Source: Escherichia coli
Lineage (GTDB): Bacteria; Pseudomonadota; Gammaproteobacteria; Enterobacterales; Enterobacteriaceae
Direction: 5' to 3' (one strand)
Assembly: GCA_025544715.1 (NCBI GenBank)
Contig: GCA_025544715.1_4109.3
Length of the DNA stretch: 64,000 nt
Within the stretch, counting starts at the first letter, position 1, and each line of letters opens with the position of its first letter. The notes under the pieces are model-generated. The model saw only the letters and a list, made by a program, of their open reading frames with translations, did not search any database and was not told where the DNA came from. The position numbers and the translations under genes are program-made. Positions 1 through 64,000 of this stretch are shown piece by piece.

Positions 1-1
1 G

Positions 2-220
2 TTATTTTGAATTATACAAGCAGTACAGGTATACCAATGGAGTAAAATGTTCGGAATCTATTATATATATTAACTGAGTAACATATATTCCATATAGATC
101 TCGTGATTTATCTCTGTACATTAACAATGATTTATTTAAGTAAGGATCAACCCAGTACTTAATATCATTGTACTTCAACGTGTTGTTACGGTAACCTGAT
201 AGTTTTGAATTTTTATTCAA
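2..220 (-). CDS. hypothetical small protein (72 aa)
   Basis: Complete ORF with TAA stop at 2..4; C-terminal EHFxxLVxxYC motif shared with ORF 32687..32908. Confidence 0.4.
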   Translation of the reverse strand: MNKNSKLSGYRNNTLKYNDIKYWVDPYLNKSLLMYRDKSRDLYGIYVTQLIYIIDSEHFTPLVYLYCLYNSK

Positions 221-590
221 TTTTCTTACAATTACTCAGTAAGTGAATGATATCATCAGCAGTGAATGGTCCCAATACCAGAACTTCTTCACCATTACCG
301 AAAATGCTCAATGGTACTGATTGTTGACCAGCTAGATATTCAATTTGTTCCAGTTCGAAAATGTCATCAGCAGCATAAACTACCTGCTCCATTTCATTAT
401 CTTTAATCCATGACTGCCAATGTTCTTTAAACTTCTTAGCTTCGTATTCTTGAACATAGTTAGGTGATTCAGGGTTATATTGATGTAACATAGTCATCCC
501 AGCCATTACTAATTCTTTAGGGGATGGTGTAGAATCTTTCAGTACTACGATAGCTTGGATAGTTTTTACTTTAACGTCATTAGCAGCCAT
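213..590 (-). CDS. hypothetical protein (125 aa)
   Basis: ORF in same-strand operon; no motif recognised. Confidence 0.45.
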   Translation of the reverse strand: MAANDVKVKTIQAIVVLKDSTPSPKELVMAGMTMLHQYNPESPNYVQEYEAKKFKEHWQSWIKDNEMEQVVYAADDIFELEQIEYLAGQQSVPLSIFGNGEEVLVLGPFTADDIIHLLSNCKKIE

Positions 591-602
591 TATATACCTC
601 TA

Positions 603-920
603 TTATAGAATGATTTTATTCTCAGGAACGAAAACTTTTGGAGTGTTTTCGATTGCTTTAATAGCATCAACATAAGCATCAACTAATGCAGGGTTTGCAT
701 CACTAACACTAATAATGTTGGATTTATAAAAAATAACATTTTTCTCCATACTAACAAACTCTAGATAATCACGAAGAATGATTTCACCATTTTCGTCAGT
801 CCCTAGTTGTGCTGGGTAGTTAACTACAACAGCTTCAGCAGAATCGGTTTGAAGAACTGCTAGTACTGGGCCAATGTTATTGATGTTTAGTAGTTTAACG
901 GTCATAGTCATTTTTGTCAA
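603..920 (-). CDS. hypothetical protein (105 aa)
   Basis: ORF in operon context; no motif recognised. Confidence 0.45.
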   Translation of the reverse strand: MTKMTMTVKLLNINNIGPVLAVLQTDSAEAVVVNYPAQLGTDENGEIILRDYLEFVSMEKNVIFYKSNIISVSDANPALVDAYVDAIKAIENTPKVFVPENKIIL

Positions 921-930
921 GTCCTTTTGT

Positions 931-1407
931 TTATTTTAGAATATATAAGTGTTTTTCTGCATTGACCAGACGGTGATCAATGATTTCTTTGATAACGTTC
1001 CAGTTACCGCCGCCCAAATCGGCTCCAATTTTCGGGAAATGTACATGAACATCTCGATCAACTTTACAAAAATAATTTAGATGTTTGAACACATCGTCGA
1101 TTGCATCATAACTGACATATTTAGCACCGTCATTACCGTACATTTTTTGGGTAATACAGTTTGCAATAATCAAATTATCGTTAATTGCTGAATATGCAAT
1201 TTGTCCAATTCTAAGAAATCCCATTTCCTTTTCATATGCTTTATAATCATCATATGCCATTGGATAACGATTTCTTAGTTCTTTTGCAAAACCTGAACCC
1301 ATTTTACCCTGTGCGTTACAACCATGAGCAATTATATGTATTGCTGTTTTATCATCTGTTACAGTACTGAATAATTCAAACAGATTACCTCGGTGTTCAT
1401 GAATCAT
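931..1407 (-). CDS. macro-domain protein (ADP-ribose binding/processing)
   Basis: IIAHGCNAQGKMGSGFA and IGADLGGGNW resemble the two glycine-rich ADP-ribose-binding loops of macro domains. Confidence 0.55.
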   Translation of the reverse strand: MIHEHRGNLFELFSTVTDDKTAIHIIAHGCNAQGKMGSGFAKELRNRYPMAYDDYKAYEKEMGFLRIGQIAYSAINDNLIIANCITQKMYGNDGAKYVSYDAIDDVFKHLNYFCKVDRDVHVHFPKIGADLGGGNWNVIKEIIDHRLVNAEKHLYILK

Positions 1408-1425
1408 TATATTCTCCGAAAAGAA

Positions 1426-1449
1426 AGGACTCTGTGGTCAGAGTCCTTA
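1426..1449 (-). terminator. hairpin terminator after 1457..1714
   Basis: aggactctg/cagagtcct stem with T-run on the minus strand. Confidence 0.45.
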
Positions 1450-1456
1450 TTTTAAA

Positions 1457-1714
1457 TTATTCTTCTTCACCGAAACGGATTTTCTTTAATTCTTTTCGAT
1501 GCTTTCTAGCTATTGTACTTTTGTGAAGTCTATTACTGCGTTTTGTGTCTTTTGTAATGTACCATGAATCTTCTGGTGCATCATAATCACAAAATCCATC
1601 TTCCGTAATTGTTCCTAAAAATGCAGATTTTTTAGGAATATTAGTTTGAGCTTTAGCCTGAAATTGACCTTTTGCTAATTGTTCACGAAAACTGAGCATA
1701 ATAGTATCTCCCAA
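1457..1714 (-). CDS. hypothetical basic protein (85 aa)
   Basis: ORF; Lys/Arg-rich C-terminus. Confidence 0.45.
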   Translation of the reverse strand: MGDTIMLSFREQLAKGQFQAKAQTNIPKKSAFLGTITEDGFCDYDAPEDSWYITKDTKRSNRLHKSTIARKHRKELKKIRFGEEE

Positions 1715-1745
1715 ATTGTTAAGAAGAACTTTTTGTTCTTCACAT

Positions 1746-1997
1746 TTATTTAGGGTTGCCAGAAACCTTCACATATTTGATAAATGCCAAAATATCATCT
1801 TTACTAAAAGATTTTACAATAAATTCGACAGCGGAATCATACTGTTCTTGTTTAGATAGATATTCTTTCATCTTGTTAATTTTAATCTGGGCTTTTTCTT
1901 TAGCTATTGAAATATCAGGAATTTTGAACTCTACTCCCAACGTATCAGCTAGTTGTTTTGCACGAGATGATACTTTTTCAATATCCATTAGTTCCAA
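1746..1997 (-). CDS. hypothetical protein (83 aa)
   Basis: ORF in operon; chosen over overlapping plus-strand ORF 1756..2010. Confidence 0.4.
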   Translation of the reverse strand: MELMDIEKVSSRAKQLADTLGVEFKIPDISIAKEKAQIKINKMKEYLSKQEQYDSAVEFIVKSFSKDDILAFIKYVKVSGNPK

Positions 1998-2236
1998 CGA
2001 CCTTCTTTAAGACCTTCAATAAACCCAGTACAACCACCTGGTACATAAATGTCATTTACGAAAATTTGAGGAACTTGACGAACTGGTTCACCACAAATTT
2101 CAGACAGTTTTGAACCATCGATACCTTCAGCAACAATATCTACAAACTCCATTTCAAATTTATTTTGTTCACATACAGCTTTTGCAGTGTCGCAAAATTT
2201 ACAACCAGTCTTGCGACCATAAATTTTAACTTTCAT
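1988..2236 (-). CDS. nrdC: glutaredoxin / NrdC-like thioredoxin
   Basis: CKFC active-site CxxC near N-terminus, VPQIFV...GG motif, about 82 aa; resembles T4 NrdC. Confidence 0.7.
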   Translation of the reverse strand: MKVKIYGRKTGCKFCDTAKAVCEQNKFEMEFVDIVAEGIDGSKLSEICGEPVRQVPQIFVNDIYVPGGCTGFIEGLKEGRWN

Positions 2237-2237
2237 G

Positions 2238-2639
2238 TTATTTCCTTCTATTTCTTTGAAAAGCTTTAACAGCTTTAATAATACTGTTACACATTCGTTC
2301 AGTCAAATACTTTTGACATTCTCGTACATCAATGTACATGAACTTATCCAATTCTGGATGACTCTTACCATATCTATTAGTGTAAGTACTTTTACAAACT
2401 AATTCATCTGGTATTGGTTTGTCTTTGGCAGTATAAAAGAAAAGTACTAACCTTTTTCCCTTTCTATAGGATACATCACCAAGAAACAGAAGATCATCTT
2501 CATCGATTTCGTATCCTGTCTCTTCGAAACATTCACGTACAGCAGCTTCTTTGAAAGTTTCATTACCCTCAGCTTTCCCTTTAGGTAAATCCCAATGATT
2601 CTGTCCGTGTTGTATGTCCGATAAGTATCTGACCATCAC
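2238..2639 (-). CDS. Nudix hydrolase (short N-terminus)
   Basis: Nudix box GKAEGNETFKEAAVRECFEETGYEI; track start is GTG with ATG one codon downstream; only about 14 residues precede the box. Confidence 0.65.
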   Translation of the reverse strand: MMVRYLSDIQHGQNHWDLPKGKAEGNETFKEAAVRECFEETGYEIDEDDLLFLGDVSYRKGKRLVLFFYTAKDKPIPDELVCKSTYTNRYGKSHPELDKFMYIDVRECQKYLTERMCNSIIKAVKAFQRNRRK

Positions 2640-2746
2640 GATAAAATATTATACCACAACTATAACGCATATCTTATCTCTTTGTCATCAATCGATGTTC
2701 AGATACTAATAATTATATCAGTTATTGGTTTTTTGTCCCACTATTT

Positions 2747-3859
2747 TTAGAACATTTGTTTGATTGCTTCGTAACGAAGTTCACAAACAAAATCACGAAT
2801 TTCTGACGTTTCAAGTTCACCATCTTTAACCATTTGCTGAATATCAGGTAATTCAACATCAGTATAACGATCATAAACTTTAATAATTAGATCTTCAAGT
2901 TCTAAATCAATTTCTTTTCGCAAAATGAAGTATTCCAAAACTTTATAAAGGAATTCTTCACCTCCGTTATTTTTAATATTCATATCCAATAAAATATTAC
3001 CCATTTCAATTGGGGTCTTTTTACGGAATGTTTTGATATCATCACGGAAACGTTTGATATAATTACTAAATTTAACATACTTAACTGGAACTTTAATAGC
3101 ACCGTTAAGTACTGAATCATTATTTACTTCTTCATTTTCTAGAAGAATAGACCACAGAAAATATGGTTTATATACATCAGTACAGTTATCTGAAATATAA
3201 TCAATAAGGTCTAAATTCTTTTTGGTCAAAGATGTATTAAACACCTTTTCGTAATAACCAAATTTACTTAGCGTCTTAAGGAACTTTGAAGGCTTTTCTT
3301 CAGAAAATGCTTTTTCGAATTCCACAAAAACACGGTCAGGAACAAGATGATTTAGCTCACCACTATTGACCATTCCAATAGCGAGTTCCTCAGTGCTTTC
3401 ATGAATAGTAAAGTCTGAATAACGAGTAGCAAATCGAGCAAGACGTAACACGCGTAATGGATCTTCTTTAAAATGGTCAGAAACATGACGTAGTACCTTG
3501 TTCTTGATATCAGCTTTACCACCGTATGGATCGATGTGAATTTGTAGTACTGGATCATACGCAATTGCATTAATTGTAAGGTCACGGCGATACAAATCTT
3601 GTTCTAGTGTTACGCCTTTTGTATCCACTTCAAAGCCACCATATCCAGTACCAGTTTTACGCTCAGTACGGGCTAATGCGTGTTCATTACCTTCTGGACT
3701 TAGATATACTGGGAAATCCTTACCTACTTGCTTATAGCCAATACTTTGCAAGTACTTAAGATCAGATTCGGATGCACCAACAATGACATAATCTTTGTCT
3801 TTTGCACGAAGACCCATTAAACGGTCACGGACGTAACCGCCAACCAAATACTTTTTCAT
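2747..3859 (-). CDS. cca: CCA-adding tRNA nucleotidyltransferase
   Basis: N-terminal GGYVRDRLMG...DKDYVIVG head-domain motif of class II tRNA nucleotidyltransferases; 370 aa. Confidence 0.75.
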   Translation of the reverse strand: MKKYLVGGYVRDRLMGLRAKDKDYVIVGASESDLKYLQSIGYKQVGKDFPVYLSPEGNEHALARTERKTGTGYGGFEVDTKGVTLEQDLYRRDLTINAIAYDPVLQIHIDPYGGKADIKNKVLRHVSDHFKEDPLRVLRLARFATRYSDFTIHESTEELAIGMVNSGELNHLVPDRVFVEFEKAFSEEKPSKFLKTLSKFGYYEKVFNTSLTKKNLDLIDYISDNCTDVYKPYFLWSILLENEEVNNDSVLNGAIKVPVKYVKFSNYIKRFRDDIKTFRKKTPIEMGNILLDMNIKNNGGEEFLYKVLEYFILRKEIDLELEDLIIKVYDRYTDVELPDIQQMVKDGELETSEIRDFVCELRYEAIKQMF

Positions 3860-3860
3860 G

Positions 3861-3983
3861 TTATTCCCCCATCAACCAATCACGTAGACGTTCCCAGAAG
3901 CCTTTTGGTTGGTATTCTGGGTATTCATATTCATCAGTGCCTTGCTCGGAAACACCCCAATCTTCTTCTAGCATAGCAATCAT
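3861..3983 (-). CDS. small acidic protein (40 aa), not in ORF track
   Basis: ATG preceded by GGAGG 5 nt upstream; MIAMLEEDWGVSEQGTDEYEYPEYQPKGFWERLRDWLMGE; fills the gap between flanking genes. Confidence 0.4.
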   Translation of the reverse strand: MIAMLEEDWGVSEQGTDEYEYPEYQPKGFWERLRDWLMGE

Positions 3984-3994
3984 AATGCCTCCAA

Positions 3995-4417
3995 TTAAAT
4001 TAATCTGTCACGTAGACGGTCGTAATATTTTTTGTGTATAGCTAGTATACACTGATATGCAGAATAGTCAATACCAAATGTATCATCAATGAACATGTAC
4101 TGATCAAGTGTTTCGGGTCCATTATCATCAACTGGTAATGTCCCTTCTTTTTTTGATAGTGTGTGCCACATCAACTCACTTTCAATATGGTGAGTTGCGT
4201 ATGTCAATTCTATCTTACTTTTTCGTAGTAAAATTAACAATTCATCATTGTCGTCGAGTGCATTACGAAATTTAATACGAACTGTACCCTGGAAATTATT
4301 AGTGTACATAACACGATGATGATTGTATGAAATCAAACCACGCCTTTCAGTACTGATTTCGTGTTCAGCAAAGTACTTTAACGTTTCATTAAATTTTGGA
4401 ATTTTAGTAACGTCCAA
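3995..4417 (-). CDS. hypothetical protein, tandem paralog A (140 aa)
   Basis: C-terminal FIDDTFGIDYSAYQ matches FIEDTFGIDFDTYQ of the adjacent ORF. Confidence 0.5.
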   Translation of the reverse strand: MDVTKIPKFNETLKYFAEHEISTERRGLISYNHHRVMYTNNFQGTVRIKFRNALDDNDELLILLRKSKIELTYATHHIESELMWHTLSKKEGTLPVDDNGPETLDQYMFIDDTFGIDYSAYQCILAIHKKYYDRLRDRLI

Positions 4418-4820
4418 TCACATAATCCTCATAAAGTTCGTATACCCTCATTATACTCTGATATGTATCAAAGTCAATACCAAAGGTATCCTCAATGAAC
4501 TGATATTGCAAAAACTCTTCCTCTGTGGCAGCAATAGGAAGAGTCCCGTTTCGTTGTTCTGGGGATTGAACATCCTCAATATACATCAACACTATACCTT
4601 CATCCAGATTTATATCTATCATAAAAACATCTTCACTATAAAATATGTTATATGTACGGATGAAGAGATTTCCTGTTCTATCATAACTTGACACGTGTGT
4701 TTCATAATACATTTTATCTAAACTAAAGAACAAACCTGTACTATCTGGCTTTTTAGTATTTTTTAATTTAATTTCGATAGCATCAATAATAGGTTTAATA
4801 TCAAACTTTTTCATAGACAA
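4404..4820 (-). CDS. hypothetical protein, tandem paralog B (138 aa)
   Basis: Paralog of 3995..4417. Confidence 0.5.
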   Translation of the reverse strand: MSMKKFDIKPIIDAIEIKLKNTKKPDSTGLFFSLDKMYYETHVSSYDRTGNLFIRTYNIFYSEDVFMIDINLDEGIVLMYIEDVQSPEQRNGTLPIAATEEEFLQYQFIEDTFGIDFDTYQSIMRVYELYEDYVIGRY

Positions 4821-4996
4821 ATCACATACTTATTACTATGTGGGTCGTAACAATATGAATCATTTACCTTAATACCAGGCTTAAGTTCAATAGTTGTTCC
4901 TGTTTCAGTACTGGATTCCGCATCACAGTAAATCATCACACCAACTCCTGCGAGTAATGCTACGATACATACAATTACACCAATGGTATATTCCAT
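4811..4996 (-). CDS. small membrane protein (61 aa)
   Basis: Single hydrophobic helix IGVIVCIVALLAGVGVMIY. Confidence 0.4.
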   Translation of the reverse strand: MEYTIGVIVCIVALLAGVGVMIYCDAESSTETGTTIELKPGIKVNDSYCYDPHSNKYVICL

Positions 4997-5009
4997 TTCA
5001 ATTCCTCGG

Positions 5010-5405
5010 TTATAAAAAGTAATTATACATTTTATTGTACAATATAAAAAGATCTTTCACATTATCATAAGTAATATCAGATACATCATGAATTAATGAT
5101 AACTGAAAAAATGAAGCTTCGTCTATTTCTGCTGGAATTATAACATCACCATCGTCTTCGTCCATTTTATTAGTGTAGTATTTTATGTGATCTACATTCA
5201 ACTCAATAGAGAACGCAATGTTGGTTTTTGTATAATCTTCAATTAATCCAATATATTGAGATTTTTCATTAATAAAAAATCCAATCCCAATACAACGGTT
5301 ATCTGTATATGGATAGTACCATCTATTAATAACTAGGTGTTCAGGTAAGTCCATATCATGTGTTGATATTAGAGATTTTACAATTTCCATCCAGGAATAA
5401 TTCAT
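5010..5405 (-). CDS. hypothetical protein (131 aa)
   Basis: ORF; GGAG RBS after upstream terminator. Confidence 0.45.
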   Translation of the reverse strand: MNYSWMEIVKSLISTHDMDLPEHLVINRWYYPYTDNRCIGIGFFINEKSQYIGLIEDYTKTNIAFSIELNVDHIKYYTNKMDEDDGDVIIPAEIDEASFFQLSLIHDVSDITYDNVKDLFILYNKMYNYFL

Positions 5406-5420
5406 AATTAAAACTCCATA

Positions 5421-5447
5421 AGAAAAGGGACAGAATTAATCTGTCCC
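5421..5447 (-). terminator. hairpin terminator after hpf-like gene
   Basis: gggacag/ctgtccc stem, 7-nt loop, short T-run on minus strand. Confidence 0.4.
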
Positions 5448-5458
5448 TTTAGTCTATA

Positions 5459-5791
5459 TTACTCTTCGTTTTCTGTCAAATCATCAAGAACTGGGTGTTC
5501 TGGATGGTTTCGGCGGTGTAATTTAATGCTTTTGTCTTTACTGAATACAGTTTCCATCTTATCAAAAGATTCAACAATTGCTTTATACAAATCAGCATCA
5601 TCAGCAGTGACTGATTTACTACCAGCAGTTAAAGTTACAGCATATTGAGTTTTATGCTCTTTCTTAACATGAACACCAATGTCTAGTACTGAAGAAGTAC
5701 GGTACTTATCCAGACTTTTTGCTTCATTGTAAATAGCATCTTGGATTGCTGGAGTGATATCAACGTTGCCTTGAATATTTAGATTTAGCAT
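5459..5791 (-). CDS. hpf: ribosome hibernation factor (HPF/RaiA family) homolog
   Basis: MLNLNIQGNVDITPAIQDAI and DLYKAIVESFDKME resemble the N-terminus and helix of YfiA/HPF; strong AAGGAAGGTGA RBS. Confidence 0.6.
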   Translation of the reverse strand: MLNLNIQGNVDITPAIQDAIYNEAKSLDKYRTSSVLDIGVHVKKEHKTQYAVTLTAGSKSVTADDADLYKAIVESFDKMETVFSKDKSIKLHRRNHPEHPVLDDLTENEE

Positions 5792-5807
5792 ATTTCACCT
5801 TCCTTTT

Positions 5808-6734
5808 TTAGAGTGAACTTAACAACAAATCTGCTCGGTTTGTAACTTGACGATACCATAAGGAATTCATGATTTCTTTTTTAAATTTCTTAGGGTTATC
5901 ATTTTTTACGCTTTTCCAAAGCTTATTAAACGTAGCCAATTTATCGACACCCATTGTATAGGACATTTCAAAAAGAATACGTTGTTGTTCTTTGGTCAGA
6001 TTTACTGCTTCTTTTTTCTGCATCAACAATAAAAAGTCATTATATGTTCTTTTCATATCTTGCATTAAAAGTTTATTGGCTTGAGCTTTGGTAATACCGT
6101 TTCTGTACTTAATCGCATCAGATTCTTTTCTACCCAAATAATGCCCATAACCTATTGTATAATTACCTTTCATGTCCTTGTAGGGATGAAATTTAGAATT
6201 GTGGAAAGGAACTCCGACTTTCCCACCAAGTAAACGGCGTTTGTTCTTGGACTGAAATTCAATTGAACCTTCAGCTTCTTTGATGTGATTGACAATTTCT
6301 GGATCATTATAATCAAACAGTACAGTCACATCTGGTAACAATACGTTCTTCAAATCCTCTTTTGTTGGGATAAAGATACCCTGAGAAGTATGAAGAGTAG
6401 CATTTAAATTGATATTTTTCAACAAAATAACATACTCTTCAAGTTGTACATTTTTAGGTTTAAACTTTTTAGCAATAGAATAATAACTATCACCAGGTTG
6501 AACCGTATAATGCTTCTCGCCGCGTGGAACATCCTTTGATATTTCTACCTTTGGTAATTCCTGCTTTTGAATTTGCGTAACTTGTGGTTTTAAATTGTGT
6601 ACCTGACTTTCGTCCGATGATGATACACGATCATTTTGAGAAAAACCATAAAATCCAATCGCAGCGACAAGTACTGTGCAAACTAGAACACCATAAGTAG
6701 TCTTAGTTTTCAGTGCTTTTTTCGCTTGTTTCAA
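5808..6734 (-). CDS. endolysin: signal-anchor + LysM + T4-type lysozyme
   Basis: N-terminal TM, LysM-like HYTVQPGDSYYSIAKKF, C-terminal GNYTIGYGHYL and WYRQVTNRA matching T4 lysozyme; start re-assigned to TTG with GGAGG RBS (track start 6767 is also TTG). Confidence 0.65.
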   Translation of the reverse strand: MKQAKKALKTKTTYGVLVCTVLVAAIGFYGFSQNDRVSSSDESQVHNLKPQVTQIQKQELPKVEISKDVPRGEKHYTVQPGDSYYSIAKKFKPKNVQLEEYVILLKNINLNATLHTSQGIFIPTKEDLKNVLLPDVTVLFDYNDPEIVNHIKEAEGSIEFQSKNKRRLLGGKVGVPFHNSKFHPYKDMKGNYTIGYGHYLGRKESDAIKYRNGITKAQANKLLMQDMKRTYNDFLLLMQKKEAVNLTKEQQRILFEMSYTMGVDKLATFNKLWKSVKNDNPKKFKKEIMNSLWYRQVTNRADLLLSSL

Positions 6735-6902
6735 AACGCCTCCTTTGTTGATTGTTAAGATGGGCAATCACAAAGATGGCAAAGAGGCCATTTGCAAAAG
6801 CCTCATCGGACTTTCTACAGTACAAAAACGTTCTTTTCAAATGTTTAAGTAGTATAGCATATTTTTATTTTATTACAAGACATATTTACTGTAAAAACCA
6901 CA

Positions 6903-7313
6903 TTAATCGTAGTAGGTTCTACCTACAGTTATGTGATATTTAAAGTACTTGGTTGGTAGTCCTAGTTCGTTTCTAATGTGTGTGATGAAATCATCTTCAA
7001 ATTCAATGATAAAGAATGAACCTGGATTCTTTTTATCTTTTACTATCTCAATAGAAGGATTGAACTTTATCTTTACTTTCATTCCATCGTATTTTTTCCA
7101 GAACTCTTCATGTGGTGGTACTTCACCACGCACTATACTAACATGTGCTCCCCATTGAGGATCTTTAACATCAATATGTAAATCAGTTCTGATGAAGTAC
7201 TGGTAGTATCTAACCAACTGTAATGGAAGTTGTAGTACTAACCAGAAGTCCTTCTTCTTTTTCATAGTGCCACGATCTGGATCATACACCAGAGTTCCTT
7301 CCATTTCAATCAT
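6903..7313 (-). CDS. 2H-phosphoesterase-fold protein (LigT/Acb1-like)
   Basis: Two H-x-[ST]-x motifs, HVSI at His57 and HITV at His127, about 70 residues apart; 136 aa. Confidence 0.45.
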   Translation of the reverse strand: MIEMEGTLVYDPDRGTMKKKKDFWLVLQLPLQLVRYYQYFIRTDLHIDVKDPQWGAHVSIVRGEVPPHEEFWKKYDGMKVKIKFNPSIEIVKDKKNPGSFFIIEFEDDFITHIRNELGLPTKYFKYHITVGRTYYD

Positions 7314-7320
7314 ATGTTAC

Positions 7321-7524
7321 CTATAAAATTACATATATGTTTTTATTTTCAATACGAACATATGTTTCCAAAACATCTTTCGGAATTTTATTACTTGTTT
7401 TGAACCATGTAGTATTCTCTACTAAAACAAAAGTTTCACCTTCAGTTTCACCAAATGTACTTAGTGCATAAATGAAGTAATTGGGTGATGCACTACAATA
7501 TATATCAGCATTAATTTCAATCAT
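7321..7524 (-). CDS. hypothetical protein (67 aa)
   Basis: ORF, operon context. Confidence 0.4.
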   Translation of the reverse strand: MIEINADIYCSASPNYFIYALSTFGETEGETFVLVENTTWFKTSNKIPKDVLETYVRIENKNIYVIL

Positions 7525-7527
7525 ATG

Positions 7528-7659
7528 TTACACCACAATAAAGCTTAATACAACGAGTGTAATAAACACACCCACGATGGCAGTCATTTCTGGGTTTGCA
7601 TCATATGTATAGCGTATACATTTTAGAAAATCTTTACCAAATTTCTTTAGTCCATTCAT
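7528..7659 (-). CDS. small membrane protein (43 aa), not in ORF track
   Basis: ATG with AAGGAAAA RBS; C-terminal TM AIVGVFITLVVLSFIVV; stop abuts next start. Confidence 0.4.
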   Translation of the reverse strand: MNGLKKFGKDFLKCIRYTYDANPEMTAIVGVFITLVVLSFIVV

Positions 7660-7670
7660 ATATTTTCCTT

Positions 7671-8027
7671 TTATTTCTTGTGTAAAGGTTCATCACTTTC
7701 ATAATAAATTGTATCATTATTTCGCTCTATAGTAAAGCTCTTTTGACACAACTCTTCAGCTAAACCCTTTGCATAGTTTAATACATCTCGGTTGAGATAT
7801 ACTTCTTCTTTTGGAAAGCGTGGGTACTGAATAATACGAGCACACATCCCACTTTCAAGACCACCCGTGTAGATGTATTCACACGGAATCAATTGTACAC
7901 AAAAACCAAGATTGAATGCAAACTTTCTTGTGTACTCTCTTGCTGTTTGAATATCACCAGCAATATGGATATTCCAGTACTGTGTCTCCACTGTACCTTT
8001 ATCGATGTATTTCATACTCATCTCCAA
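7671..8027 (-). CDS. hypothetical protein (118 aa)
   Basis: ORF. Confidence 0.45.
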   Translation of the reverse strand: MEMSMKYIDKGTVETQYWNIHIAGDIQTAREYTRKFAFNLGFCVQLIPCEYIYTGGLESGMCARIIQYPRFPKEEVYLNRDVLNYAKGLAEELCQKSFTIERNNDTIYYESDEPLHKK

Positions 8028-8044
8028 TTATAGCACTAAAAATC

Positions 8045-8434
8045 TCACTTTCCCAACTCTTCTATGATTCTTTTTATTGAATCATGATTTTCCAGACATA
8101 AAGTACTGTAATTTCTGCCAGTTTTTTCATTGAGGTCGTCGATTTCAATCATAAGATATCCATATGTAATATCTTGAACCCTACTTCGTTTTACCCTTGA
8201 GTACAGCTTGATTGGTACTGATACACGAGTATTCAAAAACAATTCAGATAAATCATAACGATACACCAGGTATTCATTCTTGTAACGCTTACGACTGTAA
8301 GATTCTAAACACTGCGGATAACGTCTATCAAAAATACTGGTCCTTAGCTGAAGATTCATCGGATCTAACTTATGTGAGTAATATTTTTTAATTATTTTCT
8401 CAAAACGCTTAATGTGACGTTTCTTCCATCTCAT
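8045..8434 (-). CDS. hypothetical basic protein (129 aa)
   Basis: ORF. Confidence 0.45.
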   Translation of the reverse strand: MRWKKRHIKRFEKIIKKYYSHKLDPMNLQLRTSIFDRRYPQCLESYSRKRYKNEYLVYRYDLSELFLNTRVSVPIKLYSRVKRSRVQDITYGYLMIEIDDLNEKTGRNYSTLCLENHDSIKRIIEELGK

Positions 8435-8883
8435 GTTCTAACTCCTTTCAATAATACAATAGGAAAATACTGTGTATCTGTATCAGAAATACTATTACAG
8501 TACTCAATAATTTCTTGATGGAGTGTGTTTATATAAATGCTAGGATATGGAATTGGTGTTTGTATTAGTCCAGAACTATAAACACAATCAGTTCTTTGAC
8601 AATCAATATAGTGTGTTGTCGGTATACCTTTACCACGTTCCTCAACTACAATTGAGTACGTGTCAGCAATAAAAATGAACGCATTGTTAATTGATACATA
8701 TTGGAGGGAATACACATCATCATGAACTTCAATCAAAGGACCATCAAAATTCATCAATACCGAACGGCGATATCCTAACACATCACTCATTGCATCGAAC
8801 TGTTCCTGTGATGAAAGATAACAAAAACACGTATCACGACATACGTCAATAAAACGCTTAAATGTTTCTGTTTCTATAAGCAT
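8431..8883 (-). CDS. hypothetical protein (150 aa)
   Basis: Start moved to internal ATG with AAGGAA RBS downstream of a hairpin/T-run; track start 8928. Confidence 0.45.
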   Translation of the reverse strand: MLIETETFKRFIDVCRDTCFCYLSSQEQFDAMSDVLGYRRSVLMNFDGPLIEVHDDVYSLQYVSINNAFIFIADTYSIVVEERGKGIPTTHYIDCQRTDCVYSSGLIQTPIPYPSIYINTLHQEIIEYCNSISDTDTQYFPIVLLKGVRT

Positions 8884-8894
8884 ATAATTTTCCT

Positions 8895-8919
8895 TAAAAA
8901 AGACCCCACATAGTGAGGT
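8895..8919 (-). terminator. imperfect hairpin terminator
   Basis: gacc...ggtc stem followed by T6 on minus strand. Confidence 0.3.
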
Positions 8920-8928
8920 CAAATACAT

Positions 8929-9153
8929 TTAATCGTTATCATCATCCAATGCGTCACGGTAAACATAATAAACATGTGCACCTAGCAGAGCAATAAGTAC
9001 AATAAAGACTAACCAGAATGGTACAAAATGCAGTACTAGAGAAAACGCCAGTACTGTAATAACCATTACAACTGAACTGAAAATAAGACTGACTGCTTTT
9101 TCAAATCCAGATAGTAAATTTTTAAAGATTTTTTTCATAAATGAATCAACCAT
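8929..9153 (-). CDS. small two-TM membrane protein with acidic C-terminus (holin-like topology)
   Basis: Two hydrophobic helices then RDALDDDND tail; topology only, not adjacent to the lysis genes. Confidence 0.4.
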   Translation of the reverse strand: MVDSFMKKIFKNLLSGFEKAVSLIFSSVVMVITVLAFSLVLHFVPFWLVFIVLIALLGAHVYYVYRDALDDDND

Positions 9154-9496
9154 TTTTAATCCTCAAGAAAGTATGCTTACATTTTAGTTTATTACCATAG
9201 AATGAAATAGGAACATTAAACATTTCAATCTTATCTTCTTTCAACAAACGTAGAATATCAGGATCGTTTTTTGTTTGAATACAATGAAGACCATTAACCT
9301 GAATTTCTAAACCTTTCTTTAGATATTCATAAATTTTTTGACGACGCATCCCGCCATAACTATCATTATGCACCACATCACGTAGTTCTTTATATTCTTG
9401 CTTCAATGCTCGGTCTACAAGTGTTCCATCTTTCTTCCTGATCTCTGCAATACATTTATATTGATTTGAACCTCTAAGAGCCATGCTGTACCTCAT
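9146..9496 (-). CDS. hypothetical protein (116 aa)
   Basis: ORF. Confidence 0.45.
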   Translation of the reverse strand: MRYSMALRGSNQYKCIAEIRKKDGTLVDRALKQEYKELRDVVHNDSYGGMRRQKIYEYLKKGLEIQVNGLHCIQTKNDPDILRLLKEDKIEMFNVPISFYGNKLKCKHTFLRIKNG

Positions 9497-9953
9497 TAGG
9501 GTATTTTTTCATCAATTCGTGTAAACGCTGAATCTCTTGTTCTTTTTTTCTATCACTCTCGTATTTTCGAGAAAGTTTCTTTTTTGTATTTGCTTCTTCT
9601 AATCTAATATCAGTACAGAATTTGTCATTTTTTAAAAAATTCTTACGCAATGCATTGTAAACAGCATTGAAATCGTTTCCTAATTCTTTAGAAGTGTCAG
9701 TGTAATTATGAAAATATATGTTATTTGTCATATTTACATGTTCAATTACTGCACCATTATGAGTTACGATAAACATTATATCGCCATACTGTTCATGTGG
9801 TTCTGTACGATACAGATATATATGTTTACGTAGATAATCTTTTAATTCATGTTCAATGCCACTTTGTTCATAACTTTGATATACTAAAACCTCACCATCA
9901 GTTGAACTGTTGTCAGATTCATATGGTTCGCGGATAATTATAAGATTATACAT
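9474..9953 (-). CDS. hypothetical protein (159 aa)
   Basis: ORF. Confidence 0.45.
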   Translation of the reverse strand: MYNLIIIREPYESDNSSTDGEVLVYQSYEQSGIEHELKDYLRKHIYLYRTEPHEQYGDIMFIVTHNGAVIEHVNMTNNIYFHNYTDTSKELGNDFNAVYNALRKNFLKNDKFCTDIRLEEANTKKKLSRKYESDRKKEQEIQRLHELMKKYPNEVQHGS

Positions 9954-9961
9954 ATTACTCC

Positions 9962-10243
9962 TTATACCGGAGATACGGTACTCAACATTAGTAAAGCTGT
10001 ATTTTCATCAATTTCATGATATTTGTCACACACAAGAGTTTCCAACAAATCAGGATGATAATAATAATGTTCATAATCAGTATCATTAGGAATATGATGA
10101 TATACAAATACAATATCAAACACATCATCATCATTTTCACTTTTGAAACGCTTTAATTCATCTACACTTTCAACAAAGCCATATTCTTCAAAAGCAGTTG
10201 TACCATCTGGTAGTTTCATCCATGCACTTGCAACAATTTTCAT
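9962..10243 (-). CDS. hypothetical acidic protein (93 aa)
   Basis: ORF. Confidence 0.45.
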   Translation of the reverse strand: MKIVASAWMKLPDGTTAFEEYGFVESVDELKRFKSENDDDVFDIVFVYHHIPNDTDYEHYYYHPDLLETLVCDKYHEIDENTALLMLSTVSPV

Positions 10244-10260
10244 AAATTTGTGAATCCTTA

Positions 10261-10845
10261 TTATTTTGTAATGTTTAGTTTAGAAACGAAGTATTCTTTG
10301 GCTTCTTCATATGTCATTGAAGTATACATAGGATTCCATTTATCGTCAATATCCATAAGTACTTTAACTTCCATTACATCTTCTGGTGTATAGAATTGCC
10401 ATGTATTGTGATCTGGCTCATAGTTAGGGTCCAGTACAAAAACCGTACCATCCTGACCATAAACTTCTCCATCCTCTAATAGCTCACGGAAGAAATCTTC
10501 TCCAGTAGTTGGGTCTTCGTATGCATTATAAAAACGAAAAACAACATTCTCAACATCAGTTTGGGTAGTACCATCGTCTTCATCATATTCCACCAAACGG
10601 TCCTGATGAAATACTAGGTCAATAGCACCAATGCGAGGTTTATTATGTGGAGTTTTGATTTCTTGCTGGGAATTCAAATCAATACGTTCAGTGCTGATGA
10701 ATACTCCACTAGGGGTAATTTCAATACCAGACACATTTTCTGGTGAATAGTAAGCGTCACACATGTCATCAATGTGCATGTGCTCATGATACACTTCCAT
10801 TTCAGGATTCTGCATCAACAGTGCTGCTAAGTCTTTTGCTTTCAA
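10261..10845 (-). CDS. hypothetical protein, paralog of 11215..11847
   Basis: Shares N-terminal MK..LA.LL.Q.P, TPSG.F and C-terminal DPNTW...SYDEA motifs with the other copy. Confidence 0.5.
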   Translation of the reverse strand: MKAKDLAALLMQNPEMEVYHEHMHIDDMCDAYYSPENVSGIEITPSGVFISTERIDLNSQQEIKTPHNKPRIGAIDLVFHQDRLVEYDEDDGTTQTDVENVVFRFYNAYEDPTTGEDFFRELLEDGEVYGQDGTVFVLDPNYEPDHNTWQFYTPEDVMEVKVLMDIDDKWNPMYTSMTYEEAKEYFVSKLNITK

Positions 10846-11234
10846 TCTTCAATCTCCATAGAATTATCATCATCATAATCATCACTGGTGTACTTAGTTT
10901 TTACCTCAATACCATTCTCATGTAGGTATGTGATAAAACCATTACCATAAACGAATTGATTATAATATGTATTTTCTTCTACATGTGCATCATAATCATC
11001 TTCATAATATGTGGGTATTGTAACATCATGACCGACACTTTGCAAGTACTGGAACAATTCTTTCAGTACTACTTCGATATCACCTTCTTCTGTGCCATAA
11101 CAGTAAGCAGGTTCACCATGAGTGAATTTGAAACCTTTACAGGAAACTGTATAAATATCACTCATTTGTATACCACAATCATCACATTCATGTATAGAAC
11201 AATGCTGGTGGAATTTAATCTTTTTGATTTGCAT
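10842..11234 (-). CDS. hypothetical acidic protein (130 aa)
   Basis: ORF. Confidence 0.45.
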   Translation of the reverse strand: MQIKKIKFHQHCSIHECDDCGIQMSDIYTVSCKGFKFTHGEPAYCYGTEEGDIEVVLKELFQYLQSVGHDVTIPTYYEDDYDAHVEENTYYNQFVYGNGFITYLHENGIEVKTKYTSDDYDDDNSMEIED

Positions 11235-11847
11235 TTAGAAATTCACCAATTTTGGTAGTTGATGCTTTAACATTGAATTCAGAATCAGGAAAATCTTTAG
11301 AAAATGATTCATTTTGTTCTTGTGAAAGTTCTTTTTTCGGTGGAAATAACATTTTGGCTAAATTTTTACCACATTCAATTGCTTCATCATATGACATATT
11401 TTCCCATGTTTCATGCCAAGTATTAGGATCATATTCTGTCAGTACTGAAATGAAATCAATATCATCAGATGTATAACAAACAGCATGTTGATTAGAGAAT
11501 TGTGTTGATTGATTTTTACCTAATAAAACAATTGGCTTTTCATAAGGAATGTTAAATACCAACCCATATTCTAAGCTAAGAACAGTTTGAATATGTGAAC
11601 CCTCCAATTTTGGAGTAATAGTACCATCCTTAAAAAAAATTTGGACGTGACCCAAGAGTGGTGTATGGTATGGAGTAAGTACATTTTCATAATCTAATGT
11701 GGTTTTTACTGTGGTGAAAATACCAGATGGTGTAACCATTAATCTATTATCAAAATTCTGATAATGCAAGTCACTCTCTGCATCATAATGAAAAATGTCT
11801 AGATTCGGTTGAGACAGTAGTAATTTTGCTAATTCATGCGATTTCAT
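11215..11847 (-). CDS. hypothetical protein, paralog of 10261..10845
   Basis: Start re-assigned to ATG (MKSHELAKLL) with GGAG RBS just after a terminator hairpin; track start 11877 lies inside the hairpin. Confidence 0.5.
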   Translation of the reverse strand: MKSHELAKLLLSQPNLDIFHYDAESDLHYQNFDNRLMVTPSGIFTTVKTTLDYENVLTPYHTPLLGHVQIFFKDGTITPKLEGSHIQTVLSLEYGLVFNIPYEKPIVLLGKNQSTQFSNQHAVCYTSDDIDFISVLTEYDPNTWHETWENMSYDEAIECGKNLAKMLFPPKKELSQEQNESFSKDFPDSEFNVKASTTKIGEFLNANQKD

Positions 11848-11857
11848 ATTATTTCTC

Positions 11858-11888
11858 CAAAAGAAAAGGAGAGTCATAGCGACTCTCC
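11858..11888 (-). terminator. rho-independent terminator
   Basis: ggagagtc/gactctcc 8-bp stem followed by ttttctttt on minus strand. Confidence 0.5.
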
Positions 11889-11895
11889 ATATAGT

Positions 11896-12336
11896 TTATT
11901 GTAAAACTTTAAGTTTGTAAAGTGTTCCTTCAACAAAACTCATAATATCTTCTAATGTGTTTACACTGCCGTAATCACCCGATTCTTCAAGCATATCATG
12001 AATTGCTCTGCATTGCTCAACATATTCTTCAAGAATTGGTACACAATCTTCAATTGGTGTAAAACGATAACTATTACCAGTCCCAACTTGTAAAGCACCA
12101 CGATTATTCATGATACCTTCAACAAATGCGTCTACATATTCTGGTAATTCTTTATATAGTTCATCTAATTGTAAATGCTTTGTATAAAAATGACATTGTA
12201 AGTGCCAGTTATGTGCAGCAGAACTTAAAAACAAACTATTTTCAATAAAAGTTAATAGTACTTCATCATATGAATTATCTTCTTCAGTACTTCCGATAAA
12301 GTCCATTACGTGTCGTAAATCATTAATATCTTCCAT
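11896..12336 (-). CDS. hypothetical protein (146 aa)
   Basis: ORF. Confidence 0.45.
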   Translation of the reverse strand: MEDINDLRHVMDFIGSTEEDNSYDEVLLTFIENSLFLSSAAHNWHLQCHFYTKHLQLDELYKELPEYVDAFVEGIMNNRGALQVGTGNSYRFTPIEDCVPILEEYVEQCRAIHDMLEESGDYGSVNTLEDIMSFVEGTLYKLKVLQ

Positions 12337-12368
12337 AATATCTCTCCTTAGAGTTATTCTCTTATTAT

Positions 12369-12797
12369 TTAGTTAATAATAAAGGTAATTTCAGGATTCA
12401 TTTCCGAAACTGCATTTCGTTTACTTCTATCCCATAGTATTCTGTTATTATACAAAGAAGAATCACATACTACAAGTAAGCAATGTCTTAATCTACTTAC
12501 AGTACTTTGATTATTTAAATCAGTTTCTGAAATAAAAAATACATTTTCAGGAACTATTAAAGGAATAGATTTATCAAAAAACAAAACTACAATAGGTCTT
12601 GTTGTATGAACTGATTTAACGAAATCCAAAATACTATTATAAAAATTACTTTCTTTATTAATTACTGACGGATCTTTAATTCTTTTCAAATATTGCTGTG
12701 GTAATTGATGTTCGTCTTTTATCTGGAACTCAAAATATTCTTTGAATAACATTTGTGTTAATTCAGATTTATCGGATATTTTCGTTGTGTTACTCAT
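12369..12797 (-). CDS. hypothetical protein (142 aa)
   Basis: ORF. Confidence 0.45.
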   Translation of the reverse strand: MSNTTKISDKSELTQMLFKEYFEFQIKDEHQLPQQYLKRIKDPSVINKESNFYNSILDFVKSVHTTRPIVVLFFDKSIPLIVPENVFFISETDLNNQSTVSRLRHCLLVVCDSSLYNNRILWDRSKRNAVSEMNPEITFIIN

Positions 12798-12935
12798 TCA
12801 CTTCGTTCTCTCGTAACTCAAGAAGTCACTGCGTTTACTTCGTAAACTAGTTCCTTCTGAAAATGATAATGTACTTTAAAAACTTGACGGGATTTGTTGA
12901 GGACTATTACATCCCCCCGCAGGGGAATGAAGGTA

Positions 12936-12960
12936 ATAAAAAAGAGACAATTAAGTCTCT
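12936..12960 (-). terminator. rho-independent terminator ending the non-coding locus
   Basis: agagac/gtctct stem followed by ttttttatt on minus strand. Confidence 0.45.
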
Positions 12961-13000
12961 CTTGACGATGATGGCATCGGATATTATCGAATTGCGAATT

Positions 13001-13181
13001 TCTCAAATTTTGGACGGATCTTTCTTGTACCAAAATTTAGAGAGCGAAAGCGGGTTGCTCGGTTTCTCTCTATCGCAGTCATATGCAACGGTCGCTGGTC
13101 TTTTCATCAACAGCACTCAGTACTAACTCTATTCGATCAAAGTAGTACCTGTTCTCAAATTTTGGACGCAACTTTCTTGTA
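13001..13181. repeat. direct repeat pair (about 29 bp, 152 bp apart) with associated hairpins
   Basis: tctcaaattttggacg-N4-tttcttgta at 13001..13029 and 13153..13181; first copy sits in a 12-bp bulged stem 13002..13042, second overlaps an 8-bp stem 13164..13192. Confidence 0.6.
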
Positions 13182-13457
13182 AAATTGCGTCCGCTATTCT
13201 TAAACTCCCTTAGCAAATCTGGTAAGGTGCGAACCTTATACATCTATCTAGGAACTCTCTGTATGCTTATCGGAGTTCTTTATACAGCCGTGTCGCCGTG
13301 ATTCGTGGTCTTACATCGTGTTTGTTTAAATGCCAGTACTCTAACAGGTTTCTTCTGCTGTTCGCTACAACGGTAAAGCTCATCTATCCTTTACATTTTC
13401 AAGAGAAGTAGGTTCTCAGTGTCCATTTTTCAATGTCCGTTGTCATTTTCTATATAC

Positions 13458-13466
13458 ATTATATCA
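13458..13466 (-). promoter_or_regulatory. extended -10 promoter element (TGaTATAAT)
   Basis: Minus-strand TGATATAAT downstream of the 13487 stop, reading into the non-coding locus. Confidence 0.35.
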
Positions 13467-13486
13467 TTGGAACATATAATGTCCCA

Positions 13487-13885
13487 TTACATGTATACTT
13501 TTTTTAAATCCTTAGAACAACGATCAAAAATTGTGTTTATGAATTCAACATCTTCGATAATATTCGAATCGTTAGCAACATTTTCATTTCTTGTCGTATT
13601 CCTATATGTGTGTTCAGGATGATTGTATACCACCTTGACTACATTATTTAGGTCTATAAAATTTGACGTTTTTTGCGTATAGGAAGCCTGAAGCTTGATG
13701 AGTTTACCATCATTCTCAAGATTGGTTTTATGAATTAGTTCTTCAATGCCAGTTAAATGGCTATAGCTATCTTTTTCTTTTACAAAAGTAATAGTAACAA
13801 GAACTGCTTTCTCATCTCCCATATCGGAAATGTTTTTTACAGCACTGATAATTTCTAAGTTTGAAAAATCTAATTCTTTAAGCAT
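13487..13885 (-). CDS. hypothetical protein
   Basis: Track ORF 13487..13960 overlaps upstream gene by 74 nt; internal ATG at 13885 follows the upstream stop by 1 nt; start uncertain. Confidence 0.4.
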   Translation of the reverse strand: MLKELDFSNLEIISAVKNISDMGDEKAVLVTITFVKEKDSYSHLTGIEELIHKTNLENDGKLIKLQASYTQKTSNFIDLNNVVKVVYNHPEHTYRNTTRNENVANDSNIIEDVEFINTIFDRCSKDLKKVYM

Positions 13886-13886
13886 T

Positions 13887-14243
13887 TTACAAATATTTCC
13901 ACAAAGTTCGATAAGTGATAATTTCTTCTCTGGTAACAGAAACTTCATTGCACTTAACACCGTCAGTTTCAGTACTGAATGGTTGTACTAGTCTATCTTC
14001 TGTTAAACCTCGTTCATAAGTACAATGATAAAACTTATTTGTGCTCATGTCAAGAAATACGAGATCAAATTCTTCAGTCCACCTTCTGTGTCCTTTGCTT
14101 TCATTGCAGATGATTTTATATTTTACATCTGGTTTAAAAGTTTCAGTACTGTCATCCCATGCACCATAGTCAGTATATTCATCATCTTCATCTAACTCTG
14201 CTAGATGCCACATTAATTGTGGTAAAAAGATTTTAGATTTCAT
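13887..14243 (-). CDS. hypothetical protein (118 aa)
   Basis: ORF with GGAG RBS after terminator. Confidence 0.45.
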   Translation of the reverse strand: MKSKIFLPQLMWHLAELDEDDEYTDYGAWDDSTETFKPDVKYKIICNESKGHRRWTEEFDLVFLDMSTNKFYHCTYERGLTEDRLVQPFSTETDGVKCNEVSVTREEIITYRTLWKYL

Positions 14244-14254
14244 TTATTTTCTCC

Positions 14255-14282
14255 AAAAAAAAGGACTTGAATACTCAAGTCC
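14255..14282 (-). terminator. rho-independent terminator after HNH gene
   Basis: ggacttga/tcaagtcc 8-bp stem followed by T8 on minus strand. Confidence 0.55.
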
Positions 14283-14295
14283 CTATAATATCATA

Positions 14296-14907
14296 TCAAT
14301 CATGTTTATTCAATTTCTTCTGTTCTTTTTTCAAAGCTTTCATATGACGACCAAACTCTCGAACATGCCATAGATGATCGGTTTCCCATAATTCTTGACG
14401 TAACCTACGTTCTTCTAGTAGTTTCGACTTGTCAATGTTATTTTTCTTTTTTTGTACATTAAAGAAATTATTCATATGTTCTTGAAGAAGATTACGACCT
14501 TTAACTTTCTCAAGAAACTCATCAACTGTTTCAGTTTTATTAGAACGTAGTTGATTGCATTTGGAGCACATAGTATTAAAGTTTGTTTCTAAATCAGGAC
14601 CACCCTTAGATGCCAGATGGTTGTGATCAACTGTCATCAACACTTCATAAAGACCACATACAGCATATACATTTAAATGTGGTTTACCATATACTGGATC
14701 AGAACTAAATGAACGTTCAATGCGTACTTCAGTGGCTTCAATCCCACATGCCACGCATTTTGGATTCTTAACAAAAGTAAGAACTTTTTGTGGGAAATAT
14801 CGAAAAGTAATACCATTTAAAGTATAACGTTTCATCTTAGTACTTCGTTGATTTAATTCGTCAAGAAGTGATAATTTTGTCGTATAGTAAACATGATATT
14901 TGTTCAT
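14296..14907 (-). CDS. HNH endonuclease (likely homing endonuclease)
   Basis: CVACG...DHNHLASKGG...N...CSKCNQ HNH/zinc-finger motif; start re-assigned to ATG with AAGGAA RBS (track 14952). Confidence 0.65.
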   Translation of the reverse strand: MNKYHVYYTTKLSLLDELNQRSTKMKRYTLNGITFRYFPQKVLTFVKNPKCVACGIEATEVRIERSFSSDPVYGKPHLNVYAVCGLYEVLMTVDHNHLASKGGPDLETNFNTMCSKCNQLRSNKTETVDEFLEKVKGRNLLQEHMNNFFNVQKKKNNIDKSKLLEERRLRQELWETDHLWHVREFGRHMKALKKEQKKLNKHD

Positions 14908-14908
14908 T

Positions 14909-15217
14909 TTATTCCTTGATATTGATTTTAATATCTTTACCTTGTAAATCACGAATAGTTTTAATTAATGCATCATGTTTTAAAGCACATTCGTTGTATA
15001 CTGCATCCCAACGAGTAAGTACTTTAAGAATTTCTGCACCATCATAACCTTTAAAACCATTTTTGTCAATCATAATTTTTTGTGGTAGAGGTGTATCATC
15101 ATCACATCTTTCTAACAGAATTTCTTGTTTAATTGGTGCAGGGGATTGTAGTTTTACTTGTTCTGCACATCCACTTATAATTAAAAAAGAAATAAACGGA
15201 ACTAATAATTTTTTCAT
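14909..15217 (-). CDS. o-spanin (outer-membrane lipoprotein, Rz1-like)
   Basis: Signal peptide with lipobox ISGC, about 100 aa, start overlaps i-spanin stop (ATGA). Confidence 0.6.
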   Translation of the reverse strand: MKKLLVPFISFLIISGCAEQVKLQSPAPIKQEILLERCDDDTPLPQKIMIDKNGFKGYDGAEILKVLTRWDAVYNECALKHDALIKTIRDLQGKDIKINIKE

Positions 15218-15588
15218 TTGAATTTATTCCTCGCAGCTTGAGAATTTTGTTTTAGTTCATTCAGTACTTTTACACCATCTTCATCTAAACATACATTCTT
15301 ATAAACTTCACGTTCTACAATAAAAGGAACTTTTGTTTCAATAACTTTAGCATTATCTTCCATGATTTTTTTAGTTTCAAGGTAATTTTTTGCATTTTCT
15401 TGTTGCATTTTATCCAAGGCGGTATCAACTTTTTTAGCTATTTGTTGCTCTATGCTTTGTTGATAGCCACTGTAATAAGTATTAGCTTCCCAACCAGCAT
15501 AAGCTGAACCGCCAATCAATAATACAAAAGAAATTGGTTTCCAAAATGGAATAAGAATTTTCGAAACAATTATTTCTAACATACTCAT
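15214..15588 (-). CDS. i-spanin (Rz-like)
   Basis: N-terminal TM then charged coiled-coil-like region; directly upstream of and overlapping the lipoprotein gene. Confidence 0.6.
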   Translation of the reverse strand: MSMLEIIVSKILIPFWKPISFVLLIGGSAYAGWEANTYYSGYQQSIEQQIAKKVDTALDKMQQENAKNYLETKKIMEDNAKVIETKVPFIVEREVYKNVCLDEDGVKVLNELKQNSQAARNKFK

Positions 15589-15641
15589 AATAATATCTCC
15601 TATAGTTGATGATATTATTTAGAGTATATAATTGTATAGAT

Positions 15642-16061
15642 TTACAACATTTTTTGAATATGTTCTGCTAGTTCATACAGCTTAGTTTCATTATTCTCGA
15701 ACTTTTCATCAACTTGAACATTGAATTTTTCTTCTAGTTCCATGACCATTTCAATCCAATCAAGCCAATCAAAATTGAATTTTTCTTCAACTTCCAATTT
15801 AGTAAGATTGAAGTTCGCTAATACATCATTCTCTGATGTATCAGAGTAACGAGTAGTGATGAATTTGACAATTTCTTTTTCAACATCGTTTAATTCACTA
15901 GTTTGATATTCTGGCTGAAGATACCACCATTCTCCCTTATTAATAGATTCCAATTCTTGTTTGATTTCATGCATTACTTTATAACGGTCAGTACTTTTAT
16001 GAATAGAATTAACTTCTTGATTCAATACATGTAGTGCATTTTTAATACGTTCATTTAACAT
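15642..16061 (-). CDS. hypothetical acidic protein with ACP-like helix (139 aa)
   Basis: FDWLDWIEMVMELEEKF resembles the acyl-carrier-protein DSLD helix but Trp replaces the Ser. Confidence 0.4.
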   Translation of the reverse strand: MLNERIKNALHVLNQEVNSIHKSTDRYKVMHEIKQELESINKGEWWYLQPEYQTSELNDVEKEIVKFITTRYSDTSENDVLANFNLTKLEVEEKFNFDWLDWIEMVMELEEKFNVQVDEKFENNETKLYELAEHIQKML

Positions 16062-16074
16062 TTTATCACCTTAT

Positions 16075-16104
16075 AAAAAAAGAGAACTCCATATGAAGTT
16101 CTCT
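16075..16104 (-). terminator. rho-independent terminator after 929-aa gene
   Basis: agagaact/agttctct 8-bp stem followed by T-run on minus strand. Confidence 0.5.
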
Positions 16105-16105
16105 A

Positions 16106-16134
16106 ATTATACATAATTACTTTTTCTATGTCAA
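16106..16134 (-). promoter_or_regulatory. consensus sigma70-type promoter (TTGACA-N17-TATAAT)
   Basis: Minus strand reads TTGACA (16134..16129), 17-nt spacer, TATAAT (16111..16106); upstream of 15642..16061 and the spanins. Confidence 0.5.
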
Positions 16135-16135
16135 G

Positions 16136-18925
16136 TTATAAATCACGGAAACGATTTGGTGTGTTTAAACGGTACATTGAGTATAACCCCAATCCACGCA
16201 TAATCTCACCTGCCCAGAAACCAAAAAACATACCATTATCAGTACCTTCTCTAACTGCTGGACTCCATGATCCATTCATTGGGGAACTTGGATTTACAAT
16301 AACATAATTCTTTTGAAGTTCTAAAACTAAGTTATCAGCGAGTGTCGTTAGACCTTCTATTTTACATCCAGCTAATCCAGCAGCACAAGCCCCAGCTAAC
16401 CACAACCCACACATATGACCTGTAAAGTCCCAATCTGGTCCTTCAACTGTGCCATCTTTATTGAAGATTGTTGGTGAACGACCATCATTATCTTTTTGAA
16501 ATTGAATTAAAAAGTGAATCCAATTCTCACAAAAATCAACAAGATCTGCTGGTGGTTCGATTCCTCTTTCTGCAAGTTCTTGCCATGCTCTTGCAGCCCC
16601 AAAGAATGCACGAGGTTCATACCCGCTCCATGCTTGATCTCCCCAGTGTAGCATTGTGAACGTGTCTGGTTCACCATATTTTAAGTTATCCCAGCGGTTC
16701 CAAACATATGCTTGTGCACATGGACCAACAGTACCGAATTGTTGAGTAAACCATGTTTGAGAATCTTTCATAAAGCTTAACATGTTGCCTAAACGTGTGT
16801 TATCTACTGGTTGGTCTTTAAAACAATATATCACTGGATACTGATAACCAGGATAAGGCAATCCACGCCAACCAGAATACTGATTCGCATACGGGTCAGT
16901 GATGTTAGAAAATGGTATTGTTCCAGGAGTGTAATGCAATGAGTTTAACAAATAATCTTTGATTACACAATCCCCTAACTGTGCAGTATAAGGTGATTCA
17001 CCTGCAATTGTTATTGAGAATGTCATGGTATAGTCATCACCGTCAGCATCCGTATATAATTCTGGAATGTCATTAATACAATACCAATCAATTATTGCAG
17101 CAACACCATCTACTGGGGTTGTATCAGGTAAAATAGTAATATCTTCTAGCTCACTATAAACTGGTGCATCTGGTCTTGGATCAGAACTTGGATGATTTGG
17201 CTGATACCCAGATAAACGTAATGTATCAGAACTTAGTGTGATAGTAGTCCATTCCCCGTGTGTTGCAGGAATCATCCACCACCATCTCCAACCATTATCA
17301 TCTACAATTCGTATATTATAATCATCTTCATATGAACGATATGTGAAAGATTTAACTTCAGACTTATTTGTTGCTAATAACCAAAATCCAATAACAGCAC
17401 CATCATCTTCACCACAAACCAACTGATTAATTGTATCGCGTCTTGTGATTAATATATCAGTACTATATAACATTTCTGATGTAGCTGCACCATAAGGAAC
17501 AACAATTCTACTATCAGCAATTATATAAGGGGAACCATCTGCTTTCTTTTCTCTAACAAATGCACTTAAAGGTGTTAATGAATGTGTGATATTTTGGTCT
17601 TTACTTTCTGGTAAGCCGCAACGATAACGAACAACATCATGGTCATTTTTTGTTTTTGACAATTCCAGTACTGGTTTAAATGATAACGGTTTACCATCAT
17701 CGCACACGCCACCATAGTCAACTAGCAATTTTGAATCAGCATTTACCCTGAACCAAATAGCTTGTTGCTCCATCGTACTCTGTGCACTTTGGTCTTGTCT
17801 GATAGTAATGTATCCTAACGAATTTCTACCAAACTTAGCAATAGCATCACTTGGATAAAAATATTCATAGGAAATACCATCAGTGAATGGTGTGGTTACA
17901 ATTGTACTTTGTCTGAAAAATTTATCTCTGGAGTCGATATCACCATAAGCATAGCATGTGAGTAGTGAACATTTCCAACCCAAATAATGTTTTCTTTCTT
18001 TAGTTATTTTATATAACAAATACGAAGCATCACTGAACCATAATTCTGCATCTGATGCGTTATCAGCAAATTCTAAATTAATTGGAACATGAAGTGGGCG
18101 GTTGTGTTGCATTTCATTTCGTTGAATTATTACACCACCATATTCTACTGGTTGACGATTAGCAAAATTTAATTTATATACACCATTAATTGTTGTATTC
18201 TTTAATTGAACAGTTCCTTTTTCAGATTCGTCAAAACCTTCTGCTAAAATATTACCATCCCAGTCGATTTTTCTACCCATGAAATCAATAACCCAGTCAA
18301 CATCATATTGTTCACCTGGTGTATCCCAATCAACACTACCATCTGGTAATAAAGCTTTTACTGACGCATTTATTTGGTTCCATGCTAAAGCACCTTTGAA
18401 TGCAAATGTCACTTTATCCAAGAACTGACCATAATATGGTGCACCATGTGGTATTTTGCATTGACCATTAGTAAATGTAAATTCTACTCCCTTGAAACCA
18501 CCATGTGTGGGCCAGCCATCATCAGCTAAAGGCCAGTTAGCCAATATAGGTTCTTTTGCATTAACTATCCAGTTACATTGTAGCGGTGTAGGTGGATCTG
18601 GTAATTCACGTCCAGCATAAAAGTACTGATGATATGCGTCCCAATACCACTTTGCCTTATCTAAAAACATTGGATCATTTGTAGCCAGATATGCATAAAT
18701 GTATCCTAAAATTAATAGACTTTGACCTTCTGTTGTCCCGTCACCGTTTGGTTGACCTTCCATTGCAGAATAGTTAATAAAATGGCGGTTGTTCGCCAAA
18801 ACACCCTGATTGTTCACCACATAATGCTGTACTGTTGGGTCTATTGTATCACCAGTATTTCTTTCAATAAATTTGTGATGCCCATAAAGAAGTTGTACAA
18901 TATTATCAATATTATTGTTTAACAT
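16136..18925 (-). CDS. large virion-associated protein (929 aa), possible tailspike/depolymerase
   Basis: Aromatic-rich (W/Y) sequence typical of carbohydrate-active folds; follows tail-fibre-associated ORF; no specific catalytic motif identified. Confidence 0.5.
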   Translation of the reverse strand: MLNNNIDNIVQLLYGHHKFIERNTGDTIDPTVQHYVVNNQGVLANNRHFINYSAMEGQPNGDGTTEGQSLLILGYIYAYLATNDPMFLDKAKWYWDAYHQYFYAGRELPDPPTPLQCNWIVNAKEPILANWPLADDGWPTHGGFKGVEFTFTNGQCKIPHGAPYYGQFLDKVTFAFKGALAWNQINASVKALLPDGSVDWDTPGEQYDVDWVIDFMGRKIDWDGNILAEGFDESEKGTVQLKNTTINGVYKLNFANRQPVEYGGVIIQRNEMQHNRPLHVPINLEFADNASDAELWFSDASYLLYKITKERKHYLGWKCSLLTCYAYGDIDSRDKFFRQSTIVTTPFTDGISYEYFYPSDAIAKFGRNSLGYITIRQDQSAQSTMEQQAIWFRVNADSKLLVDYGGVCDDGKPLSFKPVLELSKTKNDHDVVRYRCGLPESKDQNITHSLTPLSAFVREKKADGSPYIIADSRIVVPYGAATSEMLYSTDILITRRDTINQLVCGEDDGAVIGFWLLATNKSEVKSFTYRSYEDDYNIRIVDDNGWRWWWMIPATHGEWTTITLSSDTLRLSGYQPNHPSSDPRPDAPVYSELEDITILPDTTPVDGVAAIIDWYCINDIPELYTDADGDDYTMTFSITIAGESPYTAQLGDCVIKDYLLNSLHYTPGTIPFSNITDPYANQYSGWRGLPYPGYQYPVIYCFKDQPVDNTRLGNMLSFMKDSQTWFTQQFGTVGPCAQAYVWNRWDNLKYGEPDTFTMLHWGDQAWSGYEPRAFFGAARAWQELAERGIEPPADLVDFCENWIHFLIQFQKDNDGRSPTIFNKDGTVEGPDWDFTGHMCGLWLAGACAAGLAGCKIEGLTTLADNLVLELQKNYVIVNPSSPMNGSWSPAVREGTDNGMFFGFWAGEIMRGLGLYSMYRLNTPNRFRDL

Positions 18926-18926
18926 A

Positions 18927-19463
18927 TCATACTCCTGCTCTAATTAATGCACCGTACCATGTAACTCCTTTATCATATGTTTCTAATGAAATAATATCTT
19001 TTTCACCAATTTCATAAGAAAGAACAACTGGTCTATTATATGACCATTTAACATTTGAACCCCAATTAACGAGGTTAGACCCTGTTTGCTGAGTTAATAG
19101 GATAGTAATTGAATAAACTTCAGTAGGAGCAGCACCAATAGCAATAGTGGTATTTCTGTCAGATAAATTAATATTAAAAACTGTATTACCTGATAGGGGA
19201 TTAATTAAAATATTATTAGAACTCAATACATTATATAACTTGTTACTAGCACTATCATACAATGTTACCCATTCTGTTTCATGATTCTCATTAGTAGCTT
19301 TAGCTTTTATTTTTACATTATTTTCGGAAGAAGTCATTCCAGTCCAGCCAGAAATAATAAAAGAACTGTTTTTATTTGTTCCAAATGATGCAATTACCGA
19401 ATCACTAAGAGAACTATCTTCACCGTCAATAGATCCGAGTACTGACAATGTTAAAACCATCAT
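18927..19463 (-). CDS. tail-fibre-associated protein (178 aa)
   Basis: S/T/N-rich ORF immediately upstream of 929-aa gene; frame closed by TAA just upstream of ATG ATG. Confidence 0.45.
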   Translation of the reverse strand: MMVLTLSVLGSIDGEDSSLSDSVIASFGTNKNSSFIISGWTGMTSSENNVKIKAKATNENHETEWVTLYDSASNKLYNVLSSNNILINPLSGNTVFNINLSDRNTTIAIGAAPTEVYSITILLTQQTGSNLVNWGSNVKWSYNRPVVLSYEIGEKDIISLETYDKGVTWYGALIRAGV

Positions 19464-19569
19464 TTTTAATGTCTACACCAGTTGCACCTGAAAAATTATT
19501 TTGAAATTTAATAACTCCGGTAGTGTGGATATCTGTGAAAATTTGTTGTGCCATACTTAATCCTTGCGT

Positions 19570-19578
19570 TAATTTATA
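19570..19578 (-). promoter_or_regulatory. late-promoter-like motif (TATAAATt)
   Basis: Minus strand TATAAATTA about 15 nt upstream of an AAGGA RBS and ATG at 19554. Confidence 0.3.
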
Positions 19579-19631
19579 TTGAGTATTTATCGAGTATAAT
19601 GGCATTTTTAGTACCATTATACTCATGTATA

Positions 19632-20864
19632 TTACTTATACCATTGCATTTCTCTGATATCAATGATAATTTTTGATGCTAATTTAATGTTTGGTTTTTT
19701 GGGAAGTACTGATTTCTTATATAGAACATCACGAATGTATTGTACTTTATCATCGAAATATTCTAATACTTCTTCATACTTCCACTTACCATTACGAATA
19801 TCCATCAACATTTGTGCATCAGGTCGTTTAACTTGAATAATTCCACTCTGTAATGCTTCTTCTGCACTATTCAAAAGTCTAATTGTGTGCATAGCATGTT
19901 TACAATCGTATCCGTGTTGTGATTCTAAAATAGCACGTTTGGCATTACGATTTTCTTTCCATTTATGATAACTTTTCCTATTCTCACTATTCTCCTGATA
20001 TTCTTTTTCGTTAAATTTTACAATTAGTTCTGGTTTGGTTTTCAACTCTTCAGTACTACGTTCTTTAGAAAAATAACGCAATGAACCATCATGGTTAATA
20101 GTGCTTTCATTAGGATTCTTAACAATCGCAAAAATGTTTTCTCCGTAATGAATTAGTTCATAACCATTATTAAAATTCAATAAATTGAAATCACGATCAA
20201 GAATTTTTTCAGTAGTGTAGTTATGTACTAATCTTACGAAATGATATTGCTTTAATGGATTTTTCGAAACTAACTGCAATGATGTATCACGCATATATTT
20301 TTCAAAATCAATCTTTTTAGCATTAAATGGATGTAAGTTGGATGTATCTAAACGTTCAACAAGATACTGTGGGAATGAATCATACATCCACGCAAGAACC
20401 TCATCGACAGGGTGTTCTTCTAAAATCTCATTTAATCGTTTTTCAGCAATACGCTCTTTATCCATCCAACCGTGATGATTTGTCATACGCTTAATCTGAT
20501 TATATGCATATCCAGTGTATGAAAATGCAATCTTGGAACTAAGAAGTTTTTGGTTAAATGAACGAAGATAGTCATAAATTTCAGTACTTTCAACAATGTG
20601 TTCAGGTTCAACCCAAAGTGATTCAAGAATATTAGGGTTAGCTTCAGTGTATAATTTTAAATACTGATTCAACTCATAGAATTTAGTATCTTCTTCGCTT
20701 TTATCAGCTACCTCTTTGACCTTATAGAAGGGTGTAAGAATAAATTCTTTATTAGCAAGAAAAATACCACGATAATCAGTATCACTTTCAGGTGTACTGG
20801 TTCCGTAGGCTTGTGACCCAGCCAAGTGTTTCACTATTGTTTGTTCAATATATTGGTTATTCAT
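19632..20864 (-). CDS. Pol-beta-superfamily nucleotidyltransferase domain protein (410 aa)
   Basis: N-terminal hLAGSQAYGTSTPESDTDYRGIF matches the GS-x9-13-DxD nucleotidyltransferase signature. Confidence 0.5.
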   Translation of the reverse strand: MNNQYIEQTIVKHLAGSQAYGTSTPESDTDYRGIFLANKEFILTPFYKVKEVADKSEEDTKFYELNQYLKLYTEANPNILESLWVEPEHIVESTEIYDYLRSFNQKLLSSKIAFSYTGYAYNQIKRMTNHHGWMDKERIAEKRLNEILEEHPVDEVLAWMYDSFPQYLVERLDTSNLHPFNAKKIDFEKYMRDTSLQLVSKNPLKQYHFVRLVHNYTTEKILDRDFNLLNFNNGYELIHYGENIFAIVKNPNESTINHDGSLRYFSKERSTEELKTKPELIVKFNEKEYQENSENRKSYHKWKENRNAKRAILESQHGYDCKHAMHTIRLLNSAEEALQSGIIQVKRPDAQMLMDIRNGKWKYEEVLEYFDDKVQYIRDVLYKKSVLPKKPNIKLASKIIIDIREMQWYK

Positions 20865-21262
20865 AGATAAATTGTTAACTCCTTTAAGAAACCATTATAA
20901 TAACGATTAAAGTCATGTTCTAATGTTTTATAATCATCAAAACTAAAACCTAAATTGATAATTGTATCTTCTTGAAAGAAAGTTTCTTCATTCATACATT
21001 CAATAGGTTCGTAATTAATTCCACCTTTGAAAACTTTTGTAAAAAACATTCCATCATTATTAATTTCAACATACATAAAATTATTTTCTGGGTCACGAGG
21101 ACAGACGATATTCAGTGAACTATTTCCACTCGTATTGTACTCATAAGAAATTATATCAAAAGAATCAATACCATAACACTTAGATTTTTCTTTATCGCCA
21201 AATACTTTTCTATCTGTACTCATATTGCGTATAGTGCTATAGATATCATCAACTGTAGTCAT
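20861..21262 (-). CDS. hypothetical protein (133 aa)
   Basis: ORF. Confidence 0.45.
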   Translation of the reverse strand: MTTVDDIYSTIRNMSTDRKVFGDKEKSKCYGIDSFDIISYEYNTSGNSSLNIVCPRDPENNFMYVEINNDGMFFTKVFKGGINYEPIECMNEETFFQEDTIINLGFSFDDYKTLEHDFNRYYNGFLKELTIYL

Positions 21263-21264
21263 AG

Positions 21265-21774
21265 TTAACCACCATACTTTGACTTGTATGTTTCAAGTGA
21301 TAAAGATATACGATTTTGCTTTTTAATTCTTTCATCAATATCCTTTGAATTCTTCACACTTCGGTATACGTCAGCTAATAAATTATAATCTTCTTTATTT
21401 GAGCTATGCTGTGTCCAACCTATGTCTGTTTTAATACGAACACTTGCTTTATTTGACCAGTAAAAGAAACTGAAACCATTTGACCCATCAAAAATATCAA
21501 AAGTATCTACCCAATCACCATAAGGAAAACTCGTCGGGACTGACTCGTGGTCGATTGTGATATCCGATAAATTGTTTGAACAGTACTTCGCAAAGTGATA
21601 AACAATTGGATCACATTTAGATAATTCATATTTGTATTCAATGATAGTTTTTCTATTAGCATCATTGATAGCATATTCTTTCATCAATGGGCTTTTTTTG
21701 ATGATAAGAGTCCACAGAAACGATTCTAATCCGGTTTCATCAACTTTTTGTTTCTTTTTGAAAAATGAAATCAT
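21265..21774 (-). CDS. hypothetical protein, triplicated family member 1
   Basis: Shares NDANRKTIIEYKYELSK-type motif with 21771..22292 and 22299..22865. Confidence 0.5.
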   Translation of the reverse strand: MISFFKKKQKVDETGLESFLWTLIIKKSPLMKEYAINDANRKTIIEYKYELSKCDPIVYHFAKYCSNNLSDITIDHESVPTSFPYGDWVDTFDIFDGSNGFSFFYWSNKASVRIKTDIGWTQHSSNKEDYNLLADVYRSVKNSKDIDERIKKQNRISLSLETYKSKYGG

Positions 21775-22292
21775 TTATATAAACCCTTAATTTTCTGTCT
21801 ATTATGTATATCATTTTGCTGGATTTTCAATTTAGTAAGGTTGTTTCTTACACCTTCAACTCCACGCATTATTTGTAACATAATTAGTGATTCGTCATAT
21901 GTTAGTACATTGCTATTATTATCGATATATACTTTCACTCCACTTTCAAGATAATCATTTTCTTTGGAGTTAAAGTTTCTAATAGCAAACTTAACTTTAT
22001 TTGTTGTATCACTGAATACATATCGTTCCGCACCGTAGAATGTTTTTCCACGAAATAAACCGCCGTCTTCCCACTTCCAACGGCTAGATTCATAATCATT
22101 AACGTAATCAAGGATTAAAGAAAGTAAAGGATGTTTACTTAATTTATATTTTGCTTCTAACAGGATACGTCTATCATTATCTGTGGTGATAATATCCTTT
22201 AGTGAGTAGCTTTTAGATATAATTTTAAAGATAATTTCATGCCAAATTAATGTACTGTTTTGTTTTCCAACTGATCCAAAAAACATATCCAT
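21771..22292 (-). CDS. hypothetical protein, triplicated family member 2
   Basis: TDNDRRILLEAKYKLSK motif. Confidence 0.5.
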   Translation of the reverse strand: MDMFFGSVGKQNSTLIWHEIIFKIISKSYSLKDIITTDNDRRILLEAKYKLSKHPLLSLILDYVNDYESSRWKWEDGGLFRGKTFYGAERYVFSDTTNKVKFAIRNFNSKENDYLESGVKVYIDNNSNVLTYDESLIMLQIMRGVEGVRNNLTKLKIQQNDIHNRQKIKGLYK

Positions 22293-22298
22293 TCCTCA

Positions 22299-22865
22299 TT
22301 AGTATAAATCAGTAATGTCTTTGTATGCATTAATCTGTTTTTGTTGTAATGAAAGTTCATTGAGTTTAGTTACCATCTTATCTACACCAACACGTGTATA
22401 GAAAATAATTAATGAATCTAAATTGCCTAGAGTAATTCTTGAACTGTAAGTTGAAAGTTTTCTTGCATAAACATAAATTTCTTCTTCACTTGGTAAACGT
22501 TTCTCAATCAGCAAGTTTTCCACACCATTCGGCTCATAATCAATCTCGAACTCTACGCCTATCACTGTGTCTTGAATGCGATCCGTATATGAACCACCGT
22601 AAAAATACTCTCTTGGTTTGGATCTCCAACGAGAACTAAATGGGTCTGTTGCGTATTCTTTTACAAATTTGTAAAAGGACATTTTACTGAGCATATACTT
22701 CATCTCAATTAGTGCTTTGCGGTCATCATCAGTTTTAAACTCTGCTTTGAGCGATGGACTTTTACACAGTAACTTAACTAAATTGTTGTACATCTTTAAT
22801 GTACGTTGTTCTTTCATTTCTTTGATTTTGTGACGTTTTGGTGGTGGTAATAAAGATTTGACCAT
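22299..22865 (-). CDS. hypothetical protein, triplicated family member 3
   Basis: TDDDRKALIEMKYMLSK motif. Confidence 0.5.
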   Translation of the reverse strand: MVKSLLPPPKRHKIKEMKEQRTLKMYNNLVKLLCKSPSLKAEFKTDDDRKALIEMKYMLSKMSFYKFVKEYATDPFSSRWRSKPREYFYGGSYTDRIQDTVIGVEFEIDYEPNGVENLLIEKRLPSEEEIYVYARKLSTYSSRITLGNLDSLIIFYTRVGVDKMVTKLNELSLQQKQINAYKDITDLY

Positions 22866-22902
22866 AATTTCCTCCTATTTTTATTCAATTATACACATAA
22901 AA

Positions 22903-22930
22903 GAAAAGCCCGTCAATAGACGAGCTTTAA
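22903..22930 (-). terminator. imperfect hairpin terminator after tail-fibre operon
   Basis: aaagcccgtc/gacgagcttt stem (one mismatch) then T-rich run on minus strand. Confidence 0.35.
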
Positions 22931-22932
22931 AT

Positions 22933-25662
22933 TTATTTCCAACGTGTACCTGGACCTGATGGTACACCAGTACTGGCAGGTATCGCTGAACCACGTTTCG
23001 TTGTACTTGGGCGATATGTCAAAAAACGAGTCACTTTTTCAGTATCAATCGAAGTAATTCCTGAAGTTCCAGTAACTATCTTACCAATGTAAGTGCTAGT
23101 TAAAGATTCATCAATAGTTTCAGTACTAATAACATATGACGCTTTCTTAGTATTCCTGTTCATTTGTATATACAAATAGAACGTAGTATTAGCTGGATTA
23201 CTTTTTACCGTACTTAAATCTACACTTTGTATAGGTAGTCTGTCGAAAATTCCACCTAAAAACACCGGAACTTCACGTGTAAAGTACACTGAGAATCCTT
23301 GTGCAACGTCTTGTGATACTACCACAATCTTTTCTTTAACGCTACCATTTCCGCTAATTAAACCATCCATTTCAGCAGATGTTGTACCAAAAACGCTGAA
23401 TACAGATTTGGTTTGATAGTCAGAATCTTGAAAATTGTAATATCCAAAACCAACACCAGGAATAACACCATGTTGATATGCTGCACCGAGTTGGATGTAA
23501 CTAGATGACAAAAAACGATTTGATGTTATGACACCATCTACCGTTTTAGCTATCATCATCTTAAATTGTGCATTACCTGGTTGTGAAAATTGATGAACTG
23601 CATCAACACCAATGTAACCGAATCCTGAATATTTAGCAACTGTTAGACCAGTACAACGTTTCATATATGCTTCAGTAATAATTCCTGTAACAGAACTAAG
23701 TGTCTCATATCTAGTACTTACCAATGAAGCTGAAGTTATGTTAGTTCCAGATAATACAACATCAACTTCGGCATAAATTGCATAACCTTGGTTATTGTTA
23801 AGATTATATGCTGAAACTACTGCAATGGATTTAGAAAAAGTATTATCAGGTACATAATATAATACAATTTGTCCAGATAGTGTACCAACAATGCCAGAGT
23901 TTCCTAGATTAGCAAAAATATCTTGTTTTAATGATTCTAATACCGTTGGTTCTATTGTATATGTTTCATCAAATTCTAAAGTATCTGGGTTTAATAATCC
24001 ACCACTTGTTTTATATACACCTTCAATGAATGATGTTCCATAGCATCTAACACTACCATCGGTATCAACAAGAGAAATCATAGCAGTGTATGTAAAATCA
24101 TCACCTATTTGTTTACGATTAGATTGTGGTGCAAAACCATTTAATGTAGTATTATTTTGAACTGAGTTATATTGATATGTTGGTTGTGAGCCTATTTCAG
24201 AAAAAACAGTATTATTATAATTATATGTTACATCATCATACGTACCAGAACATGCTAATAATATTTTTCTATTATCGATGAAACGTACACCTAATAGGTT
24301 TGCACCAACAGCACTACCAAAAACTGGTAAAACGTTTGCATTTATAACGTTACTTGCGGATCTAGTACTAGCAACCCATGAATCAAACGGTGTGCCACTA
24401 ACCTTATATCGTTGTAGACCATAAAATTCAGTTGAACTCCATCTAAATTTAGATGCAAATACTAAACCATCTTTGGTTTGACATAAACCACCTGCGTTTC
24501 CTAATACACCAGCAGCAGTTGTCCCAGTGAAGTTGACCATATCGATTTCAAATGGGTTAGAAACTTGAAATCCATTATTATATGAAACTGTAGCAGGAGC
24601 ACGAGCAGAACCATCTAGTGACATAGATTTTGAGTTTATATTATAAACAAAACTGATACCAGTACCATACACTGTTGAAATATATAAAGGTGTAACCATT
24701 CTATGTGTTGGGTATAAAGTTACACGTATTTTGGATAAATCAGTACTAACGTTTGCTTGTATATTAAAGTCTGTATAATCCGAAAATTCTACACGTGAGA
24801 CTGGTGATGTAACTTCGAATAATGAATCCGAGCTAGTACCAACACTATATAATCTATCAAACACTCTTATGTTATTAGATGCAGAATAACTTGTATTTCT
24901 AACAGTTTGCCCTGATAATCCAGTAACTTTTGTTAATGATGCCATTGAGCTTGCTTTCACATCACTTAGCTCTACTGTATAAATTGAAAGTGCTAATCCT
25001 AAATTAGAAACACTTTTATCTTTACACCAAATATATACTTTTGTTCCAACAATATGAGTATATATAGGCATATCATTACCAAAAGAAGTACTTGGTACTT
25101 TAGCATGAATATGTGATACTTCGTTGAATGTACCATTAGTTATAGTAAAAATATAATTATCTTCTGTACTTAAACATCCAAGCATTTCATAACCATTAGA
25201 GCCAATAAAATACTTAATATTCTCTGTACTACTCATAATTGAAGGTTTATACATTGAATTGGTTGAAATAACACTTTCTTGTGAAATCATGGTTATATTT
25301 CTGATTTCTCGTATAAATGAATAATAAAAACCTTTAGTACTGCCATTCGTCCCACTACGTAGAACAACAGCAGTACCATCATCTTCAATAATAGTCGGTT
25401 GAACAACTTGATCACTTGACATAGGTGTAGCACCTTCATACGACCCACTTACGTTTAATGGTAAGTAATCCATTTCTCCTACACGTGATATAGGCAACAT
25501 ATCTAAAATACTTTGAACTTCAGAACGCTTGTATATTGGATATTGAACAATTCCAGTATTTGCATTCGGTGAGGTTCCATTGAAAGTACGCATAGCGTAC
25601 CTTCCTCCAATTGCTAAGTTCCCAAGGATCTCGGCACTTCCTATAATTCGTTTTGATGACAT
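22933..25662 (-). CDS. tail fibre protein (909 aa)
   Basis: S/T/N/G-rich beta-type sequence; N-terminal MPIS..G..YLP..VSG and DGT.VLLRSGTNGS shared with 26278..28974; C-terminal domain shared with both neighbours; start re-assigned to MSSKR with AAGGAA RBS (track 25752). Confidence 0.6.
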   Translation of the reverse strand: MSSKRIIGSAEILGNLAIGGRYAMRTFNGTSPNANTGIVQYPIYKRSEVQSILDMLPISRVGEMDYLPLNVSGSYEGATPMSSDQVVQPTIIEDDGTAVVLRSGTNGSTKGFYYSFIREIRNITMISQESVISTNSMYKPSIMSSTENIKYFIGSNGYEMLGCLSTEDNYIFTITNGTFNEVSHIHAKVPSTSFGNDMPIYTHIVGTKVYIWCKDKSVSNLGLALSIYTVELSDVKASSMASLTKVTGLSGQTVRNTSYSASNNIRVFDRLYSVGTSSDSLFEVTSPVSRVEFSDYTDFNIQANVSTDLSKIRVTLYPTHRMVTPLYISTVYGTGISFVYNINSKSMSLDGSARAPATVSYNNGFQVSNPFEIDMVNFTGTTAAGVLGNAGGLCQTKDGLVFASKFRWSSTEFYGLQRYKVSGTPFDSWVASTRSASNVINANVLPVFGSAVGANLLGVRFIDNRKILLACSGTYDDVTYNYNNTVFSEIGSQPTYQYNSVQNNTTLNGFAPQSNRKQIGDDFTYTAMISLVDTDGSVRCYGTSFIEGVYKTSGGLLNPDTLEFDETYTIEPTVLESLKQDIFANLGNSGIVGTLSGQIVLYYVPDNTFSKSIAVVSAYNLNNNQGYAIYAEVDVVLSGTNITSASLVSTRYETLSSVTGIITEAYMKRCTGLTVAKYSGFGYIGVDAVHQFSQPGNAQFKMMIAKTVDGVITSNRFLSSSYIQLGAAYQHGVIPGVGFGYYNFQDSDYQTKSVFSVFGTTSAEMDGLISGNGSVKEKIVVVSQDVAQGFSVYFTREVPVFLGGIFDRLPIQSVDLSTVKSNPANTTFYLYIQMNRNTKKASYVISTETIDESLTSTYIGKIVTGTSGITSIDTEKVTRFLTYRPSTTKRGSAIPASTGVPSGPGTRWK

Positions 25663-25678
25663 CTTTCTTTTCCTTAAT

Positions 25679-26266
25679 TTACCAACCAATTGTACCAGTT
25701 TCTGATGGTTTCCCAGTACTGACTGGGAATGAAGAACCTTTTTGTGTAACACTAGGTCTATATGTACTAAATCTGGATACTTTATTAATGTTTATATTTG
25801 TAATGCCACTTGTACCAACGGTAAGAGTTCCAATAAACATTATAATTTCAGATTCTTGTATTTGTGTTGGTGATACTTTATATATTGGTTCACCGAGAAC
25901 TAACGTTGCATATACATATTGTGTTTGTGTCCCAGATGAAACTGTTGAAGCAAAAATAGAAACTGCTGGAAATTTATAAAGATAACCACCAATAAATGAT
26001 GGTATTTCTCTATTAAATGTAAGACTATAACCAGACGAAGTAATATTTAGACTTGCATCATCATACAATTCACCGTATTGTGTGAGTGGTAATCCATTTA
26101 CAATAAAATTAACTTCATCTTTAGTAATAGAGGGGAATGTACATTCCCCATTTGAATTTGTTGGGTAATAAGTCATATTATTACCTAATACACCAAGTCC
26201 AGTACTTTTACCCTGTACTGTAACTTGTTGCATTGCCTTAAGGTCTGCTCTTATTTTATATGCCAT
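25679..26266 (-). CDS. tail fibre distal-domain paralog (195 aa)
   Basis: Standalone copy of the C-terminal roughly 130-aa domain of both long fibre genes, ending ...TYRPS...KGSSFPVSTGKPSETGTIGW. Confidence 0.55.
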   Translation of the reverse strand: MAYKIRADLKAMQQVTVQGKSTGLGVLGNNMTYYPTNSNGECTFPSITKDEVNFIVNGLPLTQYGELYDDASLNITSSGYSLTFNREIPSFIGGYLYKFPAVSIFASTVSSGTQTQYVYATLVLGEPIYKVSPTQIQESEIIMFIGTLTVGTSGITNININKVSRFSTYRPSVTQKGSSFPVSTGKPSETGTIGW

Positions 26267-26277
26267 TATGTAATCCT

Positions 26278-28974
26278 TTACCAGTTTATGGTTCCTGTTT
26301 GTGATGGTAGACCGTAGCTAACTGGGAACGATGAACCTGCTGATTCAAGTGAAGCACCAAATATATCTAAACGTGAACGTTTTTGTATATTAATTGTTTC
26401 GATTTGAATTGCATTAGTTTGAATTGTACCTATCCAAAAAATATTATATGCAGTTGTTCCTGTTTCAGAAATAACATCAGTAGTTATGTAATAGTTTGCC
26501 AATCCTTGGTCCAATTTAACATATACATAAAATGTTGTATTTGCTGGATTAGACTTAATAGTTCTCAAATCAATATTTGAAACTGGTAGTGAAAATGACT
26601 TACCTGAAAGAATAACTGGTGTTTCTTCTGTAAAATATACAATAAACCCTTGAGCAACGTCCTGTGATACTACGTTAATTGGGCTACCTTGTGCAGTCCA
26701 GTTATTATAGTCTGTAATCGTTGTCCCATATTTTTTGAATGTCATTTTATTTGAGTAATCCATTGGTTCAAAAATTCCAAAACCAATACCAGGTAACGCT
26801 GCTGGTTGACTTCCCTGTTCATAACTGGCATGAGAACCAGTAATTATAAAACTTGTAAATTGTGCAGTTGATTTAGTTACATATGCTCTAAATTGATGAG
26901 TTGCAGTATTACCTATTGTTGGATGTGATAATGGGTCAGAACCACCAATGAAGTAGAATGAACCTCCATCATATATTGTCAAACCAACAGAAGAAGATGC
27001 AATCGAACCATTTCCAGTTGGTGTAAAGTTATCACCATACGTATTCTCAAGTACTAAACGCTTGAATGTAATAGATGTAATATTACCAACTCTAGTATTG
27101 ACGTTAACTTCAGCAATTCTAATATAGTTTCTATAATCATTAGTAATTGTACTCAACATAACAAAAGCTGGAATGTCTGTTTGTTGTGGAACAAATAGTG
27201 TCATATCACGGTATGCTTGTGGTGATAAATTCCAATCACTTAGAACTTTAGCATATTCAGTATTTCTAAAATTGTCCAGTACTGATTGTGTAACACTTAT
27301 AATGCCTGTACCATTTAAGTTTTTATCATAGGATAATGATTGTGAATAACGTTGCCCAACCATAAAAATACCACCATTGGTTGTAACAGTTGACCCAGAA
27401 ATACTACTAATGAAAATTCTATTATTTGCATTATCATCAACGTTAGCACGTTCAACTGTAGGTTCATAACCTTGTATTGTTCCTAAAGATAATGATTTAA
27501 ATGTAAAATTAGGAGTACTTTTATGAACTGCATATGATGGTCTAAATCCACCACTACCTGATGCACGTGAATATTGTTTAGTACTGTTATCTGGTAGTAA
27601 TTCTACACCATTAATAAATGAACCAACCGCTGAACCAAAAGACGGGCGAACTATACCACCTTTGAAGTCAGTAGAAAGTACAGCACGCACATTCAGCATA
27701 CTATAAACTATTTGAATAGGAAACTTAGCTTTTTGCATAAGCAATGGTTCTGCTAAGTTTGGACATGCAGTACAAAATGCTTCACCTGAATTTAAATAAA
27801 AATATGAACTGTAAATATTCCTTGCATTTGCATGGTTATACAATGGATCGTTATTTAAAACGTTTCCAGTAGGAACTAATGCTGAACCGGTATCAGTAAT
27901 AACTAATGGTGCTTGGTATGAACCAATATCATTACCTGCATCTAATGTACATTGTTTAGTACTCATGTTGAATACAAAACTGTAACTATGTTGTGGTCGT
28001 GTATTATAAGTTGCCATTGTGAACCAAGCATCACCATTCATTCTAAAGCGGAAGTTCTGTGTACCTGGCTGCTGTGCAACACATAAATCGATTGATGTCA
28101 TGTAAATCCCAATACCACGTAGATTTTTTGGAACATACACATAAGGTTTATCAGCGATATTTGTTGATGTTACCTGATTAGTTATAACCATATTATTTTG
28201 TGCAGAATAAGTTGTGTTATAAAATGTTTTAGTAGTCCATCCAGTAACACGAGTTGCGGTATAAGTACCATTACTGATATTATAAACCACTTTAACTACA
28301 ACTAATTGTAATTGGTTATTTGCATTAAGTACGTTAAAAACATATATAGAACCATCTTCTGCCATCATAGCATATTCAATACCACCTTCAGGTGATATAT
28401 CTGCTTGGTTAACGAAAAAACCAGTATGCAATTTATCATCTAATGTACCATTAGTAATTGATATGAACAAACCATTAGTACTGTTAGAAGTGTCTACATA
28501 TCTACCGAGTAAAATATTTGGATCAGTATTGTATAAGCCAATTGCGACTCGATTAGAACCGAAAAAACCAGGCTTGTATTGACGACTGGTGTTAATTGTA
28601 CGGCTCATGTCATCAACTGATAATGCGTTAGCCAAATATGAATAAAATAATCCCTCAACACTACCGTTTGTTCCACTACGTAAAAGTACTAGTGTACCAT
28701 CGTTTTCTAATAAAATTTTATTTCTACGTTGGGTCTGGTTTTCGGATGCACCATTGAAATCTCCAGAAACACCAGCAGGTAGATAGTTTTGTGAACCATA
28801 ATGGGAGATTGGCATCATGCTTACTATATCTAGTACTTCATCTCTGGAATACGTGTCTAATTCCATGTTACCATTTGAATCAAACACTTGTTCATTTATT
28901 CCTTGAATTGTTCTTTTACCATTAACTGTCACATTATGTGTGACATCTAAGCCACCATATATTTTCTTTGACAT
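26278..28974 (-). CDS. tail fibre protein (898 aa)
   Basis: Paralog of 22933..25662 at both termini; preceded by TATAAATA late promoter. Confidence 0.6.
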   Translation of the reverse strand: MSKKIYGGLDVTHNVTVNGKRTIQGINEQVFDSNGNMELDTYSRDEVLDIVSMMPISHYGSQNYLPAGVSGDFNGASENQTQRRNKILLENDGTLVLLRSGTNGSVEGLFYSYLANALSVDDMSRTINTSRQYKPGFFGSNRVAIGLYNTDPNILLGRYVDTSNSTNGLFISITNGTLDDKLHTGFFVNQADISPEGGIEYAMMAEDGSIYVFNVLNANNQLQLVVVKVVYNISNGTYTATRVTGWTTKTFYNTTYSAQNNMVITNQVTSTNIADKPYVYVPKNLRGIGIYMTSIDLCVAQQPGTQNFRFRMNGDAWFTMATYNTRPQHSYSFVFNMSTKQCTLDAGNDIGSYQAPLVITDTGSALVPTGNVLNNDPLYNHANARNIYSSYFYLNSGEAFCTACPNLAEPLLMQKAKFPIQIVYSMLNVRAVLSTDFKGGIVRPSFGSAVGSFINGVELLPDNSTKQYSRASGSGGFRPSYAVHKSTPNFTFKSLSLGTIQGYEPTVERANVDDNANNRIFISSISGSTVTTNGGIFMVGQRYSQSLSYDKNLNGTGIISVTQSVLDNFRNTEYAKVLSDWNLSPQAYRDMTLFVPQQTDIPAFVMLSTITNDYRNYIRIAEVNVNTRVGNITSITFKRLVLENTYGDNFTPTGNGSIASSSVGLTIYDGGSFYFIGGSDPLSHPTIGNTATHQFRAYVTKSTAQFTSFIITGSHASYEQGSQPAALPGIGFGIFEPMDYSNKMTFKKYGTTITDYNNWTAQGSPINVVSQDVAQGFIVYFTEETPVILSGKSFSLPVSNIDLRTIKSNPANTTFYVYVKLDQGLANYYITTDVISETGTTAYNIFWIGTIQTNAIQIETINIQKRSRLDIFGASLESAGSSFPVSYGLPSQTGTINW

Positions 28975-29008
28975 TGTATATCCCTTATAAATTAGATATT
29001 AGTTAATG

Positions 29009-29016
29009 TATTTATA
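29009..29016 (-). promoter_or_regulatory. T4-type late promoter TATAAATA
   Basis: Exact TATAAATA on minus strand 35 nt upstream of the tail-fibre ATG at 28974, just after the nrdG terminator. Confidence 0.5.
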
Positions 29017-29024
29017 TACATAAC

Positions 29025-29045
29025 AAAAAAGCACCCAACGGGTGC
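29025..29045 (-). terminator. rho-independent terminator after nrdG
   Basis: gcaccc/gggtgc stem, 3-nt loop, T6 on minus strand. Confidence 0.55.
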
Positions 29046-29050
29046 TTATG

Positions 29051-29521
29051 TTAAAAATCTTTATTTTTATATAGTATTCTTTGATTATTTGAACCACGGA
29101 AAGGTAATTTTAAATTCTTTTCGGACTCGATAAACTTACCATCAACTAATACATCTAAGTACTGAAGTATATCTTTAGAATGATTTTTCATAATCTCATC
29201 TAAAGTATACCCACTCCAGCACCAAATAGTTTTACTAGGATAAGTTTCTTTAACTACTTTGCATAGATTTAAAACTTCATCTATATTCTTTTTCATTAAT
29301 GGATCGCCGCCTAGAAGTGATAAACCACTAACATATGGTTTTTTTAGTTCCTGTAGTATAATCTCAACTGTTTCAGTACTGAACTCTTGACCACTTCTGT
29401 AGTCCCATGCTTCTTCATTGAAGCAACCATCACATCCGTGCGAACACCCACTAACAAATAAAGAGCAGCGAACACCCTCTCCATTTACTAAATCATCCTT
29501 GATTATCGTCTGGTAATTCAT
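29051..29521 (-). CDS. nrdG: anaerobic ribonucleotide reductase activating protein
   Basis: Radical-SAM-like CSHGCDGC cluster; 156 aa; close to T4 NrdG in length and N-terminus. Confidence 0.85.
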   Translation of the reverse strand: MNYQTIIKDDLVNGEGVRCSLFVSGCSHGCDGCFNEEAWDYRSGQEFSTETVEIILQELKKPYVSGLSLLGGDPLMKKNIDEVLNLCKVVKETYPSKTIWCWSGYTLDEIMKNHSKDILQYLDVLVDGKFIESEKNLKLPFRGSNNQRILYKNKDF

Positions 29522-29825
29522 CTAATATTGCACTCACTATTTCGACAAGAACATCGCCGTGACATGATTTGGGTTTACAGAAACAACCAAGGCGTTTCCC
29601 TGCGAGTTCAAGTAATTCATCAATCTTAACTTCTCCACAAGAAATACGTTCAATAATGTATTCTCTGAATTTTTCAATTGATTCTTCTCTTGTACTAACA
29701 ATGAATTCGGCTTTGGTTTGTTTATCTTTAATATGGGTAAATGGGTTTCCCCATTTAGACCCACGCCCAATATACACATCATACGGTTCTTTGTATTTGT
29801 TAACCACAATTGGCTTTAAATCCAT
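29493..29825 (-). CDS. conserved hypothetical protein (110 aa)
   Basis: YIGRGSKWGNPF ... CFCKPKSCHGDVL motif pair; lies between nrdD and nrdG. Confidence 0.45.
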   Translation of the reverse strand: MDLKPIVVNKYKEPYDVYIGRGSKWGNPFTHIKDKQTKAEFIVSTREESIEKFREYIIERISCGEVKIDELLELAGKRLGCFCKPKSCHGDVLVEIVSAILDELPDDNQG

Positions 29826-29833
29826 AATTTACC

Positions 29834-31639
29834 TTATTTGTGCTGAATACGCTCACAACACTCTTGTTGTTTGCCTTTATTGAATCCACGCGAAGAAGGA
29901 TTACCCAAGTAACCAGAAACACGACGAATCACTGAGATTGTCTTCTCATTACGATTATCACATACCGGACAGTGGAAACCATGTTTATCTACACTGAACT
30001 CACCCTGGAAGCCACATTCATAACAATGGTCAACGGGTTGGTTAATACCAAAATATGGTATCTTCGTGTAAGCATAGTTAACTAATGTTTCAAGTGCTTG
30101 AATGTTGTTTGCTAAGTTTGGAGATTCAACATAACTGATGTTTCCACCGTTACTTAGGTAAGCAAAGCCTTCTTCATAACTCCATTTATCAAATGGAGAA
30201 CTTTCTACCCATACTGGTTGATGAAAGGAATTTGTGATGTAATCACGTTTTAGTACTGACGGATATTTTGCTTCAATACAACGTGCAAATTTATAACAAA
30301 GTGACTCTGCTGGAGTTCCATATAGACTAAAAGCTATATTACTCTCTTTTTTGAACTCATCACATTTTACTTTCATATAATTCAGTACTGACATACAAAA
30401 CTCCTTACTGATAGAACCAGTGAGGATTTCTGAACATTCAACAAGTCCAACATAACCAATACTAATACTAGCATAACCATTGTAAAATAGCTTGTCAATG
30501 GTTTCTTCTGCACCTAAACGTGCTAATGCACCTTCCATGAACAAAATTGGATTTTGCTTTGCTTTAGTGCCTTTTAAACGCTCTACGCGGTTCATCTGAG
30601 CACGATATGCAATATTCATATGCTCGTCTATCTTATCAAAAAACTCTCCGTCAGAAGCACTCTCAAGAGCAATTAGAGGTAAATTGATAGAAACCACACC
30701 TAAATTGAAACGACCGTTGTATTGTTCATTTCCATTAGAATCTTCCCATTTTCCTAAGAATGAACGACAGCCCATCGGTGTTACCGCAGTACTACTACTT
30801 CCAGTCACTTTGTGATTTAATGGTACGGAAACAAAGTCAGGGTAGATTCGTTTTGATGCACAACGCATAGCTAACTGTTTAAGGTCATAATTACTATCAT
30901 TGGTATTCATGTTTATACCATCTTGTAAAAAGAAAATTACTTTAGGAAACACTGGAGTAATCTTATCTTTACCTAAACCATTCTCATGAACTTTTAAGTA
31001 CTGTTCAGTGATTAATTTACCAAATTTAGAAGTGTTAAGACCTAAACTAAGAGAAATAAATGCAGCTTGACCATTAGTACTAATCATTGAATTAGTTTGG
31101 TAAAGTAATGTTTGGCAGCCATCGTATACTTCTTTTCGTAGTTCTTCTTCAATGAATTCATCACTTAGATTATATTTCTTTTGTTTTTCTAACAGCTTAT
31201 CCCATGACTTTTGAACGTAAGGTTCTAATCCGACATCAATGTGAGCCAAAGATTGACCACCATACTGGGAACTGGCAACAGCTTGGACAATTTGTGTCAG
31301 TACTGTACATGCTACACTAAAACTCTTTGGTTCTTCAATTTTAGCACAACCAATGGTGAATCCATTTTTTAGCATATCTGGGTAGTTAACTAAGCAACAG
31401 TTGGTTAATGGGCTGATATAGTAGTCTAAATCATGGATATGACCATAACCATCATTATGCCACTGCATTAGCTCATTTGGAATAACATCTTGTGAATAAT
31501 GCTTAGATAGGATACCTGCAAGTAAATCCCTGTGTGTATTGACGCATTTCGCATCTTTGTTCGCATTTTCGTTTGTAAGATCAGTATTGCTCTGATTGAG
31601 GAAATTCGTTACGTCAGTATATAATTTATCTAATTGCAT
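29834..31639 (-). CDS. nrdD: anaerobic ribonucleoside-triphosphate reductase (class III)
   Basis: Alignable along its length to T4 NrdD, including LTNENANKD, NCCLV, the C-terminal zinc ribbon CYECG...CPVCD and glycyl-radical tail RVSGYLG; start set to ATG with AAGGAA RBS (track 31702). Confidence 0.9.
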   Translation of the reverse strand: MQLDKLYTDVTNFLNQSNTDLTNENANKDAKCVNTHRDLLAGILSKHYSQDVIPNELMQWHNDGYGHIHDLDYYISPLTNCCLVNYPDMLKNGFTIGCAKIEEPKSFSVACTVLTQIVQAVASSQYGGQSLAHIDVGLEPYVQKSWDKLLEKQKKYNLSDEFIEEELRKEVYDGCQTLLYQTNSMISTNGQAAFISLSLGLNTSKFGKLITEQYLKVHENGLGKDKITPVFPKVIFFLQDGINMNTNDSNYDLKQLAMRCASKRIYPDFVSVPLNHKVTGSSSTAVTPMGCRSFLGKWEDSNGNEQYNGRFNLGVVSINLPLIALESASDGEFFDKIDEHMNIAYRAQMNRVERLKGTKAKQNPILFMEGALARLGAEETIDKLFYNGYASISIGYVGLVECSEILTGSISKEFCMSVLNYMKVKCDEFKKESNIAFSLYGTPAESLCYKFARCIEAKYPSVLKRDYITNSFHQPVWVESSPFDKWSYEEGFAYLSNGGNISYVESPNLANNIQALETLVNYAYTKIPYFGINQPVDHCYECGFQGEFSVDKHGFHCPVCDNRNEKTISVIRRVSGYLGNPSSRGFNKGKQQECCERIQHK

Positions 31640-31774
31640 TGTACATTCCTTGTATTTTGAAATCATCTGGGGGTGAAGATATTTAATATCACCAGACAAC
31701 ATTATAGCGTCAGAACAGGTTATTTCTCTTGACCTATATCAAGGAAAAGTCACATTGGTTTTTATTTGCACAAA

Positions 31775-31799
31775 TAGAAAAAGCACCACTAGGGTGCTT
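31775..31799 (-). terminator. rho-independent terminator upstream of nrdD
   Basis: aagcacc/ggtgctt stem followed by T-run on minus strand. Confidence 0.45.
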
Positions 31800-31901
31800 T
31801 AAAGTACTGCTAATATAACAACTGCCCAAATTAACAGTAATACATTGGTTGGGGCTGAAAAAATCATATATGCAGCAATTGCACTACAACCTATGACAAG
31901 T

Positions 31902-32087
31902 TTAGCTAGTCTCATCTGGACTCCATGTAATAGTCACTGTGAACGTCCCTTCCTGAAAACCAAACTCATCTTGTGGGATTTGTTCAGCTAATGGGTTAAA
32001 TCTTGAATCGAAGGCTTCATGTACGTCTCTTTGAATATCATAGAGACTTTCACCATCATATTCTTTTTTAAATATTACACTTCCCAT
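31902..32087 (-). CDS. hypothetical protein (61 aa)
   Basis: ORF. Confidence 0.4.
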   Translation of the reverse strand: MGSVIFKKEYDGESLYDIQRDVHEAFDSRFNPLAEQIPQDEFGFQEGTFTVTITWSPDETS

Positions 32088-32100
32088 AATATAACTCCTA

Positions 32101-32316
32101 CTACAAAACGTTACAGTAGAACTGAATGATGTAAGGAAATAAAGGATTATTTACGTATGTTGCAAAATTAGCTATTGTAACTTTTTTATAGTACGAGTTG
32201 TGAATTGTTATAATAGTGTGAGGATCTATTGATTCTCTATTAGAGAGTTCAACAAAACGCCCACACTTCATATAAGCCTTACCATAATAATCGTAAATTA
32301 TATCGTATTTTTCCAT
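32101..32316 (-). CDS. hypothetical protein (71 aa)
   Basis: ORF. Confidence 0.4.
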   Translation of the reverse strand: MEKYDIIYDYYGKAYMKCGRFVELSNRESIDPHTIITIHNSYYKKVTIANFATYVNNPLFPYIIQFYCNVL

Positions 32317-32721
32317 TTATTCAGGATCTTTGTTTTTATCAACTGTGTTGTTTTTATTCAAATCAATTTGTAAAGCCATTGCAGCTTCAGCATTTTCTTC
32401 ATGTGTGCCATTGAATTTATACCCATTCTTAATGAGATTCACTGTGTAGTACTTATTATAAAGAAATGCCCAAACGATCATCGCAATAGTACCTACAATC
32501 CAAAAAGACACTGCGTTTAGGATGAAGTAAATTACAAATGCACCAATGAACGTAATAAAGTCACCACGGAACAATGCAGGGAAAGGTCCAAAAAATAATG
32601 TAGTCCAAGAAAAACCAAAGAAACCATCTTTGCGTTGTCCTACATTTTCATTTTTTAAAGAAATTGTTTTAGCCATTTTTAATCTCCTACTTTTTATTTG
32701 GGTTTGGTATGCAGTACACAA
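32317..32721 (-). CDS. membrane protein (134 aa)
   Basis: Two or three hydrophobic helices. Confidence 0.45.
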   Translation of the reverse strand: MCTAYQTQIKSRRLKMAKTISLKNENVGQRKDGFFGFSWTTLFFGPFPALFRGDFITFIGAFVIYFILNAVSFWIVGTIAMIVWAFLYNKYYTVNLIKNGYKFNGTHEENAEAAMALQIDLNKNNTVDKNKDPE

Positions 32722-32908
32722 ATACTAAATGATTAAAATGTTCTGTATTCGCATACTTTGCTAAGTCGGTTATGATGAAGTTTGTATCTTTAAATCTGCC
32801 ATCATTGAATGTTGTGATTTGAAAACGTAGTTCAGGTGCAAAAATATAATAATAGAATATATCATTTACACACCCAACAGTATGTTTAGCATATCTTTCA
32901 ATTTTCAT
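32687..32908 (-). CDS. hypothetical small protein (73 aa)
   Basis: C-terminal EHFNHLVFVYC motif shared with ORF 2..220. Confidence 0.4.
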   Translation of the reverse strand: MKIERYAKHTVGCVNDIFYYYIFAPELRFQITTFNDGRFKDTNFIITDLAKYANTEHFNHLVFVYCIPNPNKK

Positions 32909-33273
32909 GTGTGGATGATCTCTTTTACCCCGTATTCATAGATTGCCAATGAGCAAATCTCACAAGGTTTTGCTGGAACTGGAATTCCATCTTTACTTAC
33001 ACGAGCAATCAGAAGAGTATGAACTTCAGCACGTGCAGCAAGTAAACATGAAATTTCAGCATGAAGAAACTCACCTTGTGGTCGCCCAGCACGAATTGCG
33101 AAACCCTTCTGTACTGGGTGAGTCTGTGTATAAGAATTTGTGCGAGTTGCTAGTACTCTACCTTTTTTATCAAGTGCACGAGCAATAACACGATACCGTT
33201 TGTAATTTCCTACTTGTTCAATAGGCGGCATCTGGCGTAATTCTTCGATTAGTTTCTCCAATTTACTATTCAT
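32905..33273 (-). CDS. cytidine/deoxycytidylate-deaminase-fold zinc deaminase (122 aa)
   Basis: HAEISCLLAA ... PCEICSLAI, the H(A/C)E and PCxxC zinc-ligand motifs. Confidence 0.55.
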   Translation of the reverse strand: MNSKLEKLIEELRQMPPIEQVGNYKRYRVIARALDKKGRVLATRTNSYTQTHPVQKGFAIRAGRPQGEFLHAEISCLLAARAEVHTLLIARVSKDGIPVPAKPCEICSLAIYEYGVKEIIHT

Positions 33274-33896
33274 AAGTCTAAGTCTATACCTTTTTCAATA
33301 GATTTCTCTAGAACCCAAAGTTTACATTCTTCACTCTCCAAATGTATCTTTGCCTCTTTCTGTTGTTCTATTGTACAAGACTTTATGAATTCACGCAAGG
33401 CTTCTATCGTATTTTTTAAATTTTTTATATCATCGATAATTTTTTCTTTGGTTTCTTCATCGATTACACATGAACTCCAACTGTGTCGTTCCTCCCAAAC
33501 AGTTTTAGTAGGATTATAAATTGATGGAGTAGATTTGAATGCATGGATCTTATTAAAGGTATCGTCCGCTTCTTGTTGGGTGTAATCACCATATGTTCTT
33601 AGCACATTTTTGTATAATTCATCAATGGCCTCTTCATACGTATCACCACCACAATCCAATTGATAATCATGTGCTTGTACCCATTCGTCGTCTTGCTCAA
33701 TATACATTGGTGAAAGAAATTCTACCCAAAATTGATTCTTTGTATTCAATGCTTTGAAATCTTCAATTCGATTTGTCATTGGACACACATCATGAGGTTC
33801 AATATCAATCCTAGCTGGAACCATATCTTTGTTTATGAATTTAGGATGACCCAAAATCCACCAGTACTTTTCCGATGTAGTCATAATAATCTCCAA
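33270..33896 (-). CDS. hypothetical protein (208 aa)
   Basis: ORF. Confidence 0.45.
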   Translation of the reverse strand: MEIIMTTSEKYWWILGHPKFINKDMVPARIDIEPHDVCPMTNRIEDFKALNTKNQFWVEFLSPMYIEQDDEWVQAHDYQLDCGGDTYEEAIDELYKNVLRTYGDYTQQEADDTFNKIHAFKSTPSIYNPTKTVWEERHSWSSCVIDEETKEKIIDDIKNLKNTIEALREFIKSCTIEQQKEAKIHLESEECKLWVLEKSIEKGIDLDL

Positions 33897-33930
33897 TTAA
33901 AAAGTACTGCCCGTGATGGCAGTACTGATG

Positions 33931-34290
33931 TTAAACGTAACGTTTCTTTTTATAATCATACCCTACTGCTTTGTAAAAGTCAAACAAAGAAGCATGTTCA
34001 AATGTAGGTAATAGATCATATGGGTGCTGATAGTTCGCAATACCAACAATAGCCATCATTGATTCAGCAGTTCTTACGTTCTCACTATCCCATTCATCTA
34101 AACGCCAAAGTGAGCAAAGTACCTCTCGTTCATGTTGCTTACCCAGAAAGAATCCAGCTTCACGGTCACGAAATGCACCTACACTGACAGTACTTTTGTA
34201 CCAGTCTTTTTCACCATATAATGGCATACGGATAATATGTTTTTCTTTAGCTTCTCCAAAGCGATGAAGAAATGCTACATAATCACTCAT
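33931..34290 (-). CDS. hypothetical protein (119 aa)
   Basis: ORF. Confidence 0.45.
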   Translation of the reverse strand: MSDYVAFLHRFGEAKEKHIIRMPLYGEKDWYKSTVSVGAFRDREAGFFLGKQHEREVLCSLWRLDEWDSENVRTAESMMAIVGIANYQHPYDLLPTFEHASLFDFYKAVGYDYKKKRYV

Positions 34291-34457
34291 AATTTATAAC
34301 CCATTACAGGTTTGTTATGATCCGGTTCGTAAGACTTTTCAGTACTGAACCCTCTGAAATTACCACGTCCTGGATTTGGACAAGCCATCCCTTGTATTGA
34401 ATGCTTACCCTTATCTTTGCCACAATTTTTACATTTGTAGCCAATTACTTCTTTCAT
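34287..34457 (-). CDS. small zinc-ribbon-like protein (56 aa), not in ORF track
   Basis: MKEVIGYKCKNCGKDKGKH...MACPNPG; ATGA stop/start overlap at both ends. Confidence 0.4.
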   Translation of the reverse strand: MKEVIGYKCKNCGKDKGKHSIQGMACPNPGRGNFRGFSTEKSYEPDHNKPVMGYKL

Positions 34458-34684
34458 TGTGCATCCTTCGGAACAGTATTAAGACGTTTGCGATTCACAA
34501 TCTTCCTGCACATGAGATTAAGATCTTGCCCATGACGCATAGTATGACATGCATATAGTGTTCCTTGATGATTTAGTTTTGTTAAACCTTGACGGATGAT
34601 TTCAGCATCCATCTCATCAACTTTAGGAGCACAGCCACTGAGAAATACAATAGAAGAAATAATAAAAATATATAATAATTTCAT
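34454..34684 (-). CDS. lipoprotein (76 aa)
   Basis: Signal peptide with lipobox LSGC. Confidence 0.5.
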   Translation of the reverse strand: MKLLYIFIISSIVFLSGCAPKVDEMDAEIIRQGLTKLNHQGTLYACHTMRHGQDLNLMCRKIVNRKRLNTVPKDAQ

Positions 34685-34687
34685 AAT

Positions 34688-34867
34688 TTAATCACCTATA
34701 CATAAGTACTCGATTGATGGTTTACCATTAACTAACACAATTCCAGTGTGAGTTAATACACAGTTGTCGGGAGCTTCTTCAAACACTGATACGTAAATGT
34801 ATGAACCATTACTAACTGAACAAGATAATACCATAATAACTGCGATTAGTACAAGTAAAATTTTCAT
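34688..34867 (-). CDS. small secreted protein or lipoprotein (59 aa), not in ORF track
   Basis: Signal-peptide-like MKILLVLIAVIMVLSC; ATGA overlap with upstream gene. Confidence 0.35.
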   Translation of the reverse strand: MKILLVLIAVIMVLSCSVSNGSYIYVSVFEEAPDNCVLTHTGIVLVNGKPSIEYLCIGD

Positions 34868-35523
34868 ATAAACCTACTTTTTGATTTATGTAATGCAATT
34901 TGTACTCGTGTAATGAACTCACGCTGTACTTCTTCAGCACTGTATCCTTCATATTGTGTCTTGAAAAGTTCCATTGCTTTTAGTGCCATCTGTACAGAAA
35001 TGTCTGTAATACTTTCTGTACTGGTGCTTTCAAATACGTTTTTGAGAGTTAGTTCACCATCACAAACATCATCAACTACAACTGGGGTATTGTTTTGTTC
35101 ATCAATGTAACGTAAAGCTTTGTACTCTGCTTTTGTTAGATTTTCATACCAACGTGGGTGGTGGAACAAATCATGCATTGTAACTTTTGCTGCTTCCATG
35201 AGAAGTAATAGCTCTTCATTTCTGCGAATATGTTTTTCTTCACCTTTATGATTTTTGTAAGTATATGCACAACGCATAATGGCTAATCGAACTTCACCTG
35301 CTTTGGTGATAGTGTATGAATGTATTGCATTATCATAATCACTTTCCCATTTCTGACCAGCATATTCGTACCAAAGTTCATTAGTTTCCCATTTAATGAA
35401 ATCAAATTCTAACAAACTGTCAATCAACTTAGCCAAATTACCACTGTACTCACGGCTAATGATATTGAAACCACCATTGTACTTTGCAAGGTACAGAATC
35501 TTTTCTTGAGTTACATTTTTCAT
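34864..35523 (-). CDS. hypothetical protein (219 aa)
   Basis: ORF. Confidence 0.45.
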   Translation of the reverse strand: MKNVTQEKILYLAKYNGGFNIISREYSGNLAKLIDSLLEFDFIKWETNELWYEYAGQKWESDYDNAIHSYTITKAGEVRLAIMRCAYTYKNHKGEEKHIRRNEELLLLMEAAKVTMHDLFHHPRWYENLTKAEYKALRYIDEQNNTPVVVDDVCDGELTLKNVFESTSTESITDISVQMALKAMELFKTQYEGYSAEEVQREFITRVQIALHKSKSRFI

Positions 35524-35861
35524 TACATGTAATCCTTGATGTATTTTAGCAGTTTAGATTTCTCTTCGGTACTTAATGATTTCTTGTTCATTAAATGTTT
35601 CATTTCTTGACGTTCAATTTCTTCACATCTTTTAGATTCAGCTTCAATTCGTGTATTATATTCTTCGTCAGTTTCTTCTCTGGTCCAAATTACATTGTAT
35701 CCATGAAAACCGCCATAACCACTGTCTGGTGAAAGACTAATGTGACCGTTATATTCAGCACGATACTTATTAAGAGTGTCAATAAAGGTATCAATGCCAC
35801 ACGGTTCAATTTCAATATAACCAATCACTACAGTAACGTCAATTTTGTTCATAAAGTTCAC
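35523..35861 (-). CDS. hypothetical protein (112 aa)
   Basis: ORF. Confidence 0.45.
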   Translation of the reverse strand: MNFMNKIDVTVVIGYIEIEPCGIDTFIDTLNKYRAEYNGHISLSPDSGYGGFHGYNVIWTREETDEEYNTRIEAESKRCEEIERQEMKHLMNKKSLSTEEKSKLLKYIKDYM

Positions 35862-35879
35862 CTATAAAATTAGGGAGCA

Positions 35880-36437
35880 TTAGCTCCCTTTGTATTGATG
35901 TTTACGTTTAGTACTGTATTTCCAGCCAGTACTGTGTCTTGTTCTGATATCGTCCCAATACGATGGTAATGAACGCATCTTACGTCTTCCACGTATATCA
36001 GGTTCCCCCTCATCCTTCAGTACTGCACAAGCCATACGACGCTCTTGTTGAGTCTTAGGACGCTTGTATCGGGAGTGGTTATGTTTGTACATATACGAAC
36101 GCTTATGTCGCCATTCCGTATCACGAGCTTTGCGTTTATGTTCCCAGTACTCATTATAGAGTATCATGTATTCACCCATAAGTAAATCAGGAGATACAAG
36201 TAATCCTTTTTCAGTACAAAGATAATAACCCACAAACTCTTCTGGGAACATTTCGTAATAGAAACGGTTCTTCCAAAAAGTTTCACGATTCTTTTTGTTG
36301 AATTCTGCTAAATCAAATTTCATCTTACTGTGGAAACGATCTATCCCTTGATGGTCAGCAATGTATTGAAGTAGATCGTCTACAATCTCAACTTTACCAG
36401 AATCGTGATACAACGTAAATGTTTGGTCAAAAAACAT
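35880..36437 (-). CDS. hypothetical basic protein (185 aa)
   Basis: ORF; GGAG RBS. Confidence 0.45.
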   Translation of the reverse strand: MFFDQTFTLYHDSGKVEIVDDLLQYIADHQGIDRFHSKMKFDLAEFNKKNRETFWKNRFYYEMFPEEFVGYYLCTEKGLLVSPDLLMGEYMILYNEYWEHKRKARDTEWRHKRSYMYKHNHSRYKRPKTQQERRMACAVLKDEGEPDIRGRRKMRSLPSYWDDIRTRHSTGWKYSTKRKHQYKGS

Positions 36438-36533
36438 ATGAAATCTCCTTTAAGTTAAAATAACCTAATGGAAAGTCATTCTTCCTTTAATACATGTTCT
36501 CATGATTTGTTCCTTTTGTCAAGATATAGATAT

Positions 36534-36558
36534 AAAAAATCCCTGCCAAAAGACAGGG
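36534..36558 (-). terminator. rho-independent terminator after 62-aa gene
   Basis: tccctg/caggga stem flanked by A/T runs; a second 9-bp inverted repeat (ggagttctt/aagaactcc) lies at 36591..36644. Confidence 0.45.
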
Positions 36559-36663
36559 ACGAAAAACTGAAATAACACATGGAGTTCTTTTTAATTTAAT
36601 AAAAAGTATTATTATTCTTATAAAAGTATTTATTAAGAACTCCACAATATGGCTTCAAATGAA

Positions 36664-36852
36664 TCAAAAACCTTTCTGAGCTACTAGTTCACGGTACTGT
36701 GCACGAGTTAGTACACCTTGTTTGCGTAGAGCTTGTAGACCGGATAGGGTTTCACTCTTACGTTGTTCGTACATACGTTGTTCTTTGGATTGAATAACTT
36801 TCTCTTTCTTAACTTTTGCTACTGGTTCTTGTTTCTTAGGTTGTTTAGCCAT
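36664..36852 (-). CDS. small Lys-rich protein with SHOCT-like C-terminus (62 aa)
   Basis: N-terminal KKQEPVAKVKKEK, C-terminal LSGLQALRKQGVLTRAQYRELVAQ; AGGAG RBS. Confidence 0.45.
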   Translation of the reverse strand: MAKQPKKQEPVAKVKKEKVIQSKEQRMYEQRKSETLSGLQALRKQGVLTRAQYRELVAQKGF

Positions 36853-36883
36853 TTTATATCTCCTTCTGTATTATGATAACAAC

Positions 36884-36917
36884 ATTATATCATGTATGGG
36901 ACATAATGTCCCATACA
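36884..36917 (-). promoter_or_regulatory. extended -10 promoter with abutting 25-bp palindrome (candidate operator)
   Basis: Minus-strand TGATATAAT (36892..36884) immediately downstream of the perfect palindrome tgtatgggac-ataat-gtcccataca (36893..36917). Confidence 0.45.
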
Positions 36918-36920
36918 ATA

Positions 36921-38360
36921 TTACATATTTTCTTCAGCAAATTCAGCCAGTGGTGAACGAACAACACCTTCTAGTTCGATGACACGACAACCTGCCCAGT
37001 CTTTAAACTTCTCAGTTACATAAGTCAAACCACTGTTAACTGGACTAATAAACTTACTGTCAATCTGACTCAAGTTACCCATAATTACTACTTTACAGTT
37101 TAACCCTGCTCGTGTCAAGATGGTTTTTGCTTGTGCAGGTGTAATGTTTTGGAATTCATCAACTACTAGAATAGTGTTGGTGAATGAACGTCCACGTACA
37201 AAGTTTAGTGCTTTAAATTGAATAACATTACGTTTCATAATCTCTTCAATACTACCTTGTGGGTTAGCATCATCTTTATGAAGAAACTCTAACGCATCAA
37301 TCGCGGCTCCACAGAATGGAATCACTTTTTCTGCTTCTGAACCTGGCAAGAAACCAATATCTTCAAACTGTGAGTCTTGAGTTTTAGAGAAGATGATTCG
37401 GTCGTATTTACGTTTTTCCAGTACTAATTCCAATGCAGTAGCAATCGTAATTAGTGTTTTACCAGTACCAGCAGAACCTAGCAGTACTGTTAGATGTACA
37501 TCAGGATCGAGAATACTGTTGATAGCGAGTGCTTGTTGGATATTCTTTGCTTTAATATCCCATACTTTAGCACGTAAAGCCACTGATTGTCCAATGTCTT
37601 GGAATACCAAAATATCTTCTGGTGTTAGTGTTCCATCATCTTCCTCAATTGCTGATTGTCCTTCGTACACAAATAATACGTCAGCATCATCATATAGGTA
37701 ATCACCGATGCATAGATTTTGTGGAAGCAGATGTTCAATCAAGCTTTTAGAAATGTAATGATACAAACGACGACCAACTTGTTCGGATTGAATATTAGTA
37801 TTGGTTAAGTTGCTGTATACTTCCCAAAAATTGATTTCCAGATGGTGTTGACCAATGTGAATCAAATCACTATCACCAATAACAATATCATGGCGATAAT
37901 CTTGTACCTCGACACCATAACTTAGTGCTTTGATACGCATGTTGATATCACGAGTTACCAGTACTGATTCTGTTGCTAAAGCTACCAGAATGATTTTATC
38001 ATCAGGTACAGTACTTTTGAGAAGGGTTTGAACTTTCTCTTCTGTACCTTTAGTACGAATTAGTGCCTCAGCTTCTTCGTTTGTAATAACAAACAATTTG
38101 CTATCAGGATTCATATTGGTATGAACATCAGCAATATTAACACCAGTACTACTAATCTCGTCATGTGATGCATCTGCAATAATTGCTTCAATGTTACGAA
38201 TAGCAACACGTGCATCGCGTGAAACATCTACATTACGACTCTTAATCGAATCTAATTCTTCCAGTACTGTAAATGGTAGAATGATTGCAGCACCATCAAA
38301 AGCAATAGATGCATTAGGGTCAGATAGTAGTACGTTTGTGTCAATTGTATATTTTTTCAT
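36921..38360 (-). CDS. phoH: PhoH-like ATPase with N-terminal PIN domain
   Basis: N-terminal PIN-like IDTNVLL...D, Walker A GSAGTGKT, 479 aa. Confidence 0.8.
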   Translation of the reverse strand: MKKYTIDTNVLLSDPNASIAFDGAAIILPFTVLEELDSIKSRNVDVSRDARVAIRNIEAIIADASHDEISSTGVNIADVHTNMNPDSKLFVITNEEAEALIRTKGTEEKVQTLLKSTVPDDKIILVALATESVLVTRDINMRIKALSYGVEVQDYRHDIVIGDSDLIHIGQHHLEINFWEVYSNLTNTNIQSEQVGRRLYHYISKSLIEHLLPQNLCIGDYLYDDADVLFVYEGQSAIEEDDGTLTPEDILVFQDIGQSVALRAKVWDIKAKNIQQALAINSILDPDVHLTVLLGSAGTGKTLITIATALELVLEKRKYDRIIFSKTQDSQFEDIGFLPGSEAEKVIPFCGAAIDALEFLHKDDANPQGSIEEIMKRNVIQFKALNFVRGRSFTNTILVVDEFQNITPAQAKTILTRAGLNCKVVIMGNLSQIDSKFISPVNSGLTYVTEKFKDWAGCRVIELEGVVRSPLAEFAEENM

Positions 38361-38420
38361 AAAACATCCTTGAGTTATGAGTACATCCTTGTACTCGACT
38401 AATGTTATTGACTCGGATTA

Positions 38421-38723
38421 TTACATATTTGGTTCGTATTCAACATAGCAACGTGAACCTCGAACCTTTTCTTCCCAGCACTCCTGGTAAACAAGTTGAC
38501 CAATTGAAACTGGTTCTCTTGATAGTCCATTACGTACTTCACCACTTTGGGTTTTATACATGAATGAACATTTGGACTCGCTACATTGTCCTAAACTAAC
38601 AACTTCTGCGGTATTGTAGTGAATGTTGGTACGCTTAGTGTTCTCGTGATACTGTCCGAACCAAAGAACTCCTGCACCTAACAGAACAGTACAAATAAGA
38701 CTTTTAATGTGTGTTTGAATCAT
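38421..38723 (-). CDS. exported/membrane-anchored protein (100 aa)
   Basis: N-terminal hydrophobic segment; Cys-rich. Confidence 0.45.
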   Translation of the reverse strand: MIQTHIKSLICTVLLGAGVLWFGQYHENTKRTNIHYNTAEVVSLGQCSESKCSFMYKTQSGEVRNGLSREPVSIGQLVYQECWEEKVRGSRCYVEYEPNM

Positions 38724-39040
38724 AATGCGTTAAATCCATTGTTTAAGTATGTTTCAATATTAATTTTACCAACAGGATTACTACTGTGAACAAAGTACTC
38801 AAACGGTTCTTTAATATTATTATCAAACATATAATCAATAAGAAACTTAGCAAAAGAATATCCAGTCTTTTCGTCTTCGCTCACATCACCCAAGTCATGG
38901 TCGAATGATACAAATGCTGGAATTCCATTTTCAATAACATATTCACATGCACTTTTAAAGTCACGACATACCACCATATCTTGGTTTGGATAATATAGAT
39001 TTGCATCACGAATATCATCCAAAAACATTGAGTAAGACAT
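38720..39040 (-). CDS. hypothetical protein (106 aa), co-transcribed with Nudix/Sir2
   Basis: ORF overlapping upstream gene by 4 nt; no motif recognised. Confidence 0.45.
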   Translation of the reverse strand: MSYSMFLDDIRDANLYYPNQDMVVCRDFKSACEYVIENGIPAFVSFDHDLGDVSEDEKTGYSFAKFLIDYMFDNNIKEPFEYFVHSSNPVGKINIETYLNNGFNAL

Positions 39041-39049
39041 GTTAAACTC

Positions 39050-39601
39050 CTATAGATAACTAATTAGTAAGTTTTCTTTTTGAACCAGATACTCCAATTC
39101 TTGTTTTGCTGTACCGATGAAGTTCTGTGTCATAAGATTATTATATCCCGCTTCTCGATTTTGTCCCTTAGAATAACGAGAAATATGACATAAATTTACA
39201 CCAGCAACTTCAGCACTCGCATGTTTAGCATTAGTGTATCCATCTCTAATGTGTTTCAACTCGTCATAGCTTACTTCATAGCTAAAACTATGACTGTTTG
39301 CACCTGGGTAAATTTCAAAAGTTTTGAGTGGTCGGAGATGGGAAACAAAAATATTGTAATCCATTTCTTCTTGAACTTCACGACGCAATGCATCTTCTAA
39401 TGAGATATCAGTACTTTCTACGGTTCCACCACATCCACCAAGAAGACCATCCCATCGTAATTGTAGTAAAACTAAATTTACTTCTGGTATATCATTCAAC
39501 TCATAGTTTTTGTAAGGGTTGCATTTTCTTGCAAAGAAATAACAAAATACAAAATTTGCACGTGAGCCATATTCACCAAAGGGAACTTCTTTAACACTCA
39601 T
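39050..39601 (-). CDS. Nudix hydrolase (183 aa)
   Basis: Nudix box GGCGGTVESTDISLEDALRREVQEEM; ATGA overlap with Sir2 gene. Confidence 0.55.
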   Translation of the reverse strand: MSVKEVPFGEYGSRANFVFCYFFARKCNPYKNYELNDIPEVNLVLLQLRWDGLLGGCGGTVESTDISLEDALRREVQEEMDYNIFVSHLRPLKTFEIYPGANSHSFSYEVSYDELKHIRDGYTNAKHASAEVAGVNLCHISRYSKGQNREAGYNNLMTQNFIGTAKQELEYLVQKENLLISYL

Positions 39602-40356
39602 TTCATACGTTCCTTAATTATAGTCTCTAGATGTGGTATTGCTTTGGTTGCTGGCTTGATAACTTTTTCATTAAACAAAAAATCATTATCATTTTTACGA
39701 ATGTTAACATTAACACTATAACATGGCAATGCTGCTGCTAATCTCGACCATACCAGTACTGTATCGCTACTACCAATTACAATAACTGTATCATTTTCAT
39801 TAAGAGATTTCAACACATTATTTCGTTCTTCGTAAATTGGTAAGCGAATACCATCAACATAACGATGATATTCTCCAATCATTACTACATTTGGTTTAGC
39901 AAAAACATCATGCTTTGGTATGTATGGTTCGTATCCGCAGTTAATAACATTATAATCATCGGAATTAATACTATAATTTTCAATAACTTCGCACAAGTTT
40001 CCATGAAGTTTAAGCTCATGACCACCAATACGAGTATAAAGATCATCCATGTTAGAAGTCATATGAAGGAAGCAATCACCATATTGATCTTCTAACGATT
40101 TTATAAAATAATGCATTGCATTGGGTTCGCATTGTCCCAATTTTACACGTAATGTATTATAGAAGGAATGAACAACGTGATATTTTGTAGTTAAACTAGC
40201 AATGTTACATACATCATTAATTTTAAATGTATCCCACAAACCATCATCAAATCGAAAAGGTTCCATACCACTTTCAACGGAAAGTCCTGCACCTGATATA
40301 ATCAGTAATCGTTTTTTACCTTCATTGCTTATAAATTTTTCTGATATCATATTCAA
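39598..40356 (-). CDS. Sir2-family (sirtuin-fold) NAD-binding protein
   Basis: ISGAGLSVESGMEPFR (GAGIS..SG.P.FR) and SNMDDLYTRIGGHELKLHG (NxDxL...LHG catalytic His); no zinc-ribbon CxxC pairs seen. Confidence 0.6.
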   Translation of the reverse strand: MNMISEKFISNEGKKRLLIISGAGLSVESGMEPFRFDDGLWDTFKINDVCNIASLTTKYHVVHSFYNTLRVKLGQCEPNAMHYFIKSLEDQYGDCFLHMTSNMDDLYTRIGGHELKLHGNLCEVIENYSINSDDYNVINCGYEPYIPKHDVFAKPNVVMIGEYHRYVDGIRLPIYEERNNVLKSLNENDTVIVIGSSDTVLVWSRLAAALPCYSVNVNIRKNDNDFLFNEKVIKPATKAIPHLETIIKERMK

Positions 40357-40359
40357 TCC

Positions 40360-40554
40360 TTATAAAAAACCAATTAAATATATTGATAATAACAGAATGA
40401 TTCCAATATGATAGGCATACATAAAATTATTATCTTTGTGATAACCTTTGGATGTCAAGTCCCTATATAAGCATTTAGCATTGTTATAAATTACAACAAT
40501 AGAAAAAACTATAAAAAAACTCAAAACCCATTCATAAATTGTGTATGCCATCAT
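40360..40554 (-). CDS. small two-TM membrane protein (64 aa)
   Basis: Two hydrophobic helices. Confidence 0.4.
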   Translation of the reverse strand: MMAYTIYEWVLSFFIVFSIVVIYNNAKCLYRDLTSKGYHKDNNFMYAYHIGIILLLSIYLIGFL

Positions 40555-40572
40555 CTATTCTCTCTTATAATT

Positions 40573-41169
40573 TTAATACTTTAAAACATCAAACTCTGCA
40601 CTTACACTAGTTACATTATCACTGACAATTTTAAAAATTGATTTGATGCGTTCATGTAGTGGTACTTTTGATTCATTCTCAACTTCAATATATGCTTGCA
40701 TTGCTGCAATAGCATGATATGTCCCGCTACCTACGGCTGTGATTCGTGTTTTCGGTTGAAGAACTGAAAAATCTTCTTGAACTTCATAAATTGTATGATT
40801 GTGGAGAATGATGAACTGACCACCACCTACTTCTTGTGAAGGATCACGAGAACCCCATTCCTCTTTGAACATTTGACGAATAATAGGAATAACTTTCAGT
40901 ACTAAGTACTGTGGGAACGTCTCATTGGCATCTTGCTGTGGTAGATTCAAACTGTAAGTAAGAAGTTGACCCATACGGAATGATGTGGTGTAACCAATCG
41001 CCATAATTTCTTTTGTACGGGTCAAACCAGCATCATCATTGATTTTAATGAATTCTTTCTCAAATACTTTAGGCTCAGTTTGAACTGATTTTGTGAAACC
41101 ATTACTTCCTAGTTTGTCCCCTGCAATAAAAGAAGTTACACCATCAGTGTGTGCAATGATACATGTCAT
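40573..41169 (-). CDS. HslV/proteasome-beta-like Ntn-hydrolase peptidase
   Basis: MTCIIAHTDG...IAGDK and ITAVGSGTYHAIAAMQAY resemble HslV TTIVSV...IAGDGQ and IAIGSGG.YA.AAARAL; start re-assigned to ATG giving N-terminal Thr (ATGA overlap with upstream stop; track 41238). Confidence 0.55.
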   Translation of the reverse strand: MTCIIAHTDGVTSFIAGDKLGSNGFTKSVQTEPKVFEKEFIKINDDAGLTRTKEIMAIGYTTSFRMGQLLTYSLNLPQQDANETFPQYLVLKVIPIIRQMFKEEWGSRDPSQEVGGGQFIILHNHTIYEVQEDFSVLQPKTRITAVGSGTYHAIAAMQAYIEVENESKVPLHERIKSIFKIVSDNVTSVSAEFDVLKY

Positions 41170-41426
41170 AAAATAGCTCCAATTGCAAATAAAGTTGTAT
41201 ATAAAATATAAATCAATGTACCTAATAACATTAGACACACCAAATATGATGTTGCCAGAACATAATAAATTATTGCTTCAAACTTTGAATTGAACTTCAT
41301 TGTTGTGTTATCAATAAAGCCATTTTTGTAATCTTTGTAAATGAAAACTGTTAGGAAAAGTACAGTAATATACATCACTACTGTAGCATAAAAAATAATA
41401 GATGTCAAATTTTGGATGTTTGTCAT
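41166..41426 (-). CDS. membrane protein (86 aa)
   Basis: Multiple hydrophobic helices. Confidence 0.4.
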   Translation of the reverse strand: MTNIQNLTSIIFYATVVMYITVLFLTVFIYKDYKNGFIDNTTMKFNSKFEAIIYYVLATSYLVCLMLLGTLIYILYTTLFAIGAIL

Positions 41427-41496
41427 AGTTATATAATCTCAATATAATTAATAACAAAGGAAGTACAACATAATCATCCTGTTATTTTAATTATTT

Positions 41497-42105
41497 TTAT
41501 TGGTTTACTGATCCATATCGGATTAGTTCAGTTTTTGTCAAGATAACAACATCTTCACCACGAGAACGGCTAACTTTATATAGAACGTCTGGTGGAATTC
41601 CATTTGCAGAATATAGTGTAAATAGAAAACCTACTTTAGTTGCCATTTCTTCAGTAAAAGTTGATAGCTGCCTAACTGATACAAAAGAATTATCACCGTC
41701 TTTAACATTACTTTTAATAGAAATGTTATGAAGTCCCAGTACTGAGCGATTTATCATGTATCGCTTTTCAAAAGCTACACTAAAGAATACCACAGTACAT
41801 GCTGAGTTGCAATACCTAGAAACAATTAAATTTATACCATTGTCTCTAACGAAGTTTGCCATTTTAATTCCAGCATCAAAATCACCACCTGGTGATGTGA
41901 TTGTAATGGTATCATAGTGTTCTTTATCATACAACTCCATCATACGCTTGAGTGATCCATCTGTAATATCTGAGATGAAATATACATTACGTGTTTCTGG
42001 ATTGTACTTTATCACATTTTTACGTTCAACACCAGCACTGGCTGGAAAATTTATCAACATCAGAAGCATTACTGCTTGTACTACCTCAAGCCATAGTCTT
42101 TTCAT
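41497..42105 (-). CDS. secreted ClpP/S49-fold serine-peptidase-like protein
   Basis: Signal peptide MKRLWLEVVQAVMLLMLINFPASAG; ITSPGGDFDAGIKMANF resembles the ClpP/SppA SPGG serine motif; AAGGA RBS. Confidence 0.45.
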   Translation of the reverse strand: MKRLWLEVVQAVMLLMLINFPASAGVERKNVIKYNPETRNVYFISDITDGSLKRMMELYDKEHYDTITITSPGGDFDAGIKMANFVRDNGINLIVSRYCNSACTVVFFSVAFEKRYMINRSVLGLHNISIKSNVKDGDNSFVSVRQLSTFTEEMATKVGFLFTLYSANGIPPDVLYKVSRSRGEDVVILTKTELIRYGSVNQ

Positions 42106-42133
42106 AACAAATCCTTAATTTTGGTTAGGAAGA

Positions 42134-42141
42134 TATAAATA
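42134..42141 (+). promoter_or_regulatory. T4-type late promoter TATAAATA (plus strand)
   Basis: Exact TATAAATA about 147 nt upstream of the only plus-strand gene pair. Confidence 0.35.
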
Positions 42142-42287
42142 ATATAGTACTTAAACACTTAAGTCAAACTTTTTCTGTACTTAACTCAAATTTCCCTCAT
42201 CAGATAATCCCCTTAGTACAATCACTGTGAAGATTCTATCACAAACCCATACCAAATGTAAAGCTTTTTTTATAAGGAGTGCCCTTC

Positions 42288-44213
42288 ATGGGAAAACCAA
42301 TTGCAGGACAAGACCAATTTCCATTCACTATAGGTGGATATTTAGTTGATGGTGCAAACATAAAAGGTACAACATATGTAAAATCGTTGTACATCTACAA
42401 ACAGCGTTCCTCTGATTTGTATGATTTAATGGATTCAAATGGAACAATATATCGTTTTATTCGTATTGTTGGATATGGTCAAGATGGTAACAGATTAAAT
42501 TATTTTACACCAGCAGAAGAAATTGTACCAAATCTGGCGACCAATACATTTTTTATAAAAGTTCAAGATGCTGAAAGAAATATATTTTCATTTGTTAGAT
42601 TGTACCAATTAAATAAAATAATAACATTCGATGGTGATTATATTTTTAGAAAAATAGATAAAGATCGTTATCTAAGTGGTGTGTTAATTCAACCATCATT
42701 AACTACATTACAAGTTGGTAAAACCAGTTCACTGCATTGTGTATTCTACCCTAATGATTACTATGATACTGATGGAACTTGGTACATAAACGACCATTCT
42801 GATATAAATCCAGAAATACCTAGTAAGTATGCTAAAATCATAGAATATAATAAAAATGAAGTATCTATTGAAGGAACATCGGTGGGTATGTCAATACTTT
42901 CATTTGTTCCTAAAAATAATAAATCCATAATTTCACATTCTCTTATTAACATTGTTAATGAAAATGTAGATATAGAATACATGGTTGCCGAAAGAAGTTC
43001 TCCATTTTTTAATCATTATATTGGCAATGAATGGACTATTCAAATAGTCACATATCCGTATGACGCGACTATACAATACCCTCTTGAAATCGTAATCGAT
43101 GCGGAAGTAGATCCTTATATGAAAATTGCCACTACCGAGTTAGTTGGAGTCTCTGAAAATAATAAAATATATACATTTAAATCAACACTTGAGCCAGATT
43201 TAGAATATTATATAGATTATTATCCACAAATCACCTTCACTATGAATGAACCTTACAAATTTAGTGCATTGTTTGAAAATAAAATTTGTTTGTCTGGTTG
43301 GGAAAGATATTGTGAAAAAATTACCAGTCCTGGAAAGTTATTTTCTATTGATGAATATGTACGTCCAAACACGACTAAAACATTAAAATATTGGTTAATG
43401 AATGATTATGACCAACATATGTATCCAATACGTTCAACTGATGATGAAATTGCCACAATTGATGTAACAACTGGTATATTGAGAACTTACGATAAAAGAG
43501 GAACAGTATCTTTCTATACAAATTATACTGATATAACTACTGGGGCCATTAGTCAAGATGAATATTTAGTTGGGAAACTAACCGTTACAGACGATGTGTA
43601 CGATTTAATCGAGGTAGAACCATCAAATATACAATATATGTTCCCAAATCAATCACAACAATTCACGTTAACTGGTTATAGAGAAGGTTATCCAAATACA
43701 TCTTTTAATGTTAATGTAAGTATGTTGAACAATTATGCAACTTCTTCAAACAATATCGTCACTATTAACGAAAATACATCTAATAACTCTAGATTTAAGA
43801 TAGTATCAGATTTCAATGGTAATTATAAAAACTTTAGTAGTATATATTCTAATCAAACACCATCTATTATAGTAAAAACAAATCCAAATGATTTAACTCC
43901 AATACAAAGTATTGATGTTTCTGAAAATGAAATTTTATCTATAAGAATGGCTGAAGAAAATGAAATAGATGATTATAAAGTTAGTTTTTATCCAAAACCA
44001 AATTATTGTGTTAATTATGAACTTGAAATTGTATCATATGATAATACTATAATTGAAATATATGATAAAGAAAATGCATTAAAAAACGGGCTAAATTATT
44101 ATGGTAATATTATGTTATACATAACACCAAAAAGTCCTGGAAGTACCGAGATTGTTGTTAGATCTGTTCATTACCCAGATGTACAACAATCTGTAAAAGT
44201 AGTTGTTTATTAA
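42288..44213 (+). CDS. virion-surface-type protein with bacterial Ig-like (Big_2-like) repeats
   Basis: ATG with AAGGAG RBS (track gives GTG at 42279); segments such as IQPSLTTLQVGKTSSLHCVFYPND and the C-terminal block fit Big_2-like patterns; N-terminal 110 aa duplicated in next gene. Confidence 0.5.
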   Translation: MGKPIAGQDQFPFTIGGYLVDGANIKGTTYVKSLYIYKQRSSDLYDLMDSNGTIYRFIRIVGYGQDGNRLNYFTPAEEIVPNLATNTFFIKVQDAERNIFSFVRLYQLNKIITFDGDYIFRKIDKDRYLSGVLIQPSLTTLQVGKTSSLHCVFYPNDYYDTDGTWYINDHSDINPEIPSKYAKIIEYNKNEVSIEGTSVGMSILSFVPKNNKSIISHSLINIVNENVDIEYMVAERSSPFFNHYIGNEWTIQIVTYPYDATIQYPLEIVIDAEVDPYMKIATTELVGVSENNKIYTFKSTLEPDLEYYIDYYPQITFTMNEPYKFSALFENKICLSGWERYCEKITSPGKLFSIDEYVRPNTTKTLKYWLMNDYDQHMYPIRSTDDEIATIDVTTGILRTYDKRGTVSFYTNYTDITTGAISQDEYLVGKLTVTDDVYDLIEVEPSNIQYMFPNQSQQFTLTGYREGYPNTSFNVNVSMLNNYATSSNNIVTINENTSNNSRFKIVSDFNGNYKNFSSIYSNQTPSIIVKTNPNDLTPIQSIDVSENEILSIRMAEENEIDDYKVSFYPKPNYCVNYELEIVSYDNTIIEIYDKENALKNGLNYYGNIMLYITPKSPGSTEIVVRSVHYPDVQQSVKVVVY

Positions 44214-44229
44214 TAAGAGGAAATAAAAT

Positions 44230-44607
44230 ATGAAAGCTATAGCAGCACAAGGTAAATTACCATTCAATATCGGCGGCTTTTGTGTAACCGCAGCTAATAT
44301 AAACGGTGAATTGAAATATAACTTGAACATCTTTAATCAACGTTCTAGTTGTGTTTACGATCTTATCGACACTGATTTTAATGTTTATCGTTTTGTAACT
44401 ATAACAAGTTTTGATAAAGATAAAATCAGATTAGACGCATCTAAAACTGCACTAGAGATTGCACCAACTTTAGCAAAAAATACTTTTTGTATTAAGATTG
44501 ATGATAGTGCATTTGCCGAATCATTCCAGTTTCATAAAATTAAATTGAGTACTGGAGAAATGAAATATCACCCTTGGGATTTGTATTATTGTAACATCCC
44601 TGGTTAA
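44230..44607 (+). CDS. standalone paralog of the N-terminal domain of 42288..44213 (125 aa)
   Basis: Shares G.LPF.IGG..V..ANI.G...Y, QRSS.vYDLiD, YRFV.I, NTFcIK; AAGAGGAAA RBS. Confidence 0.5.
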   Translation: MKAIAAQGKLPFNIGGFCVTAANINGELKYNLNIFNQRSSCVYDLIDTDFNVYRFVTITSFDKDKIRLDASKTALEIAPTLAKNTFCIKIDDSAFAESFQFHKIKLSTGEMKYHPWDLYYCNIPG

Positions 44608-44639
44608 CAAAAAAGGAGCCACAAGGCTCCTTTTTTTTA
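44608..44639. terminator. bidirectional rho-independent terminator
   Basis: A7-ggagcc-acaa-ggctcc-T8; ends both the plus module and the convergent minus gene. Confidence 0.6.
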
Positions 44640-44894
44640 TTCTACAGTATTAAGCTTCTGACAAATCATGTCAGCTTCTACTCGGTCTTTATAATAAATG
44701 GTAAATCCAAATCTACTTGTTACCCTTTTCTCACTACGGTGTATACAGTTTACAATATAGTACTTATTATTTTGTGCAGAAAAACGAACTTCATAATTTC
44801 GAAAATAAGTATTAGGTTCATCTATAGCAACTATATATAACATAAAAATGAAAAGCACTATTATTAGAAAAGCAATAATAATTATTACTGTCAT
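44637..44894 (-). CDS. membrane-anchored protein (85 aa)
   Basis: N-terminal TM IIIIAFLIIVLFIFMLYIVAI. Confidence 0.45.
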   Translation of the reverse strand: MTVIIIIAFLIIVLFIFMLYIVAIDEPNTYFRNYEVRFSAQNNKYYIVNCIHRSEKRVTSRFGFTIYYKDRVEADMICQKLNTVE

Positions 44895-45370
44895 TTATCA
44901 AGACCCTTATCATAAATGCAATTAACAATAATTCCAGCATCTTCCAGTACTTTAATAGCTTCTGGTGGTGTACGAGGATAATTTTTGAGATAAATTACAC
45001 GTGAAATACCACTACCCGCAATCAACTTAGAACAAGTATAACATGGTTGTAGTGTTGTGTAAAGAGTAGCACCTTGACGTTCAGTAGGAGAACTATAGAG
45101 TAAAGCGTTCATTTCGGCATGGATTTCATGAATATTACTCCACTCATGATGTTGATGCTTTGCTTCATCACTAACCCAGTCTTGAAAAGACCCATCATTT
45201 ACTAAGTGTTGATTCACGTCACAGCAATTTGGTTGTTTTGATGGAGTACCATTGTATCCAGTACTCAATACTCGATTATTTTTAACAATAACACAACCAA
45301 CTTTTTGTGAAATACATTTACTTTCCTCAGCAACTACTTCTGCTATCTTCAACCAAGTCGTATGTTTCAT
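44891..45370 (-). CDS. cd: dCMP deaminase
   Basis: HAEMNAL and PCYTCSKLIAGSGI zinc motifs, N-terminus like T4 Cd; start set to ATG (MKHTTW), track 45382. Confidence 0.8.
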   Translation of the reverse strand: MKHTTWLKIAEVVAEESKCISQKVGCVIVKNNRVLSTGYNGTPSKQPNCCDVNQHLVNDGSFQDWVSDEAKHQHHEWSNIHEIHAEMNALLYSSPTERQGATLYTTLQPCYTCSKLIAGSGISRVIYLKNYPRTPPEAIKVLEDAGIIVNCIYDKGLDK

Positions 45371-45851
45371 TATAAGCTCCAATACTTAACAATGCGTTTT
45401 TACACAAATCATGAATTTTCATAACTCGAATATAGTTTAACACATCTGTTTCATTAATTTCAAATGGTTTATCTGCATATGTAGACCACGTTTGATTTAA
45501 TTCAATAACAAATGTAATTTTATCTGTATCCATAATATTATCACAAAATCTACGAAAATCTTGCTCTTCATCGGAAAGTCTGAAATTTAAATCATTTTTT
45601 AAACCATTAACTGTGAAGCAAATACCAGTACTGTAACCTATGCAAATATCTTCAATATCATATAATCCATAAATTAATTTAGAGATAAACGTGCTATATT
45701 TGTTTCTATGATAATAGTTTAATATTTCTTTTTTAATATTATTTTCAATATCAGTAGTTTTTTGTAATGTAAGTTTAATTAATTCTAATGTCTTGATTAT
45801 GTTATCTAACCAGATATTAGTATCATCTATACTTAGGTGTGTGTATTTCAT
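45327..45851 (-). CDS. hypothetical protein (174 aa)
   Basis: ORF. Confidence 0.4.
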   Translation of the reverse strand: MKYTHLSIDDTNIWLDNIIKTLELIKLTLQKTTDIENNIKKEILNYYHRNKYSTFISKLIYGLYDIEDICIGYSTGICFTVNGLKNDLNFRLSDEEQDFRRFCDNIMDTDKITFVIELNQTWSTYADKPFEINETDVLNYIRVMKIHDLCKNALLSIGAYNETYDLVEDSRSSC

Positions 45852-46377
45852 TATGTCCCTCTAGATTCCAATCATCAACGAGTTTAGAACAAACTTCCAT
45901 ATGATTATAGTACTTTTCATTCAATACATAAGGTTTATTATGATATTGTCGTACATCAGTGAATATATCATAATTTCTATATATGAATGACATATTTTTG
46001 TGCATGAATTCTATAGTTTTCCAAATCTTTTCTATATCATATAAAATTGTTTTTAATGATAAACCTGTAAGCTTTGAAATTCTTTCAACTTTAAAACCGG
46101 ATAACATCATAGTATTATTGTGTTTAGTCAAATAACTATATCCAATTGAACTATGTATCATTTCTACACTATCAACTTGTGTTATTGTTTTTAAAAATGA
46201 CTTTAAATTTCTATTAAACCAATACCACTTTTTGTTTTTATTATAACATGAATACCATTTCTTCAATATATCAATTGCTTCAGAATTAATTTTCAAAGCA
46301 AACTCATCAATTAAAAACATATGATGATAAAAAATATCACTTTGTTCTTCAGTTAAATTATATTGCTGCATATTCAC
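45823..46377 (-). CDS. hypothetical protein (184 aa)
   Basis: ORF. Confidence 0.4.
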   Translation of the reverse strand: MNMQQYNLTEEQSDIFYHHMFLIDEFALKINSEAIDILKKWYSCYNKNKKWYWFNRNLKSFLKTITQVDSVEMIHSSIGYSYLTKHNNTMMLSGFKVERISKLTGLSLKTILYDIEKIWKTIEFMHKNMSFIYRNYDIFTDVRQYHNKPYVLNEKYYNHMEVCSKLVDDWNLEGHNEIHTPKYR

Positions 46378-46456
46378 CTACCCTAGTAACAATGATTCCT
46401 TGGGTATTTAGCTTATATAGATCATTTTTTGATCGATGAAAATTGATATACAGCAA

Positions 46457-46485
46457 TAAAAAGAGGAATCCAGTACTGGATTCCT
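46457..46485 (-). terminator. rho-independent terminator
   Basis: aggaatcc/ggattcct stem with AGTACT as the loop, T-run on minus strand. Confidence 0.5.
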
Positions 46486-46495
46486 ATTTGTAATA

Positions 46496-46942
46496 TTATT
46501 TTTGATATGGGGTGTACTGATATTTTTCACAATCAGAAACAGTTAGGACACCTTCATCATAACCATATTGAAGTACAAGGTCAAATGCTTTATCAACCAT
46601 AGCAACAACATCTTTATAACGAACAATCTTATGAGATTGATTCTCAACTGCTTTCATAATCCCCATTAGCAACCAGCGACCTTCATCGGTGTGTAATTTA
46701 GCAAAACGTGGACGCTTTGTTGCTGCCATAATATCAGTCCATTCAGCTTTAAAAATGTGTGGACGTTTTGGAATATCATATAGTGTAGTAGGGAAAGTTA
46801 CATTATTTTTCTTCATTGCTTCTGCTTGTGCTGCACGATAGCCCTGACGATATAATGGATGCTGCATTTTTAGCTGTTCAGCACTTAGAACTACTTTTGC
46901 TTTGTATGCGTCATAACCATCTTTATATTGTGCATTGGACAT
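46496..46942 (-). CDS. hypothetical protein (148 aa)
   Basis: ORF. Confidence 0.45.
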   Translation of the reverse strand: MSNAQYKDGYDAYKAKVVLSAEQLKMQHPLYRQGYRAAQAEAMKKNNVTFPTTLYDIPKRPHIFKAEWTDIMAATKRPRFAKLHTDEGRWLLMGIMKAVENQSHKIVRYKDVVAMVDKAFDLVLQYGYDEGVLTVSDCEKYQYTPYQK

Positions 46943-46943
46943 A

Positions 46944-47261
46944 TTATTCTTTTACCTCATCAGTTTGAATGTATTTTTTGTCAGAGAATGTACCGTGTTC
47001 TTTACGCACAGCTTCTGCATGTTGAACCGCATCAACTGGATTAATGTTCTTTTTAATTAGTACTTCTTTCATTAATTCAAGTACAATTGCAAAACCATTT
47101 AGTACACGCTCAGATTCATCCACATTTTTTAACTCAAGTGCTACTGCACTAATTTGATCGAACGCAACATTAATAAAATCGGAATCTTCTAATACATTTG
47201 CTACTTCCGTATTATTACGTACTAGTACTTTCATATAATCTCCACAAAGATGATGCCCCAA
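46944..47261 (-). CDS. hypothetical protein (105 aa)
   Basis: ORF. Confidence 0.45.
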   Translation of the reverse strand: MGHHLCGDYMKVLVRNNTEVANVLEDSDFINVAFDQISAVALELKNVDESERVLNGFAIVLELMKEVLIKKNINPVDAVQHAEAVRKEHGTFSDKKYIQTDEVKE

Positions 47262-47282
47262 ATTGAGGCATCAAAATCTATC

Positions 47283-47978
47283 TTACACCCACTCTTCCAC
47301 ACCACCGCGACGCTTAACTAAGTACTTGCCTTCTTCGTTACGTGGTCCAAGAATAATACCATCAATGAAACCATGTTCACCATATTCAAGTGCTTCTTCT
47401 GCATTTAACCACAAATCTCGGTCAGCATCTTTTAGTAATTGTTCATGTGATACACCTACTGCTTCTGCAATTTCTTTGGTCAACAATGTATTCAGTGCAT
47501 CAGAATGTTGTAGTGAAATCTTCTGGTCTGTAATTAGACCTTGTGTACCAGAACTTACTTGGTGACACATGAAGTATGAGCGTTTACCACCTAAACGGAA
47601 ACCTTTAGTTCCAATAACAGATTGTGTATAGCAACCCATTGATGCTGCATAACCCATAACTACAGTGCGAATTGGGGAAATACAAGACTTAGCAACGTCT
47701 GCAATACCCAAACCTGCGTGTACTGAACCACCTGGTGAACTAATGTAGAATGTAATAGGGGAATCACCTTGTGAGTCTAACCACACCAATTGTTGTTTGA
47801 TGATATGTGCCATTTGATCATTGAAATCAGTATCAAGGAAAATGATACGGTCTTGCATCATACGAGATGCTAGATCATATGTACGTTCTGAACCATTAAC
47901 TTTCTCAACTACGTAAGGAATAGAAATGTTACGTACTTCGCCATTAGCATAACCACCAAACATGAATTGTTCAACCAT
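47283..47978 (-). CDS. clpP: ClpP-family serine protease
   Basis: RIIFL, YISSPGGSVHAGLGIAD (catalytic Ser region), AASMG, CHQ(V) His region all align to ClpP. Confidence 0.75.
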   Translation of the reverse strand: MVEQFMFGGYANGEVRNISIPYVVEKVNGSERTYDLASRMMQDRIIFLDTDFNDQMAHIIKQQLVWLDSQGDSPITFYISSPGGSVHAGLGIADVAKSCISPIRTVVMGYAASMGCYTQSVIGTKGFRLGGKRSYFMCHQVSSGTQGLITDQKISLQHSDALNTLLTKEIAEAVGVSHEQLLKDADRDLWLNAEEALEYGEHGFIDGIILGPRNEEGKYLVKRRGGVEEWV

Positions 47979-48012
47979 TGTTAATTTCCTCTATTATTTC
48001 GTTGTTGTGAGT

Positions 48013-48041
48013 ATTATATCACTAAGATTTAAAATGTCCAA
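48013..48041 (-). promoter_or_regulatory. sigma70-type promoter (TTGGAC-N17-TGaTATAAT)
   Basis: Minus strand: -35-like TTGGAC (48041..48036), 17-nt spacer, extended -10 TGATATAAT (48021..48013); upstream of clpP. Confidence 0.45.
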
Positions 48042-48042
48042 A

Positions 48043-48465
48043 CTATTTTACTGGAATATTTGAAAAGAAATCAGTCATCCAATACGCCGTTTCTTTGTTG
48101 AATAATACTGGATCAAACTTAAGTAACTCAACATGACTTGTATCATACACGCTTGTATCGGTAATGTCAAACAAAGTTTTAGTACTGAATAGTGGGTTAC
48201 TCACTAGAAAGTAGTAATCAGCAGTACTGCTAATGTCATCATAAAACACACCGTCATACCATCCATCATCATATACAAAAACAGAATCGTCTTGAAGATA
48301 GTAAACTTCTATATGTAAACTCAAGATCTTCATGGTTTCAATCATTTTTGCCGTATGAGGATTTAACTTATTGACATTTTCAAACACATAAGAGTGTTTT
48401 TCATTCATATCAACAAATGAAAATATTCGTACTGCACGTATATTCATATTACTCCAAATAAACAA
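48043..48465 (-). CDS. hypothetical protein (140 aa)
   Basis: ORF. Confidence 0.45.
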   Translation of the reverse strand: MFIWSNMNIRAVRIFSFVDMNEKHSYVFENVNKLNPHTAKMIETMKILSLHIEVYYLQDDSVFVYDDGWYDGVFYDDISSTADYYFLVSNPLFSTKTLFDITDTSVYDTSHVELLKFDPVLFNKETAYWMTDFFSNIPVK

Positions 48466-48832
48466 GTGAATTAATGAAATCGTATTTCAATTTATCATCC
48501 ACATCATTTAAATCAACTTTAATCATCGGAGAATGGGAACGTATAGACAGTGTTTCCATAAAGTACTGATTAAGTTTGTATGTATGGAAAAGATGAGTAT
48601 CACCTTTCATCACCACCAACACTTCCCCGAACAGATCACTGAGTTCAACTTCAGTACCACTTGAGTTAAACCCATAACGATTCTTTAATGTACGTGGTTC
48701 TTTATTTCGATAATAATGCACAGCTTTATTACTATTCACTAACAAGTGATGATATGCATTACTATAAACTGAGCAAATAACTCGGCTTGGATAATTGGTA
48801 TATTCTGGTAGTTCAAAATAAATCAATGACAC
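48449..48832 (-). CDS. hypothetical protein (127 aa)
   Basis: ORF. Confidence 0.45.
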   Translation of the reverse strand: MSLIYFELPEYTNYPSRVICSVYSNAYHHLLVNSNKAVHYYRNKEPRTLKNRYGFNSSGTEVELSDLFGEVLVVMKGDTHLFHTYKLNQYFMETLSIRSHSPMIKVDLNDVDDKLKYDFINSLVYLE

Positions 48833-48844
48833 TGTATCCTCACA

Positions 48845-49636
48845 TTAAATTTCAAATACAAATTTAGGATTGTAATCAAAATTCTCACAAGCTCCACTAT
48901 ACGATTCATAGCCTCGTGGATTACAAATGATACGTGTCTTACCAATGTGGTAGTCAAAGCTACTATGAACATGACCATGAATCCAAACATCAGCACCCAA
49001 ATCTTCAATGTACTGATCCATATCGGAACAGTAACAACCATTCAGTGAATCATTTTTATATTTTGGTGAAACACTTTGATAACTTGGTGCGTGATGAGTA
49101 ACCACGATGACCTTGAAATCATTATCATGCATAAAGCGAACTGTGTCAATAGAATTTTTGATAAATTGTTTATCTTTGTGATGCATAAACTCAGTATCAT
49201 CAGGTGTCAGTTTCTTACGCCAAGGCTCGGTTGTTGTTCCATGACGGATATGTTTGTAATCGTTCATCTTCTGACGAGCATCAAACTTCGTCAAAGAATT
49301 ACCTTTATCGAAGTCTGTCCACAGAGTACTACCAACAAGCAGTACTCCATCCAGCCATACAAATTTGTTTTGCAAAAAGATGAAATTTGGAATCTCATCT
49401 TGCATATCGGACAGTACTTTATGCGTTTTGATGATATTGGAACCATAATATTCATGATTGCCAGGAACCAGTACTACATTTTTGAACTGCTTACACAGTG
49501 ATTCGATACCAGTACGGTAACGACTGCGTTTAACTTCATCGAAGTCCCCAGCAATGATCAGTACTGTATCACTGTAATCACCACTATGGAGGTAATCAGT
49601 GCCACCGTGTACATCAGATGTTACAACAAATTTCAT
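48845..49636 (-). CDS. calcineurin-like metallophosphoesterase
   Basis: SDVHGG, GDFDE, GNHEYY, HHAP, GHVH motifs; start set to ATG with GGAGG RBS (track TTG at 49648). Confidence 0.7.
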   Translation of the reverse strand: MKFVVTSDVHGGTDYLHSGDYSDTVLIIAGDFDEVKRSRYRTGIESLCKQFKNVVLVPGNHEYYGSNIIKTHKVLSDMQDEIPNFIFLQNKFVWLDGVLLVGSTLWTDFDKGNSLTKFDARQKMNDYKHIRHGTTTEPWRKKLTPDDTEFMHHKDKQFIKNSIDTVRFMHDNDFKVIVVTHHAPSYQSVSPKYKNDSLNGCYCSDMDQYIEDLGADVWIHGHVHSSFDYHIGKTRIICNPRGYESYSGACENFDYNPKFVFEI

Positions 49637-49655
49637 AATTACCTCCAATAAATGG

Positions 49656-51074
49656 TTAACCTAATGATTCAATAATACTGTTTGAGAACACTTCAACCGC
49701 ACTCTCACGAATTTCTAAGATACGAGTATAATCGTCACAAGTGTTTTTGTCAAATCTAAATTCAATAAACACAGGTAAGAACAGTGATGGTTCACCAGTA
49801 CGCTTGTCGAATACAATGTCATTACACTCAACAGTAACCACTTTACCAATAAGTTCTTGCATTCTTTCCCAAATGGTTTTAAATGTCCATTCAGCATCTT
49901 TTTCGCGGATGCCTGTTCCTACGCTTACTTTTAGTGTACCACAAGCACTTTCCAGTTGTAAAGAACCAAGCATACCTTTACGTTTACCTTCACCTTTATT
50001 GAAACCAACAATACGCAAGTCCAGTTGCATTTTCAATTTCATTTTCAACTGCTTAGGAGAAGTATGAGATTTCCAGATACCATCTTCACATTTCAGTACT
50101 GAACCTTCTTCACCTTCAGCCATGAGTTCGCTATTGTACTCAAATGCTTCTTTGATATTTTGGACTTTACGATAACCTACCATACGAACAAATTCACTAC
50201 CCAATGCATTGATTGCACCTTCAAGAATCTCTCGGCGTTCTTTACGTTTTACATTCCATACACCTTCACAGAAAGCATCATATGGCACGACATCCCATAG
50301 AACGAATACTGTACGCATTGCTTCGCTTTGGTTAATGGTATCCTTACCTGCTTTCTGAATGATCCCGTTGCCAGTTGTACGTGGTAGAATAGTTTCCCCA
50401 TCAGTATCAAGTACCAACCCTTCCCCCATAAAGACTACACCACTACTGAAACGTTCATCTTTACTTTGGATGATGTGAGCAAGACCTGCCATCTCACCAT
50501 CACGACAACCCAGGAAGTCGTACAGTTTGCCATTACGGGATGTAGAAGTTAATGAACCATTAATGACAACGTGGTTCAAGTACTGACCATCCATTTTCAC
50601 TTCTGATATAGCGTAACCATAATCTTTGAAGTTGATGTTCTTTGCAGTCTTTTTGTCAATCAAAGAACAACGCATATATGGTTCGTCTTTGATGAATCCT
50701 TTACCAAACACATCATTGCAGTTCTTCTCCTGAATACCACAATCAAGGTTCTTAGTGAGCATTTTACGGAGAACTTCCTGATCATCTTCAGATACAGAAC
50801 CCAGTACTGAAGCAATGAAATCACGCCCCGCATTTCCTGTCACATCACGCTTGTAAATGCATTCCAGCTTATCAATTGCTTCATCTAACGTCATATGTTG
50901 ATATACGTCATCAGCGACTGGTAGCTTCTTATAGCCACTTACGATAGAAGGGTCGAGAGTATATTTCAGAACTTTTTGTAAAGTTACATTATCTTTATTT
51001 TGTTCAAGAATAGCCTTTTTGCCCAGAGTACTGCTAGTATTTTTAATGCTTTCAAGAATTGCTAAAATGCTCAT
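49656..51074 (-). CDS. ATP-dependent DNA ligase (T4 gp30-like)
   Basis: N-terminus MSILAILESIKNTSSTLGKKAILEQNKDN is close to T4 ligase; adenylation motif KMDGQ; 472 aa; AAGGAA RBS. Confidence 0.9.
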   Translation of the reverse strand: MSILAILESIKNTSSTLGKKAILEQNKDNVTLQKVLKYTLDPSIVSGYKKLPVADDVYQHMTLDEAIDKLECIYKRDVTGNAGRDFIASVLGSVSEDDQEVLRKMLTKNLDCGIQEKNCNDVFGKGFIKDEPYMRCSLIDKKTAKNINFKDYGYAISEVKMDGQYLNHVVINGSLTSTSRNGKLYDFLGCRDGEMAGLAHIIQSKDERFSSGVVFMGEGLVLDTDGETILPRTTGNGIIQKAGKDTINQSEAMRTVFVLWDVVPYDAFCEGVWNVKRKERREILEGAINALGSEFVRMVGYRKVQNIKEAFEYNSELMAEGEEGSVLKCEDGIWKSHTSPKQLKMKLKMQLDLRIVGFNKGEGKRKGMLGSLQLESACGTLKVSVGTGIREKDAEWTFKTIWERMQELIGKVVTVECNDIVFDKRTGEPSLFLPVFIEFRFDKNTCDDYTRILEIRESAVEVFSNSIIESLG

Positions 51075-51085
51075 TGTATATTCCT

Positions 51086-52288
51086 TTATAGATAATACTT
51101 TCCAATATAAAGTGGATTACTAATTGATAGTTGAACGTGACACGGCTTATCTTGGTAGTAACGAGAACTTGATGTTTTGCGTTCATTTGGTGGGAAGAAT
51201 GGTGAACGATAACCGTTCCATGTACTAAATGATGTGTGCTCATTAATATCAACATCCATTGACATAATTCCATTATCATCAATTTGAACTGGGTATGCAC
51301 TAAAGCGTTCAAATTTATCATTATAATGAATATTATAATCCCCGCTACGTCCATAATAACTACGTGTTGTATTATTACTTACACCAAAAAATACGCGATA
51401 AGATTGTTCATTATCTTTAGTCATAAATGGTACGTTCTCGTTGAAACGTCCATTATTCATAAGATCATCAACATTTATTTCTTCATATTTAATTTTTAGG
51501 TCTTTTGCTTTAAATGATTTATTGTGTACCAGTACTGGAATGTTAGATTCACCTAATGGGTTATGTCTGTTTGTTCTATAGCTTTGCCAAAATTCATTAG
51601 CAAGTTTAATTTCTTCATCTGCCGTAGTCTTCTTATTCAAGAGTGCACGAGGTTCCAGATTGTAATTATCCAAACGTTGATTCAATGCATAAGTTCCACG
51701 AGTACTGTTATAAAGTAAATGATAAACAGAACTTTTGTCGGGGTATGCAAATTCTTTAGTTTTCTTTATACAAATTGCATGTACTTTACCGCAGTAATAG
51801 TAATCTTCTTTGAGATACGTGAAGCCATCACCAACTTTAAGACCTGCTACAGTTTCTTTTTGTTGTTCTTTTTTATTTTCTTTTTCAACTAACTTAGCAA
51901 ATGTTTTTGTTTTACCATTAATTAATTCTAAGTTATTGTTGAAAAACATTGGGTCTACAAAAACACCTTTGATTATATCGTTATTGATAATTAAATCATT
52001 CATGTTTTTGGCACTAATCATAAATTCAAATCCTTCTGGGTGACGGATTGTGAAATATGTTTCTCGTGCATGAATTGTTAATTTATCAACTACACAAAAT
52101 CCAGTAGTTGGAACGTTGTCAATATATAACGATGGAAGATTGTTCTTCTTTGCCCAGTACTCTGCTCTCTCTTTCTTTGTTTCAAACGCTTTTGTATGTG
52201 ATTTTGTTGCATCGATAATAAAACCATCAACTTGGTTGTGGTTTACATAGGAACGTGCAACAAATAACTTCTCTGGAAAATCCATCAA
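51086..52288 (-). CDS. hypothetical protein (400 aa)
   Basis: Long ORF; no motif recognised. Confidence 0.5.
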   Translation of the reverse strand: MMDFPEKLFVARSYVNHNQVDGFIIDATKSHTKAFETKKERAEYWAKKNNLPSLYIDNVPTTGFCVVDKLTIHARETYFTIRHPEGFEFMISAKNMNDLIINNDIIKGVFVDPMFFNNNLELINGKTKTFAKLVEKENKKEQQKETVAGLKVGDGFTYLKEDYYYCGKVHAICIKKTKEFAYPDKSSVYHLLYNSTRGTYALNQRLDNYNLEPRALLNKKTTADEEIKLANEFWQSYRTNRHNPLGESNIPVLVHNKSFKAKDLKIKYEEINVDDLMNNGRFNENVPFMTKDNEQSYRVFFGVSNNTTRSYYGRSGDYNIHYNDKFERFSAYPVQIDDNGIMSMDVDINEHTSFSTWNGYRSPFFPPNERKTSSSRYYQDKPCHVQLSISNPLYIGKYYL

Positions 52289-52704
52289 ATAGTCCTCATT
52301 GTACTGATTGCTTTTAGTGTGTCAAACAATGCACCATATTTTACTTGCATTAGTTGATCACCCGCAGGAAGATTCATACGCATAACAGCCATGTCTTCAA
52401 TCATTTCAGACGTACACAGTACTGCTACACAGGTAATAGCATCATTTAATCCAGCTTCATTGAATTTGGCAAAAGGAACTTTTCCCTGTTTGCTAAGGTT
52501 GTTATAATAAGAATTTAATTTATCATGTCCACCAGCATTTAGTACTACAATAGTTTCGTGTTCATAGTACCATTCATCAATAATAGTACTGAAAGCAGTA
52601 CCTTCATATTCTTTAATTAGTTTAACACCAGCATGGAATGCTTGAATACCAGCTTGGACACCTTGACAGTACATATTAGTTAAGCAATACAATTTCATTT
52701 CCAT
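52285..52704 (-). CDS. hypothetical protein (139 aa)
   Basis: ORF. Confidence 0.45.
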   Translation of the reverse strand: MEMKLYCLTNMYCQGVQAGIQAFHAGVKLIKEYEGTAFSTIIDEWYYEHETIVVLNAGGHDKLNSYYNNLSKQGKVPFAKFNEAGLNDAITCVAVLCTSEMIEDMAVMRMNLPAGDQLMQVKYGALFDTLKAISTMRTI

Positions 52705-52922
52705 ACCTCTTGTTTTTCTACATAGCCTTTCCCATCACAGTGTGGACAAGCAAAAAAGCTGCGGTAATCTTCTGACGGTACTTGTTGTGTTCCATTACAT
52801 GTAGGACACACTTTACGTGCACCCGAAATAATACGTTCATGGTGTTCAGCTTGTTTAGCTGAATCAAAAATACGACCATCTTCAGTTTGGTATTTTTCTA
52901 CCATAACTTGAATTACTTTCAT
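52695..52922 (-). CDS. zinc-ribbon protein (75 aa)
   Basis: CPTC ... CPHC pairs. Confidence 0.45.
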   Translation of the reverse strand: MKVIQVMVEKYQTEDGRIFDSAKQAEHHERIISGARKVCPTCNGTQQVPSEDYRSFFACPHCDGKGYVEKQEVWK

Positions 52923-52932
52923 TTCTATTTCC

Positions 52933-53202
52933 TTATAAAAATGTTAAATCTTCAGTACTTAATTGTGATAATTTACCATCATATTCAATTTCAACATATA
53001 CATTTTGGTCATAAACAGCAACTACACGTTTAATAACTCCAATCTTCACTACATTCTTTTTGTAGTAGAACTCAACTGAACAACCAATAAGTTTATTTGA
53101 TAGAATCTCACGTATTTGATTAGCATGATCTTTTAGGATAGAATTAATAGATTTTTTCATAATATATCTATCATTCAAATATTTTTTAACTACATCATGC
53201 AT
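52933..53202 (-). CDS. small protein, LIGxxV family member
   Basis: KLIGCSVEFYY motif shared with multiple small ORFs in 52.9-60.8 kb. Confidence 0.45.
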   Translation of the reverse strand: MHDVVKKYLNDRYIMKKSINSILKDHANQIREILSNKLIGCSVEFYYKKNVVKIGVIKRVVAVYDQNVYVEIEYDGKLSQLSTEDLTFL

Positions 53203-53207
53203 AATTA

Positions 53208-53951
53208 TTACCTTTTGAAACGATTGAATGAGTACTCATCTTTTTCTTTACGTAAGTATCTCATCCCACCACTTTGTGGAGTAGCAAGAGTTAAGTCACC
53301 CGTCAAGAACTGACTATCAATCCAAATGCGATTACCATAAATGAGTGGTTCAGTAACGGCTGTATGTCCACTAAAGACACAATGCACTCCATCTAACTTA
53401 GGTGCATAATAGGTATTATTCATTCTACAATAATCGAATGTTTTCCTATCCCACAAGCACTTATCAATTATATCAGCACTAAGTGATTTTGTCCCATTAA
53501 CAAATCGTTCCCATGTTGTATATTCCAACGGAACTCCAGCATGAACTAACCCAATCTTCAATCCTCGGTGATTGATTTGGATAATCATGGGTAAATCTTT
53601 TAAGTACTGACGAAAGAATTGAATGCCTGTTCCTCCAACTTCATCAAGGAATTTATCACCACCATTACTTATCCAACAATGATACCAATCTCGAAGTGTT
53701 TCCGAATCAACGCACATCATCTCATGATTACCCGCAATCATGTAACGATTTTCTCCGAACAAAAATTCAAAAAGGAGCTTTGAATTTTGTTCTCCACGGT
53801 CGATAATATCACCTACACTGAAAACATAATCATTGTGTGTAATACCAAATTCTTTCACTGTAGCATCCCATAGTTTACCATTACCATGCAAATCACCTAC
53901 AATGTATAAATCTTTATCATCAGGTACGGTTACTTCTAAGAAATGTTTCAT
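53208..53951 (-). CDS. Ser/Thr protein phosphatase (lambda-PPase-like metallophosphatase)
   Basis: GDLHGN, GDIIDRG, GNHEMM motifs; start set to ATG (MKHFLEV) with GGAG RBS (track 53966). Confidence 0.75.
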   Translation of the reverse strand: MKHFLEVTVPDDKDLYIVGDLHGNGKLWDATVKEFGITHNDYVFSVGDIIDRGEQNSKLLFEFLFGENRYMIAGNHEMMCVDSETLRDWYHCWISNGGDKFLDEVGGTGIQFFRQYLKDLPMIIQINHRGLKIGLVHAGVPLEYTTWERFVNGTKSLSADIIDKCLWDRKTFDYCRMNNTYYAPKLDGVHCVFSGHTAVTEPLIYGNRIWIDSQFLTGDLTLATPQSGGMRYLRKEKDEYSFNRFKR

Positions 53952-53953
53952 TA

Positions 53954-54205
53954 TTACTCCAACCATATAATATTAGTGTGTTTAGTAACTTGTGTTCCAG
54001 CAAAAGAACCATCTTTAAGATAAGTATTAATTTTAAAACGCCATTCACCACCACTAATATACATATCAGTAATAATATACTTTCCATACCCTCTAGAGTT
54101 TATTAATCGTACTTCTTGACCAATATATTTTGGCTTCAGATCATTTATAAAATCATCAGCCAAAGACATAAGATATCGCAAATGTGATAAGTCGTGGTTG
54201 AACAT
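53954..54205 (-). CDS. small protein, LIGxxV family member
   Basis: KYIGQEVRLIN motif. Confidence 0.45.
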   Translation of the reverse strand: MFNHDLSHLRYLMSLADDFINDLKPKYIGQEVRLINSRGYGKYIITDMYISGGEWRFKINTYLKDGSFAGTQVTKHTNIIWLE

Positions 54206-54420
54206 TATTTCTTTCTCTTATATTTGTTAATAATATCTTGGGTAAGTGAAATAAAAATATATACTAACGTTACAGGCCAAATAATAGCCATCAGTGCTGC
54301 TGTTTGGAGATTCATGATAATCATGAATTCATCTTTAAAACAACCCCAATTAAGTACTAGAAAGTTGGTTATAAATGTAACAAATGCTACAAATCCATAT
54401 ATTGCAAAAAATGTTATCAT
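54205..54420 (-). CDS. small membrane protein (71 aa)
   Basis: Two hydrophobic helices, KYKRKK tail. Confidence 0.4.
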   Translation of the reverse strand: MITFFAIYGFVAFVTFITNFLVLNWGCFKDEFMIIMNLQTAALMAIIWPVTLVYIFISLTQDIINKYKRKK

Positions 54421-54422
54421 AA

Positions 54423-54752
54423 TTATTCCTCATCATCCACTAAAACAAGATAATCCAAACTCAACTCTGTATCTATGTAACAATCACAATTCAAGTACTC
54501 AATTTCAGCACCTATAGTTCTCCCATTCTTAAATATCTCAATGATTTTCATTCTAGTATTGGGATTAATGTGTTCAATGTCGTATTCGTATTCAGGGTCA
54601 ATATACTGACTTGTAATACGTTTGATGTATTGTTCCGAATATCGTACAGTTTTACCTATAAGATCATTACTCAACGTCTGATAAAAATCATCTTGAATTT
54701 TGAATAATGACCTATAAAAAATATTATGTTGAATTAGTGGTTTCATAGACAT
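54423..54752 (-). CDS. small protein, LIGxxV family member
   Basis: DLIGKTVRYSE motif. Confidence 0.45.
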   Translation of the reverse strand: MSMKPLIQHNIFYRSLFKIQDDFYQTLSNDLIGKTVRYSEQYIKRITSQYIDPEYEYDIEHINPNTRMKIIEIFKNGRTIGAEIEYLNCDCYIDTELSLDYLVLVDDEE

Positions 54753-55381
54753 TAATCACAACTTCCAGAAGATGAACTTGAATCAGAACTAGAGCTATCA
54801 TAGGAACAAGAATCAGAGGAAGAACTGCTGTGACGGCTATAATCACTGTAATCATCATTGTTGTAGATTGGTGATGTTACGATTGCTGCTGCGGTCGCTG
54901 CCGTTGCAATTTGTGCAGTATGGTCATGAACACCTAGTTGTGGTTCATCCTTAGATTTACCTTTGTTCTTACCTTTAGTGTAACGAGCTTTCTTTGCAGT
55001 TTTAGTATTTTTCTGTGCTTTAGGAGCTTTTGGTTTCACATCTTCAACGACTGGAACTACATTCACTACAACTTTAGGGTCAGTTTCTTCAAGTGTATTA
55101 TACACTTTAACTTGCATTTGCACTTCAACTTCTTTAACTTCTTCTTTAACTTCTGGAATAACTGTTTCTGGTGCTGGGGTGATTTTATCAAGTTCTTCAG
55201 TAATAAAGAAGCTTGTATTTTTCTCACCTAGCATAACAAGAAGACCAATAGCAATCACTGGACTTAGTACTGTACCAAGTACTACATAACCTAGAACACT
55301 TCTGTTATAGTTATATGCAAGCATACCAGAAATAATAATACCGATTACATATGCACTGCTAAGAATAATTGGGGTTAACAT
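54752..55381 (-). CDS. membrane protein with Lys-rich linker and Ser/Asp-rich C-terminal tail
   Basis: Two N-terminal TM helices, KAPKAQKNTKTAKKARYTKGKNKGK, C-terminal SSSSSDSCSYDSSSSDSSSSSGSCD. Confidence 0.45.
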   Translation of the reverse strand: MLTPIILSSAYVIGIIISGMLAYNYNRSVLGYVVLGTVLSPVIAIGLLVMLGEKNTSFFITEELDKITPAPETVIPEVKEEVKEVEVQMQVKVYNTLEETDPKVVVNVVPVVEDVKPKAPKAQKNTKTAKKARYTKGKNKGKSKDEPQLGVHDHTAQIATAATAAAIVTSPIYNNDDYSDYSRHSSSSSDSCSYDSSSSDSSSSSGSCD

Positions 55382-55685
55382 ATTCTACTCCTTTGTATAT
55401 AAATTTACTAACTTCTTCGATGTATAAAGACGTCCCTAAACGTTCATTTAGAACTAACCAAGCACCAAAACCACATCGAATCTCGGATATATGAAACTCT
55501 TCTACACTGTAATTTGAATACGCCTTAAATGGACATATTTCATCAGATATACTTACCACATAGTTATTACTAATTGAATCTAACACTTGGGTATTGTATA
55601 AATTATTAGTACTGAAAATGTGCATTAACGAACTAGAAAGCATCTCGAATGTCTTTTCTAAAATTGTTAAAAACGAACCATTCAC
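55359..55685 (-). CDS. hypothetical protein (108 aa)
   Basis: GTG start with GGAG RBS 8 nt upstream. Confidence 0.4.
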   Translation of the reverse strand: MNGSFLTILEKTFEMLSSSLMHIFSTNNLYNTQVLDSISNNYVVSISDEICPFKAYSNYSVEEFHISEIRCGFGAWLVLNERLGTSLYIEEVSKFIYKGVEYVNPNYS

Positions 55686-55716
55686 TTCAACTTCTCCACA
55701 TTGGTGATGTAATCAA

Positions 55717-55725
55717 ATTATATCA
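55717..55725 (-). promoter_or_regulatory. extended -10 promoter element (TGaTATAAT)
   Basis: Minus-strand TGATATAAT within inverted repeat ggtgat...atcacc, about 30 nt upstream of 55359..55685. Confidence 0.35.
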
Positions 55726-55742
55726 CCGAATTCTGATACGTC

Positions 55743-56048
55743 TCATGATATTCGCATTTCATCTATATATAATGAACATGATTCAGAATTATCGTCTAAA
55801 CTTAAACCTAAATCAACCATTAAACCACAATGAGTTCCCCAGAATTTCTTTATGTATAGTTTTTTCCTACTATTACCTAAATCATAAACATATTCATTTT
55901 TAAACATACTTTTTAATTCTTCACATATACATTTTACTATCTTCATTAATTGATTATGATATTCGTATGGTATCCCATCAAGTTCGTTAATTATTAATGC
56001 AAAACCATTATCATAGTACTTTAGCTTATTGAATGTTTGTATATCCAT
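55743..56048 (-). CDS. hypothetical protein (101 aa)
   Basis: ORF. Confidence 0.4.
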   Translation of the reverse strand: MDIQTFNKLKYYDNGFALIINELDGIPYEYHNQLMKIVKCICEELKSMFKNEYVYDLGNSRKKLYIKKFWGTHCGLMVDLGLSLDDNSESCSLYIDEMRIS

Positions 56049-56345
56049 TTAATATATAATCTCACTAGCTTCTATTGTGTAGACACCATCATCAGTCATT
56101 AATCTTACTGCAACTTTAATATTACTAGACAATCGTGTAACTATCAATCCAATAATTATACCATCCTTTAAAGTACCATTATGGTATCTTACTTGTACTT
56201 TAGTTTTGTTATCAATTAGGTATCTTCGAATATAATGAATTTCAGTTCTAAACAGTTCTAAGTAAACTTCACTATATTCCTTATCTGAACCGTCTGAACA
56301 CCAGTACAATAAATTTACTTGTTCAAATAATTTTTTTATATTCAT
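56049..56345 (-). CDS. small protein, possible LIGxxV family member
   Basis: Weak match (YLIDNKTKVQVRY). Confidence 0.4.
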   Translation of the reverse strand: MNIKKLFEQVNLLYWCSDGSDKEYSEVYLELFRTEIHYIRRYLIDNKTKVQVRYHNGTLKDGIIIGLIVTRLSSNIKVAVRLMTDDGVYTIEASEIIY

Positions 56346-56644
56346 AAAAATCTCACAGATTTAATATTACTAGTTACATGATTAACCCAAGTGTTATCGA
56401 ACTTGTAAACAATTGTATTAAGTGATTTATGAAAATTAACCTCAGACACCACAGCCTTGGAACCATTGATTACACAGACGGTTGACGGTAAATTATTTGC
56501 TAATATCTCTTTTTCATCTAAAGATAGTGAACTAATACAATCATAATAGAGAGGTTCAAGAACTTGTTCAGTACTGAGAAATTCAAAAGAAAGATCATCT
56601 ATTAGTTTTATGTAATCGAATAAATTATGATAATATTCATTCAT
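56342..56644 (-). CDS. hypothetical protein (100 aa)
   Basis: Start re-assigned to ATG (MNEYYHN) with AAGGA RBS (track 56701). Confidence 0.4.
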   Translation of the reverse strand: MNEYYHNLFDYIKLIDDLSFEFLSTEQVLEPLYYDCISSLSLDEKEILANNLPSTVCVINGSKAVVSEVNFHKSLNTIVYKFDNTWVNHVTSNIKSVRFL

Positions 56645-56891
56645 TGCAGATCCTTTTAAATTTAGCATTATTAGAATATGTATATGAATGACCAAAATCA
56701 TTTACGCCATGTACATTTAGTACACCGTCACTGAAATAAATTCGTTCAATAGTGAGTTCACGTTTATAATCCCAATCATCATACCAGCACAGAACACGAA
56801 TACCTTTGTACTTTGTAGTTAAATCATTTTCTAATATAGTCAAGTAATCAATATGACTTTTGAATATCTCTAAGTCCTGCTCAAACATCAT
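56637..56891 (-). CDS. small protein, LIGxxV family member
   Basis: KYKGIRVLCWY motif. Confidence 0.45.
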   Translation of the reverse strand: MMFEQDLEIFKSHIDYLTILENDLTTKYKGIRVLCWYDDWDYKRELTIERIYFSDGVLNVHGVNDFGHSYTYSNNAKFKRICNE

Positions 56892-57148
56892 TGTTCCTCG
56901 TATAATTCTATATCATCAACTCCAACTTGGCGAATTGCAGTACTTCTGTTGAATGTATTTTTTTCAAACAAACATACTGTTAAACGTATTTCACACTTCA
57001 ATGCACTGTAATAAATCATATCAATAACACCATATGTTTCATACATTTCTACGTATACATTTCGACCTAAATACTTTTCTTCTAAATCAGTAATTAGACT
57101 ATTGATAAGATTACCTATCTGTGTTATATCTGTGTGAAATTTATCCAT
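56888..57148 (-). CDS. small protein, LIGxxV family member
   Basis: KYLGRNVYVEM motif. Confidence 0.45.
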   Translation of the reverse strand: MDKFHTDITQIGNLINSLITDLEEKYLGRNVYVEMYETYGVIDMIYYSALKCEIRLTVCLFEKNTFNRSTAIRQVGVDDIELYEEQ

Positions 57149-57324
57149 TATAATAAACCTCTCACATAAAACATTGATGAAAATAGATAATCATTAGTAC
57201 TTGTGTTTAGTTGTTTAGAAAAGTTATATTTTTTATCTTTATTTTCGTATAAAGACAATCTATAGAACATTTCTATATTTTCTAAGTATTCTTTTTGTAA
57301 CAACATCTGTGTTTTTACATTCAT
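57148..57324 (-). CDS. hypothetical small protein (58 aa)
   Basis: Start re-assigned to ATG with AAGGT RBS just after the pseT terminator (track 57393). Confidence 0.35.
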   Translation of the reverse strand: MNVKTQMLLQKEYLENIEMFYRLSLYENKDKKYNFSKQLNTSTNDYLFSSMFYVRGLL

Positions 57325-57340
57325 TACAATATACCTTAAA

Positions 57341-57368
57341 AGAAAAAGGGACCAACATATGATCCCTT
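57341..57368 (-). terminator. hairpin terminator after pseT
   Basis: aaaaggga/tccctttt stem followed by T-rich run on minus strand. Confidence 0.4.
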
Positions 57369-57373
57369 TTGTA

Positions 57374-58306
57374 TTAGAAATTTCCTTCTGCAACTTGAAA
57401 AACTTTCAAGCCAAGTAGTTTACGCCACATGAATACAACTTGATCGCGGTCATCATAAACCTTTTTAACATCGTAATGATCAACCACATTTTTCATGTAC
57501 AGGTCGAATTTTACAACATCATCGGGACGTTTATCATCGATGTCTCGCATAAACAATGCATCGTAAGGAACACCCCAATTCTTAAGCCACTGTTCGGTAT
57601 CAGCACGACACCCTTCAGTACGCCCACTCATGACGATAATCTTGCGTTTATGAAAAACTGCTTCAGCGATAATAGACAAAATAACTTCTTCATCTGGTGT
57701 ATCCTGAAGAACAGTACTTTCATCGTAAGGATTACGACCCCATTTATGAGCAAGAGTACCGTCAATATCAACGATAACAGCAGCTTCTCGTGAATTACCA
57801 TAGTAACCAATGTGCATGGCCTTACTATAATAGTACGTATCTGCCATAGTGTCAATGATATTATCTTGTACAGAACGCTCACGCATGAGGTTACGTTTCT
57901 TACAAAGTTTTACGAACTCTTTAATCTTAAAGAAAACATGAACATCTGCACCACGATCTTCATTCGGTACAAAATCTTCGTAGAAGTTCTTTTCTTTGTA
58001 GTCGTATTCATTATCTTTAGCCCAACGTTTCCATTCATCACGGAAATGTTGTTTAAGGTTCGTATCGGACACAATGATGTTCCAACCATTCTCTGCTGCT
58101 GAATTTGCTGCACTGAACTGCATTTTAGTTACGTACTGCTCATTAGCGTCGTTGAATTTGTATGCATCATGTGACCCAGCCATAGATTCACGAATATCAT
58201 CACGGTTGATGTTGATAGTCTTTGATTTGGCATTTTTAATTTCTTGAACTGCCCATGTAGTTTTACCACAACCAGGCAACCCAACTGTTAGTGTAATAGT
58301 TGGCAT
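57374..58306 (-). CDS. pseT: polynucleotide 5'-kinase/3'-phosphatase
   Basis: Walker A GLPGCGKTT, phosphatase DxDGT motif IVDIDGTLA; overall similarity to T4 Pnk. Confidence 0.85.
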   Translation of the reverse strand: MPTITLTVGLPGCGKTTWAVQEIKNAKSKTININRDDIRESMAGSHDAYKFNDANEQYVTKMQFSAANSAAENGWNIIVSDTNLKQHFRDEWKRWAKDNEYDYKEKNFYEDFVPNEDRGADVHVFFKIKEFVKLCKKRNLMRERSVQDNIIDTMADTYYYSKAMHIGYYGNSREAAVIVDIDGTLAHKWGRNPYDESTVLQDTPDEEVILSIIAEAVFHKRKIIVMSGRTEGCRADTEQWLKNWGVPYDALFMRDIDDKRPDDVVKFDLYMKNVVDHYDVKKVYDDRDQVVFMWRKLLGLKVFQVAEGNF

Positions 58307-58318
58307 TATTACTCCTTG

Positions 58319-58633
58319 TTACTCAATGAATTCAACATCTTCGAGTTTGTGCCATCCTCTTGAAAGGTTTCTTGTTCCGTTATTGTATTCAGTGTATACA
58401 AAGCATTCACCATTTACTAAATTACCAATAGCAGTACGCGATACTTTAACATCAAGAATTATAGTACTGAACCATTCTCTGATTGTATGATCCCAGCATT
58501 TAACTTTACATCCAATCAATGTTTTCTTAAAATCGAAAACGTAATCTTCGACCATTGATTCGACAGATTCTATTAGTTCCTTTTCAATGTACTTTAACTT
58601 TTCGATCCTCTCAAATGCAAGTTCTTTATTCAT
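58319..58633 (-). CDS. small protein, LIGxxV family member
   Basis: KTLIGCKVKCWD motif. Confidence 0.45.
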   Translation of the reverse strand: MNKELAFERIEKLKYIEKELIESVESMVEDYVFDFKKTLIGCKVKCWDHTIREWFSTIILDVKVSRTAIGNLVNGECFVYTEYNNGTRNLSRGWHKLEDVEFIE

Positions 58634-58639
58634 ATGTCC

Positions 58640-58894
58640 TCAATTATCTAGAACATCCACTATCAAACAAGCTTCAATAACGAAACAATCATCTAATTCA
58701 AAGAGTAATTGATAGTCATCAGAAAACTTCACTTTAGTAATGTAAGCACTTTCAATTCCACCACTATGATAAGAACTATATAAAATACATTTACCTGTAT
58801 ATTCCTTACGGATACGACTAAATTCTTCATATAAATGAGTAATAAACGTATCCGCAGTTTTGTTGTAGTATTTTAGGTCACTTACTGTGCTCAT
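58640..58894 (-). CDS. small protein, LIGxxV family member
   Basis: KEYTGKCILYSS motif. Confidence 0.4.
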   Translation of the reverse strand: MSTVSDLKYYNKTADTFITHLYEEFSRIRKEYTGKCILYSSYHSGGIESAYITKVKFSDDYQLLFELDDCFVIEACLIVDVLDN

Positions 58895-59108
58895 TAACTT
58901 TTCCTACTCCAAATCGTTTGGAGATTTTCACAAGTACAGATTCATCACAACGAATACTAGCTGTATCATTGGATGAACTGTACTTTAATGGGGTCCACTG
59001 TAATTGAGATTCTTCTAGGAACTTGATACATCTGAAGTAATCTTTCAGAGAAAGAAATTTAACTACTGACATATCCTGAACAATACTATGCTGAACTTCA
59101 ACTTTCAT
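58878..59108 (-). CDS. hypothetical protein (76 aa)
   Basis: ORF. Confidence 0.4.
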   Translation of the reverse strand: MKVEVQHSIVQDMSVVKFLSLKDYFRCIKFLEESQLQWTPLKYSSSNDTASIRCDESVLVKISKRFGVGKVNEHSK

Positions 59109-59117
59109 ATGAACTCC

Positions 59118-59375
59118 TTATAGTGGATCAAATTTATTTTCACGTTTCGATGTATAGCGAGTTACATCATGTATTCTCGGCTTAACACCTTTTGGTTTCC
59201 TTTTCTTCTTGTATTCAGTACTACTACATCCGAAGGTATTCTCGATTCGTTTCTTACTTATCTTCACACCTTTCATTGAGCGTTTGTGCTGTAATTCATC
59301 GATTTCTTCTTGTATTTTCCTGAACTCAGTCGGAGAAAGGGAACCGTCATTTTTATACTTAGGTTTAGCCATCAC
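59118..59375 (-). CDS. hypothetical basic protein (85 aa)
   Basis: Lys/Arg-rich. Confidence 0.4.
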   Translation of the reverse strand: MMAKPKYKNDGSLSPTEFRKIQEEIDELQHKRSMKGVKISKKRIENTFGCSSTEYKKKRKPKGVKPRIHDVTRYTSKRENKFDPL

Positions 59376-59402
59376 TTCTCCTTGTGCTTAGGCTAGATAG
59401 TA

Positions 59403-60545
59403 CTAAAAATCCTTTAGTACAATTTTCATGTATTTTATAAGAGTCTCTTTGTAATCAACTTTCTTATTGTTATACATTGCAAAGGCCAAGCCCTGACGAT
59501 TCAGTTCATTAGTTAAACACTCCTGAACCTTCATTGCGAATTCCTTTCGCTCCAAGTGCTTGTGTTCCTTGACGAAGCTTTCTACTTCATCTTGTAATGC
59601 ATTATAGCACGAAAATACCAATTGTTCCATTCTTAATATCTTTTGCATAGCATATTCATCAGTACTGAACAATTGTTTTAAATCATCACTTGAACCATTT
59701 AATACGGCTTCATATAAATGAGAATCAATAATAATACTATCTTTTGTAAGATGTAATGAACTGTACCAGTCAGTCTTTATTTTACACATTGTTCCATTAT
59801 TTAGGATGCACACAAAACCCTCAATATCAAGCATTTTATGAACTTCCTCCACGCTTTCACGGAAGGTATTTCGTACCGGAAAAGTGTGATGAATATCTTT
59901 TCCTGTCATATTAGTACTGTACTGTGCAAGACATGGAAACTTATCACGTAGTGCTTTACCACATAGCAACTCACCACTCACACGATGTCGAACGTTCAGT
60001 ACAAACAGTTGTTCTACCTGATATGGTAATACAATTCGGTACTCTGGGCTTGTATACTCCATATTAACTGTGTAACCTAAACGTTCCGCTTCGTCGATGT
60101 ACTGATACAAATTCTGGTTCTCGTTAATAAGTCGAGTACTGTTAATCGCATGGTCAGAATACAATGCAGTATGTGATTTACAACGAATCTCACCATCATT
60201 ATCACGATAAGTACTGATGATCGAACCATCCAACTTAGGCATAACTACCGCAATGTCATCGCATGTGGTGTTAGCAGGGAACATTGTAGCAGGATTCTCG
60301 TAAGCATTAAAGAACTTTTTCATTGTACGTGCTGCACAACGTATCATGTCACCTTCTTCATCAATTTCCCACATAGAGCCACGGGTTTCCAACGCATTTG
60401 GTTGCATGAAATCAGTGTATGATGCTAGACGATAACTGAATACACGATACGTACCACCAGCAGGACTTTTATGATCCACATAAAAGAACGCATCGTTTGT
60501 ATTACATAAGTGCATTAAATCTTCATATATTTGCAAAAGGGTCAT
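59403..60545 (-). CDS. rnlA: RNA ligase 1
   Basis: Adenylation motif KLDGS and N-terminal similarity to T4 RnlA (GGTYRVFSY, ETRG, KFFN). Confidence 0.85.
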   Translation of the reverse strand: MTLLQIYEDLMHLCNTNDAFFYVDHKSPAGGTYRVFSYRLASYTDFMQPNALETRGSMWEIDEEGDMIRCAARTMKKFFNAYENPATMFPANTTCDDIAVVMPKLDGSIISTYRDNDGEIRCKSHTALYSDHAINSTRLINENQNLYQYIDEAERLGYTVNMEYTSPEYRIVLPYQVEQLFVLNVRHRVSGELLCGKALRDKFPCLAQYSTNMTGKDIHHTFPVRNTFRESVEEVHKMLDIEGFVCILNNGTMCKIKTDWYSSLHLTKDSIIIDSHLYEAVLNGSSDDLKQLFSTDEYAMQKILRMEQLVFSCYNALQDEVESFVKEHKHLERKEFAMKVQECLTNELNRQGLAFAMYNNKKVDYKETLIKYMKIVLKDF

Positions 60546-60805
60546 TTTATTACCTCTATGTCTATATCAGTTCCATAATATGATATTAATCCATCATCTG
60601 ATTCACACTGAATAGACAACTCAGATTCATAATATGTTACTTTATTCACTGTTAGTACTTGTTCTTCAATTTTTCCAGAAAAATAATTCATCTCACGTAC
60701 ACGAACTTTAGTTCCTTTAGGGAGTTCTTCAGAGATTTTTCGAACAAGTTCATAAGCAGCCTGTTCAAGTGTGTACAGTAATTGTAATCTATCTTGGATA
60801 TTCAT
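60542..60805 (-). CDS. small protein, LIGxxV family member
   Basis: LPKGTKVRVRE motif; start re-assigned to ATG (MNIQDRL) with RBS (track 60850). Confidence 0.4.
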   Translation of the reverse strand: MNIQDRLQLLYTLEQAAYELVRKISEELPKGTKVRVREMNYFSGKIEEQVLTVNKVTYYESELSIQCESDDGLISYYGTDIDIEVIK

Positions 60806-60806
60806 A

Positions 60807-61496
60807 TTATTTCCACCAACTGGTATCACGTCCATTAGACAAAGATTCATTGTACTGTCGTCTGAAATTTGTTTCAGGGTTATTATTCATTGTACTAATG
60901 AAATTAAATTTAGTAACTTCTTGGATATATCTAATAACACTATCTTTAAATTTAATAGTACTGAAATCTAAATCCAAATGTTCATAAGATACTGGATGAC
61001 AAAACTCATGTGTACGCAACGATGGCATGGTATCCTTAATGTATTGCACAGTGTTAATCATTGCATTGTATTCCGGCATAGCACGCATCATCATTAGCTG
61101 AAAGTGTTCTTCCTCTGACATTGACTCATCCAAATCAATAACGACTTCATCATTTTTAGAGTCATAAACTTTAATGGTACTCTTGGTTGGATCAAGCATA
61201 GCCCACTCTGGATACAGGCATGTTTTCCAAAAAGGATTATTGCACTGAAACATACTAATGAGATTTTGATCTTTATCAAAAATAGCAAATCCAAGATCCG
61301 AACTTGGTTGTACTTCACATACACAAATATCGTAAGACGAGTCTTCAGTACTGAGTGAACCAACTACATTTGATATATGTGAATATGGAGTTTCTCTTGA
61401 CTCCAACTGAAATGTACTTTCAATTCGATTGATTTGTGGATGTAATGTAATTACACCCCTTAGTACATATAAAATTCTATCTAAATCTTTAATCAA
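60807..61496 (-). CDS. hypothetical protein (229 aa)
   Basis: ORF. Confidence 0.45.
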   Translation of the reverse strand: MIKDLDRILYVLRGVITLHPQINRIESTFQLESRETPYSHISNVVGSLSTEDSSYDICVCEVQPSSDLGFAIFDKDQNLISMFQCNNPFWKTCLYPEWAMLDPTKSTIKVYDSKNDEVVIDLDESMSEEEHFQLMMMRAMPEYNAMINTVQYIKDTMPSLRTHEFCHPVSYEHLDLDFSTIKFKDSVIRYIQEVTKFNFISTMNNNPETNFRRQYNESLSNGRDTSWWK

Positions 61497-62071
61497 AATT
61501 CTATCCCCGTATCAGTTAATTTCGTTCCGTCCATGTACTTAACAGTTATTTCAATGCGTCGATCAGTACTCAATTTTTGAAGATCATTGTAGTACAATTT
61601 AAATTCTTCAAAGAACTCAAGTGGTGGAATATCGTATAAAGTACTAATCTGGAAGTGCTCAGGTAATCCAAATTCCAATATATCAATCTTAGGCATAAGT
61701 CCATCGGCTGCTGCACCTTCTGGAGTACTGCTATCTGCTACATAAAACATAGAATTACCATGACGCTGGATAACGAATATGCAATCATCTTCACTTACAT
61801 AAATCATATTTCCAAGGTATGGATCGTTATCACACCAATTATCATGGACGAGTTGTTCAACTTGAAGTAAATCTTTTATAATTCCCTGACCACTATCGTC
61901 AACTAGAATATGTAAACCAGAACAATCTTTGCTCAACCAGCGGTATCTTGCATCACATCCTGATTCCATAAATGGATATTTTGAAAAATCCATATCAGTA
62001 CCATTATAAAACCAATCGTACCACTCATTACGCATACTAATCAGCTTAGTACTTAATTCTAATACATTCAT
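61493..62071 (-). CDS. hypothetical protein (192 aa)
   Basis: ORF. Confidence 0.45.
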   Translation of the reverse strand: MNVLELSTKLISMRNEWYDWFYNGTDMDFSKYPFMESGCDARYRWLSKDCSGLHILVDDSGQGIIKDLLQVEQLVHDNWCDNDPYLGNMIYVSEDDCIFVIQRHGNSMFYVADSSTPEGAAADGLMPKIDILEFGLPEHFQISTLYDIPPLEFFEEFKLYYNDLQKLSTDRRIEITVKYMDGTKLTDTGIEF

Positions 62072-62078
62072 TTTAGTT

Positions 62079-62381
62079 TTATCCTCTTAATTTAATAGTA
62101 CTGGCTGGATATTCTACCAAAGTATTATCTGGTAATCCTATACAGTAATAAGGGAAATACCCCATCTTTATATTAATACCAATTAAAATTCCTGTTTTAT
62201 ATGAAGTATTAATTCCATAGTAATCGTCTATATCAACAGCAAGTCCATATAATGATATGTTACAATCCTTGATATATCGGTCAAACATTTTATACATTGC
62301 AGAATATAAAGTTCCATTGGATTGTCTCACCAAATCTGCCAACATTTTGATAGTACTGTTAATTAAATCTATACTGAACAT
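62079..62381 (-). CDS. hypothetical protein (100 aa)
   Basis: ORF. Confidence 0.45.
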   Translation of the reverse strand: MFSIDLINSTIKMLADLVRQSNGTLYSAMYKMFDRYIKDCNISLYGLAVDIDDYYGINTSYKTGILIGINIKMGYFPYYCIGLPDNTLVEYPASTIKLRG

Positions 62382-62393
62382 CTTTGTACCTGC

Positions 62394-62418
62394 GAAAAAA
62401 GACCAGCAAACGCTGGCC
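62394..62418 (-). terminator. rho-independent terminator
   Basis: ccagc/gctgg core stem followed by T6 on minus strand. Confidence 0.45.
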
Positions 62419-62425
62419 TAAAAAT

Positions 62426-62707
62426 TTAAATTATTTCATAAAGACAATATACACCATCAACGCCAGCATCAGGAAAATCAACATAGAAATTCACACTAAC
62501 AGTGTCGTAATCTATATCAGTGATTCGTCCGGTTTTACCTACACTTTTTACAAATATATCAGTACCAAGATACACGAACTCAAATTCGTCCGCATACTCT
62601 TTTATGATATCTGCGAACCAACAACCACACCTAGGTTCTGTGTTAATAATTTCAAGATATAATGTAATATATTGTTCGTATGTCCATGTGTGTAGATAAA
62701 AATCCAT
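62426..62707 (-). CDS. hypothetical protein (93 aa)
   Basis: ORF; chosen over antisense ORF 62384..62662. Confidence 0.45.
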   Translation of the reverse strand: MDFYLHTWTYEQYITLYLEIINTEPRCGCWFADIIKEYADEFEFVYLGTDIFVKSVGKTGRITDIDYDTVSVNFYVDFPDAGVDGVYCLYEII

Positions 62708-62717
62708 AGCAGTTTCC

Positions 62718-63452
62718 TTAGAAATATATCATACCCATCAATTCAGAATCGTCGGGGCGAGTATAACCTTGCTTCTTAACTTTAAAATAGAATGATTCAT
62801 GCTCTTCTAAATTATAACGTTTTTTCAAGCAACGAGTATATGTCTGGCAGTTCGGTGAAACCCATTCATAGATATGAACACCATCTTCATTATAACCATT
62901 AACACTACAACGATTACCTTCATGTTTCATGTAATTTTTACTTTTTTCAGTAAATTCACGAGAATATGCAGTACTTGGTGCTTTGTATTCAAAAGGAACT
63001 TCAGTCATACGAAAATAAAAGTATTCTTCGTCTTCATCATAACCCAAGAGCACAGTGTTAGTTTCACGTACATTGTAATGATTCTTACTTTTTAATTCAT
63101 TTTCATATATATCGTTAAGAACTTCAGCAAATACAATCTCAGGTGCAGCATCTGGATCTGACACACCACTAATTCTTCTTTCAATGATAAAATCTGTGAA
63201 TTTACGGTCTTCGACTATATCTTCGTTCATATAAAGACTAACAAACTTATCCTTATATGTCTTGACACTATATTGCTTACTTTGCACTTCACTATAAACG
63301 TCAGCTAACAAGTTTTCTTGTCCACATTGAACACCACTTACAGAGTAAGCACATGCATGTTCAGCCATTACTGATGTTAACATTTGAAAATTAGCAATAT
63401 TTAGTTGGTTTGCCATTTCGGTAGCAAATTTAATGTTATCTATCATTTTCAC
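62718..63452 (-). CDS. hypothetical protein (244 aa)
   Basis: ORF. Confidence 0.45.
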   Translation of the reverse strand: MKMIDNIKFATEMANQLNIANFQMLTSVMAEHACAYSVSGVQCGQENLLADVYSEVQSKQYSVKTYKDKFVSLYMNEDIVEDRKFTDFIIERRISGVSDPDAAPEIVFAEVLNDIYENELKSKNHYNVRETNTVLLGYDEDEEYFYFRMTEVPFEYKAPSTAYSREFTEKSKNYMKHEGNRCSVNGYNEDGVHIYEWVSPNCQTYTRCLKKRYNLEEHESFYFKVKKQGYTRPDDSELMGMIYF

Positions 63453-63473
63453 ATTCCTTGTGTTTATGATTTT

Positions 63474-63938
63474 TTAAACTTTTATTTTTTTCTCTAGTAG
63501 ACATAAACATATATAGTCAATTACAATACCAATGTCCTCAACATCAAATGTTTCAGTATACCCATCACCAAAAATCCTTTTTGGTAATTTACTGCTATTT
63601 TTTAATAAACTTATAATGTTATATTCTATATTTTTCACAACTTCGGTATTACCAGTAAAATAATATAATTCATCAACTATAAAATTAGTTTTCGATCTAA
63701 TACTTATTATTCTAGTTTGATCAAACCTTGTTGATATACCAACTTTATATTTTATTAATATATTATCTTCATAAATTCCAATAATGTATAATTTACATTC
63801 ATTCGGAACTTCTCGTACACAATTACAATTTAGAACTCCACACTTAACTCTACTATACGGTACATATTTGTTGAAGTTACATTCAGTACAGAAAAAACGA
63901 GCCGGTTGTTGTGTACCCTTGTATGATGTTTTATCCAT
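63474..63938 (-). CDS. zinc-ribbon + T5orf172/GIY-YIG-like domain protein
   Basis: N-terminal CTEC...C..C.C then LYIIGIYEDNILIKYKVGISTRFDQTRI, resembling the GIY...KIGxT...R pattern. Confidence 0.4.
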   Translation of the reverse strand: MDKTSYKGTQQPARFFCTECNFNKYVPYSRVKCGVLNCNCVREVPNECKLYIIGIYEDNILIKYKVGISTRFDQTRIISIRSKTNFIVDELYYFTGNTEVVKNIEYNIISLLKNSSKLPKRIFGDGYTETFDVEDIGIVIDYICLCLLEKKIKV

Positions 63939-64000
63939 ATGTAATGTATTGGAATACTCTCGAATTTTCTCGGTTATCGAAGAATAAGCCTCATCAATAG

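Follow-up and report, generated by a model that had tools for sequence, protein, structure and literature searches.

A 136-residue protein of an Asteriusvirus jumbo coliphage is predicted to be a minimal stand-alone 2H phosphoesterase with a possible role in RNA-end healing

Introduction

What does a jumbo phage do with a 136-residue protein that carries two widely spaced histidine motifs and is labeled "hypothetical protein" in all GenBank records? We addressed this question for a gene within a 64,000-nucleotide stretch of DNA, hereafter the window, which derives from an Asteriusvirus (a 121Q/PBECO4/G17-like jumbo coliphage of ~350 kb). The G+C content of the window is 33%, and the 3.8 kb around the gene shares 97-98% identity with the phages SP27, 121Q, G17, Sharanji, and PBECO4 (~350 kb). 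A first-pass annotation had read the protein as a candidate 2H phosphoesterase that could either degrade cyclic oligonucleotide immune signals, in the manner of the phage nuclease Acb1, or act in phage RNA repair. Here, we examine its family, its predicted fold, and its genomic surroundings in this and other phages, and weigh the roles that these suggest.

The open reading frame contains two conserved histidine motifs

The ORF (6903..7313, minus strand) begins with an ATG codon, encodes a candidate stand-alone 2H phosphoesterase of 136 aa, and is the orthologue of 121Q gp531 and G17_00391. Its extent agrees with that given by the first-pass annotation, to which the minus-strand orientation can now be added. 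The start codon is located 7 nt past the stop of an upstream 67-aa ORF (7321-7524; junction at 7314-7323), and no obvious Shine-Dalgarno sequence was seen before it when the sequence was read by eye; this arrangement suggests translational coupling within a block of small ORFs.

The pattern H-x-[ST]-x occurs exactly twice in the protein, once per half, at His57 and His127, which are 70 residues apart. Both motifs, noted earlier as lying about 70 residues apart, can be read directly from the sequence:

7134..7145, minus strand: predicted first catalytic motif, HVSI (His57 codon 7143-7145), on a predicted strand spanning residues 56-61
6924..6935, minus strand: predicted second catalytic motif, HITV (His127 codon 6933-6935), on a predicted strand spanning residues 125-131

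Since at least two such motifs also arise in 4.4% of shuffles of the protein, the pair by itself is weak evidence. It rises above chance because both histidines and the accompanying serine or threonine are conserved across relatives. Among 129 representatives with 25-51% identity to the query, His57 and His127 are the sole invariant columns; position 59 is occupied by serine in 74% and threonine in 26%, position 129 by threonine in 98% and serine in 2%, and P12, W24, G63, W72, R114, and G118 are each more than 90% conserved. Residues H57, H127, T129, R62, G63, G131, and R132 are invariant in 20 homologues (34-96% identity). The protein ends 9 residues past His127, and the median tail in the family is 10 residues.

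The gene is conserved in 77 GenBank phage records. RaK2-like carriers infect Klebsiella, Salmonella, Yersinia, Erwinia, Serratia, Cronobacter, and Pectobacterium; distant carriers comprise a 349-kb Vibrio phage, Bacillus phage G, Agrobacterium phage Atu_ph07, Ralstonia phage RsoM2USA, and a 595-kb uncultured phage. When 1.84 billion representatives were searched with a profile, ~1170 clusters (50% identity) reached E ≤ 1e-3, 577 of them E ≤ 1e-10, and most of the best 150 of these ~1170 representatives are stand-alone proteins of 130-170 aa. Retention in so many phage records and metagenome clusters indicates that this is a real coding gene. Locus searches with a profile of a 30-sequence subset identified 74 loci in IMG/VR, mostly on contigs of 100-600 kb, and three matches among 185,579 bacterial and archaeal species genomes, all on MAG contigs; it follows that the subfamily occurs almost exclusively in jumbo phages.

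The protein is related to the 2H-SAK family and has a predicted 2H fold

The sole Pfam match of the window protein is to PF22547 (2H-SAK; E 1.6e-5), with a score of 25.6 bits that falls under the gathering cut-off of 27 bits and an alignment that covers residues 87-136 only. All 20 aligned homologues match PF22547 at E ≤ 0.01 (best 3.9e-10), a precomputed match to this family is recorded for 25 of 28 database homologues, including the 96%-identical P0001, and the UniRef name of the Yersinia phage orthologue already follows it. In PHROGs, the protein belongs to phrog_12204, annotated as function unknown. A sequence search of the PDB with the protein and a 20-homologue profile returned chance matches only (Piezo1 and an aminotransferase). 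The SAK name is said to originate from comparative genomics by Burroughs and Aravind, in which it stands for Swiss Army Knife RNA repair proteins. The window protein has in common with 2H-SAK, the only sequence family matched, the HxS/T...HxT tetrad and a gene context of RNA repair; it differs in being a single domain of 136 aa, rather than part of a multidomain kinase/HAD/ligase polypeptide.

An AlphaFold2 model built from the 20-sequence alignment (pLDDT 89.5, pTM 0.81) has the topology beta-beta-alpha-beta(His57) / beta-beta-beta-alpha-beta(His127). The predicted fold is bilobed, pseudo-symmetric, and alpha+beta, with the HxT motifs on central strands, as is characteristic of the 2H superfamily. 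This confident model bears out the superfamily assignment on structural grounds; support from Foldseek was much weaker. No significant match was found in the PDB (best Usb1, E 0.096, TM 0.42), and an Acb1 ranked second in BFVD (E 4.3e-3). The nearest solved structure to the window protein is Acb1, not LigT. Relative to LigT/ThpR proteins (E. coli ThpR 4qak/5ldi, P. horikoshii 1vgj, and the D. radiodurans CPDase 5h7f), the window protein is ~40 residues shorter; Foldseek comparison with its model gave E 0.38 and TM 0.41-0.44, and the LigT Pfam families (LigT_PEase and 2_5_RNA_ligase2) were not matched at E ≤ 10. Viral 2',5'-phosphodiesterases (coronavirus ns2 and the rotavirus VP3 C-terminal domain) and Usb1 share 8-16% identity with the window protein and, unlike it, come from eukaryotic or eukaryote-virus lineages. 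The E. coli host is not known to have a 2'-5' oligoadenylate system.

There is strong support for a 2H fold whose HxS/HxT tetrad is intact and invariant. We conclude that the ORF appears to encode a genuine, if divergent and unusually small, 2H fold. The protein is very probably a minimal, stand-alone, metal-independent phosphoesterase of the 2H-SAK clade, in which His57/Ser59 and His127/Thr129 are predicted to form an acid-base pair on the central beta-strands of a pseudo-symmetric fold.

The protein is distinct from the Acb1 family

Acb1 (T4 gp57B; PDB 7t27; PF23474) and the window protein both have an HxT/HxT tetrad in a compact 2H fold, predicted in the latter case. Membership of the window protein in the Acb1 family was nevertheless rejected by profile, hhalign, and C-terminal tail tests. 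At E ≤ 10, the protein does not match PF23474, whereas T4 Acb1 scores 2.7e-60 with the same library, and hhalign of the 2H family profile against T4 Acb1 gave a probability of 0.5%. The catalytic residues of Acb1 are H44/T46/H113/T115, and its C-terminal segment provides an adenine contact, E141, and lid residues 145-152 with W147 (PMC9117128). In Acb1, this part of the protein accounts for ~39 more residues; the window protein stops 9 residues after His127 and thus lacks an Acb1-type C-terminal lid. In addition, 56 residues precede the first histidine in the window protein compared to 43 in Acb1, and the gene neighborhoods of the two families differ. Of the earlier interpretation, placement in the 2H superfamily therefore stands, on the strength of PF22547, the invariant His and Ser/Thr residues, and the model; the Acb1-family label does not survive the profile and tail comparisons.

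The Yersinia phage fHe-Yen9-04 encodes both a 2H orthologue (P0018, 140 aa) and a separate 148-aa protein named Acb1, which is 10% identical to the window protein. For the 98%-identical phage ECO103 4-12-1, the complete genome was searched: phmmer with T4 Acb1 (E ≤ 10) found nothing, the 2H-SAK profile recovered the orthologue of the window gene only, and none of ten further ORFs in which two HxS/T motifs are spaced 55-110 residues showed a 2H or Acb1 Pfam match. Likewise, a sampled tblastn search of T4 Acb1 against all phages returned no RaK2-like record among the matches sampled. Given that neither Acb1 nor a second 2H gene was found in ECO103 4-12-1, redundancy is no argument against an Acb1-like activity in the window phage.

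The window also holds genes for RNA repair and ADP-ribose processing

The 2H gene lies in a block (8900 to 5450) that runs from five small uncharacterized ORFs, upstream, through the 2H gene to a lysozyme and a ribosome hibernation factor:

8902..8920, minus strand: terminator-like hairpin upstream of the block; the G17 annotation has a terminator at the equivalent place
5808..6767, minus strand: LysM and phage lysozyme gene, directly downstream of the 2H gene (Pfam Phage_lysozyme 2.1e-11, plus LysM)
5459..5791, minus strand: ribosome hibernation factor of the S30AE/HPF/RaiA type, directly downstream of the lysozyme gene (Pfam Ribosomal_S30AE 3.3e-10)
5424..5450, no strand assigned: terminator-like hairpin closing the block; the G17 annotation has a terminator here

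The 2H and lysozyme genes are separated by an AT-rich gap of 135 nt (6768-6902) with overlapping sigma-70-like promoter matches (6895-6867 and 6878-6851, minus strand), and the lysozyme may consequently be transcribed apart from the 2H gene. Operon logic with the lysozyme and hibernation factor was discarded as a clue to function, as this adjacency is found in the RaK2-like lineage only and the promoter-like gap intervenes.

Beyond the block, a glutaredoxin gene and the following three genes are located downstream on the same strand:

2747..3859, minus strand: CCA-adding tRNA nucleotidyltransferase, 3 kb downstream (Pfam PolyA_pol 1.7e-18, plus PolyA_pol_RNAbd)
2238..2639, minus strand: Nudix hydrolase (Pfam NUDIX 1.1e-12)
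931..1407, minus strand: Macro protein of the Poa1p (ADP-ribose 1''-phosphate phosphatase) type, 5.5 kb downstream

In a phmmer search of the PDB, the Macro protein matched 2fg1 (7.9e-16) and the yeast ADP-ribose 1''-phosphate phosphatase 6lfu (8.6e-7). Four further genes of RNA repair or translation are encoded elsewhere in the window:

19632..20864, minus strand: nucleotidyltransferase of the RlaP family (RNA repair pathway; Pfam RlaP 6.3e-16)
52285-52704, minus strand: peptidyl-tRNA hydrolase of the PTH2 type (2.1e-5)
57374..58306, minus strand: T4-type PNKP (Pfam HAD_PNKP 7.6e-44, plus kinase AAA_33)
59403..60545, minus strand: RNA ligase of the T4 Rnl1 type (Pfam RNA_lig_T4_1 9.4e-16 and T4_Rnl1_C 6.6e-17)

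With RlaP, PTH2, PNKP, Rnl1, and the CCA-adding enzyme, the 64-kb window is unusually dense in genes for tRNA and translation rescue. It contains no tRNA genes, and tblastn searches of it found no homologues of YqeY, TROVE, NADAR, or Acb1.

Two other loci in the window deserve mention. A SIR2 gene (Pfam 3.7e-20) and a Nudt16-like Nudix gene (U8 snoRNA-decapping-like, 1.3e-18) at 39050-40356 (minus strand) share an overlap of 4 nt. Together, these neighbors may constitute a module that processes NAD+/ADP-ribose or RNA ends, comparable to those treated in PMC9503650. At 42279-44213 (plus strand), a 644-aa ORF sits within an otherwise minus-strand block. Megablast of 42000-44500 gave coverage of 19-28% in each of 22 matching phage records, which indicates that ~1.9 kb is specific to the window isolate. 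The first ~165 aa of this ORF share 38-41% identity with a multi-copy RaK2-like 'structural / Ig-domain / major tail' protein, and for the C-terminal ~480 aa neither Pfam nor the PDB nor phage sequences gave a match. A virion fiber protein with a swapped, novel distal domain is one possibility.

Relatives in other phages neighbor genes for tRNA and RNA processing

In RaK2, the order 2H, lysozyme, CCA-adding enzyme, NudE, Grx, and Tk.4/Macro is retained. The Vibrio phage has tRNA genes upstream of its 2H gene, and a CCA-adding enzyme and NADAR 4-5 kb downstream; in phage G, a Macro gene is located 2.7 kb downstream. In Atu_ph07, a free-standing YqeY gene (8842-9300 of locus L006/L089, annotated 'hypothetical') follows 398 bp downstream of the 2H gene, and a Macro gene is 4.9 kb upstream. 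A gene with Ro60/TROVE and vWA domains (4442-5908 of locus L007, also annotated 'hypothetical') lies 93 bp upstream of the 2H gene in RsoM2USA. NADAR is found 278-340 bp downstream in two metagenomic phages, an RNA ligase less than 1 kb away in two lineages, and RlaP less than 5 kb away in four other lineages. One protein, P0034 (335 aa, annotated 'hypothetical'), is a direct 2H-SAK-YqeY fusion, the only fusion recognized among the best 150 of the ~1170 representatives. YqeY serves as a tRNA affinity module in Deinococcus GlnRS (PMC1865053) and is related to the GatB tail (PMC1865053; PMC2811023); our literature search found no description of a recurrent 2H-YqeY link.

Two counts were used to compare neighborhoods more broadly. 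A Pfam scan covered 450 ORFs of at least 104 aa within 5 kb on either side of the 2H gene, at 40 loci made non-redundant at 70% 2H identity. It identified the following numbers of ORFs:

PolyA_pol (CCA-adding enzyme): 8
RNA_ligase PF09414: 6 (plus 3 PHA02142 OB domains)
NUDIX: 6
YqeY: 3
TROVE / Ro60 vWA: 2
Macro: 2
PTH2: 2
Aminoacyl-tRNA synthetases: 2
ADP-ribosylglycohydrolase: 1
PARG: 1
NYN: 1

Homing endonucleases (GIY-YIG and HNH) were also present and represent background. The second count used profile searches of all 82 loci, within 8 kb on either side, grouped into 16 lineages at 50% identity:

CCA-adding enzyme: 19 of 82 loci, 4 of 16 lineages
Macro: 18 of 82 loci, 3 of 16 lineages
YqeY: 15 of 82 loci, 4 of 16 lineages
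Rnl2-like ligase: 10 of 82 loci, 3 of 16 lineages
NADAR: 9 of 82 loci, 4 of 16 lineages
RlaP: 7 of 82 loci, 4 of 16 lineages

At least one gene for a CCA-adding enzyme, YqeY, RlaP, Rnl2-like ligase, Macro, NADAR, or TROVE was located within 8 kb in 9 of the 16 lineages and within ~1 kb in 5 of them. By a rough binomial estimate without a matched control, the 1-kb count corresponds, under most assumptions, to P values of ~1e-4 to 2e-2, with 0.08 in the least favorable case; the 8-kb count is only marginal, and loses significance for genomes of small size or with many such genes. In the largest lineage, the majority of loci have none of these RNA or ADP-ribose neighbor genes. Jumbo phages tend to cluster translation-related genes anyway.

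Discussion

The window gene is a member of a catalogued but uncharacterized 2H family, and RNA-end healing emerges as its most likely function, in which we place about as much belief as doubt. Published comparative genomics, including work by Iyer, Aravind, and colleagues (PMC7824862), has assigned to jumbo-phage 2H enzymes the clearing of 2',3'-cyclic phosphates for RNA ligation (PMC7824862; PMC9503650). In line with this, the genomic context suggests, with roughly even confidence, that the substrate is the 2',3'-cyclic phosphate on cut tRNA or RNA and that the protein is an end-healing enzyme for tRNA/RNA repair. Metal-independent host nucleases that cut the anticodon or acceptor stem would leave such a phosphate; judging from the chemistry of the family, the 2H enzyme would attack the 2',3'-cyclic phosphodiester by metal-independent acid-base catalysis (PMC4201822; PMC9503650) and open it to a monoester. 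The phage PNKP phosphatase could then remove the monoester, and the healed end would be re-extended by the CCA-adding enzyme or the RlaP nucleotidyltransferase, or sealed by Rnl1. In relatives, an adjacent or fused YqeY-type tRNA-binding protein may supply affinity for tRNA.

This role is supported in the window phage by the CCA-adding enzyme, Nudix, and Macro genes 3-5.5 kb downstream and by RlaP, PNKP, Rnl1, and PTH2 in the window, and more widely by the RNA-related neighbors in distant phages and the 2H-YqeY fusion. We infer that the CCA-adding enzyme and the Macro protein are pathway partners of the 2H enzyme. Counting against this role, the immediate neighbors are a lysozyme, a hibernation factor, and small ORFs, and the RNA repair genes lie 3-50 kb away. 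The nearest solved structure (Acb1 instead of LigT), the failure of Foldseek to find a significant PDB match, the scarcity of such neighbors in the largest lineage, and the uncontrolled enrichment estimate weigh in the same direction. Moreover, the phosphatase domain of T4-type PNKP can itself heal 2',3'-cyclic ends (PMC3592404), and for this reason a 2H enzyme with such a role may be redundant in the window phage.

The Macro and Nudix genes also fit a different substrate. The protein could be a small-molecule cyclic phosphodiesterase of an NAD+/ADP-ribose network, which would open ADP-ribose 1'',2''-cyclic phosphate (or 2',3'-cNMPs) to the 1''-phosphate, whereupon a Poa1p-type Macro protein would dephosphorylate the product and a Nudix enzyme cleave it; such a network might dispose of side products from 2'-phosphotransferase-type RNA repair, or eliminate signal molecules or toxins of the host. 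The order of 2H and Macro reactions is that of the known yeast Cpd1/Poa1 route (PMC9503650). A Poa1p-like Macro gene is found 5.5 kb downstream in the window phage and others 2.7-5 kb from the 2H gene in phage G and Atu_ph07; NADAR adjoins the 2H gene in two metagenomic phages and is 5 kb off in the Vibrio phage; Nudix neighbors are frequent, and ADP-ribosylglycohydrolase and PARG occur once each. However, no KptA/Tpt1 gene was recognized in a general survey of the window not directed at such genes, and a polynucleotide substrate is favored by the fusion to YqeY and by the neighboring genes for Ro60, the CCA-adding enzyme, and RNA ligase. We regard the small-molecule role as unlikely, albeit the strongest of the alternatives; it and RNA-end healing are not mutually exclusive.

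Somewhat less probable still is an Acb1-like immune-evasion nuclease that would use the same HxT/HxT chemistry on the cGAMP or cAAA of CBASS or on the cA3-6 of type III CRISPR systems. The chemistry shared with Acb1 is offset by the failure to match PF23474 at E ≤ 10, the hhalign probability of 0.5%, and a tail without the E141 contact and W147 lid; fHe-Yen9-04 keeps a 2H orthologue alongside a separate Acb1, and no CBASS-related gene was recognized among the neighbors, which indicate tRNA/RNA. We also give little credence to two bolder proposals: that the mini-2H clade forms a second, Acb1-independent family of phage immune-evasion nucleases, or that together with YqeY it forms a novel pathway for healing tRNA 3' (CCA) ends. 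In the former case, the enzymes could destroy cyclic oligoadenylates, cGAMP-type CBASS signals, or the 2',3'-cyclic-phosphate RNA fragments and cNMPs that alert CARF/WYL sensors; in the latter, the pathway could be dedicated to countering acceptor-stem and anticodon nucleases. Finally, the motifs could be incidental and the protein no phosphoesterase at all, for example a structural or binding protein with a 2H-like fold, such as AKAP18. This is highly improbable, given that the two histidines are the only invariant residues and Ser/Thr is retained in 100% of the 129 relatives, the pattern predicted for a catalytic tetrad, and that homologues pass the Pfam threshold.

The discovery made here is modest, given that Pfam and UniProt already list the family and that earlier comparative genomics papers proposed RNA-end healing for jumbo-phage 2H enzymes. 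Its members nonetheless offer practical openings. At 136 aa, the window protein is among the smallest 2H enzymes, a size that makes it easy to express and assay, and the recurrent YqeY partner or fusion provides a testable handle on the function of free-standing YqeY proteins. If RNA-end healing by the 2H protein holds true, the RNA repair capacity of 121Q/RaK2-like jumbo phages would exceed the T4 pair of PNKP and Rnl1: a cyclic-phosphate opener would be added, along with CCA-adding, RlaP nucleotidyltransferase, and ADP-ribose-processing enzymes. Such a capacity would bear on how these phages escape tRNA-cleaving defenses such as PrrC, RloC, PARIS, and retrons.

Follow-up and report, generated by a model that had tools for sequence, protein, structure and literature searches.

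What does a long stretch of jumbo-phage DNA encode when no open reading frame (ORF) covers it? The 64,000-nucleotide stretch analyzed here (the window) belongs to a jumbo phage of the genus Asteriusvirus (PBECO4/121Q/slurp01 type) and is 99.5% identical to Escherichia phage slurp01. Positions 12798-13486 form a gap between the minus-strand ORFs 12369-12797 and 13487-13960, and no ORF of at least 90 aa covers it, in agreement with a preliminary description of the locus as lacking a convincing ORF. That description also held the gap to be the only long stretch of its kind, but 8 other gaps of 357-830 bp in the window are likewise without an ORF of at least 90 aa. Among these gaps, 12798-13486 has the highest GC content (39.5% across the gap vs. 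33.3% for the window, with 200-nt windows peaking at 41-43%); the elevation reported earlier is real, but the values of 45-48% given for it were too high. In existing annotations the locus is either empty or occupied by spurious "hypothetical proteins," the flanking proteins (DUF7325, an unknown protein, a Dps/ferritin-like DUF5856 protein, and an HNH endonuclease) offer no functional clue, and we found no published mention of the element.

Coding Potential of the Gap

We found no reading frame conserved across 33 homologs: the longest stretch free of stops, with a median of 75 aa, changes both strand and frame from one homolog to another. A Pfam search of the local ORFs returned no domain above threshold, and indels between paralogs have lengths that are not multiples of three. 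A protein-coding gene or pseudogene is excluded on these grounds, and a small ORF downstream of a Shine-Dalgarno-like UAAGGGAG was dropped as not conserved by eye. A decayed gene, considered earlier, is rejected because no frame is kept, the indels are nontriplet, the element exceeds its coding flanks in conservation, and four conserved paralogs exist. In TH47, identity is 96.7% for the noncoding core vs. 91.6% for the query including coding flanks, and the gap is under stronger constraint than the neighboring genes.

Dispersed Paralogs in Jumbo Phages

Homologs of the element occur at 266 matching places in 72 phage records, with 3-5 per genome, including GAP32, CBB, Eneladusvirus, the Munch group, and RaK2, and they occur in metagenomes too. 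The hosts of these phages belong to Escherichia, Klebsiella, Erwinia, Yersinia, Serratia, and Xanthomonas. A 16-base pattern scan of genome contigs gave mostly chance matches and five real loci, which are probably jumbo-phage contigs and include a Silvania isolate assembly and two enterobacterial metagenome-assembled genomes.

The element in the gap (copy A) has three paralogs elsewhere in the genome, each ~70% identical to it, and in slurp01 nhmmer and a covariance model locate exactly four copies, at ~29.5, 135.4, 188, and 267 kb. The copies are spread over the genome on the same strand, so that copy B opposes its neighboring genes, and every paralog is retained at a fixed position. In RaK2, a full-length, divergent copy (E = 5.6e-44) adjoins a sigma-factor gene, which is the synteny of copy D. 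The paralog lineages predate the phage genera, and four to five of these old copies persist in every genome of the RaK2-like jumbo phages. A purely trans-acting RNA would have no obvious need for 4-5 diverged, position-conserved copies on one strand, an observation that counts against the stand-alone RNA gene that we favor.

Transcription Signals and Downstream Region

The gap contains the following signals and downstream features.

13458..13486, minus strand: promoter, with -35-like TGGGACA (13486-13480), TG extension, and -10 TATAAT (13463-13458)
12936..13451, minus strand: predicted primary transcript of copy A, a structured ncRNA of ~510-516 nt bounded by promoter and terminator
12962..12967, minus strand: CGUCAA box directly before the terminator; most other genera have CGUCAG
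12936..12960, minus strand: intrinsic terminator, GAGAC-UUAAUU-GUCUC followed by UUUUUUAUU, as read in the sequence
12907..12932, minus strand: conserved GC hairpin past the terminator (helix 15), UCAUUCCCC-UGCG-GGGGGAUG
12884..12897, minus strand: conserved tail ACAAAUCCCGUCAA, including a second CGUCA box
12798..12883, minus strand: leader to the next ORF (start 12797), with hairpin GUUUAC-GAA-GUAAAC at 12847-12833

The promoter reads GGGACA, 16 nt, TG-n-TATAAT at 13485-13458, matching the consensus at 10 of 12 positions with the TG present, and transcription would start at ~13451. Each of the 33 unique homologs has a perfect TATAAT at the corresponding position, mostly as TGnTATAAT and preceded by the -35 variants TGGGAC, TGGAAC, or TGAAAC, which confirms the minus-strand extended -10 element noticed earlier. 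The same promoter class occurs ~20 times in the slurp01 genome; it precedes replication genes, nucleotide-metabolism genes, and a tRNA cluster, and it has been described for CBB and GAP32 (PMC5259590). The hairpin/T-run terminator of the preliminary description also holds, with an equivalent covarying hairpin (helix 14) and U-run in most homologs (the columns are gapped in 5 of 33); a simple terminator scanner missed 12936-12960, in our reading because pairing of the stem may continue into the T-run. A good terminator hairpin is absent from lineages C and D and from the RaK2 copy, and cotranscription with downstream genes may therefore occur for some copies.

Conservation over the ~50 nt past the terminator, which hold the second CGUCA box and the GC hairpin, equals that of the RNA. 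The sole variation in the GC hairpin, from U·G to C-G, keeps pairing in the minus sense, and the A/G variant of the first CGUCA box is, sequence by sequence, that of the second. In many members an A/T-rich stretch with a TATAAA-like motif follows the conserved tail, and the leader hairpin is related to conserved downstream hairpins of other members. The absence of a good terminator hairpin in C, D, and RaK2 and these conserved ~50 nt both count against a stand-alone RNA gene.

The arrangement of copies, signals, and downstream DNA bears on two alternatives. The main rival, which we nonetheless regard as unlikely, is that each copy marks a replication origin, the RNA or its read-through forming a persistent downstream RNA-DNA hybrid that would prime the leading strand; analogs would be T4 ori(uvsY) and ori(34), and the RNA fold might control hybrid formation as in ColE1 RNA II. 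Retention of every paralog at a fixed position fits such a cis role, and the dispersal of 4-5 copies (29.5, 135, 188, and 267 kb) on one strand, B included though it opposes its neighbors, also speaks for an origin, as do the promoter class common to replication genes, a size close to that of ColE1 RNA II, the RNase HI and T4-type replication and recombination genes encoded by the phage, and the composition of the conserved DNA past the terminator (a G6 run, repeated CGTCA boxes, then the A/T-rich stretch). However, a canonical terminator precedes this conserved DNA, and the double-pseudoknot fold with invariant loops described below far exceeds known primer RNAs in elaborateness. Whole-genome GC skew shows nothing special at the four positions and was dropped as an origin indicator, since it tracks gene orientation.

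We consider it improbable that the element is a cis-acting regulatory RNA, that is, a giant leader or HK022 put-type antiterminator that would control read-through of its own terminator into downstream genes either by modifying the transcribing polymerase or by sensing a signal. The order of promoter, structured RNA, terminator, and co-oriented genes in lineages A, C, and D would suit this role, as would the lack of a strong terminator in C, D, and RaK2 and the conserved hairpin-bearing leader that follows the element. But in several genera the B-lineage copies are not followed by a co-oriented gene: there the RNA gene runs toward a convergent gene, with a bidirectional terminator in between, and is therefore not a leader. 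Moreover, the downstream genes vary by lineage (ADP-ribosylglycohydrolase-like, DNA methylase, and unknowns, with translations judged by eye), which together with the B-lineage arrangement sets the element apart from a riboswitch or cis-leader, and at 470 nt the RNA is several-fold bigger than known riboswitches or put RNAs.

A Conserved Predicted Fold with Two Pseudoknots

The single-sequence fold of the predicted transcript has a minimum free energy of -127 kcal/mol (z = -3.3), and the conserved fold is modeled as at least 13 helices in two domains, with two covariation-supported pseudoknots and invariant junctions and loops. Compensatory changes occur in 47 of the 77 predicted pairs; across homologous phages 97.0% of cells are paired vs. 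82.3% in shuffles, none of 500 shuffles reaches the observed value, and slid-partner controls give 37-47%. The z score, together with covariation above every shuffle and slid-partner control, argues that the fold is not due to chance. In the 3' domain, the 31 pairs, including both pseudoknots, are 98.9% paired, 23 of them with double changes, and an unbiased scan recovers P5, P7, P9, PK1, PK2, and P11. The elements of the model are as follows.

13205..13411, minus strand: 5' domain, helices 2 and 4-8, most pairs compensatory
13411-13401/13391-13384, minus strand: P2
13379-13375/13368-13364, minus strand: P4
13361-13357/13288-13284, minus strand: P5
13347-13344/13299-13296, minus strand: P6
13278-13273/13257-13252, minus strand: P7
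13238-13235/13226-13223, minus strand: P8
13214-13205, minus strand: invariant GCUAAGGGAG of the 5' domain
13152..13192, minus strand: module copy at site 1, hairpin GGACGCAA/UUGCGUCC with UACAAGAAAG in the loop, then CAAAAUU
13119..13149, minus strand: P9, a 12-bp hairpin with an 8-nt loop (stem 13149-13139/13130-13119)
13137-13131 with 12986..12992, minus strand: PK1, P9 loop AUCGAAU pairing with AUUCGAU
13093..13115, minus strand: P10 hairpin, 4 of 5 pairs compensatory
13054..13089, minus strand: PK2, junction GUUGC (13089-13085) pairing with GCAAC (13058-13054) in the invariant P12 loop
13077-13073/12997-12993, minus strand: P11, enclosing P12 and P13 (region 12993..13077)
13070-13066/13050-13046, minus strand: P12, varying only in RaK2, compensatorily
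13043-13041/13003-13001, minus strand: P13, inside P11
13000..13044, minus strand: module copy at site 2, in P13, a long stem carrying the UACAAGAAAG...CGUCCAAAAUU motif

The P9 stem forms in all 25 distinct sequences despite their very different sequence. Among 30 sequences, PK1 is 99.5% paired, with both-side changes in 7 of 7 pairs, and PK2 is 100% paired, with both-side changes in 3 pairs (GUUAC/GUAAC, GUUGA/UCAAC, and GUCAU/AUGAC). Hallmarks of a tertiary fold include GAAA tetraloops on peripheral hairpins and the swapping of a module between two hairpin tips. A 5'-3' closing helix from the 30-nt inverted repeat 12859-88/13421-50 was discarded; it is not conserved, and its duplex z is ~0 in other homologs. 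The supposedly GNRA-like GCGAAAGC is not a tetraloop: the RNA-sense sequence is GCUUUCGC, and its CUUUC forms the 3' strand of helix P12.

The swapped module, ~30 nt long, occupies either of two hairpin tips depending on lineage and is absent from copy B; at site 1, some lineages have the module and others a plain hairpin, GNRA-tipped in some. The direct repeat noted earlier as 29 bp (13001..13029 and 13153..13181) is present, although it measures 30 nt with 93% identity (13000-13029 and 13152-13181), and it consists of two copies of this RNA module; both copies are found in copy A only, other lineages having one at one of the two sites. Likewise, the stem proposed at 13164..13192 corresponds to an inverted repeat (13164-13175/13181-13192), and the 12-bp bulged stem at 13002..13042 is the stem of the second module copy. 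The iteron reading is thus unsupported as stated, the repeat being an RNA module at either hairpin tip and missing in copy B; an iteron origin has at least three regularly spaced repeats of ~17-22 bp in all copies, beside an A/T-rich region and usually a Rep gene, and here there is one 30-bp pair, in copy A only, and 2-4 CGTCA boxes.

Strand of the Predicted RNA

The conserved TATAAT, the terminator, and a strand-symmetric test of P9 all indicate the minus strand, supporting it as the RNA and agreeing with the strand originally assigned to promoter and terminator. In the P9 test, G·U pairs number 54 in the minus sense vs. 2 in the plus sense, and the stem is more stable in the minus sense in 24 of 25 sequences (-10.8 vs. 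-4.8 kcal/mol). Unpaired columns are A-rich in the minus sense. A first RNAalifold run had suggested a plus-strand RNA (G·U 339 vs. A·C 75); this excess is a predictor artifact, since pairs predicted on both strands show no asymmetry (G·U 41 vs. A·C 65). Plus-strand TTGACG-N17 motifs looked promoter-like and were set aside in view of TATAAT, terminator, and P9.

These results also bear on whether the element acts as DNA only, through iterons, a pac site, or single-stranded DNA hairpins, or is a decayed protein gene, an alternative that we judge highly improbable and largely refuted here. The 30-bp direct repeat, the repeated TTGACG boxes, and the lack of asymmetry in the commonly predicted pairs would be in keeping with a DNA element, but the repeat is absent in copy B and lies at alternative hairpin tips in other lineages, P9 has its 54 G·U pairs in one sense only, the folded part is bracketed by promoter and terminator, and a decayed gene would be at odds with the lack of a conserved reading frame.

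A Probable Stand-Alone RNA Gene

We think it probable that the gap is a stand-alone minus-strand gene for a discrete, stable structured ncRNA of ~0.5 kb that acts through its fold. Conserved promoter and terminator, extensive compensatory changes, and the P9 strand test support the structured RNA that the preliminary description listed among its readings, and the features by which an ncRNA gene is recognized (promoter, Rho-independent terminator, no conserved ORF, and conserved secondary structure) occur together for this predicted transcript. Transcription would proceed from the phage promoter with its TGGGACA-type -35 and extended -10 and end at the intrinsic terminator, giving one of four paralogous RNAs of the genome, whose two domains of at least 13 helices would be locked by two pseudoknots. 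Made during infection, the RNA may work via its three-dimensional fold, whether by serving as a scaffold that binds proteins, by assembling with itself, or in the manner of a ribozyme; simple antisense pairing or action as a DNA site does not appear to be its mode.

We give little credence to a decoy for anti-defense or host takeover, in which the RNA would sequester a protein of the host, for example a nuclease, an RNA chaperone, or an immune sensor. The near-consensus -10 and extended -10 could fit strong expression, several copies exist, and the GC hairpin, UUCCCC...GGGGAU(G)AAA, may bear a loose likeness to the type I-E CRISPR repeat, although this likeness was set aside. However, the element is near-invariant across phages of hosts with different defense repertoires, from Escherichia to Xanthomonas, we found no similarity to known decoys, and a decoy would be a special case of the fold-dependent RNA gene, not a true rival to it.

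Bacteria and phages rarely have large, intricately folded RNAs with conserved pseudoknots; only about a dozen classes are known, and these have repeatedly proved to act as ribozymes, as the cores of RNPs, or as RNA cages that assemble themselves. We tentatively raise the possibility that the stand-alone RNA gene represents a new class of large ornate RNA specific to RaK2-like jumbo phages, with a function unlike that of known RNAs: subunits of a hetero-oligomeric RNA or RNP built from the distinct paralogs, a new ribozyme, or structured origin primers of 350-kb genomes. If the RNAs mark origins, they would be the first handle on how replication of these 350-kb genomes starts; if they act in trans, they would represent a new RNA-based function in jumbo-phage infection. 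The element is tractable: it is carried by culturable phages of E. coli, Salmonella, Klebsiella, Erwinia, and Yersinia, several of these phages have been characterized for therapy or biocontrol, and both clear transcription signals and a covariation-backed structural model are at hand.

Comparison with Known RNA Systems

Rfam 15, which includes group I/II introns, RNase P, tmRNA, 6S, GOLLD, ROOL, OLE, HEARO, raiA, and riboswitches, gave no match in the 64-kb window at gathering thresholds, chance-level matches only (E of 1 or higher) for 12600-13700 at E up to 10, and no recurrent match across 10 divergent homolog loci; ARAGORN found no tRNA or tmRNA gene in the window. By these searches, the element appears to be an RNA outside all described families. 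A group I/II intron is further set aside: such an intron interrupts a gene whose exons join into one ORF, whereas the element lies between two separate genes and is bounded by a promoter and a terminator of its own; in our reading, its order P9-PK1-P10-PK2-P11-P12-P13 also does not fit the P3-P8 topology. A likeness to the tmRNA 5' motif UCGACGGGAUUUG lies on the wrong strand, and possible likenesses to RNase P (ACAGAGAGCAAACCGCC) and between the 11-nt tetraloop receptor and GCUAAG were likewise set aside.

ColE1 RNA II is a promoter-driven RNA of ~550 nt that acts at its own locus, its folding deciding primer formation, and T4 has several dispersed origins, among which ori(uvsY) and ori(34) have middle-mode promoters. 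Compared with these origin transcripts, the element ends at an intrinsic terminator and has a much more complex fold, and we saw no antisense regulator for it. The put RNAs of HK022 are paralogous and structured, lie just 3' of phage promoters and 5' of terminators, and bring about processive antitermination in cis with ~70 nt and two stem-loops, whereas the element is seven times larger and its B-lineage copies have no gene to read into. In PA5oct, a distantly related jumbo phage, RNA-seq has identified four ORF-free loci of 236-619 nt, ncRNA001-004, as "putative lncRNAs" (PMC7318152). Neither nhmmer (--max) nor a covariance model detected homology at the two PA5oct loci covering ncRNA001, 002, and 004.

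The element resembles GOLLD, ROOL, and OLE in kind, all being multihelix, pseudoknotted ncRNAs of several hundred nucleotides that emerged from comparative analysis and whose functions are unknown or emerging; GOLLD and ROOL, like the present element, are in addition associated with phages, often being carried by phages and prophages. A further likeness is that GNRA loops at the periphery, together with modules that can be exchanged, point to compact folding at the tertiary or quaternary level. PMC12286853 describes GOLLD, ROOL, and OLE as forming homo-oligomeric RNA-only complexes. The element differs from them in having no Rfam 15 match, in belonging to RaK2-like jumbo myoviruses of Enterobacterales, and in occurring as 4-5 diverged paralogs per genome.

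A Multicopy RNA Gene in Jumbo Phages

We find that the element in the ORF-free gap 12798-13486 is a promoter-to-terminator unit for a conserved, doubly pseudoknotted ~0.5-kb RNA with multiple ancient paralogues. Escherichia phage vB_Eco_slurp01, a PBECO4/121Q-type Asteriusvirus whose genome spans ~348 kb, matches window positions 12600-13700 at 99.5% identity. The gap is flanked by minus-strand ORFs (12369-12797 and 13487-13960), and its GC content is elevated to 39.5% (200-nt peaks of 41-43%) vs. 33.3% in the whole window, a smaller rise than the ~45-48% of the preliminary description. Neighboring genes include the following:

14296-14952, minus: free-standing HNH endonuclease gene (PHROG 23285, E 1.8e-128; Pfam HNH)
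13487-13960, minus: ORF of a DUF7325/PHROG 9016 protein (mechanical call of 157 aa, GTG start at 13960)
11896-12336, minus: Dps/ferritin-like protein, DUF5856 (PHROG 858, "starvation-inducible transcriptional regulator")

The 157-aa ORF overlaps the preceding minus-strand ORF (13887-14243); its DUF7325/PHROG 9016 match, which begins at residue 26, and the 132-aa product annotated in slurp01 suggest that the true start is probably an ATG near 13885. Some 0.8 kb separates the HNH endonuclease gene from the RNA promoter, which lies downstream of it; the gene showed no association with other RNA paralogues as far as examined, and the Dps/ferritin-like gene is two genes downstream of the RNA. Further 0.6- to 0.8-kb stretches without an ORF of at least 90 aa (1408-2237, 31703-32316, 56702-57373, and 58634-59402) have GC close to background and no Rfam or tRNA matches, and probably hold small genes (compare the slurp01 annotation).

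Matches to the non-coding stretch occur at 266 places in 72 phage records, with 3-5 per genome, at these identities:

Asteriusvirus: 95-99.8%
Escherichia phages JNE01, A4, and Turkey5: 77-86%
Cronobacter GAP32, Pectobacterium CBB, Yersinia fHe-Yen9-03/04, and Serratia BF: 66-75%
Erwinia pEa_SNUABM phages; Salmonella Munch, 7t3, EJP2 group: 66-75%
RaK2 and K64-1: blastn match limited to 49 nt

Conservation of the non-coding core exceeds that of the 1.1-kb query including coding flanks: in phage TH47, identity is 96.7% vs. 91.6%. Local blastn revealed three further copies in slurp01 (B, C, and D), every one in an ORF-free gap; with the window copy, A, the four are placed as follows:

copy D: ~29.5 kb, immediately downstream of the rpoD-like sigma gene of the phage
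copy C: ~135.4 kb
copy A (the window copy): ~188 kb
copy B: ~267 kb

Identity among these paralogues is ~70%; some blocks match perfectly, and the indels do not come in multiples of three. A search with a conserved 24-nt pattern yielded 21 loci in IMG/VR and 36 in metagenomes; nhmmer confirmed 49 matches, 33 of them unique and full-length. RaK2 proved to carry a full-length divergent copy (E 5.6e-44), partly annotated as a hypothetical protein, which adjoins a sigma-factor gene and thus shares the synteny of copy D. A covariance model of the 3' domain recovers exactly four copies in slurp01, plus that in the window, at 136-165 bits. Full-length homologues (L145 3540-4051, L087 2855-3395, L113 6425-7027, and also L170 and L174) occur on contigs filed as bacterial, among them a 185-kb contig of Silvania hatchlandensis H19S6 and contigs of two MAGs, one Buttiauxella and one Enterobacteriaceae; all five loci presumably lie on jumbo-phage contigs within isolate or MAG assemblies.

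In a neighbor-joining tree built from the 3' domain, copies cluster by lineage rather than by genome: the D copy of Asteriusvirus joins the sigma-adjacent copy of RaK2, its A, B, and C copies are each placed with different metagenomic lineages, and the two BF copies fall in separate clades, as do the two of Yen9-04. This clustering indicates that the duplications predate the phage genera and every lineage has been retained. Wherever several copies were retrieved from a genome, all lie on one strand, including copy B, which opposes its neighbor genes.

The RNA Is Encoded on the Minus Strand

Four independent lines of evidence place the RNA on the minus strand, the orientation originally proposed. 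First, a perfect TATAAT stands on that strand just outside the folded core in 33/33 unique homologues, usually within TGnTATAAT and with TGGGACA, TGGAACA, or TGAAACG 17-18 nt upstream; the extended -10 element noticed earlier is part of this promoter (13485-13458, minus strand). Second, the opposite end carries, in most homologues and again on the minus strand, a covarying hairpin with a U-run after it. Third, in the minus sense A makes up 39% of unpaired columns and C 14%. Fourth, and decisively, P9, a 12-bp hairpin, was folded in each sense with its loop kept open: the mean energy is -10.8 kcal/mol for the minus sense vs. -4.8 for the plus sense, 24/25 distinct sequences are more stable in the minus sense, and the stems contain 54 G·U pairs in that sense vs. 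2 in the other. The G·U excess of the plus-strand RNAalifold structure (339 G·U vs. 75 A·C), which would favor a plus-strand RNA, reflects a predictor bias; pairs predicted on both strands give 41 G·U vs. 65 A·C, and whole-sequence minimum free energy is equal between strands.

The promoter motif, TGGGACA-N14-TG(A/C)TATAAT, occurs ~20 times in slurp01, and the window holds six sites of the class vs. 0.58 expected from shuffles. The five besides that of the element read TGGGACA/TGAGACG/TGGAACA-N14-TG(A/C)TATAAT:

2712-2740, minus
36884-36913, minus
53467-53496, minus
55717-55745, minus
59601-59629, minus

Sites run with local gene direction throughout the window and mostly elsewhere, and precede genes for replication, recombination, and nucleotide metabolism and a tRNA-Ser/Arg cluster (slurp01 13774-13802). 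The class corresponds to the "divergent RpoD-like" promoter with a TGAAACG -35 described upstream of DNA-synthesis genes in CBB and GAP32 (PMC5259590), and is probably the phage's middle promoter class. Copy C (L014/L004) has a perfect terminator-like hairpin and U7 run, GGUGAC...GUCACCUUUUUUU, within the first 40 nt after TATAAT and ahead of the conserved core, which may serve as an attenuator or else terminate the upstream gene as part of a bidirectional terminator.

Covariation Supports a Doubly Pseudoknotted Fold

Folding with covariation across homologous phages, as the preliminary description had advised, bears out its structured-RNA option, together with the conserved promoter and terminator. 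In a minus-sense alignment of 22 sequences, 47 of 77 pairs predicted by RNAalifold show compensatory changes and 97.0% of cells are paired, vs. 82.3% in column shuffles; none of 500 shuffles reached the observed value on any measure, and sliding the 3' partners by 1-3 columns reduced pairing to 37-47%. The 5' domain runs through helices P2, P4, P5/P6 (which enclose an insert that varies), P7, and P8 to the invariant GCUAAGGGAG. Re-aligned with a covariance model (30 sequences), the 3' domain contains P9, whose sequence varies widely among homologues, and P10, P11, P12, and P13; together with two pseudoknots these make 31 pairs, which are 98.9% paired across the alignment, with double changes in 23. 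Seven of eight P9 loop bases pair with the strand directly 3' of P11 (pseudoknot PK1; changes on both sides in 7/7 pairs), and in PK2 a junction GUUGC pairs with GCAAC of the otherwise invariant P12 loop (100% paired; compensatory variants GUUAC/GUAAC, GUUGA/UCAAC, and GUCAU/AUGAC). An unbiased search for consecutive antiparallel columns that covary returned P5, P7, P9, PK1, PK2, and P11 and nothing else. GAAA tetraloops are frequent at the ends of peripheral hairpins.

The direct repeat of the preliminary description (30 nt, 13000-29 and 13152-81, 93% identical) and the nearby stem, an inverted repeat at 13164-75/13181-92, are both present. The repeat is a ~30-nt hairpin module, UACAA...CGUCYAAAAUU, placed by lineage at the tip after GCUAAGGGAG, at the P13 tip, at both (window copy), or at neither (copy B); it is unlike iterons, an option raised earlier. 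In large folded RNAs, such a change of position is a usual trait of peripheral elements that make tertiary contacts or bind protein.

Other identities were rejected. The longest stop-free stretch changes strand and frame among homologues, and the element's ORFs have no Pfam match above cut-off, which removes a protein-coding or decayed gene. ARAGORN detected no tRNA or tmRNA, and Rfam 15 gave nothing at gathering thresholds and nothing credible at E up to 10, so that the suggested covariance-model search yielded no known family. An intron is contradicted by the element's own promoter and terminator, its position between separate genes, and intron models without a match; a leader or riboswitch by B-lineage copies from several genera, which precede a convergent gene and bidirectional terminator. 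The PA5oct ncRNAs are unrelated by nhmmer and the covariance model at the two loci compared, which cover ncRNA001, 002, and 004.

Conserved Sequence Beyond the Terminator

The ~50 nt downstream of the terminator are conserved as strongly as the RNA and contain two features:

12932-12907, minus: GC hairpin
12897-12884, minus: ACAAAUCYCGUCAR

The sole variation in the hairpin, U·G to C-G, fits the minus sense. The CGUCA box recurs just before the terminator, and in any one sequence both boxes have the same A/G variant. In many members this leads into an A/T-rich stretch bearing a TATAAA-like motif, and then comes a further covarying hairpin, UUGACAUUC-GAA-GAAUGGCAA. No good terminator hairpin was found in lineages C or D or in the RaK2 copy. 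The 3' end of PA5oct ncRNA004 (UUCCUUCCCAAACGGGGAGGAAAU; L068 1173-1217) weakly resembles the U-run and GC-hairpin segment, likely by chance (nhmmer E 0.04 in a tiny database).

Paralogues share a conserved downstream cassette of GAAUUGAGUU, a variable hairpin, and ACGAAAAUUCUUUGACAUUCGAAGAAUGGCAAAUC, found 60-150 nt past the RNA tail in L011, L015, L021, L024, L030, and others, and weaker in the window (12798-12883). Its last part folds as a covarying hairpin that has GAA as its loop and one A·G mismatch, and a perfect TTGACA lies inside. UP-element RpoD-like early promoters have been reported in CBB, and the cassette end may be such a promoter or an RNA element.

Possible Function

Dispersed, co-oriented copies held at fixed positions, the promoter class, an RNase HI gene in the phage, and conserved DNA directly downstream (a G-run, CGTCA boxes, and an A/T-rich stretch) would suit an origin-primer or R-loop role, modeled on T4 middle-promoter origins and ColE1 RNA II; however, the terminator and elaborate fold make this main rival improbable. 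Cis antitermination, a decoy RNA, and a purely DNA-level role are less likely. Because junctions and loops are invariant, tetraloops frequent, and modules swappable, we lean toward the element acting as a folded RNA, which would be a scaffold for an RNP, an RNA that self-assembles, or a ribozyme-like one, and would be made together with replication-phase genes.

GenBank records leave the element blank or overlay it with small "hypothetical proteins," we found no mention of it in the searchable literature, and no Rfam model, published description, or annotation was found to cover it; we rate it a new RNA class. Among known RNAs, the large ornate GOLLD, ROOL, and OLE come closest, with a likeness in kind but not in sequence or structure.

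Follow-up and report, generated by a model that had tools for sequence, protein, structure and literature searches.

The window, i.e. the whole stretch of 64,000 nt that was analysed, belongs to an Asteriusvirus-like, PBECO4/121Q-like jumbo coliphage with 96.6% nucleotide identity to PBECO4, JP4 and UB; the phage is an already familiar type, and nothing here points to a novel kind of system. Three genes (termed A, B and C) lie on the minus strand as a single unit, with a terminator at either end and TATAAATA ahead of the first gene. Headed and headless refer to the presence or absence of the all-beta middle described below.

29029..29047, minus strand: intrinsic terminator hairpin (AAGCACCC-GTT-GGGTGCTT plus a T-run) 3' of nrdG, from the terminator scan and the sequence; upstream edge of the unit
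29009..29016, minus strand: T4-type late-promoter-like motif TATAAATA, with its final base 35 nt ahead of the gene A ATG at 28974
29008-29015, minus strand: conserved motif core ATAAATAC, in the same place in six relatives, at -39 to -42
26278..28974, minus strand: gene A, headed paralog at position 1, 898 aa; phrog_3573 (E 1.1e-272)
25679..26266, minus strand: gene B, headless paralog at position 2, 195 aa; phrog_26864 (E 1.5e-114)
22933..25662, minus strand: gene C, headed paralog at position 3, 909 aa; phrog_3573 (E 1.9e-266)
22905..22928, minus strand: intrinsic terminator 3' of gene C, from the terminator scan; downstream edge of the unit

The exact TATAAATA reported upstream of A in the initial annotation was found at the distance given there, and the retention of its core in the six relatives adds weight to that observation. 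The hairpin at 29029..29047 is also kept in 121Q, WPEC3, 7t3, A4, CBB and Yen9-04. Three copies of TATAAATA were observed in the 64-kb window as compared to 12.9 expected (the coding-strand tally being given either as 29009-29016 alone or as all 3 window copies), and two of the three precede clusters that include a virion protein detected by mass spectrometry. [quoted passage not shown] The locus resembles a T4-type late transcription unit in its TATAAATA-like element, in the conservation of this element in relatives and in the presence of a gp55-like sigma factor, known from CBB, in the phage group. The A-B-C region is accordingly read from its sequence as one late unit in the order terminator, predicted late promoter of the ATAAATA type, A, B, C and terminator.

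All three proteins matched their family profiles over the full length, with both families (i.e. phrog_3573 for A and C, phrog_26864 for B) being of unknown function. The start of C was placed at the ATG at 25662, which lies behind AAGGAAAAG and from which the N-terminus aligns with that of A; the GTG at 25752 given in a mechanical ORF list was rejected on these grounds. Production of B by readthrough or frameshifting from A or C was also rejected, as the genes occupy three different reading frames, with a separate ribosome-binding site ahead of each. No members of the family besides A, B and C were detected in the 64-kb window. No matches to A, B or C were obtained in Pfam or NCBIfam, and searches of all PDB chains with phmmer and profiles gave nothing meaningful, the sole matches being to beta-lactamase inhibitor protein II (E ~0.5). 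A fold search of BFVD returned solely jumbo-phage proteins that were uncharacterised or labelled 'virion structural'.

Aligned from end to end, A and C are 27% identical (E 2e-62), indicating that these proteins are homologous throughout. The initial annotation, in which A and C shared N- and C-terminal parts, was correct for the ends and too narrow in that the similarity is not confined to them. A C-terminal domain common to A, B and C had also been proposed, and the alignments were significant: residues 77-195 of B exhibited 43% identity to the C-terminus of C (E 4e-24) and the C-terminal part of B exhibited 36% identity to the C-terminus of A (E 5e-17). The proteins end in ...FPVSYGLPSQTGTINW (A), ...FPVSTGKPSETGTIGW (B) and ...IPASTGVPSGPGTRWK (C). 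The description of B as essentially only this distal domain did not hold, as homology to the N-terminal ends of the large proteins (E 5e-7 versus A and E 9e-10 versus CBB_148, i.e. the middle paralog of phage CBB) extends over residues 1-76. The three proteins were divided into the following parts.

28720..28974, minus strand: A residues 1-85, N-terminal part of the shared module (low-confidence stalk 1-43, helix 44-53, motif PISHYG..YLPAGVSG)
26680..28719, minus strand: A residues 86-765, all-beta 'head' of beta-propeller fold, the variable and mosaic part
26281..26679, minus strand: A residues 766-898, C-terminal part of the shared module (beta-sandwich 766-869, conserved tail, invariant terminal Trp)
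22939-23304, minus strand: C residues 787-908, C-terminal part of the shared module
Within gene B: shared module uninterrupted (N-part 1-76, sandwich 77-160, conserved tail 161-195)

Structure models were obtained for A (pLDDT 86.5, pTM 0.80) and for B, whose core of residues 70-160 had block-mean pLDDT values of 74-95. The shared module, a helix packed on a beta-sandwich, is predicted to have the shoulder fold of p2-type receptor-binding proteins and TssK, a fold found in the receptor-binding protein ORF18 of lactococcal phage p2 (PDB 2WZP), the type VI secretion baseplate protein TssK, the receptor-binding protein of phage 1358, BPP-1 Mtd and HFTV1 gp42; this group has no detectable sequence similarity to A, B or C. 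In the p2 protein and TssK an N-terminal shoulder is followed by a neck and a C-terminal head, whereas A and C have the head (residues 86-765 of A) inserted after the shoulder helix and before the sandwich, and B lacks it. A conserved tail of ~30 residues with a terminal Trp, located after the sandwich, further distinguishes A, B and C from the p2/TssK shoulder proteins. The classical shoulder-first order is present in the distant relatives P0100, P0101 and P0200: in P0200 the module is followed by a Big_2 (Ig-like) domain and a Pfam GP38 adhesin domain, and P0100 and P0101 also have domains after the module. The module also occurs as one unit, with many proteins of 165-245 aa among the best 150 of 422 library matches aligning unbroken to B from residue ~44 or ~56 to 195, and in relatives of ~230 aa it forms the C-terminal end behind a fibre-like N-terminus that matches a 'tail fiber protein' PHROG. 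As the shoulder of the p2 protein and TssK trimerises and docks onto baseplate components such as Dit/BppU arms or TssFG, the module would by analogy act as an oligomerisation and docking platform, the likeness being one of predicted monomer fold.

The middle of both A and C is predicted to be a beta-propeller and constitutes the variable block of both proteins. In the A model, the head is probably made up of two propellers; a search for a duplicated propeller revealed no similarity between the first and the second half of this head. Identity between orthologs was 0.65-0.79 at the ends and 0.39-0.55 in the middle, and mosaic identity among close relatives was located in the propeller middle of A and not in the C-terminal domain. 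Invariant residues listed for the propeller regions are R99, Y111, H183, S448, S494 and R509. Sialidase and glycoside-hydrolase propellers share the fold type of the head, and their sequence signatures have no counterpart in it; a search of the A head found no Asp-box motifs or sialidase signatures. Judged by its fold, the head probably binds or cleaves sugar and probably forms the host-exposed part. The A model is globular and all-beta without a long shaft, and the earlier term 'fibre' is in its classical sense unsupported. Neither tail-fibre (T4 gp34-37 type) and collar families nor those of the chaperones Tfa, gp38 and gp57A gave a Pfam or NCBIfam match to A, B or C.

B corresponds to residues 1-70 plus 774-898 of A, such that the junction between residues 76 and 77 of B matches that between residues 70 and 774 of A and a middle of ~700 residues is absent. 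Its best match among the large proteins, at both ends, is the middle paralog CBB_148. The claim that B is a real gene was upheld by its own Shine-Dalgarno sequence, located 11 nt past the A stop, by the lengths of its orthologs, which stay at 190-202 aa down to 46% identity, and by dN/dS ratios of 0.05-0.2 in unsaturated comparisons, the last indicating purifying selection. By position and tree, B is the ortholog of the full-length middle paralog of CBB-like phages, and its alignment shows a clean in-frame deletion of a head of ~700 residues, with the bare shared module being kept by selection. B could instead be a non-structural assembly factor, i.e. a chaperone or template for trimerisation of the A and C modules that is then released, comparable to the tail-fibre assembly proteins whose genes adjoin fibre genes. 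Its small size and its position between two fibre-type genes of the same late operon are compatible with such a role, as is the restriction of proteomic support in virions to the A ortholog. We regard this role as very improbable, as searches of Pfam, NCBIfam and the PHROGs of known function matched B to no family of chaperones or Tfa proteins and as B retains the conserved terminal tail and N-terminal stalk of the large virion proteins. Moreover, its CBB-like ortholog is full-length and headed and other lineages have their headless member elsewhere, which fits a structural subunit better.

Triads of these genes were examined across jumbo phages, with the family being present in at least 171 cultured jumbo-phage records. 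Rak2-like triads (i.e. 121Q gp499/500/501, phAPEC6 gp323c, CBB_147/148/149, GAP32_143-145 and fHe-Yen9-04 g137-139) have in common with the phage of the window the genes themselves, their syntenic location downstream of nrdD-nrdG and the core of the late promoter. A full-length middle gene characterises the CBB, GAP32 and Yen9-04 lineages, and the 195-aa form the Asteriusvirus-like one. Database entries for the Rak2-like triad genes call them hypothetical, structural or 'minor tail' proteins without analysis. Exactly three members in a row were found in 8/8 IMG/VR loci (all of those returned by a search with the B alignment, and close loci), in the patterns large-mini-large, large-large-large, mini-large-568 aa and mini-large-large. 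Three in a row were also observed in CBB, Yen9-04, 7t3, A4 and Xoo-sp14, and Deimos-Minion and Goslar have three members when weaker matches are counted. Using tblastn, 3 places per record, and never more, were detected in the best 29 of 60 evenly sampled records. Some phiKZ-like phages have just one or two detectable members, with detection dropping with divergence. Trees on the shared columns separated three position-specific groups (bootstrap 62, 90 and 77), and B grouped with CBB_148 in a separate tree (bootstrap 96). These patterns indicate that the three paralog lineages are of old origin, with orthologs at corresponding positions over at least three genera, and that heads were lost independently, at least twice and at different positions, with no gene being lost. 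A constant triad combined with repeated, position-independent head loss is a clear comparative signal and implies that every paralog is required for its attachment module as such.

The shared C-terminal domain had been described in the initial annotation as distal, and the duplication as typical of host-range diversification and recombinational tip swapping; in this model the domain would be a receptor-binding tip, with B encoding a separate tip. The ~230-aa relatives, in which the module is C-terminal behind a fibre-like N-terminus, would suit such a tip, and the conserved tail at the end might serve in binding. This domain is, however, better conserved than any other part of the proteins, where a host-range tip would be expected to vary most, and it is predicted to fold like the docking shoulder of receptor-binding proteins and TssK; in P0200, P0100 and P0101 further domains, including the GP38 adhesin domain of P0200, come after it. 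The mosaic identity to close relatives across the region, which could suggest exchange, resides in the propeller middle of A, and comparison with relatives revealed old lineages whose orthologs keep their positions from genus to genus, without a trace of swapped C-termini. B has also kept the N-terminal module. A swappable tip is very improbable.

The initial assignment of the genes to tail fibres, here taken as the tail-fibre or receptor-binding class, was corroborated from several directions. Mass spectrometry of purified virions identified the A ortholog phAPEC6 gp323c from 4 peptides with 5.6% coverage (PMC7247149); B and C are unannotated in phAPEC6 and so were undetectable in that study. 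CBB_147-149 are absent from the CBB mass-spectrometry table, and the GenBank label 'structural protein' of CBB_148/149 was dropped as proteomic evidence because neither protein is in this table. In Deimos-Minion gp19 and EL gp114/115, an N-terminal domain like that of phiKZ gp131 (E 1e-16 to 1e-19 versus gp131) precedes the region with homology to A, and homologs in phiKZ-like phages sit inside baseplate gene clusters. The phiKZ gp131 paralogs build peripheral baseplate fibres of mixed composition (PMC13250141). The family is not simply gp131-like: its profiles missed phiKZ gp131-135 (E > 0.3) and also gp145 and gp146, and the link is indirect, via the fusions in other phiKZ-like phages. SPN3US gp168, which carries the shared module by an HMM match, is an essential, low-copy, tail-associated protein that is missing from tailless particles (PMC5694885); the module HMMs had no match in SPN3US gp169. 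Together with the 'tail fiber protein' PHROG match of the ~230-aa relatives, these data support A, B and C being late-expressed virion proteins of the tail-fibre or receptor-binding class. The homologs are neither placed nor discussed in the Goslar preprint, the phiKZ atlas or the fEgEco12 paper, and the cryo-EM studies of phiKZ (PMC13250141) and Goslar left fibres and much of the peripheral baseplate unmodelled.

Instead of forming peripheral baseplate fibres, A, B and C could be the 'hairy' appendages of sheath or capsid. Both phAPEC6 (PMC7247149) and CBB (PMC5259590) bear unassigned hair-like fibres on these structures, and the A/B/C genes lie outside the main structural gene block. This location is improbable given that the predicted proteins are globular and not 119-nm filaments, and that the phiKZ-like homologs carry a baseplate-fibre anchor and lie in baseplate gene clusters. 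The triad is also present in GAP32, for which whiskers were treated as possibly absent by the CBB authors (PMC5259590), and in phiKZ-like phages, where we met with no description of comparable hairs; the low peptide count of phAPEC6 gp323c suggests a low copy number.

The reading that we favour, with a probability of about 0.72, is a late unit of three old paralogs with one shared attachment module, two of them bearing propeller heads and B being headless by deletion. From N- to C-terminus, each paralog is built of a short stalk, a helix, a beta-sandwich and a tail of ~30 residues ending in Trp; in A and C a propeller head of ~700 residues is inserted between helix and sandwich, and the position-2 paralog B has lost its head by a clean in-frame deletion and persists under purifying selection. 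All three modules are probably required structurally, and the three chains probably act in one assembly, the preferred form being an A:B:C heterotrimer with two heads. That the paralogs are the chains of one obligate heterotrimer, with evolution tuning the number of heads per trimer, is proposed tentatively and at somewhat less than even odds. Such trimers would have three heads in CBB-like phages and two here, with the position that loses its head varying by lineage; there would be one full and one truncated head in some uncultured relatives, and perhaps one head in Goslar. If this is the case, the valency and asymmetry of a receptor-binding protein would be set genetically by head loss from subunits, recurrently across jumbo phages.

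A possible though doubtful arrangement is that of three homotrimers (A3, B3 and C3), each with its own docking site on the baseplate, the fibre network or the sheath 'hairs' and with B3 as a headless plug or adaptor for assembly. The structural relatives of the shoulder named above are known as homotrimers. Paralog-specific conserved C-terminal signatures could specify different sites, and the N-terminal region of Deimos-Minion gp20 is shorter than those of gp18 and gp19, a poor fit to an in-register mixed trimer. A headless B3 would, however, have no obvious host-facing role, yet headless members have been kept at least twice independently and the count stays at three; one tightly spaced operon also favours equimolar synthesis. 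The phiKZ precedent of mixed gp131 fibres argues in the same direction, as does the similar abundance of the SPN3US family C paralogs (PMC5694885), of which gp168 but not gp169 was found to contain the module.

Host recognition by jumbo phages is poorly understood, and this family is annotated as hypothetical nearly everywhere. A domain map for the favoured late unit of three paralogs, in which a conserved, split shoulder-like module attaches and inserted propellers vary, could be of use in structure fitting, host-range prediction and engineering.

Among known systems, phiKZ gp131-135, SPN3US family C (gp168/169/170) and A/B/C are alike in forming clusters of paralogs that are low-copy and tail-associated and that combine a conserved attachment part with a beta-propeller; the gp131-like N-terminal anchoring domain is present in the phiKZ gp131 group and absent from A, B and C. 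The 110-aa phiKZ gp132 is a mini-paralog comparable to B. A stand-alone p2-shoulder-like fold, as in B, also occurs in SPP1 gp22 (PDB 2XC8), a protein with no sequence relationship to B and no known function; gp22 comes from a Gram-positive siphophage and, unlike B, is not a deletion derivative of an adjoining headed paralog.

The 6-kb region carrying the three neighbouring fibre-type genes A, B and C exhibited 96.6% identity to Escherichia phages JP4, UB and PBECO4 and 94.6% identity to 121Q. All four phages belong to Asteriusvirus, a genus of jumbo myoviruses, and their records label the orthologs of A, B and C as 'hypothetical protein'. Every gene in this part of the window is on the minus strand and the three genes occupy three different reading frames:

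26278-28974, minus strand, gene A, 898 aa
25679-26266, minus strand, gene B, 195 aa
22933-25662, minus strand, gene C, 909 aa from the ATG at 25662

A mechanically called ORF list starts gene C at GTG 25752; the true start is ATG 25662, which is preceded by AAGGAAAAG and gives an N-terminus that can be aligned with A. Gene B is served by a ribosome-binding site of its own, 11 nt past the stop of A, and its stop is separated from the ATG of C by 16 nt. For 121Q gene 501, the likely ATG lies 23 codons upstream of the annotated start.

Homology between A and C extends over their whole length (27% identity, E 2e-62). Residues 77-195 of B matched the C-termini of both C (43% identity, E 4e-24) and A (36% identity, E 5e-17), bearing out the shared C-terminal domain proposed in the initial annotation. 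B had been described there as essentially only this distal domain, which was wrong: residues 1-60 of B also matched the N-terminus of A (E 5e-7). In a joint alignment, A 1-70 corresponded to B 1-76 and A 774-898 to B 77-195, with ~700 residues cleanly absent from B. No family members other than A, B and C were found in the whole 64-kb window. Searches of Pfam, NCBIfam and PDB sequences with the three proteins gave no meaningful matches, and the corresponding PHROGs families (i.e. phrog_3573 and phrog_26864) are both without functional assignment.

The status of B as a genuine gene was upheld by its ribosome-binding site, by a homolog length held at 190–202 aa down to 46% identity and by a dN/dS of 0.05–0.2 where synonymous sites were unsaturated, similar to A and C. 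The order of genes is conserved, with nrdD and nrdG followed by the three family genes. All three genes are large in Pectobacterium phage CBB (147/148/149: 902, 916 and 916 aa) and Yersinia phage fHe-Yen9-04 (g137-139), and the middle gene encodes 195–196 aa in 121Q, WPEC3, A4 and Salmonella phage 7t3. The best large match of B at both ends was the middle paralog, CBB_148, and trees on shared columns clustered genes by position, with bootstraps of 90–96 for the B-containing middle group. Judged from these sequence comparisons, B is genuine and arose by deletion from a headed (i.e. large) middle paralog.

An AlphaFold model of A (42 homologs; pLDDT 86.5, pTM 0.80) contained a helix (44-53), an all-beta region (~86-765) and a beta-sandwich (766-869), with low-confidence ends (1-29 and 873-898). 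The B model had a helix at 49-58, a confident core (block-mean pLDDT 74–95 for residues 70-160) and low confidence at both ends. This core is modelled as the 'shoulder' fold of the lactococcal phage p2 receptor-binding protein and TssK. In published structures this shoulder trimerises and docks onto the baseplate; it is not the receptor-binding tip. A search of 1.84 billion representatives with the B profile returned 422 proteins, and lengths were bimodal among the best 150 of these: matches of ~890–1000+ aa had the domain C-terminally and often aligned in two parts, whilst those of ~165–245 aa matched B ~44/56-195 unbroken. The shared N- and C-parts are one module, into which the beta-propeller head is inserted. 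In one protein (P0200) the module precedes a Big_2 domain (Ig-like) and a tail-fibre adhesin domain, Pfam GP38 (E 2.4e-16), and in two others (P0100 and P0101) it precedes other C-terminal domains. The N-termini of small relatives matched phrog_8147, 'tail fiber protein'.

These features bear on the earlier proposal that the shared domain is a distal tip exchanged between fibres to alter host range. The predicted shoulder fold and the domains following the module in P0200, including the adhesin, argue against a tip. Conservation along A (33 orthologs) was highest at the ends (0.65–0.79 identity) and lowest in the middle (0.39–0.55). In comparison with 121Q, the propeller part of A exhibited 85–91% nucleotide identity (dS 0.48), most of gene C (25300-22900) was 98–100% identical and B had a dS of 0.15. 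The segment whose history differs is thus the A head rather than the C-terminal domain, contrary to tip swapping. Identity to 121Q was mosaic across 22900-28900, with a different pattern against phAPEC6; on sequence grounds this indicates recent recombination among Asteriusviruses with breakpoints within the cluster. Overall, the distal-tip and tip-swapping reading is not supported and is the least probable of those considered.

Each of the eight IMG/VR loci retrieved with B contained three consecutive family genes, no more and no fewer. Head patterns were large-mini-large (four), large-large-large (one), mini-large-568 aa (two) and mini-large-large (one), where a mini is a module without a head. 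Position-1 minis clustered with A-type proteins (bootstrap 62) and had the A-type C-terminal signature, indicating that heads were lost independently at position 1 and at position 2, with partial loss at position 3. The 568-aa position-3 paralog of two uncultured relatives (IMG/VR contigs L021 and L022; 9370-11076 in each) has intact N- and C-parts and an insert of ~375 aa, and from its sequence looks like a one-propeller intermediate between headed and headless forms. Beyond this group, in Xanthomonas phage Xoo-sp14, a 241-aa mini adjoins two ~975-aa proteins, both of which share its N-terminal 110 and C-terminal 120 residues. Similarly, Deimos-Minion gp18 (420 aa, module unbroken) adjoins gp19 and gp20, and Goslar gp26 neighbours gp28 and the more weakly matching gp27. 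Of the 179 phage records with a module match, 60 were sampled at even spacing, and the best 29 of these had three places each and never more; weaker-matching records had two or one, with detection there clearly incomplete.

That the module is retained even after head loss implies that it is structurally required in its own right. In the simplest reading, the three chains would cooperate in one assembly via the module, and a two-headed mixed A:B:C trimer is tentatively favoured (probability about 0.4). The main alternative, somewhat less probable, is that each protein forms its own trimer at its own site, B then serving as a plug or adaptor that lacks a head. A chaperone function for B is unlikely. 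The triad is real and coherent, belongs to a known phage group and is not a new kind of system; new within the receptor-binding/tail-fibre theme are the split shoulder-like module with inserted propellers and the conserved triad with a headless member.

The A ortholog of phAPEC6, gp323c, was detected in purified virions (four unique peptides, 5.6% coverage; PMC7247149). Intact B and C ORFs are present in phAPEC6 (MK817115.1, 5709-9042) and were never annotated, the sole annotated feature within the C ortholog being a 114-bp ORF, so that the virion proteome could not detect either product. CBB_148 and CBB_149 were absent from the CBB mass-spectrometry table despite their GenBank label 'structural protein'. 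Family profiles matched Deimos-Minion gp19/gp20, Goslar gp26, EL gp114/115 and SPN3US gp168, spanning A ~52 to the sandwich end in these proteins of phiKZ-like phages. The first ~260 residues of Deimos-Minion gp19 and EL gp114/115 are homologous (E 1e-16 to 1e-19) to the N-domain of phiKZ gp131, which anchors peripheral baseplate fibres in the virion structure (PMC13250141). SPN3US gp168 is an essential, low-abundance protein; gp168, gp169 and gp170 are missing from a tailless mutant and were labelled baseplate or tail-fibre candidates (PMC5694885). The family profiles did not match phiKZ gp131-135. A 110-aa mini-paralog, phiKZ gp132 (1811-2143 in the phiKZ locus), matched only the gp131 repeat region (residues 214-291, E 5e-15) and is likewise a truncated paralog that a jumbo phage has kept alongside full-length fibre genes.

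The exact TATAAATA reported 35 nt upstream of A was confirmed, and a core, ATAAATAC, occurs in the window in three copies, listed here with neighbouring features:

29009-29016, minus strand, TATAAATA, 35 nt before the A ATG, just past the terminator hairpin following nrdG; first ATAAATAC copy (29008-29015), before gene A
22905-22928, minus strand, second terminator, after gene C
19583-19590, minus strand, second ATAAATAC copy, after a second hairpin (window 19440-19640) and before a small ORF
start 19554, minus strand, small ORF, ~42 aa, 121Q gp507
18927-19463, minus strand, 'tail fiber' gene (121Q annotation), 178 aa
16136-18925, minus strand, 'tail fiber' gene (121Q annotation), 929 aa
36626-36633, minus strand, third ATAAATAC copy, upstream of a 185-aa ORF (35880-36437)
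29051-29521, minus strand, nrdG
29493-29825, minus strand, DUF4326 protein, 110 aa (Pfam E 6e-24), between nrdD and nrdG
29834-31702, minus strand, nrdD

In 121Q, WPEC3, 7t3, A4, CBB and Yen9-04, ATAAATAC is kept 39–42 nt upstream of the first gene and directly follows the hairpin. ATAAATA was predicted as the late promoter of CBB structural genes, and a gp55-like sigma factor was reported (PMC5259590). Both motifs were rarer than expected in the window (three versus 7.95 for ATAAATAC, with 3/3 on the coding minus strand; three versus 12.9 in shuffles for TATAAATA), a depletion that would be compatible with counter-selection of a functional late-promoter signal. The phAPEC6 counterparts of the small ORF (gp315c, 4.66 kDa) and the large tail-fibre gene (gp314c, 105 kDa) are in the virion proteome (PMC7247149), and 16136-19640 makes up a second putative late-promoter island, with virion genes set amid nucleotide-metabolism and other non-structural genes. 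A PhoH-like gene (36921-38360) lies upstream of the third copy and its 185-aa ORF; phAPEC6 PhoH-like gp341c is in the virion proteome (PMC7247149).

Directly downstream of gene C (21265-22865, minus strand) are three tandem small paralogs of 188, 173 and 169 aa (pairwise E 9e-16 and 9e-5) with a common motif, ..TD.DR..L.E.KY.LSK.., for which a Pfam search gave no match. A near-consensus sigma-70-like promoter, TTGACG-17-TATAAT (22916-22888), overlaps the gene C terminator. The DUF4326 gene overlaps the start of nrdG by 29 nt, and near this site A4 and 7t3 carry an extra small 'pyruvate formate-lyase' (glycyl-radical spare-part-like) gene that the window lacks.
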